From Paraspadella gotoi (taxonomy: Eukaryota > Animalia > Chaetognatha), in NCBI GenBank assembly GCA_051294375.1, contig CM119267.1, positions 9,449,709 through 9,513,708 of the forward strand: 64,000 bases of DNA, given 5' to 3'. The notes under the pieces are model-generated. The model ran no database searches. It saw nothing but the letters and a program-made list of their open reading frames with translations, and was not told where the DNA came from. A program made the position numbers and the translations under genes. Shown piece by piece: positions 1-64,000 of the stretch (the stretch's first letter is position 1; the number at the start of each line of letters is the position of its first letter).

Positions 1-267
1 TTGATTGACGCTTACATGGCTTACATCATGGTCACGGGAGTCGTCCAATTTCTTTACTGCTGCTTGGTCGGGACGTTTCCTTTCAACTCCTTTTTGTCGG
101 GGTTCATCTCGTGCGTGGGTTCCTTCATCTTGGCCGCCTGCCTACGCATCCAGAGCAACCCACAAAACAAGTCAGATTTTCACCACATCGGACCCGAACG
201 CGCCTTCGCCGATTTCCTTTTCGCTAGCATTGTCCTGCACTTAGTCGTGATGAACTTCATCGGTTAA
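1..267 (+). CDS. DAD1: DAD1 / OST2 oligosaccharyltransferase subunit (3' part; 5' end outside window)
   Basis: Translation [59 protein letters not shown] is the DAD1 family signature; stop TAA at 265-267. Confidence 0.96.
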
Positions 268-422
268 ATTTCGCTTTTGGAACTCTCGTTCAACTGAATT
301 TTTTTTTTAATGGCAGAAATAATCGGTGTATATAGTGTATGACTCAATGCATTCCTTATTATGTTTTCCTAGTCGTTTTTATATAAAATAAGGCTTTAAA
401 ATATCACTTTTATTTCTCAAAG

Positions 423-1779
423 ATGGCTACAGCTGGGTCCTCCCGTAATTTTTACACGAATAAAAACGTTTGCCCTCATCACCCCGATGCCCATTTGGTC
501 GAAGACTATCGGGCCGGTGATATGATATGTTCCGAGTGTGGCCTCGTCGTCGGCGATCGCGTCATTGACGTCGGTTCCGAGTGGCGCACCTTTTCCGCTA
601 ATGACAAAAACAATAAAGCGACGGACAACTCGCGCGTTGGCGGACCCGAGAATCCCCTGCTGGAGAATGACCTTTCTACAGTCATGACAATGCCGACCGG
701 ACAGGCGGCTTACAACGAAGACGGCTCCCTTCGTTACCACCACAGGTCTCATTAATTTGTAATTGGTTATTGATAAAAATTTATGTGGCCTTATTAATGT
801 TTATTGAAATTTATGTATATTAGGCGACAAATATCTTCGTCCGATCGAACTCTCATCAACGCCTTTCGCGAAATTCGTCAAATGGCAGATCGCCTCAATC
901 TCCCACAGATGATTCCTGACAGAGCAAACACGTTGTACAAACAAGTCCACGATACTAAGACCATGAAAGGAAAAAGCGGAGATGCGATTGCCAGCGCCTG
1001 CCTCTACATCGCTTGCCGCCAGGAGGCCGTTCCGAGAACCTTCAAAGAGATATGCGCCGTTTCCAAAGTCTCTAAAAAGGACATCGGGAAGTGCTTCAAG
1101 CAAATCGTCAGAACTTTGGAGACGAGCATGGAATTGATTAAGTCGGGCGATTTCATGTCGCGCTTTTGTTCCAATTTGGGACTCTCGCAGACAGTTCAGA
1201 AAGTAATAAATTACATCATACACAAAATTACAAGATAATGCAAAAATACAAAAATAATTTTCTCTAAAAACGGTTTTTAGTGAAATGCTGTTAAATTAAT
1301 AGGCTTTGAGTTTGACCTTACTTGACACGAAGCATTAAATTTCGTCTTAAGTACTAAAATTTGCATTTCGACTTTTAATATGATAGACATTTTAATGAAG
1401 GATGACTAAATAAATTTTTCACCGATTAGGCCAGCATTCATATCGCTACCAAAGCCGTCGATCTCGATCTTGTACCTGGAAGAAGTCCGATTTCAGTCGC
1501 TGCTGCGGCGATTTATATGGCCTGTTCGGTGAGTTGTACAATGTACAATGTACATACGTTTTTGATTTAGAAAAGTTTGGTCTACTCATTGTTCAACGTT
1601 CATTAATTTTTTACTAGGCTTCCAAGGAAAAGAAAACTCAAAAAGAGATCGGCGACATCGCCGGAGTGGCTGAAGTGACGATAAAGCAAGCTTACAAACT
1701 TATGCTTCCGAGAGCGAAGGACTTGTTTCCAGATTCATTTCCATTCGATACTCCCATCGAACATTTACCTTCTAATTAA
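423..1779 (+). CDS. GTF2B: Transcription initiation factor IIB, 4 exons (423-745, 824-1202, 1430-1528, 1618-1779)
   Basis: Zn ribbon CPHH..CSEC, B-reader [11 protein letters not shown], cyclin repeats [19 protein letters not shown] and [31 protein letters not shown]; GT-AG introns keep the frame. Confidence 0.96.
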
Positions 1780-1996
1780 ACATTTAGTCTCTTTTTTTGT
1801 ATAAAAGTCACTCAATTTTTATTTTGATCTTAATGTTGCTTGTTCAAAATTCCCTTGGGTGGCGTTAATATCTAATGCTTTTGTTATGCCGCGAGAGAAT
1901 TTATTTCGAAATATTCGTTTTTCTTCAGTCCTTAGTTTAGTTTTCGATTAAAACTGTCTGAGCCTATACCCAACTTAACTTTTATATTTGGTGATC

Positions 1997-2989
1997 ATGG
2001 GGCAATCAATAACTCGACATGACTTCGAATGGTCGTACACCGACGAGCCACACGCATCTCGGCGGAAAGAGATTCTGGCCAAACATCCGGAAGTGAAGTC
2101 CCTCATGGGTCCGGACACGAATCTTAAGTGGATCGTCCTCGCCATGGTGGCGCTTCAAATCTGTGCTTCCTACGTGGTCAGAGATTTCTCTTGGCCCCTG
2201 CTACTCTTGGCCGCCTACGTCTTCGGAGGGACTATCAACCACTCCATGGCATTGGCCATTCACGAAATCAGTCATAATTTGGCCTTTGGCCATTCATGGC
2301 CCTTGGCTAACCGAATGCTAGGCATTTTTGGAAACGTCATCATGGGACTCCCGACTTCCGTCACCTTTAAGAAGTATCATTTGGAACATCACAAGTATCA
2401 AGGCATCGACGGAGTTGACATGGACATTCCTTCGAAAATGGAAGGGATTCTGTTCTGCAATACGATCACAAAAGTATTTTGGGTCATACTGCAGCCGTTG
2501 TTTTATGCGCTCCGTCCACTTTTTTTGCTGCCTAAGCCGGCGAGCGTTTTGGAAATCGTGAATTGGATCGTCGCCGTCTCTTTTGACGTCGCCATTTATT
2601 ATTTTTTTGGCGGAAAATCTTTAGTCTATTTGATCTCCGGATCTTTTCTTGCGATGGGGCTTCACCCCATGGCTGGTCACTTTATATCAGAGCACTATAT
2701 GTTTCTTAAAGGACAAGAAACTTATTCGTATTATGGAATACTGAATGTGTTGGCCTTTAATGTTGGATACCACATGGAACATCACGATTTTCCTTACATC
2801 CCCGGGTCGCGCCTTCCCTTATTAAAGAAGATGGTTCCTGAATATTACGATAACGTCCCTCATCATGACTCTTGGTGCAAAGTGATTTACGACTTCATCT
2901 TCGACCCGGAAATTGGTCCATACTCTCGCATCAAGCGAAAGGGGAAAACTTTTGAAGATGCAAACGATGATTCGAAAAAAGATTGTTAG
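1997..2989 (+). CDS. DEGS1: Sphingolipid delta(4)-desaturase DES1, single exon
   Basis: [23 protein letters not shown]-terminus; histidine boxes HEISH, HLEHH, HMEHH. The ATG at 1997 is preferred over the TTG at 1988. Confidence 0.95.
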
Positions 2990-3882
2990 AGGGGCAAGGT
3001 CAAATTAACCAAGAATATTTGCTTTGATTTTGGGATCGCACCTCTTTCTTCAAATTTCCATTACTAACCTTTAGACCTAATTTTACACACCTTTCCATTT
3101 GGTTCAAAGCTTTATAGCACCCGGTTAATTTTTTAGAGATAATTATGCGCGCTTTGGCCTTTGTTTTTATAAAAACATAAAATCCAAAAAACACCACAGG
3201 GTAACCCGCCCTCGCCTCTTTGTTATTTAGTCAATCGTTGTAATTTGGTTTTTTCAAAAAAAACTAAAATCCTGCGAAATTTCGTGCAATTTTTTGGTCT
3301 TTAAATTAGTTTTCAACTTAAAGAAGTAAAGTGATATCTCGTATATCATTTTCCATTACATTTAAGAATCATGCCAAAGATGTTTAAAAAATTTTTAAAT
3401 GAGCTTCATTCCTGGTTTGGTTCTGCTGTGCTGATCAAATCCCTAATTTAAGAATATTCTGAATTTTTTTTTTATTGAACGATGAACTTTGCCTTCAGAT
3501 AATTTAGTACCTCCCTAAAATTTTGTATAGGTTTGTTTTATAAAGAATGATTTTGAATATTTAACGTGTAATAACATTTTGATAGAATATTTTTTTATGT
3601 AAGATTTAATTTTGCAAAATTCATTCTTTAAATCTTTTAAACATTTGGAAACGTTGATTGTATTATTTCGAAATGATTATTTTAGATTCTGATGGCAAGT
3701 TTTTTTGGACAGCCTTGCTTTGATGGCTGTGTTTTTAATTCTTGCTTGTTTAATTTGATTAATCATGCTTCTGAGGTATTTTTATTTTTTTTATGGTTAC
3801 AGTTGTGCGCAACTTGTCAGTTTGTTTTGCCAGAATAATCCAGGGATGATTTGGTAAAGGAAAGTGTTCCAAACTCTGCATC

Positions 3883-6800
3883 ATGGCACCACCAAATGCC
3901 TTGCACATAGTGTTAGGCGAAGTCAATCTCGTGGTGACAGCTCTCAGACGTTCGGGGAGATGGCAAAATCGTGATTTGCACAACACTATGTTAGAAGAAG
4001 CCCAAGTAAGATTATAGAAAGGCATAAATGCATAGTAAGATTTGAACTTTTAAATCGGTTATTGCTGAACCTGTTTTGATTGCTTAAGGATATTGTTTTG
4101 TTTAAATTAACCTTCGAAGTTCTAACTTATTAATCATCAAAACATTTTCTATCAGGATCCGATCCTTCAAAATTTTTCGCAATTAAAAAACGCTCTGTTT
4201 AAATGTGAGGAACTGTCCACGTTGGATCCCAACGTGTTTTTGAGTCCTTTTCTGGAAGTTGTCCGGTCGGAAGACACTACCGGTCCCATTACCGGAATCG
4301 CCCTCACATCCGTTAGTAAATTTCTTTCTTACGGTCTGGTTGCAACGACCTGTTCGGACAGCGCCGCCACTGCTGTCGAAAACGTTGCAGGTACTACATT
4401 TAATATTTAGTTCACGGTATTTGTAATTTTATGGGCATATATAATATATAATATGTAGATTATTATGAATTTTAGTTGCAATCGTATAGTTTTATGTACT
4501 TCAAAGTTTAAACTTTAAAAATTTCTATCTACAGACGCCGTTACTCACGCTAGATTTGTCGGCACTGATGCCTCTTCTGATGAGGTTGTTCTCATGAAGA
4601 TCCTCCACGTACTCCGGACGATCGTACTGACCCCGGTCGGAGCCCTCTTGACCAACGAGTCCGTTTGCGAAATAATGCAGTCGTGCTTCCGCATATGTTT
4701 CGAGATGCGGCTGAGCGAGTTGCTGCGAAAGGCCGCCGAGCACGCTCTCATTGACATGATCCAACTTTTGTTTTCGCGACTTCCTCAATTTCGTGAGGAC
4801 GCTCGTTGGAATGCCTCTTTGAAGCGTTTGAAGATCGGCGAGCGCGTCGTTGATCGCAAAAGCTCCAAAAAGTCACCGCGCCCTTCACGCCAACGCCAAG
4901 GACGTACCGCCCCACTGGCTTCCGGTATCGCCGCGGAATCTTTGGAAGAAGTTGAATCGTCGGAATCGAAAAATCCTGAATCAAATAACCCTACGAACAC
5001 TCCTCCTACCTGCGAAGATACTGTGCCTTCCAAAGCCAAGGAGATAACGCCAAAGCGTTCGGAAATCATTGCGACGACGCCCGTCTCTCCGCCGGAAAAC
5101 GTGTTCGAAGTCGTTGCGCCTTTGTCAGATGAGGCAGATGTCTCGGAGCGAGACGCGGATTCACTCGAAAATCAGAGCGACACTTCCTCTCTTAACGGGA
5201 GCGACTTTGTCAACCCGCGCGGGATTCGATTTACCGCTCCGGCCGGTGGAGGCGCCACTCAATCTTCCGTAGCCGGATCTGACGCCGGCCAAGCTAGTCT
5301 AGTCCCTTACGGCCTTCCTTGCGTTCGTGAACTTTTTCGTTTTTTGATTTCACTAATTAATCCTAATGATTCCCATAATTCGGACGTCATGACCCATATG
5401 GGCTTATCTCTCGTCACGGTCGCTCTCGAGTCGGGCATTGATCATATCCCCACCTTTCCGTCTCTACTCTCCCTCGTTAAGGACGATCTCTGCAAAAACG
5501 TCTTCACCTTGCTCAATTCGGAAAGGCTTTCTCTATTTTTGGATGCGGTCCGAGTCTGTTATCTGCTCTTCGAGTCTCTTCGGTGTCACCTGAAATTGCA
5601 GATGGCTCGTTATTTTCAAAAGCTCTCAGAAATCGTGACATCCGATTCGCCGAAGGAACGTGTCACCTTTGAACAGAAGGAGATCGCGCTAGAATCTATC
5701 GTCGCCCTCTGGAGGCTCCCGGGGCTCATTCCTGAACTCTATCTCAACTACGATTGCGACAAATCTCGTTCCAACGTTTTCGAGGATCTGACCAAGCTTT
5801 TGTCCAAAAATGCCTTTCCAGTAACGGCTATCGATAGCTTGCACATGCTGAGTTTAGACGCCTTACTCTCCGTCGTCGAATCGATCGAGGCTCATTGCAC
5901 TAGCGTTGGCTGTTCTTGCTCTTCTCACCAAACCATCTGCTCCATGTTAAAGTCGCAGCGTGATAAAACTACTTCCTCGCAACAACGCCTGGCCTCCTCC
6001 GTGCCGCCGCCAACTAATGGTTATACAACGGGCGAAATTATGACGGCGTCGAACTTGTGCACTTACGATTTGGTGGCGCATCGACCGCCGAATGTAGATT
6101 TCAGTTCTCAGTCAGGCATTACAACGGAGCAGAGTAACAGCGGGAGTCACAATTACCAGTGCCTTCGAACCTGGCATTCGGCTTTGGTGCAACAGCTTCA
6201 AAACACTTCGCTCCCCTCCTCCGAGTCGCTGATGACGAAACGTCATCACAAGGCCATTCTTCTTTCCGGTATCGACCAATTTAACGCCGACGCCTCAAAG
6301 GGAATAACCTTTTTGCAAGATCAGGGAATCCTCGACACTCCTCTCAATCCCCGCGAAGCGGCGCGATTTTTGAGGGAAAACCAGAGAATCGACAAAGTCG
6401 TCTTGGGGGAATATGTCTCCAAGAAGAAAAACGCAGAAATTCTGCAAGCATTTGTGGTAAGTTTTTCTTTTACCGGAGTACGCATCGACGAAGCACTTCG
6501 GAGCTTTCTCGAGTCGTTCCGTCTCCCAGGAGAAGCGCCGCTTATATCCCATATCTTGGAACATTTCGCGGAAGAATGGCATTCGGCCAATAATCGTCCC
6601 TTCGCCAACACCGACGCGGCCTTCACGCTCGCTTACGCCATTATCATGCTCAACGTCGACCAGCACAATAAAAATGTTCGAAAACAAACGACTCCGATGA
6701 CTGTGAGAGAATTCAAAAAGAACCTGCGAAAGACGAATGGCAACGAGGACTTTGATCAAACGATGCTAGAGCAAATTTTCTCCAACATAAAGGAGAATGA

Positions 6801-9800
6801 GATCGTGATGCCGGACGAACAGTCAGGATCAGTCAAGGAGAATTATTTGTGGAAATTGCTTTTGAGGCGCGGAGCTTCTGACGAGGGGGAGTACCTTCAT
6901 GTTCCACATCCGCACATCCAGAGTTTTCCAGGACAATCTGAAACGTCCGACGAAATAAACGCAACCGCCGGGGGCTATTTAGATTACGACCTCTTCCTTC
7001 TTTCTTGGGGTCCGACGATAGCCGCTCTTTCCTTCATCTTCGACAAGTCGGAGGACAACGCCATTGCCCAAAAGACTATCACGGGATTCAAAAAATGCGC
7101 CCTGGTCGCCGCCACGTATGGACTTTCCGACGTCTTCGATAATCTCGTCATTTCCCTTTGCAAATTCACGACGTTGATGTCGTCGCACGCGGAAACTCCC
7201 GACGCCGTCGCCATCAACTTCGGCAATAGCCTCAAGGCTCAGCTGGCCGCTCGTACGGTTTTCTCGCTGGCGCACAAGCACGGGGACATTTTGCGGGAAG
7301 GATGGAAAAATTTGCTTGATTGTATCTTTCAACTTTACAGAACAAAGATCCTCCCTGCTGTTCTGACCGAATCCGAAGATTTTCTCGATCCTTCGGGAAA
7401 GATTTCGTTGTTAAAACACGACGCCGATAAACCCTCGATACCTCGCTCCGAATCCGGTCTCCTCAACTCGGTTTATTCATACTTCACCCTGACCCAAGAC
7501 AATGCTCGCGCGCAACACGCCGTCAACGCCGCCGACGAGGCCAGGACGAAAGAATCATCGCCCGCCGCCACTCGACTGCAGCATTTGCCGCCAGAAGATA
7601 AGGAGGCGTTTCAAAGGGCGCAGCATTGTATTTTTGCCGAATGTCATCCGGAAAGTCTCGTGACGGACTCGCGTTTTCTGCGCCTCGAATCTTTGCACGA
7701 GCTGGTCAAAGCGTTGATCTTCGCTTCGCAGAGTCCGGAGGTGTTCCTGTCTCAAGGCGCTGCTTATGACGAGGAGGCTTCTGTGTTTTTTCTAGAGGTG
7801 TTGCTCGGAGTAGTTTTGCAAAATCGAGATCGGCTCACAACTGTCTGGCCGTCTTTGCGAGATCACCTTTACACGCTCGTTCTCCACTGCAACGTGGCCG
7901 AGTACCGGTTCTTGTGTGAGCGCGCCGTCGTCGGCCTCTTGCGTTTGGCCATTCGACTACTTCACAAGGAAACCTTGGCACCTCAAGTCCTTGCCTCACT
8001 AAAGATTCTCTTGTTGATGAAACCGACCTGCATCTCTCAGACGATTATCTCCCGTCAAATAGCTTTTGGGCTGCAAGCTCTCGTCCGAGCCAACACCGGA
8101 GCGCGCCACGGATCTCGCGAGACGTGGCGGTCTTCCGACTGGACGATGATCTTCACTCTGCTCGAGGTGGTCGGAGCCGGAGCCAAGCTGCCCTCTTTCG
8201 CCAAGATCGTCGGGACAGGTTTTAAAAAAAACTTACATCCGACCTCCCATTGTGAAATATTACCAGAGTTCTTCATATTTGTTGTTACTTAGGCCTCGAG
8301 GGCGGACCGAGCAGACCATCTGAGGAATTGAACGCCTCTTGGGCTGGAGATCATGTATCTTCACACGCCCAATCGGACAGCGAGTTGGATGATAGAAACG
8401 CAGGCGAATCAGAGCGTGGTTACACTTCCGATAGCGATCTCAACTATGAAAACGTACAAGACGTTACAAAAAATTCAGGTAATTTAACAACTTTACTTGG
8501 GTAAATATTTTTACGTAATTCCTAGTACCAAGAAGTAATACGAACGAAATATCCGATCCGATGCGATATTTATTCAAATTTTTAGGCAATAGTTGGTTAT
8601 TTGTTGGAAAAGAAGGCGAAATAGTTACTACGCCGCGGTCTGATTCGGAAGAAGGAAAGAACGTCGACGCAAATTCTGTGCAGAGCCTCGTTAATCAGTA
8701 CAATATCATGCTACATGGCGATTTGGGTAAACAAATTTATTTTCAAATAAAAAATAACTTGAGTAACTTGATATACATATTTTGATTTTTCTCGACAGGT
8801 CCTCACGATTCCAAGTCGCTTTTCAACTGCGTTGAAACTCTGGTGTTCCTAGTCCAGGAATCCGCGCAAATCACCGTGGACAATTTCGAAGCTTGCATAC
8901 ATTGCGTGCGAACATTCGCCGAAGCTTCGGCTAACGGAGGATTTCGACGATGTAAGAAGTCAGCCTCGGGCACGCAAAGAAAATCAAGCAAAACTAAGTA
9001 AGGATTACGATTGCCGAGTATCTACTTTTGTCCTACTTATTCTTACGTCGCACAGTAACAATATTTTTCGCGCACAATTTATTATCGTCAGGAGATAAGT
9101 ATTTTTTTATCTGCTATGCCTTGTTCTTTATAGAAAGCGTTCGGAGCAATCTACTTTTGGTGCGATTGGTTTTGGCAAATTCTTACTTAGCAGATGTTCT
9201 ACTGATCTTATTTTTAGGCTATAAAAATCAATACATTGATAAATACAACAACAAAAAGTAAATAAAATGGCATAAAATGATTTAATTGATATAAAATTGT
9301 GTATCATAGCATATTATATATTGTGGCGGTTTATTCACACCGCCTAACATCCACCATAGTTCAGCCAATCCCATTGGTTCAGAGGGGGAACGCCCCATCA
9401 TAAGCGTTGCGTTCCATCTACTGTCCTAACGACTTCCCTCTGGCAAAGCGAAACCATCCCATGTTAACCGCGCCAGTGACAGGAGGCGTCACTGAGGGTC
9501 GGTAGCCCCTAAAGCCAACAGTGAGATGCCCCATCCCAATGGGCATCAGAGGAAACCCGGCTGTTGCCATAATATTTTTTTAAATAAATTGGTTTTACCT
9601 ATTTCATTACTTTTTCCCTACAATTACTTTTCATTGGTGTTACAGCGATGATCTAGTTTCAATTCTTAAGAAGCCTGCCAGTTTATTTCTCTTTCTTATT
9701 TTTTGGTTTTTTTTTTCCACTTTTTCTTTCAGGCTTGTTTCAGGCCGCGGGAGTCGCCGTCATCACGGTTCGTCGTCGAACGGAGGTTCAACCTCTGGTC

Positions 9801-11710
9801 GTTCGGACGATGATTCAAAGTCCCTTGACTCTGATGCTGATCCGCAATCAGTATCGGTCATTAAAAGTGCGCATTTTTCTCAGCTCTTTATTTTCTGCAG
9901 ACAGCCAAAATTTATTTTTTTCATTTGTTACAAAAAGGTCCTACCAACAAGTCGTCTAACTATCAAACTGTCTCTGTACAACTATTGGATTTGATGCATA
10001 CTCTGTTGACGCAAGCTGCGTCCACTTACGCCGCCTCTTCTATGGACGAATCTCTCGACGATAACGAACCTGGAATCGGAAATTTGTGGAGTAAATGTTG
10101 GTGCCCGCTTTTGCAAGGAATGGCTCGGTTAGTATAGCTTATAAGTTATATGTAAAATTAATTTGTCAGACTGTTAGTGTTACGTAATATCAACCCAAAT
10201 TTAATGGTTGTTTACCTTTTCCAGGTTATGTTGCGACGCTCGCGTCCCGGTTCGCACATCCGCTATAACGTGCCTTCAAAGGGCTTTACTCGTGCACGAT
10301 TTACGTACTCTAACAGCAGTCGAATGGGAGTCATGCTTCAATAAGGTTCGACGTTTCCCCCTAAGAGATAATTTCTTTAATCTAATTTCTTGCCTTTTCA
10401 ACTTTAGGTTCTTTTTCCTCTTTTGGCGCAACTCCTCGACCATGGAAAATGCCCTCAGGATCCCTCGGGACTGGAGGAGATTCGTATGCGAGCCGCTACT
10501 CTCCTCTCTAAGGTCTTCTTGCAACATCTTTCTTCGCTGCTCTCGTTGACTACATTCGCAGGTAAATAGGGATAAAAAAGTTTTGTTTTCACAACGAGTT
10601 TTTAATCAAAAATCAGACAAGTTTGGGTATTAATTTCAGACCTTCATCAGTGATAAACAAAAAAAGCTATCTCAAATTTAAAACCACTAATGCTATTATG
10701 GGTCTAAATGGTTTTCAAATTTATATAATCAATGTAATATTATCCATTCATTGAATATACATTTAATGTATAAGTTTCAGGCTATGGGGGTTAATTAACT
10801 GGACCTGGCTTCGTATCAAAATTAAGTAAAGTTGTATCATATTTTTATGAACCGTTTCATGAATAAATTGGCATAAATTCGAAGGAGAAAGTGCGTTTTT
10901 GTTTTACACTACGATGTGCATTTTTAGTAAAAGCAAAGTCAGACATGTTTCGAAAAAAAGCTATAAAGTTTTTTGAAAAATCCGGAAAATTCCTTTTTTT
11001 TTATCCAGCTTTGTGGCTTACTATTTTGGATTTCATGGATAAATTTATGCACGCTAGTGGAAGTGAGTTACTGATGGAAGCCATCCCGGAATCTCTCAAG
11101 AATATGCTTTTAGTCATGGAAACCGCTGGAGTTTTCGATCCGCCGAGCGATGGCACAATTAAAGACGTAAGTAACAGAGCAATTGTCATTTCGTTCTAAT
11201 TCTTGCTAAATTACCATTCTTAATTAGTTTTCGTCAATGACCGTGGAGCAGCAGCAGCAGTTGAACCAACAAGGCCTCCAACTTTGGGACTTGACTTGGC
11301 ATCGGATAGAGCTCTTTCTTCCCAACCTTCGCGAGGAGGATCCTTTTAAGACCAAAAACGACATCCTCCGACGGCAAAACGAATCTAAGGAAGAAAGCAA
11401 AGGCCCAGAGACAGTTCCTTCGCCGGATATCGGTGGAAACGTTGAGGTTACTCAGTCGTGTGGCGATGAAGGGGAGAGCCAGGCGCTACCCGAATCGCCT
11501 CCGACGATCGAATCGAAAACCGACGTCGAAATCGCGCAGTCACCCGGTTCCTTGGAAACAGCCCCGGGCCTTGACATCGACGAAGCCTTCCAGCCCACTT
11601 CCCGAGCTTCTAGTCAATTAGTTTCCTCACTGCCTTCGATCGGAAACGTTATACTGCAGGCGCCGACTCCTATTTCCACGCCGATACTTATGACGCGGAC
11701 TGAATTATAA
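3883..11710 (+). CDS. GBF1: Golgi brefeldin A-resistant ARF-GEF GBF1, about 12 exons including a 3.7-kb exon (4535-8218)
   Basis: N-terminal EVNLVVTALRR, FLEVVRSEDTTGPITG, CFEMRLSELLRK; HUS box YLNYDCD; Sec7 FRLPGEAPLI with the catalytic Glu; IIMLNVDQHN; C-terminal CCDAR..ALLVHDL, FMDKFMH..EAIPESLKNMLLVMETAG. Confidence 0.95.
9322..9571 (-). mobile_element. Solo-LTR-like structured repeat, copy 1 (in a GBF1 intron)
   Basis: 250-nt GC-rich insert with near-inverted termini TGTGGC..GCCATA and a 4-bp TSD ATAT (9318-9321 / 9572-9575); AATAAA near the ACA end on the - strand; homologous to 55834-56060. Confidence 0.65.
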
Positions 11711-12181
11711 TGAGAATGTTTCGCGTTGACGCCCGATACTAGTCGAAAAAAACATTATTGGTCAATTATTAACTGTTGGTGGATGAATAACATTTTATCA
11801 TTAGTTGAGCTTATGAATATCAATCTGTTAGTGAATTGTCATAGTTTTTACTATGACAAATTTAATGAAAAAATGAGCTTTTCATCGTTACGTTTTAAAA
11901 TGCGTCAAATTTTGCATGTTTTGGTCGATGTTAAATCGCTTTAAATGTCAAAAACGTTCTTAGGCCTTATGCTCAGTTAATGAAATTGATAAAAATTGTA
12001 GTATTTTTCGATATATAAAAATCTATCGAATCTTGACCGATACGATAAGTTAAGTAGCAAGAAGATTTTTCTGTTTTCGCGATGGATGCAATCATATTTC
12101 ACGTTGACCCTTTTTAAATATTTAAACCAGCCTCAACTACACGCAAGTCTGTGATAAAGATAATTACAAATAAGAGAGAAA

Positions 12182-13788
12182 ATGCTTCCTCTTGTTATAC
12201 TACTCCTGGTTTTTTCGTTGGTCGATGGCGGAGCGATCCCAAGCAAGGAGCACAAACCGTTGAATATCCCGCTCAGCGAGAAAGAACACTATAATGAGGA
12301 AGATCACAATCCGGGTAATAAGACAAAAGACAAATGTTGCTTATTAGCTTTGACGCTGTCATAATTGATGACTCGACAGATTTCGACCACGAAGCCTTTA
12401 TGGGAGAGGAAGCCAAAGCGTTCGACGACTTGACGCCCGAGGAAAGTAAGGAGAGACTCGCGGTAATAATTGGAAAAATTGACAAGGACAAGGACGGGTT
12501 TGTGGTCGAAAAAGAGCTTCAAGAATGGATCCAGTACACTCAAAGACGCTACATTTACGAGGCACGTAATCCTGATTTGATTTTATGACGTGAATTTTGA
12601 CGTCCCTAAGTAATATCTCTCCGTATTGCGAGGCTGATATTATTCGTATGGACGTAAGAAAATTCAAATCTTCTTGTAATTTATTGTCAATATGATATGA
12701 TATGATATGATATGTCAATATTTTTCTTAGGATGTGGAGCGACAATGGAGCAATTTTCATAAAGCTGACGAATCTAAACTTTCATGGGAGGAGTACGAGA
12801 ATACAACCTATGGCTTTCTGCACGACGGCGAAGGCTCGGACATGGCCGACTACGCTGAGATGATTTCCCGAGATAAAAACCGATTCAAATCTGCCGATCA
12901 AAACGAGGACAATGTATTAACTCAGGTCTTGTTTTAAACCGTTTTGTCCGCTCCTTTCATTTCCGTTGATTATCTTTTTAACATTGCGCCTTTTCTTTCA
13001 GGCCGAGTTTTCCGATTTCCTCCATCCCGAGGAGGCCAAGCACATGAGAGACATAGTGGTGCACGAAACGATGATGGATATAGACAAGGACAAGGACGGC
13101 TTCGTTTCCCGCGATGAATACCTTGCCGACATGTATCATCCAGACCCCGAGTCCAAGGAGCCAGAACCCGACTGGCTAGAGAGCGAACGGGAACAATTTG
13201 CGGAGTACAGGTATGCATGTTATTGAACGTTTATGAAATTTTTATTTTTCCATTCTACTTCACTAGGACTCGCGGCACAAATAAAAATAGATAATACTGA
13301 TGACTAATGCGTAAGCTTTTCGTGCTTCTCACCGATTTCTCGTGCCAATTGAACTTTATATTTAAAGCACCAGGAAAAAAAATCGTTTTATTACGTAACT
13401 TAAACTTCGACCCATCCACCAATTCTATATTTATATTGAATATAAAATGTTCCATTGATAGAAATTAACGTAAAAGTAAAACCTCTTCCTGGCAGGGACA
13501 AGAATAAAGACGGAAAAATGGACTTTTCGGAGGTGAGAGACTGGATAATTCCTCCCGACTACGATCACTCCGACGCAGAAACGAAGCATCTCATTTTCGA
13601 GGCCGACGCTGACAAGGCGAGTCGATTCTATTTTTAGTTGCGCCGCGAGTACTCGCGAAAAATTAACCTCTTTTTGTTTGTAGGATGGAAAACTGACGAA
13701 GGAAGAAATTCTCGAAAGGTACGACGTTTTTGTTGGAAGTCAAGCCACGGACTTTGGAGAAGCATTAATGCGTCACGACGAGTTTTAA
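12182..13788 (+). CDS. CALU: Calumenin / CREC-family EF-hand ER protein, 6 exons (two GC-AG introns)
   Basis: Signal peptide, [24 protein letters not shown] hands DKDKDGFV and [27 protein letters not shown] and C-terminal HDEF*. Confidence 0.93.
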
Positions 13789-14175
13789 GCAATCATTGGT
13801 CGTTTCGTTTCGACATTACAAAGGCAAAGCGCCCAATTTATGCACTCGCACTCGTTTATTATCGTACAAATTCTATTAGTAGTAGACATCGCTAGTCATT
13901 ACGAGAATAATTTCGTATATAATTTTCACATCAGGCTATTAATGGTTTCATACTAGTGTTGCAAAATTTAATGCAAGTACGAATCTCAATGAATTTTGTT
14001 CGATAATTTCAAAATTTTTATTTCAATTTATGCTGATTCCATATTGTTTTTGATTATTACCACACTTGTTACATGAGATTTATTGAGTGTTTACTAGCTT
14101 TTTAGTCATGTCTTAATAAAACTTTTGCATCTCGAATCACATGAATTCCGATCTTCAATACGTTCCAATTAAACT

Positions 14176-14847
14176 ATGCGTAACGTTCCAAGCACGCGGA
14201 GCGTGACTTCATTGATTCAGAAATCTTCTGTTGGAAAGCTCATTTCTCGAGGATGGAGCAAATACCTAAGACTGCTGGACGATCGTCCTATCATAACTAC
14301 GACGTTTTCTACCGCATTTCTCTTCACCACCGGAGATATCTTGGCTCAGAATTTGGTAGAACGGCGATACTCACACGCGCCTTGGGACGTTCAGCGGACA
14401 ATACGGGTGGGTTGCGTCGGTCTCGTCTTCATGGGACCGTCCTACGCGATTTGGTATCGCGGATTGGACCGCTTCATCCGAGGCTTCGCGATGAAGCAAA
14501 CGTTGATGAAAGTCGCCTTAGATCAAGGCATCATGGCTTGGGTTTTTTGCGCCTGGTTCGTCATGGCAAACTCTGTATTTTCCGGGAGATCGTTGACGGA
14601 AGCCTGGAACGATTGGACTGTCAACATGAGAGACATCATGGAAGCTAACTACAAGTTGTGGCCGGCGGCTCAAATGTTAAATTTTTATTTGGTTCCTCCT
14701 CATCATAGAGTTCTTTTCGTGAATCTCGTTTCTATTTTCTGGAACACTTTTTTGGCGTGGAGTTCTCATCGATGCCAATGTCCAAAGAATTCTCCCCTGC
14801 CCCTTCCGGATTCTAGTCAGTGTATACTTTGCAAGACTCGCAACTAA
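14176..14847 (+). CDS. MPV17: Mpv17/PMP22 family membrane protein, single exon
   Basis: GDILAQNLVERR, WYRGLDR, KVALDQ, NYKLWPAAQMLNFYLVPPHHRVLFVNLVSIFWNTFLAW motifs. Confidence 0.88.
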   Translation: MRNVPSTRSVTSLIQKSSVGKLISRGWSKYLRLLDDRPIITTTFSTAFLFTTGDILAQNLVERRYSHAPWDVQRTIRVGCVGLVFMGPSYAIWYRGLDRFIRGFAMKQTLMKVALDQGIMAWVFCAWFVMANSVFSGRSLTEAWNDWTVNMRDIMEANYKLWPAAQMLNFYLVPPHHRVLFVNLVSIFWNTFLAWSSHRCQCPKNSPLPLPDSSQCILCKTRN

Positions 14848-15916
14848 TTTTTTTTAAAAAATGTTTTCTTCAAGATTTAAGAGAAAGTCGTAGTATTAGT
14901 TATAGAAAAATCTTTTCATATCAGAAAAAATATTAGTACTTTTGAAAACGTTATTACTTTTCTCAGAATTAATTTACAATTTCCCGAAAAACCATTGTTT
15001 AAGTAAATTTCACTATTGCTTGAAAAATTTGTTGGGTTGTAGGAGTTAATAATTTTAAAATATATAGAACTGCCCTTTTTTATCAAACCCAAAATAGCGA
15101 ATGCTAAACCCCTGTTTAACGGTTAAAAGGCGCCAAAAATTGTTTTCTCCTATGGACTTAATATAAGAAAGTTTTAAACACCTAAAGTTCTTGACGTTCT
15201 GCCGCTCGCCTATTAAATTTGCGTTGTTCAAAATATAAACATAATTTCCTTTTTCCCAGGATCATAGCATAAAGCACCCATAATATTTTATCAGAAATAC
15301 TAATGTCGCTTTTTAACTCCTAAACGACTCGAGTGCCTTTTAATTGTATGCCTTCGAACAAGAATTTGTTGTCCAATTTGGTGTTTGATTCATTGACTAC
15401 ATATCAGATGAATTCGCATGAGCGAAGATTGAATTGAAACATGTTTTGGGTGAAGGTAACAACCCTTCAATCACAAAAAATATACGCTCATATGGTTATA
15501 TCAGTTTAATTTTTAGTGATTTAATTCGTTTTTTCGGTGTTGTGAAATATGTTTTGTAGTTTTAGAATTATACAGTTACAAATGTTATTGTTTGGGAATT
15601 GCATGAAGTAAAGTTTAACTTATATTTATTTCTGAAAGTATGATTCCTCTTTTTTGTTCCATTCCACCATGACCTAATTTAAATTTCGAAATCTTTATGG
15701 ACCTTTTGGATTTTTGCCTCAGTAGATTCGGTTCTGCCCCTTTAAATTCAAATATACATAGCAGTTAATTTTTTGGAAATTTTGTTTTACATTTTTTTAA
15801 AAGTTTACATTAGTCAGTTATTTCTATCACTTTTTTGTCTTTCATTCTGAAGTTAACCTTTAACATCAAGCTAGATTGAACAGTTTTTATATAATACTAA
15901 TCTTCATAAGTATATT

Positions 15917-16340
15917 AGCGGTAGCCATCCAAATTAAAATTTTAACGGGAACAGCATTAAACAAATCCATTATTGGTATTATTTATTGTGTTAAAATATC
16001 TTTTTGAAAAAATGTTCCAAACCATTAGTAATTCGCGAATTAAAATTATTATGTTGCTATATAATGTTAAAAAATCTTTTTGGATATTTTAAGCTTTTTC
16101 AATTGATTCTGATAGAGCTCAAAAAGTTAAGCAAAAAAAGTAATTATAACTTTTTAAAATTTTGATGTTTTATTACTAAAAATTAGTAAAAACCTTTAAA
16201 ATTATCGGATGATGATGATTTTTTATGGTTTTTCCAAATTTTGACCCACTTATCTAAATATTAAAAAAAAAATTGTGTAGACAACTTTTCATAAGCTATC
16301 TGAATCTGCTTTAAAAAAAATTGACATTTCCTATTTATAA
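15917..16340. repeat. AT-rich dispersed repeat (decayed transposon-like)
   Basis: 15917-16070 matches 55676-55820 directly; about 16090-16335 matches the reverse complement of about 49610-49735 and 49040-49190 (e.g. gattctgatagagct, acccacttatc, tagacaactttt, gctatctgaatc). Confidence 0.6.
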
Positions 16341-16779
16341 GTAAATATTAAAAAAATAATTACTCCTGCTTCTAGCCATTTTAAAAAATTTGGTCCATTG
16401 AAAGTTTTCTCAGAAATTGGGAAAGTTCCCAAATCAAACTTCTGATCCCACCCCATTACATAGATATATAGATATATAACTAATATTTAATTATATACTT
16501 GCCCTTTTATTTAAAAGTACTGATCACAATAAGTAGTTTAGTAAGTTTAGTTATGCACCACTCTGTATATCCGAGTGTAAGGTAATGAATCTAAATATCT
16601 ACTAGTCTTTTGTTTCATCTCGGATGTTAGTTTTGGGCCTTAACAGTAAAGTTGGTGGAGCTTGGAACAGCTTGCTGTTCTTCCTATTTTGAGATAAAAA
16701 ACTTGGATTAAATGATAGGGTCGAACGATTTATTCCGATCCTATTTCACAAAAAATACTTCACAAGTTAAAAAAAATTC

Positions 16780-17557
16780 ATGGCGCGCGTGGACTGCAAA
16801 GTAGTTCTCTTGGGACGAGAATACGCTGGTAAAACGAGCCTCGTGGAACGGTACCTCAACGACAGATGGCTGGGGGATTCCACTGTTTACCAAAGCACCA
16901 TAGGTAAAGTTTTTTAGCCGCGATGCAAGTCGGATTAATAAGGTGGCTTTGTTTCTGAACATTTAGGTGCTGTTTTCGGAGCCAGACAACTAAACGTCGA
17001 CGGTACCAATATCATCATGGGGATTTGGGACACGGCCGGAAGTGAGCGCTTCGAAGCCATGAGCCGATTGTATTATCGAGGCGCGAGCGCTGCCGTCGTT
17101 TGCTACGATATTACGAACAAGACGTCCTTCGATAGAGTCAGGTAAAATTCCTACTACCCCGCATTGCTTTGATCTCGATCCCATTTTTTTTATCGTTTCG
17201 TTTGCGGTATATTTCAGGTTTTGGGTGGACGAACTGCAAAAGCACGAGGAACAATGCCAAATATTTTTATGTGGAACCAAGTACGATTTGGTGCAAGAAA
17301 ACCAGAGCAAGAGACAAGTGGACTTCCATGCCGTCACCGACTTCGCCGACGAACTGGGGGAAAACGTTCGTGTCTACGAGACGTCGAGCAAAACTGGTTA
17401 CCGAGTTTCCGATTTATTTTGGGAGATCGCCGGATTTTACGTAAAAAACACCAACGTTAACAATAATTTGAGTCAAAGTCCTCCTGCGTTACGAGGAGCC
17501 GATTTGAACGAAAATCGGCGAAGTCGTTTCAGCGCTAATCGCGAATGCCATTGTTAG
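16780..17557 (+). CDS. RAB24: Rab24 GTPase, 3 exons
   Basis: [10 protein letters not shown]-loop, Rab24-type [14 protein letters not shown] (Ser in place of the catalytic Gln), GTKYD, ETSSKTG and a C-terminal CxC prenylation motif. Confidence 0.92.
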
Positions 17558-17627
17558 TCAAAAACAAATTCATTGCGTTCTTATCTTCTTTTGACACGAC
17601 CAGATTATTGACCTGAGATTACTTTTG

Positions 17628-17813
17628 GGTTAATTTTACTTTCGCCGACCGGGGTTAGGGTTAAGGTTGGGTTAAGGTTAGGGGTAGTTAGGGTTAGTTA
17701 GGGTTAGGGGTACTTGGTTAACAGGTTTTAGCGTTAGGGTAATTAGGTAATATTTTTTTAAAATTTTTTTTAAAAGACGCCCAAACCGCGGTCGGCGAAA
17801 ATTAATTTTAGCC
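17628..17813. mobile_element. MITE with GG..CC termini and 8-bp TSD (Merlin- or Mutator-like), internal degenerate TTAGGG tract
   Basis: TIRs ggttaattttactttcgccgacc / ggtcggcgaaaattaattttagcc; TTACTTTT on both flanks (17619-17626, 17814-17821); second copy inverted at 47196-47350. Confidence 0.75.
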
Positions 17814-18233
17814 TTACTTTTTATCGAGTGCCTTTTCTATCTTATGAGTCAGTTGTCATGCTGAGGCTAAGAGTGCCTTATAATCTCATATAACGTTCTT
17901 CTCGCAAACCGTTCTTTAACTAGTCCATTACCTTGTTACATTTAATGTTATCTATAATTTTAACGTTCCTGTTGTGATATTCTCGACGATGGTGATAGCT
18001 ACTGTTTGTAAAAGCGTCAAATAGTTTTGGGGTGTTGGAAGCCTTCGTTTTCAGATAATTTCGCGTATCTCGTTACATTTATTATAATTATGGTTATTCC
18101 GCTTAATGACATCATTTTTCAACTTGTTCTCATGATTTAGTTTATTCGTCTGATGATAAAATCCTAATGCTCGGGGAGATAGAGGAGGTCGGTTCTTAGA
18201 GCCTCCGCGCGCGAAAAATCTCTCGACTCCACC

Positions 18234-21200
18234 ATGAGGCGAGAATTTTTCGCCCCCGCTCTCGTCACCGCGGTATTCGTGACTGTTTGGACGATTTCTG
18301 CCGCTGGGCTTGAGCGACGACCTTCCCTCAACAGAGGAATTTCGCGTCACCCTTTAGAAAAAGTGTTTTTTCCTCTCGAGCGCGAAAAGTCGAAAGCGGT
18401 CGACATCGGCGAGCAATCGCGACTCAGGAAACGAGACGCAGTGGACGAGGACGAAATCGGCCGGTCACCGACGTCAACTGCTAAAAAAACTCCTGTGTTT
18501 TTTGACGCTGGTCCCGCTGGACTCGATAGCAAAGGTTAATTTCGATTCAACTTACTTGGAAGACTAGTATTCAAACAATTCTCTTGATTTTATCGATCCG
18601 TTTCTCTGCAGGAGCTGACGCCACTGAAACTGGAGGTTCACTTAAATTTAACAATCCAAAGTTGTTGGATTCGTTGGGCATTCAATCTCTTGAGGAATCG
18701 TACAAAGAAATTCATCAACAAGAATCGGAGGAACAGGAAAGACAGTTTTTGGGTGAGTTGTTGCGGTTTGACTGTTTCGCCGTAGTATATCTAAAATTCT
18801 CACTGCTAAAACTTGCTCCCTCAGGCGGTATCGTTATCGAAGACGCCGCCAGACACCTGGGGTCCTTCATGCGCAAGATTTCCAACGACGAACTACGAGT
18901 GACTCAAATGCAGAGCATCTTTGACTCTCTTTCCTACTCGTCAACGGAGTCATCGATCGCCGACCGCCTCGCCCACATTGTCCGCCAACTCGGGCTTAAA
19001 CTCCGACGTTACGCCGGCATCCTCGCAGCTAATCAGGCCGCCGTGCAAGAGCTTTACACCTCCTACTTGTGGGATCGCTCCGGCCAGATATATTCCGGGT
19101 TTTCACCATTCGGTGTGACGTCGTCCATTGGCGAAGCGCCAAAAGATTGCTGCCGTCTTCGAAGAAACTCGGACGTAGTCTGGTCCGACGCTTGGCAGAC
19201 TCATATCTCCACGGCACAGTCGTGCGACCTCGTCTCATCCTACGCCATCGACGAGCCGCTCTTCTCGCCCGGACGCAATCTCACGCACGTTTTTGGACAG
19301 AATCTCAGATGTCACCCCATGATCAAGTGGCAGTACTTTATTTCCATGCAAGGCCTTCATGTCGAATACCCGGCGCATAATTTCGACGCGTCGCGGGTCG
19401 CCTGCGACGAGGCGGTGCACGCCCGCCACCGAGATGTCTTCGTCGCGACCGTCATGCCGAGAAGAAAGAACGTGGTTGTGGTTCTGGATCAAGGCCACTC
19501 TTTGTCGCCTAATCAAATGGCGATCGCTAAAGCTGTCGCTCACCATGTGTTGTCGTCCTTGAGCGAAGAAGACTACGTAGGGGTGATCGGACTAGCGGAC
19601 AAACCTGAGTTTCCACCTGCCGCCTGCATGTCCGAAGGACTTGTCCCAATGACGTACGAGACGCGTTACCAATTGGACCGATTCATCGGGGGCCTTCGCA
19701 AAGTAAACGCACCTACTAACCATGCCATGGGATTTCGCAAAGCCTTTGAAATGATATGGCGTAGCCTGGGTCTCGGCAACGCAACTGAGGACCCCGACGA
19801 AGCGTTAATTATCTACATTAGCCGTGGACTGTTGTCCTCTCTCGCAGACGCTAAGGATATCATCAGCACCATCGCTTTGGAAAACGGACGAATGGGTCAT
19901 CGTGTCGTCATCAACACCTACGCCGTAATCGATCAGTCGACTCCGCTTATGTTCGAGAAAAGTTTCTTATTGGACATTGCGGAGCAGAACTTTTCCAAAT
20001 ACGCCGTCATGAAGCAGCATCCAGCGCCCGTTCGTAAGGGATTCATGGTGGCCGTCAACAGCACGGAAAATATTCACGCGGAAGTGGGCGACTTTTGGAA
20101 GGTGTTGTGGCGTCCAGGCGAAGGAGACGTGCCGCCCTCTGGCACCAACCGAGGGACCGGCGGATTGGGCGCTATTCCCCGATCTTGGTGGCCGGGAAAC
20201 AATGACGACGCTGATTCCGCGGTCTCTGGAAGAACCGCCGACTCGAGTATCAAGATGAGGTTTTCTTTGCCTCACGTCGACTCGGAGGGCGGAAGTGGAG
20301 GCTTGATCGTGAGCCTGAGTAAACCGGCTTATTATAACAAGCATGTAATCGGAATGGTTGGTCTCGACGTGCATTTGGGAGATTTGATGGCCGATTTGAC
20401 CTACTACTCCGAACTGACCTCACCGCCAACCACCTCACCACTCGAATCAAAAAAGATCGAAAAAATCGCCCCATCAATGGTTCCTCTTTCCTACGCCTTT
20501 CTCGTTGAGCTCAACGGCCTTGCTCTGGCGCATCCCACCTTTTCTCGGCCCTCGGAAATGACCGATCAACCCATGCATACGGATATTTCGCATTTTGAAA
20601 AAGTTGACGGATTTCATGAAGCACGTCGAAAAATTCTCTCGTTAGATACGGGCGAGCATTTTTTGCGCACGTATTCGAACAAAACGGGGGGCTCATCCTC
20701 GGACGGAAAAAAGGATAATACTAAAAAAATTTACGTCGTCCATTATGCATGGCAGCGTATTTCCAACTCTCCGTATATAATCGTCATTCGTACTGATTCT
20801 TTAATTGACATTGAGAGTGACCCGAGCGGTGGCCTCAACGTCGTCAAGCAAACTGCTACGAGTTCGAACCGCGGCGGGGGTTCTCTGGAGATTCTCAACC
20901 TTATGTACCACCGACTCGATCTGCTCCCACCTGATCGCTCAAAGGACCGGCTCTGCACTTATTTGAAGCAAATCGCAACATTCTCCACGTCGACAATGTA
21001 TCTTTCTCCAAATGCTTTTATTAAGCCTTTCGAACACTTAAAGGAGACCGAAACGTGGACCATGGTTCAAGGTTACACGGCGTGGCTTAGGGATAAGACT
21101 GGACTTTTGTCAAACCCGGGAATTCGTCCCGAGGTTCGTCCCGACGCTATCGCCCTCTCAAAGATCAACGGAGACTGGATGCAGGCTTATCACCACTCTC

Positions 21201-23311
21201 CGTTAAAGGACCATATCGTTCGAAGATATGTGGCAACACCCACGGGCGTTTTAAGAATGTTTCCAGGGACTTTGCTCTCGAAACGATACAACCCTCTCGA
21301 GCAAAGATGGTACACGAGAGCTTTAAAGCACCCGGGTCAAGTAGTTTTTACCGGCCCCTACTTGGACGTAGGTGGAGCCGGTTATGTAGTCACGTTGTCG
21401 CACACCATTTACGAAGGAAGATCGGCGTCGCTTCACAGTGCCTCTGATCCTGTCGTAGCCGTTATGGGTCTCGATTTCACTCTTCACTATTTCTACAAAC
21501 ATTTGCAAGAGCTCTTTCCTTTCTTGTGCAAGCACTCGAGCAGTATTCGATGCTTTATTCTCGACGATTCGGGATATTTAATCGCTCATCAAGGCCTCAT
21601 AGATCCCAACGGTAAAGGTCCCGTCGAACAGCAGCATATAACCCATAAGGAACCGCTGGTAGCCAACGATATCCTTAACCACCGATGGTTCGTCAAGAAG
21701 CAACTTTGCAATTCTTACAACGACAGAACCATTCAGCGATTTTATAAATTTAACACTTCCCACGACGGAGTTTTGACAAATCTGGTTCACGGCGAGCATT
21801 GCGCCAAATATCAAGTGACACACATTCAGGGAACAAACTCGTTCCTAGGAATGATAAACCAGACTTGTTCCATGATCACAGCGTTTTGCCCTTGTTCTAT
21901 GATGGACCGTCTCTGTCTTAATTGTCACCGAATGGAACAGAACGAGTGCGAGTGCCCCTGCGAATGCCCACTGGAGATGGACTACTGCACGGGGGACATA
22001 CTGAAGCGCGAGAATTCTAACGCTCCTTGTTCTCGTTTCCCGTCTTCGCCATTTTTAGCGACGCCCAGCATTTCTTCCTCTTCTAATCTGTACTGGAAGT
22101 CGACCCCTCTCCCTCAGTGCAATCCTCGTGAATGCCAGACTCGTCTCTCGAAGGACGATTGTTTCGCCGTCCTGGATTGCGAATGGTGCGAAATCGAGAG
22201 CGACGGTTCCCAAATCGAGTCTCCCTTTTGCGCATCACAACGCATCTGTTTTGGCGGCGTGCGTGGGGCCCGTACTCCTTATCGGGACGAAATTTCTTCC
22301 TCTCTTCCCAAATCCGGACTGGGCGAACCGGGCGGCGCCTCACCATCGACTGGCGTAGGTCATCGGGCCTTTCCTGGTGTTCGCTCCGCGCCGGTGGGTC
22401 CCGTGGCAGGCGGAATCATGGGCTGCTTCCTGGTTCTGGCAATCGCCGTGTATTGCTACCGTCATCACGTAGTGCAATCGCGATACGCTCACGCTTACTT
22501 GAGCGCTCAAATGGGAAACGGATCCTCCGATTTGCGCATGAACGCTCTCGAAGAGCTTCCTCCCGATATGGAGGGACCCGTCGGGGACGGCGACGGCGAT
22601 CCACCGTCGGGCGGAATCGGAAATACCAATTTTGTGCTTGCCACTTTCGAGAATCCAATGGCTGCCGCCGCCATGTCGCCTTATCGCGTCAACACGTCTC
22701 CTCGTCGACCACTCGGCGGCGAGAGTGACTATGGTTACTCTACTATGACGCCCCATGAAGACACAGATCAACAGTCGCAGGCTGACACGGTGACTGGATC
22801 TCGTGAGCGCTATCACCCTTCCTTGGCGATTCCTCGCCCTTCCTCGGGCGGCCAACCCCGAATTACCTGCAATCCTCAACTCGCCGTTCTTCCATCTCCC
22901 TACGCGGCAGTACCCGCCTCTCCCATCCCGCCGCCGCCCGCAACGCCTTCCGTTTCTTCTCTTTCGACGTCGACGTCGCCTATGGACGGCGTTTTGACGA
23001 GTAAAGACCTCGTTTACTCTCTCCAACAACCATCTGGGGTTGCTTCTTCCGCAGAAAGCGCGGGATGTCCTTCCATTTCCAAAGACTCTGGCATCGGGCC
23101 ATATACGCTTCCGCCTCAATTGAAACAAAAGTACGCGAGACAATCTGAAGCAGGGCGCGAGAGGAGCGACGTCAAACCAAAAAATGATTCCTTGCGCGAT
23201 GGTAATGCCTTCGAGACCATTACGGACCCCTCTGTTACGGTTATTTCAAATGTCTCGGAATCCTGGAATAAAGTGCTGGCTGACGTCACAGTTCATCCGG
23301 AGCCGTCGTAG
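18234..23311 (+). CDS. CACHD1: VWFA and cache domain-containing protein 1 (alpha2delta-like), 3 exons (18234-18535, 18612-18752, 18825-23311)
   Basis: Signal peptide, VWA (KNVVVVLDQGHS), cache domains (PYLDVGGAGYVVTLSHTI, HITHKEPLVANDIL), Cys-rich CHRMEQNECECPCECP, TM GPVAGGIMGCFLVLAIAVYCYRH and cytoplasmic GYSTMTPHED. Confidence 0.93.
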
Positions 23312-23541
23312 TAAAATGAATTTATTTCTGACATTACATGTTTTTTTCATTTAATGTGTTGAAGTGTTATGTTGTGATGTTCCAGATTATATACATGCAT
23401 TATTTTGTGGCCATTTTGTGGCTTATATTCCAGATTTAAGTGCTTCTTTTTCACCGGTCTTATGATTTATGAATTTTGTGCACAAATTGCGCGTAATTTA
23501 TGATGTACTTGTGCCTTTTTTTCTTCCTCATTGCTGAAGTA

Positions 23542-24174
23542 CAGAAGGCTTCATATTAGAAAATACTTTCCCGTTTTTTCGAACCGAGAATCGGTTTCGA
23601 TCAAACCACTGGCCGATTTTGTTGAAATTTTGCATGAATTAATTTTAGAGCAATAGAAATGGGACTATCAAGTTGATTTTTGAAATATGACCTATGACCC
23701 AAGATATTTTTTAAAAATTTATCCTGATCAGTTGCAGAAACGTTTACTTTTTTTTAAAAAAAAGTACATTTATTATGACCAAAAACAATATTTGATCTAT
23801 TTCCAAGATCATAAACATAAGAGGTTAATGTCAGCTTTTGAGTTGAGAGCAAAAATTAGATCTAAAATTTAAATTTATGAAAATTAATTTCAAAATGTTT
23901 TTTCTACAAAGTTAAGACATAAATTAAACTGATCACACAAAAAAATTCGTCTTTAAGGTAAAAAAAATTTTGTTATTTTTTGCCCACTTGGGGTGAACCC
24001 AAGTGCCATGTATCTTAGCTCAGGGGTAAAATATTGAAAATCGTCTCGATAGTCCCAATAGTAATCAATAGTATGGCCATTAGGATACTGTATGCAAAAT
24101 CATATAGAATATGGTACAGAACCGATTCTCGGTCGGAAAAACGGGGAGAGCATTTTCTAATATGACGACTTATG
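23542..24174. mobile_element. Tc1/mariner-like MITE with about 55-bp TIRs and TA TSD
   Basis: The left end ta|cagaaggcttcatattagaaaatactttcccgttttttcgaaccgagaatcggtt matches the reverse complement of the right end aaccgattctcggtcggaaaaacggggagagcattttctaatatgacgacttatg|ta; no transposase ORF inside. Confidence 0.8.
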
Positions 24175-24983
24175 TAGAGCAAACGCCACCTGTTTCGTTA
24201 CTTGGCTGGACATATTAGCTTAATCTTGATAATAATCATATTATAGTTATATTATAGGTTTCGCCCTGTTGCCTTGATAAAAAGATCGTTGGCTTTTGCT
24301 CCTTCATAAAAATGATACATTTGTTAGATTTTACAGATCGACTAAAAATATAAAATGGATTTCCTTAAATTTTATTTTATATTTTTCTTTTAGATTTAAA
24401 CTCTTGAGGATTTAGTCTTCAAGTATTGATTCTTTTTTTCCTATTGAATCTAGTTTGTGCTATTTTTTGAGAAATTGCATCTAAACACATGGTGCTAACT
24501 AATAACTATAGTATACATTTAATTGATTTTAGGTATTTATTAATACTTAACAATTATTTAAATTTTAAAAAAATTCTTGGTCGTTTAACAGGAGGCAAAA
24601 ATTTTATTTTATTTTTTTATCGATCTGTGAAGATTTACATGAACAATTGACTGTGAGCGCGTGAGATTAGGTTTTTATAGCATTTAAAGTAAATAGGTAA
24701 ATTTTGCAGAAATGGGTTATTGTTGAAATTGACTATTGAGACTTAGAAGATTTAAGACACCACACACTAAAAATATTGACTATCGTGATTAGTTTTTTTT
24801 ATTCTTTGGAATTGAATCCTTTTTGACCTAAACAAGAGAATATACCAGTGTAGATACGCTACATTATACTACAAATTCTTGTGTTATGAAACTTATTTTA
24901 TATAAAGAATTCTCATGTTACTTCTCCAACATCTTCCTTTATTTAGATTTTCAGTCACGGCGAAAAAAGGCAAGTAACCCGTT

Positions 24984-25871
24984 ATGACGGAAGTAAACAT
25001 TTGCTTGGCGTGTGACCGTGACTCGCCTCAAGCAGCCGACATTCCGGAGCCGAGACACCTCGTAACTCCCGGCGACCTCATTACGACGGATCCAGGGTTT
25101 ATGCGCGGCCACGGGACCTACGTCGACAACGACCGACTACAGTCCTCCGTCGCCGGCGTCGTGGAGCGAGTCAACAAGCTCATACGCGTCGAGCCATTGA
25201 AAACTCGTTACAACGGCGAAGTGGGCGATGTGGTGGTTGGTCGTGTCACCGAAGTGACGCAAAAAAGATGGAAAATCGAGACGCACGCCCGACTCGACTC
25301 CATACTACATCTCAACTCGGTCAACCTCCCTGGCGGTGAATTGCGCCGTCGGTCCGACGAGGATGAGCGAATGATGCGCGAGTATCTCTGCGAGGGTGAC
25401 CTAATCAGCGCCGAAGTGCAGCAGGTTCACGCCGACGGCGCCCTTGCCCTTCACACCCGCAGCTTGAAGTACGGAAAGCTGGGCCAAGGGATCCTGGTCA
25501 AAGTCTCTCCCTCTCTCATCAAACGGCGCAAGTCTCATTTCCACAGCCTCCCCTGCGGCTGTTCCATCATTCTGGGCAATAACGGCTACGTCTGGATATA
25601 CCCCACCGTCGCCGGCGACGAAGCGAACACCGGGGGATTTTATCAGAACCTGCAACCGGTCGAACTCAAAGACCGGGAAACCATCGCCAGACTCAGGAAT
25701 TGTGTTCTCGCCCTGGCCGATCACAAGATGATGCTCTACGATACTTCCGTCTTGTACGCCTTCGAAGCTTCTTCCGGATACGAAGCTCGAGAACTGCTGA
25801 AACCCAAAATCAAAGAAGAGATATTCAGGGACACGCTACAGAGGCTCGAAGTAGAGGGATTCGTCAATTAA
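24984..25871 (+). CDS. EXOSC2: Exosome complex cap subunit RRP4, single exon
   Basis: LVTPGDLIT..FMRGHGTY, RYNGEVGDVVVGRV, SVNLPGGELRRRS, LHTRSLKYGKL, KRRKSHFH, ILGNNGYVWI. Confidence 0.96.
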   Translation: MTEVNICLACDRDSPQAADIPEPRHLVTPGDLITTDPGFMRGHGTYVDNDRLQSSVAGVVERVNKLIRVEPLKTRYNGEVGDVVVGRVTEVTQKRWKIETHARLDSILHLNSVNLPGGELRRRSDEDERMMREYLCEGDLISAEVQQVHADGALALHTRSLKYGKLGQGILVKVSPSLIKRRKSHFHSLPCGCSIILGNNGYVWIYPTVAGDEANTGGFYQNLQPVELKDRETIARLRNCVLALADHKMMLYDTSVLYAFEASSGYEARELLKPKIKEEIFRDTLQRLEVEGFVN

Positions 25872-25937
25872 TACATTTTTCGCCGACTGATTTTTTCCAT
25901 ATTTGTTTTGTTAAATATTCGGTTTCCTTTTAAGGTT

Positions 25938-28900
25938 ATGGAACCGAAGGTCTTAAAAAGTACATTAAAGAACGCCCGAGAAGCGGTGAAAAATAAAAAT
26001 TATCAAGAAGTTTATAAACTCGCGAATGAAATTTTACAGCATGACCCTAAAAATTATCATGGCCTCGTCTTTTTGGGAATTTCTTTGCCCGAAGTGGACC
26101 CTTCCGCCGTCAAGGCCGCCGTCGACTCTTACAAGGAAGCGGCCGTTGTAAGTCCCGATCAACCGCTGGCTTGGCAAGGGCTCGCCACTCTTTATGAAAA
26201 GAATCCGATAAAAGTTTATCAGGAAGCTTGTGTGAAAGTTTATGAAAGACTCATGTCGATCTACGAAAAGGCGGGCGGAGAAATCATGGAAAAGTATTTC
26301 GAAGTCGGCATCAAATTGGCCAAACTTCACCTCAATCGCAAGAACATGCTCGGAAGCGCGGAGATGTTCGAAAGCCTCCTTAGCCGCTCGGAGTCTGAAA
26401 ATGTGGTGCCAAGAAGAGCGAAAGTGGCGAAAGTCGCCTCGGATTCTCTCGGTGCACTCATCGAGCAACTGCCTAAAGAGCAAGGGGCGTTCGTTGAAAA
26501 AATATTCATGACGCTGGTCACGGACGACGCCTTGGACGAAAGCGAGAAGCTTCCTTACTACGAACGATTGATTCGTGCCATGATCAAAAACGGACGAGAT
26601 GCAAAAGACGTTGTCGGTATGACACGCGCCATGCATGCCAGCTTCCCCGATACCCGATTTCCCCTGGAGATTTTAATTCACTTCGAGTTGAGTCTAGGAT
26701 TGGAATCACTTCCGGATCTCGATAAACTCGAAGAGCTGAGAGATGAAATGCGAGCGGTTAGTCCCGACTCGTACCTGATTCGTCTAGTCGACGGCGTAGA
26801 TTCCTTCGCAACGAAAAACTTTCTCCGGGCGCGAAACGATCTCAAGGCTGGCCACGACGCGATCTTCCCGAAAATCCACGTCCCGGGAGCGGTGTTTTTG
26901 GCTAAAACGTACAACGCGGTCCACGACCATCCCGCGGCACTCGCGATGGCCAAGACGGTCAAAAAGTATTTGCACGATTCGGGAGGAGACTCGGACATCG
27001 AGTCGGCCTTTGTCTCGAAGCAACGTATCATTACCTCCCTTGATTTGATCGTGGCTCATGCCACTATCGAGGGCGGCGGCTCGGAAGAAGATATCGTTTC
27101 CTCCATTAGCGCCTTGCAGGAACTGATGGCGGACGCTTCGAATAAGTCGGCCGATCCCTTGTCGGCTTTCGGTTTTTCCATCCTCTCGGAGGAAAGGATC
27201 GAGGAAGTTATCGGTATGGCGAAGGCTAACGGCCTTGAAGGGAACGGGAGTTTGTTGATCTTGGAAGGCGTTTTAATGGTTAGACGGAAGCGTTTCGATT
27301 CTGCTCTCGAATTATTTTCTGCTGCCGTCGAGATTAACCCAGAGAACGGTCAACATCATTTTTGGCGAGGAAGAGCGATTTGGGAGAAGGTTGACGGAAA
27401 CGCGGAATTAGAAGAGTGTTTCTCCGAGCTTCTGTTGGCTGCCAAATTGGATCCTTACTACAGTCCGACGTTTCTATATCTCGGCCATTATTACGCGCGA
27501 ATACAAGAAGACGAGGGAAAGGCTCTTAAATGTTACCAACGCGCTTTCGAATTGGATAACTGCAATTCGGAAGCCGGATCAAATTGTGTAGACCTCATGG
27601 TGGCAATCGGGCAAAGCGAGCAGGCATTTCAACTTGTTCATGGTGTCACCAGATCTCTTGCGCCTGATCGTGCCAAATGGGCCTGGCTGCGCTTGGCCGT
27701 TCACTACCTTAATGTTGGAGAAAACGACGCGGCCGTCATGACTCTGCAAGATCTTTTAAAGGCGGATTCCGGAGATTGGATAATCTGGGAATGTCTCGGA
27801 GAGGCGTACACTAACAGAGGCTCGTACATGGCCGCTTTAAAATCTTTCGAACGCGCACTCGAATTGGAGCCTCAAGCTTCGTTCAGCAAATTTCAAAAAG
27901 CGCGAATCAAACAATTGACGGGCGCCTTTCTCGAAGCCAAAAATGATTACCTAAAAATGCTCGACGATGACGACCCCGATTTTATCCCTGCCCTTAAGGG
28001 TCTCGGAGAAACGCTGATCGAATTAGCCAAGATCGCTCTCAAACACTTTTACAATGGCAAGGCGGTTGACTTGTGTCATATAGCTATCGAAAAACTCACC
28101 CACGCTGCGTCCCTGAGACCTGATCTAGTCTGTGTTTGGAAGTTGCTAGGAGACGCTTGCACTCTTCTTCATATTGTTCCTGACCATCTTTGTGAAGTGC
28201 GCCTGCCGGCCAAGCTGGCGCACGACCCAACCGAAACGCAGCGGACTTGGCGCGTTCGGAAAACCTTCGCTTTTCAGACGACCTGGGATTCCGGAGAAGC
28301 TTCGCCGGATTGGAACGAACCGGCGGACACCATCGACGAGGGAGCGGCTAAAGAACAAAGGGTCAGGACGAAGAGAAGGAGAGGGGCCAAAGAGGATGAG
28401 GTAAATGGATTTGTTCTTTGAAATTTGATATTGATTGAATTGAAATTATTAATATAAAACGATAAAACGACTTACCACTGTTATCAGCACATTACCAATT
28501 TTAAATTTTGTGAAGTAAAGAGCGTTAAGATTTTTGGTAGAGCTTTATTCGTTGTTATGAAATATATTAATATAATAAAGATAAATAAATAATAGAAAAA
28601 ATTGCACTTTTGTTCATTAGCTTTACATTTACAAGATATTTCTTTAATTTTAAACTCTAGCCTCCCTCGGATCCAACTGGCGAAAAAGTTATTTCTAAAC
28701 TAGGACTTCTCTTTATCGGAAATCGATGTTATCGACGCGCGCTAAAACTCCAAGGGAAAGAGGACGCTGGACTACTTAGCGATCTAGCGTACAATTACTT
28801 CGCCCAGAGCGAACTCGTCTTGGACGAGGATATCACCGCCAAACGGGATCTGGCGACTAACGCTCTTGATTTATTAAAAGAAGCTGTGATAATTGATCCC

Positions 28901-31900
28901 TACAATCACCTATGTTGGCTCGGATTAGGTCTGTAAGTCGGTGACTACTGACTAAGTATATTTTTTCTGACAAAAAACATTTAATGATTTTCTGTCCTTT
29001 TTGAATAAAGGAACCGTTGCATCTTGCTCTCCCGATCCTGTGCGGCAGCTGCCTTTGGCCCAACACGCCTTTATCAAATCCATAAATGTGGAAGCTAACA
29101 ATCCCGTAGCCTGGACAAATCTTGGCGCTCTTTATTTGTTGCACGGACCCAAGGACAAAAAGTTGGCTCATTTGGCTTTCAAAGCTGCTCAAAACCTCGA
29201 TCCGGGGTAAAAGTAAAAAAGTGATGAGCATTGACCAGGGATTCTACATTTATATAATATTATGAAAATTTGCAAAATTACTTGTTTCACTATTTTATTT
29301 TTTTATATTTTTTTATAAATGCTTTACTATTTAATCTATATTATTTAATGAAATATATATTGATTTTTAAAAATGTTATACTTTTCATTATATCTATTTA
29401 TTTAATTTTATATTCAGCTACGTCGGTGGCTGGGTCGGACAAGCTTTAATCGCTGAAAGTATTGGAGATCCCGAAGCCATGGACCTTTTTCGCGTAACCG
29501 TCACAATGGAAAATAATTCTATTCACAGTGAAGGACTCCTGGGTTACGGTCACTGGGTTTGCAAGATGTTGTTGCGCAGAGGAAAGCAGAACCGGTGAGA
29601 TTTATGTATTATTGATATTACAATCAAACAAAATAGAAGGAAATCTGTTTTGCCAAAATGAACCACTAATCTCAGCTGTTTGCTGTTAGATCCGCGGAAG
29701 ACCTAAATGATTCGTCTTGTCTCCCCGAGTTTCATCTTCGGTACATCTTCGAAAAAATGGGCGCGATTCACGTGGCTGCCGACGCCTTGACAAAGTTTTG
29801 CGACAGGTATCCCGAGCACGTCCCTGCCGCCACCATGCTGAGTTTGCTACAAGAGCGACAATTTCTCAAACAATCCGCGGCAAATGGCTTAAACCGCGCT
29901 CTTGAAAGTCTTAAAGGTTGGCTAATTATTGTTTTTTATACGTAATTATATGCAATTTGACGCATTCATTAACAATTACTCATTGCTTCTAGGAATCGGT
30001 CTCGCCGTGAAGAAAGAACTAGAAATAGTTGGGTCCAACTTGGCACGCGTACTTTGTTCCTTGAACAAGAGTCACGAAAGTATTGTTCAGTACAAACAAT
30101 TGCCCGATATTGAAAATAACTTGTTTCAACTAGCCGGATTCGGCCTCGCACTCTTCAAATCGGGTACAGACGACAATTTGCATACGATCCATTTATTTTC
30201 ATTTCTTAAAGTAAGAAGCCTGCTGAATTCTATTTGTTTTTGTCAAGGACAACTCATGGAATCTTACGTCGTTTTCGAAAAATGTTGCGAACTCGCTCCG
30301 GAACGCTTTGCCGCATGTCTGCAAGCCTGTCTTGGCATGGTATCTCACAAGTACAACGATATTGAGGGCGCCAAAACCTGTCTCTTTAAATGCATCGAAA
30401 TCGATCGTAATTTCTTGCCCGGGCTTGTGGCTCTCGCTTCAACCGGTGTGTGAGAATGTTCGGCTATCAATAACCAGCTTTAATTTAATTAGTATTTATA
30501 AATTGAGTGGTTTTTGTTCATAGGCCTCATTCATGATGACCTCGATTTATGTATGGCCGCCTTAGAAGAATTATTAAAAGCATCGGCTCTTCCCGAATCG
30601 ACTGTAGTTGAAGTGGCTCGGCTTTTTGCTCCTCTTTTGATAGAACATGGGGACTATAAAAGTGCGAAGGCAAGTACAAGTAGTTTACGTTTTGGAATCC
30701 CAGTGTTAACTATTTATAAATACATTCAAAGTAAATCGTTAAGTTATTTTTTTGTTTAGAATCACATACAAAAGGCTATCAAAAAGTATCCTTCGTCTTC
30801 AAAATCGTGGGCATTTTTGTCTCAATTTATACTTCGGTATTCGAAAGGTATTTATGTTGTGATTATTGTAGTGATATTACATCAATGCAGCTTTTTCTAT
30901 CTGATAGTCCGTATTTTGTAAAATTATTTTAGACGAGTGCGCTCTCGCGTCCGTTGCGGCACGGAGCGCTCAAGCCGTCGACGCCAAGAACGATGAAGCC
31001 GTTTTGTTGGAGAGTCTCGGAATGCTGGTCGGCGCTTCGCCGCTTGAACCGCCTCTCTCTGATTCTAGAAGGCGGGCCAAACAATCCAAGTCTGCCATCA
31101 TGGCCGCCGCCAAAGCCGTCCATTTGCATCCTGACAAATCTGAATCTTGGGCCTCGTTAACCGGTAAGATATGTTTCTTTAGTTTCTTCTCTTTTTCTTT
31201 CCATTCAAGTATCTTGTTAAATAAGTTATTCGAATACGTACATCAAGTATTCAGCTTTAAATGTTTTAATTTTCAAGCATTAACTAACATTTCGAGCATT
31301 TTAATTTATCAATATTAGCACCGGTCCTACTTTTAAATTCGATGCAAAGTCAGAATTGGGAAAATAGTTCCGCATTTGTTAATTTGAATTTATTCTTTAG
31401 CTTCAACTTATATGATGGACGTACTTCACCGATTATCTTCCTGTGATACATCTCTTGTTAAAGAGGGTGCAACTCTGGCCGCTTCACGATCAGCCTTTGC
31501 AATTGCCGCTTCAAAATCTTCAAATTTTCTTTCGCAGGTGGGTACGCATTAAAATTTCTATAGAATTATGGTATATCTATGTATAAATAAAAAGGTAAAG
31601 TTATAGACAAGTTTAAAAATATATTGTTTTTAGGTGTCGTCAAACAACCGGATGTATTCCTTCATTGGAAAACAGCACGTGCTCAATTTAATTCGATCCG
31701 GTGGAGATTCATTGAGAGAAGCGAAAAAAATTATAAACGTTCTTCAGGAAGGAAATAACTTGGAGACGATGGGCCCTATTCTTTCTCAGTTGGAGGTCCT
31801 CGTAAATAAGGGAATAAGTAATCGAACCGTCGAATCCTTCAAAGAAGCCGTTAATTGGGATAACGGCCTCTTTGGAAAGCAACTGCTCCTTCAGATTTTC

Positions 31901-32526
31901 TCTCATACGAAGGCAGATAAGGTAAATTTTTTTTCCTATTTCACTCTTTATGTCAAAATCGTTGCTAATTTTTTTAAAAATATTTTTATGTCAGGAGATT
32001 GAAGAGCTACTGCAGTCCTGCGTATCGAGTGACCATCCATCGAAACTAATCTTTTGGTCACTTATTCTCGTAAGGGCCTTCTCGGATCTATCTCAAGCTT
32101 CAGATCCATTCACAGCAAAGACACCCGAAGCGCAGAAATTGCTTGACCTGATTTCTAACTCCCACTTCAAAGAGTTGGAATCAAATCTGGTTCATCTTAT
32201 TTGTGGAATAGTTCTCTTTAAGTCCAACATCAAACAGGCTCAAAAATACCTGTTCAAAGTAAGTAAAGAGTCTATCACAGTGGTTTCTCTTTCTTTTACT
32301 ATTTCCTTTAATTAAAATTCCATGCTTTTTAAAGGTTCACAATGCCAATTTTCCACCTCCTATGTCGGATGTGCCGAGGAAAATTGCTCGACGACTGTTA
32401 ATCAAAGTATTAGCAGGAAAAAAAGAAAAAGAAAAGGTTTCTTTAGCATCCTTGCTAAAGGTAGCCGTAAAAGACGGTGATAAAGAATTTGTTGCAATTT
32501 ACGATAACATTGTTCCTGCCATTTAA
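25938..32526 (+). CDS. SKIC3: Superkiller complex TPR scaffold SKI3 / TTC37, about 14 exons (first exon 25938-28400)
   Basis: MEPKVLKSTLKNAREAVKNKNY, PDQPLAWQGL, LLAAKLDPY, AKWAWLRL, WECLGEAYTNRGSYMAALKSF, RPDLVCVWKLLGDAC, LAQHAFIKSI, AWTNLGALYL, EAMDLFR; stop TAA at 32524-32526. Confidence 0.92.
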
Positions 32527-32778
32527 AACATTTTGCTGTGATTTTCTACTTTTGTTTGATAATAAACCTAATTAATTTATTTCGATATTTTTTTTAAAAA
32601 AAAGGTGAAACTTAATAGTAACTTAAAAAGTTTTTACAACTATTATTAATTAAAAACAAAAGCTAGATATTTAGTTTTATCTCTATTGTTGACAATTCGT
32701 GCCAGTTGCGTATTGATCGAATTTATTCCCCAGTTTTGTGATTTTAATAAAATTTCGAACTGAATTGAAGTTATAATC

Positions 32779-34216
32779 ATGTCCGCATCTCGCGTCCCCG
32801 AGCAACTTGGCGCGCAATCCAGCGTGGCGCTCGGAATCAATTCTGTTCCCCAGCAAGTCTCGTATTACGCTCCCGTTCCGATCGGAATGGCACCTCAACA
32901 GGTGTCCTACCAGAATAACGGCATCGCTCAAAGCATGTTGTTGGCGTCGGCCTCTACCGGTGCATCGGACCCGCGTTCCACGGACGGCCATGTTACGCAA
33001 GGCGGAACCTGTTTTCCGAAGCGCATCTTCGTCGGCGGTTTTCCTGCCCAGACGACGGAAGCAGAGCTCAAGCATTATTTTTCCCAGCATGGTTCCGTCA
33101 CTGAGACCAAAATAATCCAAGATCGCGCTGGTGTTTCCAAGGGCTACGGGTTTGCCACCTTCGAAACCGCTGAAGAGGTCAATTCTATTCTCGCCAAAAG
33201 TCAGAAAGAGCCGTTTATTTTTAAAGACAGGAAGTTGAATCTTGGACCCGCCATTCGCAAGAATACTGCTCCTACTGCCGCGACGGGGCAAATCCTTATG
33301 TACGCGCCAAACACTGTTCCGATCAACAATGAGGCCGGACAGACTGTCTTTATGACCGGTATATAGGCGATTGATGTTTTCGATGATGTTACTTCGTTTT
33401 TACCTTTTTGTCATTTAAACACTGTCAGCACCCACGACTATGCAGTTGGCGGATGGGGCATTCAGCCCTTATCCTACGGTTCCGCTTGTAGCAACAGCTG
33501 GGGCTCCCGCCTTTTATTTGCCTCAGCAATTGTGCTACATGCCGCAGCAGCAAGTGGCTAGTGTCAATGCTATTCAAGTTCCTCAAACTATTCAGGTAAT
33601 CGTACTCTCCTTTTAGTTTTGTTTAGCCCTCACTTTTGAGAAGTCTTCTGTGATTAAAGTTAATTTATTTGCGCCCACTTTTCCGTCATATTAGGCTTCT
33701 ACTCAGCAAACGTCGTACCATTTTCGAAGCACGCCTCAGAGCCCTCCTACTCCTGGCGGGTGCCCAATAACTCCAGTCAGTTGTCATTTCACGCCCGGGG
33801 CGCCGTCTTCAACCTCCGACTTCTACAGCGGAGACTTCGATTCGAACCAAAATGAAGAAACCAATAGCTCAACTTGGGGAACCTTTTCCTGGGGATCGCA
33901 GATGACCTATCCCTCGACGGAAGTCGGCGGCGTTAACCTTGCCCGCGAGCTGGATGCCGCAGCTGATCCATTTACTATTCCCGATCCTCCAATCTCTTCC
34001 TCGACCCACGATCCTAAACCGGAAGTAAAGCTCAGCGCGACGGTCAAAAGTGGCGGCAGCGGGTACGTTAGTTCCGCCTCCAGCAACGCTAGTCTCTATG
34101 GGAACAACAACACCAACAATAATAATACCAACGGCAATGATGAAGCTTTGGTCGGGTATCAAAAGTCGGGGGCTCTCGCTGGAGGTATCTCGACGGCGGA
34201 TTGGAGCTCTTTTTAA
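32779..34216 (+). CDS. BOLL: BOULE / DAZ-family germline RRM protein, 3 exons (32779-33358, 33429-33595, 33695-34216)
   Basis: DAZ-type RRM: PKRIFVGGF (RNP2), IIQDRAGVSKGYGFATF (RNP1), RKLNLGPAIRK; followed by a P/Q/Y-rich region. The C-terminal exon choice is less certain. Confidence 0.88.
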
Positions 34217-34428
34217 ATTATGAGGAAATTCCTAGAGCTGTCTTGAAAGAAATAGTAGTTAGTGTTAGCAGACTTTTTCGCCTATCCTAAGGAACCAGAT
34301 TCGTTACATTTTTTTTTTTAATTTTGGGAACTAAGACGCGAACCATTCAGAACCAGATTACCTCAGCTTAACCGGATGAATCGGAAGTTATCGGATCCTG
34401 GTCCCGACACAGTAGGAGTTTCCTCATA

Positions 34429-34980
34429 ATGGAAAATTTATGGGCAGCTGTTAGTCAAGAATCATCCTCGGAACCATCTACCGATCTCCCAAATGAGTTA
34501 ATACCCGCCAATTGTCCATTGCTCGTAGAACCAAAATTGGCCCAACCCCTATACCGACGACGATCTGATGATTTTCAAGGATCCGATTTTTCCAAAAGAC
34601 CTCGTGATGAAGAACATAACCAATCCTTAGTCCCCAAGAGCTTAAACGATTTTTCTGCCCCAATTAAAGAACAAAGTCTCGAGACAGATCCTATTCACCG
34701 CCCTAATAAAAGGTTAAAAACCGACTCTTGCTTGGATGAACAACCGATTATTGATGCCGATTCAGTGTGTTTAGGAACAAGCTTAGTACCGTTTTATCCG
34801 ACAGTCTACGGCGACTTCATCGACTATTCCTCGTGCCCTTACGTAACGATGATTCCAATGATACCGAATCAATTCCCTATTAGTTCGTCCGCAAGTGATT
34901 TATGTACAACTGTAAATATTGAAAAAAGTCACGATGAAATTCTTGAAGCCACCGAATCTGAATCTTTACTCGTACCTTAG
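34429..34980 (+). CDS. Orphan 183-aa ORF, unknown function (S/P/E-rich, two basic NLS-like clusters)
   Basis: ATG-initiated 552-nt ORF in otherwise stop-rich AT DNA; in-frame stop upstream at 34369; contains SKRPR and PNKRLK; no family recognised. Confidence 0.45.
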   Translation: MENLWAAVSQESSSEPSTDLPNELIPANCPLLVEPKLAQPLYRRRSDDFQGSDFSKRPRDEEHNQSLVPKSLNDFSAPIKEQSLETDPIHRPNKRLKTDSCLDEQPIIDADSVCLGTSLVPFYPTVYGDFIDYSSCPYVTMIPMIPNQFPISSSASDLCTTVNIEKSHDEILEATESESLLVP

Positions 34981-36336
34981 GTTACTTAGGTTGAGTTTCC
35001 TTTGAAATCATGTCCAGAGATACTACAGATGTTTGCGGGTAGCAATTTAGAAATTTTATTATTATCGTTTGTGTCACGTTTCGATTTGAGTGTGATAATG
35101 AATTTGTTTATGGTGCATTTCACCAAAGCCCATTAAAAGGATTTATAATTGGGCGTTTTAAGATTTGACACACCTTCAACCTACTTAGTACTTTTTTGTC
35201 ACGTTAACCACTCAGTTTGTTGGTTTTCCTTTCTTGGAGATAAGAAAAAAAAATTAGTTGAAGACGGCAGGGAGATCTTTTGTTTTCGGAGTTTGGTTAA
35301 TTTTTTTAGGAAGCTTTAAAATTTAAATTGAAAATTGGCACTTCATCTGACGACAAGTCAACGTGAAAAAGAATAATAAGTGGCTCATAGTACTAGAATT
35401 TTTCTCTTCTTTAGAGTCTAGAAATTAATTAGTTATTTATTCTTTCATTACAAGGTTCAATTTCATTCGAGCTTAATTTTCTATATAATAAATATTTAGA
35501 AAACACAATTCAAAAAAGTCTTATCTTAAATTAGTGTAAGTGTTTACCAATTTTCTTAAAGTATAAATTTAAACCATTTAAACTATTGTAAGACTTTTTA
35601 AATTTATATTTAAAATTTAATCATTTTAGGCGCCAACCATTTTTTTAGTTAACGATTGGTGTGCTAATCAATATCTTGAGTAAATTCAGAAGTAATTTTT
35701 TTTTTAAGTTTTAACTGGCACGCTTCAAATTTCAATTTTGTTCACCATCTTTTAAAACTGAGGATGGAATTTTTTTTATTTTTGCGTCGGCTGGTTTTAT
35801 TAATTGTAAATAGTTAAAAAACAAAATTCGAGCAATTGAACCACCAAACCGCCTACCTCCAAAGAAAAACAGTTATGTATGATTTTACGCCTTTCACGAA
35901 GTGATTTTCGTGAAATTGTTTAAAACTTAAACAATTTTTTCAAAGCTTTTTAAGGACATGTTTCTTTTTATATTTTTCGCGTCGTTAGTTTAATGAGTTC
36001 CAACGTTTGAATTAAAGCGAGTTCTTTGTTTCGTTAGCCGAGTTTATGCGCTTGTAAACTCGTATACCAAATTCAGATTTTTTTTCGCCTGACGAGTTTA
36101 TCCTTAGGTGGCGTATCTTTGTTATTCAAGTTTCAGAAATATTCTGATTTCTACGTGCCATCCTCTTTGCCAATGTTTATACATAAATTTATGTAAATTT
36201 TAGCCGTAGATAAAAGTAGGAAAGCTTAATTGTATGAGATTACATGTAGATAGCTATTTTATCAATTGCTCTTTTGAATATAGAATCAGAGAATTAAATA
36301 TTTAAGATCCGAAGACTTTTGCCCAAAAAATTCCCA

Positions 36337-41078
<4,742 letters not shown>

Positions 41079-41694
41079 TCATATTTTTGTTCCGTATTAG
41101 TCCGTTCATGTTGTTCCCGGTATTTTATTTTACTTCATAGTTGCTCATAATCTCTATTTTTATTACTTCAAGTGAAGATTCAAGTAATCCTATTTTAGGA
41201 CAAGTAGAATTGAGGTATTAAATACCAACGGGGCAATTATGACGTCTCAGAGTTTTGACCGACCGGCAAGTTTTAGAACTTATTAAATTTTAATTAAAAC
41301 GATCCAGTTTGTAGAATTCATCATTTGTTAGATTTACTATTTGCAAATTGAATATATAATTATATATTATATATCCTTCATATTTTCATCAGAATTATGA
41401 TGCTTCTAAGGCTTTGTTTTAAGATTGCCGGATTGTTCATTTCTTGCAATATCATTTCTTCATTTGGAGGAAGAGGGCCACAGATTGGCTTCTTTTGTTT
41501 TAGAATTTCGAGTTTTTGTTTATTTAATTAAAGGAAAGTTCCTTTTTTGTTTTCTAAAAGATTTTTCCGAGTTTTCTCTTTTTAGTCACACCGGGTTCTA
41601 ATAATCCGTAACAGTATTCGAGAATTCCTTAATAGTAAAAATGAAAAATCATCCCCATCTTCTTACAGCAGAATTTGTCGGTCCCACCCCAACA

Positions 41695-42122
41695 TCTTTT
41701 CGGTAAGTTACTGAGATCATGTCAGAACATCGAATTAAGATGTATTATGCAAAAAAATCAATGTGCGTCTTTGCTTGTCCATCCATCCGTCTGTCCCTTC
41801 TTAGCTTTAAACGCCAATTACTATTTAGTGGAGTGGGCGATTTATTTGAAATTTTGTGCATGTGTAAAGTGTGTGAATGAGCTGGTAATAAGTTTCGATG
41901 GAATCGTCCAAGTGGAAATGAGTTTAAAACGGAAAAAAAAAGTTTTACTATTTGATTATGCTTTTTTTAATATAAAAAAAGCAAATGTAAGCTGAATTGA
42001 TATAAAAATATAAGATCAAAATTAATTAATTAATTAATTAATTATTTAAATAATTATCTGATCAGCTGCTTACAGCTTATGGATCGTTGGCAGATCTGGC
42101 ATTGTTTGCTAAAACTTGTTAA
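41695..42122 (+). mobile_element. Possible HINE/DINE-like non-autonomous element
   Basis: Internal GTCCATCCATCCGTCTGTCC microsatellite, atttatttgaaattttg block and 3' end ..ctaaaacttgtt resemble Helentron-associated elements; only one copy in the window. Confidence 0.3.
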
Positions 42123-42339
42123 ACTTCCTTGCTTCCTTCCTTTCTTACTGTAAGGGAGTGGATAGGGTTCCTTAAAATTTTTATCACGTTAGTATCCTCT
42201 CGATTTCTTGTTTATTCATCTATTTTATTTAAACAAATTGAAAAAAAAACATTTTTTCATAACCCGGCTGGTTAGAACATACATTATTCCTGACGGTTTG
42301 TATTTTTTTTTTGATACTTTATTTGTAGTTCAAAAAATC

Positions 42340-43186
42340 ATGAAATCAAAGAAACTGTGTGAAAAACAATTACTTCTCAATTTTTTATATTTTTCGCTCA
42401 TTTGCAATTGCGGAGTCTGCCTTGCCGATTCTAGCCCATCCGACAGGATCTTGACGAAACTGGCCGACGAGGGCGCTGCAGCAGTCGTCGAAGCAGTCAT
42501 CACCGAGGGACTCCAAGCCTTTACGTCGAGCGTCATCGAAAAGGGAGTCAAATTCGTCCAAAACAATGAACAGGCAAAAGATTATCTTAAAACTGGACTA
42601 GACATTGTTAAGGCCCTCGATCTCGACCAAGCCGCCGTCGACGACTGTCATTTCTCGTGTCCATCAAAACCCGAAGGGATTCCCGGTACACTTTATAATT
42701 TTTATCAATTAATAAACAAAAGTTTAAAAATAAAATAACAAAAGAATTGACATTTATTAAATATTGAAGGACACATACCATCAAAATACTGTTATTAATG
42801 TGCGACTACGCTATTTACAATTTAGTTTCGCCTCAGGTCGTATGTTTCGAAATATCCACCATCGTCCTTCCTCTAACGGTTGCGGGAGCTACGGTATACA
42901 CTTTGACGACCCCGATCTTCCCGCCGTCACTTCCTGCTGCGACGCCCACGATTTTTGTTATGACGAATGCGGTCACAAAAAGTTGGAGTGCGACGCCCGA
43001 TTCAGTCATTGTTTGAGCGAGGCCTGCGAGAAGGAGCCGGCATCTGTTTCGACCGGACTCGAAAAAGGCGAGAGGCGTCCTCGCGAAGACTGTGCACTAC
43101 TCGTAGAAGGACTCCAGTTGGCCGTTGCGTCGCTCGGTTGTCAGTCCTTCCTTAATGCTCAAAAAGAGGCCTGCGTTTGCGTTTGA
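42340..43186 (+). CDS. PLA2G12A: Group XII secreted phospholipase A2, 2 exons (42340-42685, 42837-43186)
   Basis: Signal peptide, CHFSCP, NGCGSYG Ca loop, CCDAHDFCYDEC with the catalytic His-Asp, CDARFSHCL, LGCQSFLNAQKEACVC. Confidence 0.88.
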
Positions 43187-43371
43187 CATGTTTGTGCGAT
43201 TTATTTTTTAATGGTTTCTTGCTGCTATATTTATTTGTTATTACAATTATATATATTATTATTATGAATGTATGTAATGTTTTTACCCGATGTGATATTG
43301 AGAAAGACAGGCGATTCAAAATCATCACGTTAGTTATTTATTTACCTCAGCAGTAAAAGAGTTTCTTGGTC

Positions 43372-44214
43372 ATGATGTCCACAAAAACAAAGATTAGTCG
43401 GCCGACTGCCACCGCTCGTCCGCCCTCTATCGTAGTTAGGGTTGAGAGCGTAACGTCGGTGTTCGTCGTCCGGCAACGCCTCGATCTGACGGAGGTCGCC
43501 CGCCTTTGCATCAACGCAGAGCTCCGTCACAATTGTGTCGAGATCCGATTGAAAAAGCCTCGAGTAACGGCTCATCTCTTCGTTAAAGGCAGCGTTAACG
43601 TTATGGGCGCCTCGAGCGAAGATGATTCCCGGACGGGCGCCAGGAGGATCGCCCGCATGCTGCAGCGTGTCGGCATTCAATACGTTCGCTTCCGACGTTT
43701 TCGCGTTGTCAATATCAATTCCACCTGCAGGTTGCCTTTCGCCGTCAGTCTCGAAAAGTTTTATCGTCTGTACCGCGAAAAACACCCGAAAGACATCGAA
43801 TTTTTTCCCGAATTGGCCAACTATGTCAAGGTCACGACCGAGGGGGCCAAGCTGCATATTCACTCCACGGGAACCGTTCAGATCTTCTCCGCTTCCACGA
43901 GCGCCATCTCCTCCGAGTTGCGGACGATCTTCCCCTTGCTGCTCGGTGCTAAGGCGTCGACGAGCGCTCCAACGCCGACGAATCCTGTCATCAAGCGAGC
44001 GAAGGAGGACGACAGCGACGACAGCGACGATGAGCCTGACGAGAGTAAACGTGAAGATCGTCGACGTATTTTGAATGAAGCCGTCGCGAGGTTTGCTCAA
44101 CTTGGTCCGGACGCATTTTCTAGCGACGAAGACGACGAAGAAAATGAAGCCGAGGATTCACGCCTCTTGGATAAAAACGCGAATTACGTCGGATACTTGG
44201 ACAGCGACGATTAG
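43372..44214 (+). CDS. Divergent TBP-related factor (TRF2/TBPL1-like) with acidic C-terminal tail, single exon
   Basis: Two TBP-like repeats: RLKKPRVTAHLF..GASSEDDSRTGARRIARMLQRVG and FRVVNINSTCRLPF..FPEL..AKLHIHSTGTVQI; GARR.AR.LQ and C.LPF are TRF2/TBPL1-type motifs. Confidence 0.8.
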   Translation: MMSTKTKISRPTATARPPSIVVRVESVTSVFVVRQRLDLTEVARLCINAELRHNCVEIRLKKPRVTAHLFVKGSVNVMGASSEDDSRTGARRIARMLQRVGIQYVRFRRFRVVNINSTCRLPFAVSLEKFYRLYREKHPKDIEFFPELANYVKVTTEGAKLHIHSTGTVQIFSASTSAISSELRTIFPLLLGAKASTSAPTPTNPVIKRAKEDDSDDSDDEPDESKREDRRRILNEAVARFAQLGPDAFSSDEDDEENEAEDSRLLDKNANYVGYLDSDD

Positions 44215-45910
44215 GCGTCTCGCCGCGTCCACCATCGAGTTTCATGATTTTTATATCTTTCGTGTTTCATTTAGTTTTGATAGCTTAGCATATACATAGG
44301 GTATGCGAATTCTTTACCTGTTATTGATCAATTGATGGCGAAATCAAGTTGGGTAATTGGTAAAATTTATATAATTTGGAACAATTTCCCCTTATAAAGT
44401 AGGTGCTTCATTCGCATAAAAATAAATCGTATCCCGACTTGTTTCGCGAATCTTAACCTTGTCCTTTTGATACGTATTTCATACGAGTTTAAATACAAGT
44501 TTACGATGCTGTTTTGTTTGACTTTGGTTATTGCAGATAACGTGTGTCGCTTTTGTCGTGCGTGGGATGATCTTGCAGTATTCCAGCAGTAGCTTACCAT
44601 GGATAAAGGCAATTCTGAATCATAGCCTGAAGAGATCTCTTTTTGTTGCAGGTGAGCGAATTATCATATTAACTAAATTCTAGATTTTCTTGTCAATAGG
44701 TAATGCTGTAACATTACTGTTAACGCCTGTTAAACTTTGAACATGCATAGGTTATTCGTAAACGTAATTATTTTGTTAAAATAAATCTTAAATATTTATT
44801 TTGTAAGAAACCAATACTATGAATAAATTTAGATAAAAACAAAGGTTTTTATTTTCTTCTTCCTTTCTATTTATCTACATTCTTTAGTTGTCTCCAATGT
44901 TCATTTCTATTGTAAAACTGTTTTTGTTCCGAAAAGTGTAGCTCAAGAATTTTTAATTCTACTTCTATGTTCTCATTTTTATATATAAAAAAAAGAAGAA
45001 AATCACCGAAACAAATTGATAGCGGTGATTGACTTTGCCCTTAATTTTCCCTGATTCTGCGGGCTGTTCCTTTTTCGGAAAAATCGTCAATAAACGTTAT
45101 CATTATTCAGGGTTTTTTTCATTATCCATTGTGAATTTAGGAACGACGCATATTGGTTCGATTAGACTCATCCATCATTCATCATCAAGTGTTGGATCTC
45201 GAGAATATTTTTTCGAAGATTTTGTTTACCCGGCTTTTTCGATGTCGATTTTTGGCGATTTCTTTAAAACTCTCGATCATTACTTTTCTATCATCCTTTC
45301 AAGGAGTAAGAGTTTTATCCTTCGCCAAACCCAATTTTTCTGCAATGTGTTCCCTCTTCCCTTCATTGTCTTTTAAATTTACTTGTCTACTATGAGAAAA
45401 AAATTTCAATTATGTGTAGTATTATGAGGTAGAGTAGGTTTATATTTTTTTGATTTATATTTATTAAAACAATGCTATGGTTTGATAGTAGTTTTAATTT
45501 ACGGTTATCCAAGACTTCTGTACGGGATAAGCCTCTCGATCCGCTCATTCGCTTAAAGATAGTCGTGGCTCAACCCCCATCCGCTATCCGACGTCGATGT
45601 TTTTCAGTTTAAAACTTCTGCTTTAATCTCTGTGAGAAGGATCGACTGTATATCCCTGACCAGTTTACCTTCAACTCGCTATGATTTGAACACAGCCTCA
45701 AAAAAAAATATAAGCCGCGACCAACTTTTTGTGCCACGTGATTTGTCCCTCATTGGATGGCGACTTCATGAACTAAAAAGTTTCTTTCATCCCACACTAT
45801 TTTGGTTTACAGGTCGATAACCCTTCGCCTATTTCGGCGAAGTAACCACAAAGTATTCCACCAAACACTTCCTTCGGACTTTCTCGGCCGATCCGCGCGA
45901 AATTTTCATC

Positions 45911-59443
<13,533 letters not shown>

Positions 59444-60599
59444 CTCCGGTTTTCATTTGTATTAGGAACAATTTGTCTTTGTCCTATTTAGGTTTTAGTC
59501 TGGAAAAAAGCGCACAAGGTGTTTTATTTATTTACTATTTTTTTATACTCCTCTTTGGTGAATAGGGTTTCCAATTTTTTTCCTGCCTCAAAATATTTAA
59601 ACTCATGTAATAAGTTGGTTGCTTTCCCTCAAATTTTATTTCAACTATTCGTTCTTATTTATTGTCCTAGTAGCTTATACGAAATTGCAAAGAGCGCTTA
59701 TCAACGAATGCTTTTACACTTGGGATAACCCCAATAGGCCCATCCTTCCCTCTTTTCTTTTTAAAAATTCTTTCATTTTCCACCTTCAGTAAGTGAGATA
59801 AATTTACAAGAAGCTGCTTTTTTTTTAAATCTTTTTGATTGTCTTCCTTTGATTTTAATAATTTGTTTATGCGGAAAGCATCCAACTATAATGCACAAAT
59901 TATATAAACTACTGGTTTATTCCTTTGTAACTGGATGTAATATTTAAAAATCTATTGCAATAACGTACAAGGTTTGGAGGAATAGACCAGTGTATTTGGG
60001 AATTGGCGTATAATGACCCACTGGTATCAACCAAAGAAGTGAAATTAGTTCCTAATTCTAAGGTGATTACCTATTGTTGACTATATCAAAATTGTACATA
60101 AGTAACGCCATCTAAATTATTTTTAACCGCTATGTCCTTGGATTTATTTACAATCATGTAATTTTTTTTTCAATTAAAACTAATGAGTAATGTTGCGAGA
60201 TTTTAGTATTTTAACATTATAAACAGTAATTTATAGGGCCAATGCATTAGTGTTCCTCGGTATTGTTTTATTTTAGTTATGTTTAATTGTGCAATTTGTT
60301 CTAAGTTCCGTTAAACCGAATATTGAAGAATGATTTTTGTATGGTTTAAATACACAAGCTTTTATATTCTCGTTTAGCTTTAGTCAAAGAGATGAATATT
60401 TGAAATTCTCTACGCTACAACTTCGAGCATCTTTATCTTAGTAACACTAACAGGAGTCACGAGAGATTTGGAAAAACTGGAATTCAGTCAACAATTTTTG
60501 TAACAATATGTAAACACGCAAAGCAATAAGTATATTTTGAAAAAAATTAAAACGCTAAGTTTTTAGGAATGATTGTTCGGTATTCATTAAATGTTTCTG

Positions 60600-63429
60600 T
60601 TACTGTTCGGCTTTTATTTTGTTTTCGTAATCGCGCCCATGACGGTAAAGGCTCTGCACATAAGTGAAGACGCATTTCCAATCAGGCTTATCCTTCATTG
60701 CCAACATGTCGTCCACTTCCAGAAGCGGCATGGCTCCGATTGTTTCATCGGCGACGCGAAATGCTATCTGTTTCCAAGAGGTTTAAAGTGAGAATTTTCA
60801 CTTTTTTCATCCATTATGATTATGATTCTCGTGGAGGTGGTCGTGTTCGCCACTTCCTTTTCAGCCTTCAAAATTGTTTAAAAACCACTTCTTATTATCC
60901 ACGGGGTTCTAAAGCCTTAATTATTCATAGAGAAATTTTGCATTATTTCTTCAAGTAATGCTAATATGTTTAAAACGCCTAAAATTCAAAGAAAAGTTGA
61001 CCCGATTTTTTATTTAACTTGACATAATTTGACGAACCTCTAGGTTTTCGCGCCGATTCTTTGGGTCCAACTTGTGGAAGTCGAAAGCGTCGGAGGAGTA
61101 GTGATGGGCGATGGCGGCGAAAGCCATCCCATCGGCCCAAGACGACGAAAAGTTTCGAATGTCGACGTGGGGATAGCCTCTCGTTTTTTGCTGGCACCAT
61201 GCTAGCAGGGTAGCCTTGATTTGAACAGCTGAGGAGGCCGCAGACGCTGGAGAAAACGACTGAGATCGAGACACGGCCGAGTCTTGATAAAAAACAAGAA
61301 AAATAATCACGTGATTCATCAGCCTATTTCACTTTCCGTATGAGGTTTTTACTAGTGCAAAAGCTGCTCACCGTTAGATTTCTTGTCAACTTCTTCGAAG
61401 CGCCGCTTCGCATCAGCGACGCTCGTAGGCTGAACGCGACTATTTCGTCTAAACTCTGTGCCTATGCGGGATTAAATTGATGTCACCGATTGGTCACAAC
61501 TACTAACTTGGTCGAAACAAAGTTCGGAAACTCCATTTTGGCCAATTTGTAAATTTTCAATCGCTAAACTAAAGTTTTTTTTGGTCAATGAGACGTTCCT
61601 GAAAACATGGAAAAATCTTACCCGATTGTCTCGGTATCGTCCAGCTCCGTGAGGTTCTCCTCAGTGCGGGCGCATTAGGGTAACCTCTTCTTTCCTCTGT
61701 TAGCCCTTTTTCACCGTTTGACATGCTTTGAATCGTCGCTCTCAACCCTTTGTTTCCGGATTGCGGCGACAACAACAAAGTGGTGTTCGTCACTTGAGTT
61801 TTGGCGGGCTCCGAAATCCCACCTAGGGCTGGGGCGACGGAGTTTAGATTGGTCGGAGCCGCTTTGTCGTCGTCGACTCGCTCGTTTTCGTTTTGATTGC
61901 GTATTATCGTCTCTTTGGCTGGGAGCGACGTCGGGCTCCGACTCAAAGCCAAGAGAGATGAGGGGTGAAGGGACGGCGACGCCGATTTCCATGCGGCGCC
62001 TGAGTAACAGCAGTTCAAAACGTACAATATATGAAATGGGTACAACCAATATAAAATTATCCCTTCAAGTAATAAATAAGCTATCTTGCCCCTGACTTTG
62101 GTGGTTTTAGGCCTCCATCACTCTTACAAGACAATCACATTGTGTGTCTTGATTTAAAGCGCGCGGTATTGAAACAATGAGAATCTCACTCGCCTGTCAA
62201 ACTCATGCGTCTAATATCCTGCATGCATTCCATCTGCCGCTCTCTGTCCTTTTTCGCCAACTCGATCTTCACTCTCATTTCCTCTTCTCGGCTTTCTTCA
62301 GCGATTGACTTTTGCTTGGTTAGTGACGCCTCAAAATTAAAAAAAAAGAAATTGGGTAATTGCCATTTCTGGCCTGTCCAAATGGCACTGATTAAAAAGC
62401 ATCTGCAGCCAATTTTCGATGAGGCGATACCATTGCCAACTGAGCTTGTAAAGGGAACTATCACCGAAAATATATTGTTCGACGAACTTAACATGAAAAA
62501 CTAAAATAGGGATACGAAAAATCAAAAAAGTAAAAGAAAAAAATAAAAAAATTGCAGCTTTCGCAATCAACAGAAATTCTTGAATTAAATGAACTTCGCT
62601 TTTAAAGAAGTATTTTAATCTCCGAAATACCTGGCTGATGGCTTGAATTTCTTGCTGTCTGAATTTCGTAGCACTGTCTCTTCTCTTCTTTAAAAATTCT
62701 TGGGATGTCGAGGCTGGATCCGGCCTTGTTTTCGAAAGCTCCTAAATCCCAAGGACAGAAAATCGAAGAAAAAAAAATTTAAAAAAGAAATTTCCCCTTT
62801 TGTTATCGTCGATGGGGACAACTGACAACTACGGACAAAAAAAAGTCGCGTTTTTTTTTCAAACGGCAGTCTGCGCACCTGAATACGTTGCAGGCGTTCC
62901 TTCCTTTCCGACTCCCTCTCCCTCCTTCTCTTTGCACTCTCCTCTTCCCTCCTTCTTTCCCTCTCCTGTCTCTCCGCCTCTCTTTTCTCCCTGCCCGCGT
63001 CTTGAGATCGACGATCCGCTGACGAACGGCTTTCCGTTTTTCGTACGTTTCGGGTCTGACGGGAATCGAGGAATGTCAGTTAAGGAATTGACTAGTTATG
63101 TAAAGAGTTTTATTATTATTATTTTATATTTAATTTTCGGCCGCGATTTCAAATACGGTAGGTATTTTCTTTTTTTACCTCAAATTATGTAATGCAGAGA
63201 AAAAATAATTCCAAGCACAAAAATTTTATTTATTATTTTGAAAGTTTTTATGATTATTTCCGTAGCTTTTAACTATATTTATATAATTTAAAAAATCGCG
63301 TAGACCTATGATCGGTGAGTTGCGAGAGCATTGACTGCAGCGCTTCGTCGTCCTCGCAGGTGGCGACATCTGGGAATAACGCAGCGTCGCCTGCGGCGGC
63401 GGCACTGGTTTTCGCGGCGACGTTCCCAG
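60600..63429 (-). CDS. Smoothelin-like protein, 3' part (5' end not located, probably beyond the window)
   Basis: Smoothelin-type helix (CEDDEALQSMLSQ..YEKRKAVRQRI) and C-terminal CH domain LLAWCQQKTRGYPHVDIRNFSSSWADGMAF..LLEVDDML..KPDWKCVFTYVQSLYR; stop at 60600-60602; one apparent frameshift near 62993. Confidence 0.8.
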
Positions 63430-64000
63430 CTATCATATTGAATATGATCTTTTTAATTCTTTCCAGTCGAAAATTCGCAGTCCTTGCGAATGGAGGAGGT
63501 TTCTTTATCACTCACGATCTTTATTAGTTTTTTTCGAGAAAAAAAAAAGTAAGCGAGAGATGGATGTTGAATGGATGAAAAACGAGAGAGAGAAAACTTT
63601 GGAATCCCGGGAGAAGGGCCGTCGCCGAGCCGGCCCCCAGTCCCCGAGATTTTTTAAAGGGTAAATTTTTGCACAGATTCTCCCCCCCTCCTAGAACCGT
63701 AGTCAGTCTTTGCACTTCGTATGAAGGATGCTTCGAATTTCGTGAATTTATATTAATGTAATTAAACGCTAGAACCACTGCCGACCTTTTTAGGGAAAAC
63801 CTCGGTTTGTTCACGTTATCTCTGGTCTGTAAAGGGTAGAGGGCTTCGTCATCAGTTTGTCTTTCTTTCATAAGAGGTAAAAATAAAAATCTCGAGATAA
63901 AACGTTTTTAGGCCCGAAGGGGAAGGAAAGGAACAAAAACTAATCCAGAACTAAACTTTAACGACGTACAACTGCCGAGTATGAACGAGAAGACCAAATC

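Follow-up and report, generated by a model that had tools for sequence, protein, structure and literature searches.

RRP4 and SKI3 as tightly spaced neighbours in a probable trans-spliced operon of the chaetognath Paraspadella gotoi

Described operons and the RRP4-SKI3 pair

The closest described systems are the operons of chaetognaths. In Paraspadella gotoi the published survey gives 1,470 validated operons called on a distance of 250 bp, with 18% of genes operonic and a longest operon of nine genes (PMC12460157), and an RPS14-PCNA operon has been described in Spadella cephaloptera (PMC2481426). The RRP4-SKI3 pair and its run resemble these operons in head-to-tail order, a very short gap, a leader ending in TTGTTTAAA (at TFIIB) and a mixture of housekeeping and germline genes, but differ in that two genes of the same pathway are joined and in that no leader was seen at the SKI3 acceptor. 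The pair lies in a same-strand run of 15 genes, which is longer than the nine-gene maximum given for Paraspadella, although many of the gaps in the run exceed 250 nt (PMC12460157).

Operons of Ciona intestinalis that lack intercistronic DNA, together with the SL1-type operons of Caenorhabditis elegans (PMC1488885), likewise leave little room between cistrons, lack an upstream AATAAA and yield dicistronic transcripts that stay unresolved. For Ciona it was proposed there that trans-splicing itself makes the upstream 3′ end, while at RRP4-SKI3 the poly(A) site may lie earlier, given the variant AATACA at 25870. Some C. elegans operons group related genes (PMC1488885), while in Oikopleura dioica operon genes are only loosely related and operons rarely conserved (PMC11067885). 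The Oikopleura operons are like the present run in being multi-gene and head-to-tail and in joining housekeeping and germline genes with only loose ties to one another, but belong to another phylum and use another leader.

In the SKI238-SKI7/HBS1L3-exosome assembly the link between SKI3 and the exosome is made by SKI7/HBS1L3 (PMC13271354; PDB 7QDR, 9G8O, 4BUJ). The two genes found here are full-length orthologues of parts of this assembly, with the difference that they are non-neighbouring in the animals checked. A search of paper listings found no described RRP4-SKI3 operon. The pair is a test case for how the upstream mRNA 3′ end forms when the gap is tiny, a question standing since the Ciona work (PMC1488885), and for whether animal operons keep pathway partners together by selection; should the adjacency prove to be shared by chaetognaths at large, it would add to animals a rare functional operon of the bacterial style.

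The fifteen-gene run and the leader at TFIIB

The window, by which we mean the whole 64-kb stretch of DNA analysed, holds 15 consecutive genes on the + strand from DAD1 to coronin (Table 1) followed by a minus-strand CH-domain gene, and RRP4-SKI3 is one of the 14 junctions in this run. The subfamily names in the upstream part are partly our assumption, and the RRM gene downstream of SKI3 is taken by us to be boule-like. Stop-to-start gaps are below 250 nt at 4/14 junctions, including the same-strand RRP4-SKI3 junction, and reach 2120 nt elsewhere, such that the run may be several operons. These gaps were measured between CDS ends, the distance in PMC12460157 being measured between gene models.

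Table 1. Features of the RRP4-SKI3 junction and the surrounding gene run (positions in the window).
Feature	Position	Strand	Remarks
Upstream part of run	1..23311	+	DAD1 (end), TFIIB, DEGS1, GBF1-like Sec7, EF-hand calumenin-like, MPV17-like, Rab24-like, CACHD1-like; Pfam domains
TFIIB acceptor	399..423	+	X1 contig with TTGTTTAAA, absent from the genome here, joined to base 423
RRP4/EXOSC2 CDS	24984..25871	+	Intronless, 295 aa, stop TAA
Variant poly(A) signal AATACA	25870..25875	+	Overlaps RRP4 stop, followed by U/GU-rich tract; weak
RRP4-SKI3 spacer	25872..25937	+	66 nt, U-rich, 22 stop-free codons sharing the frame of both ORFs
Likely SKI3 trans-splice acceptor	25913..25934	+	AAATATTCG, pyrimidine tract, AG 25933-25934
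SKI3/TTC37 orthologue	25938..32526	+	14 coding exons, 13 introns, 1681 aa
RRM gene, presumably boule-like	32734..34216	+	X1 contig begins at 32734, the base after acceptor AG
Downstream part of run	36337..58406	+	piwi, PLA2G12, TBP-like, coronin (end approximate)

The RRP4 ORF carries the N-terminal, S1 and KH domains of its family (Pfam ECR1_N, RRP4_S1 and KH_6), and in a tree of 21 rows it groups with three relatives on a long stem, a placement that points to no particular phylum; the matches included no named chaetognath protein. SKI3 is a full-length TPR scaffold whose top matches are SKI3 proteins; its CDS, spliced by script, has no internal stops and can be aligned over its whole length with TTC37 of invertebrates, with the first exon matching human SKI3/TTC37 structures (E 3e-94) and yeast Ski3 (E 7e-23). 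Twelve of its introns were listed as joints in the X1 contigs and the thirteenth (32259-32334) was placed by inspection, and one intron (30670-30759) is GC-AG. A stretch of about 70 residues (about 760-830) in SKI3 is unaligned with four of the five homologues compared.

X1 consists of contigs from a simplified graph (Logan) and is assumed to be RNA, with GT-AG joints showing spliced transcripts; it may include DNA or pre-mRNA, and a bridging contig does not equate to a single transcript. Two further runs, X2 and X3, each gave a single short exact RRP4 piece (233 and 166 nt, depth <5), the rest being repeat noise, and were set aside. The tail at TFIIB follows an AG and matches how the chaetognath leaders listed as forms 2, 3 and 4 end (Table 3, PMC2481426). 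It is one of six loose ends listed from a total of 21, and given these 21 the probability of such a match by chance is about 7e-4, for one contig in one run. These nine nucleotides of leader at the TFIIB acceptor indicate trans-splicing of the chaetognath kind and, with the operon-like layout, are what makes a chaetognath source likely from the sequence itself, and 3/7 listed X1 contig starts directly follow a well-scoring gene-start AG (423, 1929 and 32734). The leader-gene start motif was absent from the 64-kb window.

A spliced X1 contig of 11,427 nt joins DEGS1, GBF1, the calumenin-like gene and MPV17 across three junctions between unrelated genes, and bridging is thus generic in this run. 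Bin arithmetic on X1 implies a coverage hole at 24922-25095, the RRP4 5′ end, and probably a second from 36272 to about 36476 at the piwi 5′ end, where leader-linked branches could have been lost in graph simplification, although such a hole is no proof of this. The contig bridging RRP4 and SKI3 starts at 25096 after an AG inside RRP4 with an acceptor score of -3.0, after which there is an in-frame ATG at codon 40.

The spacer and the SKI3 acceptor

The sequence confirms the original prediction of a U-rich 66-nt spacing between the RRP4 stop (25871) and the SKI3 ATG (25938), T making up 35/66 of the spacer at a GC content of 0.29, and a script scan of these 66 nt found no AATAAA. The AG at 25933-25934 is the sole AG in the spacer, is preceded by a 76-nt AG-free run and is the top scoring of the 49 AGs between the RRP4 and SKI3 start codons (8.3, next 0.1), scoring no lower than the gene-start acceptors at 423, 1929 and 32734 (5.0, 6.6 and 5.1). 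The 9-mer AAATATTCG occurs on the + strand only here and upstream of the DEGS1 acceptor. The motif AAATAT, picked post hoc, was found near 3/4 gene-start acceptors versus 2/30 introns (p 0.006), with a fairer count of 5/14 gene starts giving p 0.06, such that its association with gene-start acceptors is only suggestive.

An X1 contig runs unbroken across the spacer from 25096 to 28398 with two differences, countering a misassembly at the junction, which had been named as grounds for discarding the original prediction. The depth of the spacer bin (132.7) is exactly that of this single bridging contig, and no leader-bearing contig at 25935 was seen among the X1 simplified-graph contigs.

The leader tail at TFIIB together with the operon-type layout makes an ordinary trans-spliced operon junction likely, and on balance we favour the view that RRP4 and SKI3 are neighbours in a likely chaetognath operon, likely resolved by the leader, with the pairing itself probably a matter of chance. 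The X1 contigs show RNA spanning the spacer and a leader joined at TFIIB in the same cluster. Transcription from a single upstream promoter would proceed through RRP4 into SKI3, and the leader would be attached at 25935, 3 nt upstream of the SKI3 ATG, as the acceptor here and the leader seen at TFIIB suggest. Co-transcription with leader trans-splicing, as originally proposed, is retained as the best reading, the SKI3 acceptor scoring like those of other gene starts. The RRP4 mRNA would end at most 63 nt past its stop, either by cleavage after AATACA, a weak candidate as some variant signal was present in 19% of shuffles, or, as originally suggested, at the acceptor. The products would be two ordinary proteins, in keeping with the conservation seen at the C-terminus of RRP4 and at the N-terminus of SKI3. 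Operons that collect housekeeping and germline genes would occasionally bring same-pathway genes together, with an estimated 1.5-15 linked neighbour pairs per genome on assumed fractions. As it stands the RRP4-SKI3 junction is probably one more chaetognath operon junction.

Selection, separate transcription and fusion as alternatives

The alternative that survives best, although we regard it as unlikely, keeps the operon and trans-splicing but has the pairing selected for germline co-expression of the cytoplasmic exosome and the SKI complex, perhaps with boule-like and piwi. In its favour, adjacency of an exosome and a SKI gene has a prior of 0.6-1% per genome under random order, the RRP4-SKI3 gap is the tightest of the 14 in the window (the next being 155, 185, 217 and 252 nt), and RRP4, SKI3, boule-like and piwi are four consecutive RNA-metabolism genes. 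Against it, none of the other 11 genes shows an obvious connection with decay, the exosome core is represented by just one of its nine subunits, and a tiny gap may mean that making one mRNA precludes the other, as argued for Ciona (PMC1488885). RRP4 ORFs that are complete or nearly so were also found 11 times in close relatives on contigs of 967-1267 nt, a weak hint that is compatible with full processing or with another neighbour. Furthermore, among animals found in both the RRP4 and TTC37 lists the two genes are on scaffolds of different length in 7/7 invertebrates, none a chaetognath, and in three fishes with both on the same chromosome they are 254 to 1705 accessions apart and non-adjacent, both being indirect measures of adjacency. 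The description of the pair as a functionally coupled dicistron thus fares poorly, given that the unit is long and its genes for the most part unrelated, the like bridging of unrelated neighbours, the missing adjacency in the other animals checked and an SKI3-exosome bridge formed by SKI7/HBS1L3. A metagenome scan gave 17 loci with near-full-length matches at most 65% identical and no close relative; six gene names were absent from three supplements of PMC12460157, whose spreadsheet may list the operon.

It is improbable that SKI3 is transcribed separately from a promoter inside RRP4, with the spacer as the last part of an outron or as a 5′ UTR. The missing leader at SKI3 in X1 would fit such an arrangement, as would the trans-splicing of monocistronic chaetognath genes reported in PMC12460157, but the promoter would sit within conserved CDS and the cluster resembles published chaetognath operons in its behaviour.

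Still less credible is readthrough of the RRP4 TAA on partly uncut RNA to give a protein of some 2000 aa, RRP4-linker-SKI3, with SKI tethered to the exosome, which if true would be a new mode of SKI-exosome coupling. Its attraction is that the spacer, alone among the 14 junctions, consists of 22 in-frame sense codons and is spanned by a spliced X1 contig with no leader contig there. A stop-free, in-frame spacer of this length and composition is however expected by chance in about 12% of cases, and its F/I/L-rich peptide is what a pyrimidine tract would encode. TAA is a tight stop, here in the context TAA-T, and a stem-loop after it was not found (fold z -0.74). All 15 close-relative RRP4 sequences that reach the C-terminus share the same endpoint. 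No SKI3 match was present in 106 long RRP4 proteins (0/106) and no fusion in 120 TTC37 proteins, which counts weakly against readthrough, the upper limit of 2000 aa on the RRP4 proteins being about the predicted fusion size. We give equally little credence to the broader version in which an RNA-surveillance block of RRP4, SKI3, boule-like and piwi in one arrow-worm operon has a partly uncut RRP4-SKI3 junction, with readthrough giving a covalent exosome-SKI tether that bypasses SKI7/HBS1L3.

Least plausible of all is the RRP4-SKI3 fusion mRNA, also raised in the original prediction, in which a donor within RRP4 would be cis-spliced to the AG at 25934: the top of 44 RRP4 GT sites (25425, score 6.2) ranks midway among 30 real donors, keeps the phase of SKI3 and is placed after residue 147 at the end of the S1 domain, but one mid-scoring site in 44 is expected, a phase match has a chance of 1/3, the X1 contig has no joint between 25096 and 28398 (contigs lose rare forms) and the corresponding protein was not found in the same two protein sets. 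RRP4 gene models merged with unrelated neighbours do occur, for example with 6-phosphogluconolactonase in nematodes and with nicotinamidase in Hymenoptera.

The RRP4-SKI3 junction and its neighbourhood

The junction between RRP4 (EXOSC2, an exosome cap subunit) and SKI3 (TTC37, the SKI-complex scaffold) is real and tight, and is best explained, with fair though far from full confidence, as a chaetognath operon junction cut by spliced-leader trans-splicing at which two pathway partners adjoin by chance. RRP4 had ~70% identity to its best named matches among those listed in a protein homology search, and the SKI3 first exon matched human SKI3/TTC37 (E 3e-94) and yeast Ski3 (7e-23). Joining the introns seen in X1 (a sequencing run available as contigs, presumably of RNA given its GT-AG joints) and one placed by inspection gave a stop-free SKI3 CDS of 1681 aa, aligning with invertebrate TTC37 along its whole length. 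The ORFs and spacer composition confirmed the original description of a T-rich spacer (66 nt, 53% T) between the EXOSC2 stop at 25871 and the SKI3 ATG, with no AATAAA within it. The single AG of the spacer (25933-25934) was the top acceptor among 49 AGs between the RRP4 and SKI3 start codons (8.3, next 0.1), using a matrix built on 30 introns of the window.

The junction lies in a run of 15 successive + strand genes (window 1-58400), followed by a minus-strand CH-domain gene; some of the subfamily names are presumptive. Stop-to-start gaps range from 66 to 2120 nt, with four of the 14 below 250 nt and RRP4-SKI3 the tightest. The longest reported Paraspadella operon has 9 genes, whereas this run has 15 and may comprise several operons in tandem. 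Chaetognath operons with few-base gaps and the same leaders are already published (PMC12460157; PMC2481426); no description of an RRP4-SKI3 operon appeared among the papers listed in literature searches, and the Paraspadella operon table (PMC12460157) may include it.

Features of the gene run, in window coordinates
Feature	Position	Strand	Remarks
DAD1, TFIIB, DEGS1, GBF1-like, calumenin-like, MPV17-like, Rab24-like, CACHD1-like		+	in this order, upstream of RRP4
RRP4, SKI3, boule-like, piwi, PLA2G12, TBP-like, coronin		+	run continued
AAATATTCG	1909-1917; 25913-25921	+	only two + strand copies in 64 kb
Multicopy repeat, CACHD1 to RRP4 interval	23540-24180		inverted arms (MITE-like); many divergent X1 contigs pile up
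RRP4 ORF	24984-25871	+	no introns; RRP4 N-terminal, S1, KH domains
SKI3/TTC37 ORF	starts 25938	+	bridging X1 contig has its predicted end at 32534
SKI3 charged low-complexity stretch	about 28215-28700		~70 residues (about 760-830); unaligned with 4/5 homologues; contained in spliced X1 contig
SKI3 GC-AG intron	30670-30759		joined in X1
boule-like RRM gene and piwi, adjoining	32779-41078	+
202-codon ORF	34372-34980		no Pfam match; inside likely boule 3' UTR; small separate gene or chance ORF
X1 contig of similar depth	34446-36271		ends 12 nt before candidate piwi acceptor; likely long boule 3' UTR
Coronin intron, two ~28-nt tandem repeat arrays	47400-48900; 49860-51470

Two short database records from a close relative (P0123, P0133) depart after TELAQ into unrelated residues, as at an intron, as against the intron-free gene here, and intron loss in this lineage is possible. 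GBF1 and CACHD1 likewise have very long single exons.

Transcripts and leader addition

X1 contains 92% of sampled window words. A single spliced contig of 5896 nt extends without a break from 25096 over the spacer to 28398 and onward through SKI3, where X1 has at least 12 joints. This contig alone accounts for all the depth in the bin over the spacer, and therefore no leader-bearing contig was seen at the SKI3 acceptor among X1 contigs over the spacer. When X1 contigs were also placed on window 1-19000 as a control, an 11,427-nt spliced contig spanned DEGS1, GBF1, the calumenin-like gene and MPV17, three junctions of unrelated genes, such that bridging is not special to RRP4-SKI3. Among seven X1 contig starts listed, three lie one base past a well-scoring gene-start AG (423, 1929, 32734), one past a poor AG inside RRP4 and three past no AG. 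The bridging contig itself begins right past that weak AG, 5 nt 5' of an in-frame ATG at codon 40 (window 25094-25103), either a cryptic leader site or chance.

At TFIIB, an X1 loose end, TTGTTTAAA, lies directly 5' of base 423, the TFIIB ATG, which in the genome comes right after an acceptor AG; the loose end is absent from the genomic sequence before that base. It is identical to the final 9 nt shared by leader forms 2, 3 and 4 of chaetognaths (Table 3 of PMC2481426). This tail is one of the six loose ends listed, of 21, and the chance of such a match in 21 loose ends is about 7e-4. The tail and the operon-like gene layout make a chaetognath the likely source, no protein named as chaetognath having appeared among the RRP4 matches listed. 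With the leader joined straight to the ATG (window 414-423), TFIIB mRNA lacks a gene-encoded 5' UTR; the DAD1 stop is 155 nt upstream. Both AAATATTCG copies lie 20-22 nt 5' of a gene-start acceptor, possibly as a branch-point motif.

A polycistronic RNA would run through RRP4 into SKI3, with the leader added at 25935, 3 nt 5' of the SKI3 ATG, a site proposed because of the acceptor and the TFIIB case, where the leader abuts the ATG.

The RRP4 3' end and possible fusion products

Leader addition at 25935 would place the RRP4 mRNA end at most 63 nt past its stop. Ordinary cleavage could make this end, to which an AATACA overlapping the stop and the U/GU-rich tract downstream would be suited, but a variant poly(A) signal of some kind occurs in 19% of shuffles. 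Alternatively, the end might be the cut made by trans-splicing, as proposed for Ciona, where a branched product was expected and the two mRNAs were considered possibly mutually exclusive (PMC1488885). The gap between the RPS14 poly(A) site and the PCNA acceptor in Spadella is just 3 nt (PMC2481426). In close relatives (80-86% identical), 11 complete or nearly complete RRP4 ORFs occupy contigs 967-1267 nt long, leaving 94-370 nt to spare, consistent with a short RRP4 mRNA of its own.

Stop-codon readthrough into an RRP4-SKI3 fusion is possible as a minor form only, the spacer being 22 in-frame sense codons, the sole such case in 14 junctions; however, a stop-free in-frame spacer arises by chance in about 12%, the stop is TAA with no outstanding stem-loop after it, and the relatives' RRP4 ends at the same residue. 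Cis-splicing of RRP4 to SKI3, the fusion route originally offered, could likewise be a minor form at most, since the top-scoring cryptic donor of RRP4, at 25425, keeps phase with SKI3 but no joint from it to the SKI3 acceptor occurs in X1 contigs.

Chance or selection in the pathway pairing

With gene order randomised over the 5061 Paraspadella genes counted as candidate operonic (PMC12460157), the probability that an exosome gene and a SKI gene adjoin is 0.6-1% per genome. On the assumption that 0.05-0.5% of random pairs belong to one module, each genome should contain 1.5 to 15 such linked neighbours, any of which a scan would flag. Adjacency elsewhere was assessed indirectly by comparing scaffold lengths by eye in species common to the RRP4 and TTC37 match lists, leaving out carp (several entries). 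The lengths differed in all seven invertebrates (Acanthaster, Asterias, Lineus, Lingula, Glandiceps, Ptychodera and Mercenaria), none a chaetognath, so that the adjacency sought there was not borne out. They differed in 5/8 vertebrates, the other three being cypriniform fishes with both genes on one chromosome, 254, 697 and 1705 accessions apart (40 in Garra rufa, a further cluster member). No SKI3 match occurred in 106 long RRP4-containing proteins and no RRP4 match among the 120 TTC37 proteins listed of 605, the partners in long RRP4 gene models being unrelated neighbours.

The functional coupling first read into the dicistron is disfavoured by these invertebrate scaffolds, by the lack of fused proteins among those compared and by SKI7/HBS1L3 bridging SKI to the exosome (PMC13271354). 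Related genes are grouped in some C. elegans operons (PMC1488885), and Oikopleura operons are described as holding loosely related genes seldom kept together (PMC11067885). Chance is considerably favoured over selection for this pairing, the comparison species all lying outside chaetognaths. Among database proteins with RRP4 homology, eight from nematodes of distant clades (P0258, P0280, P0285, P0293, P0301, P0302, P0306, P0311) merge RRP4 with 6-phosphogluconolactonase, which suggests an old nematode operon pair.
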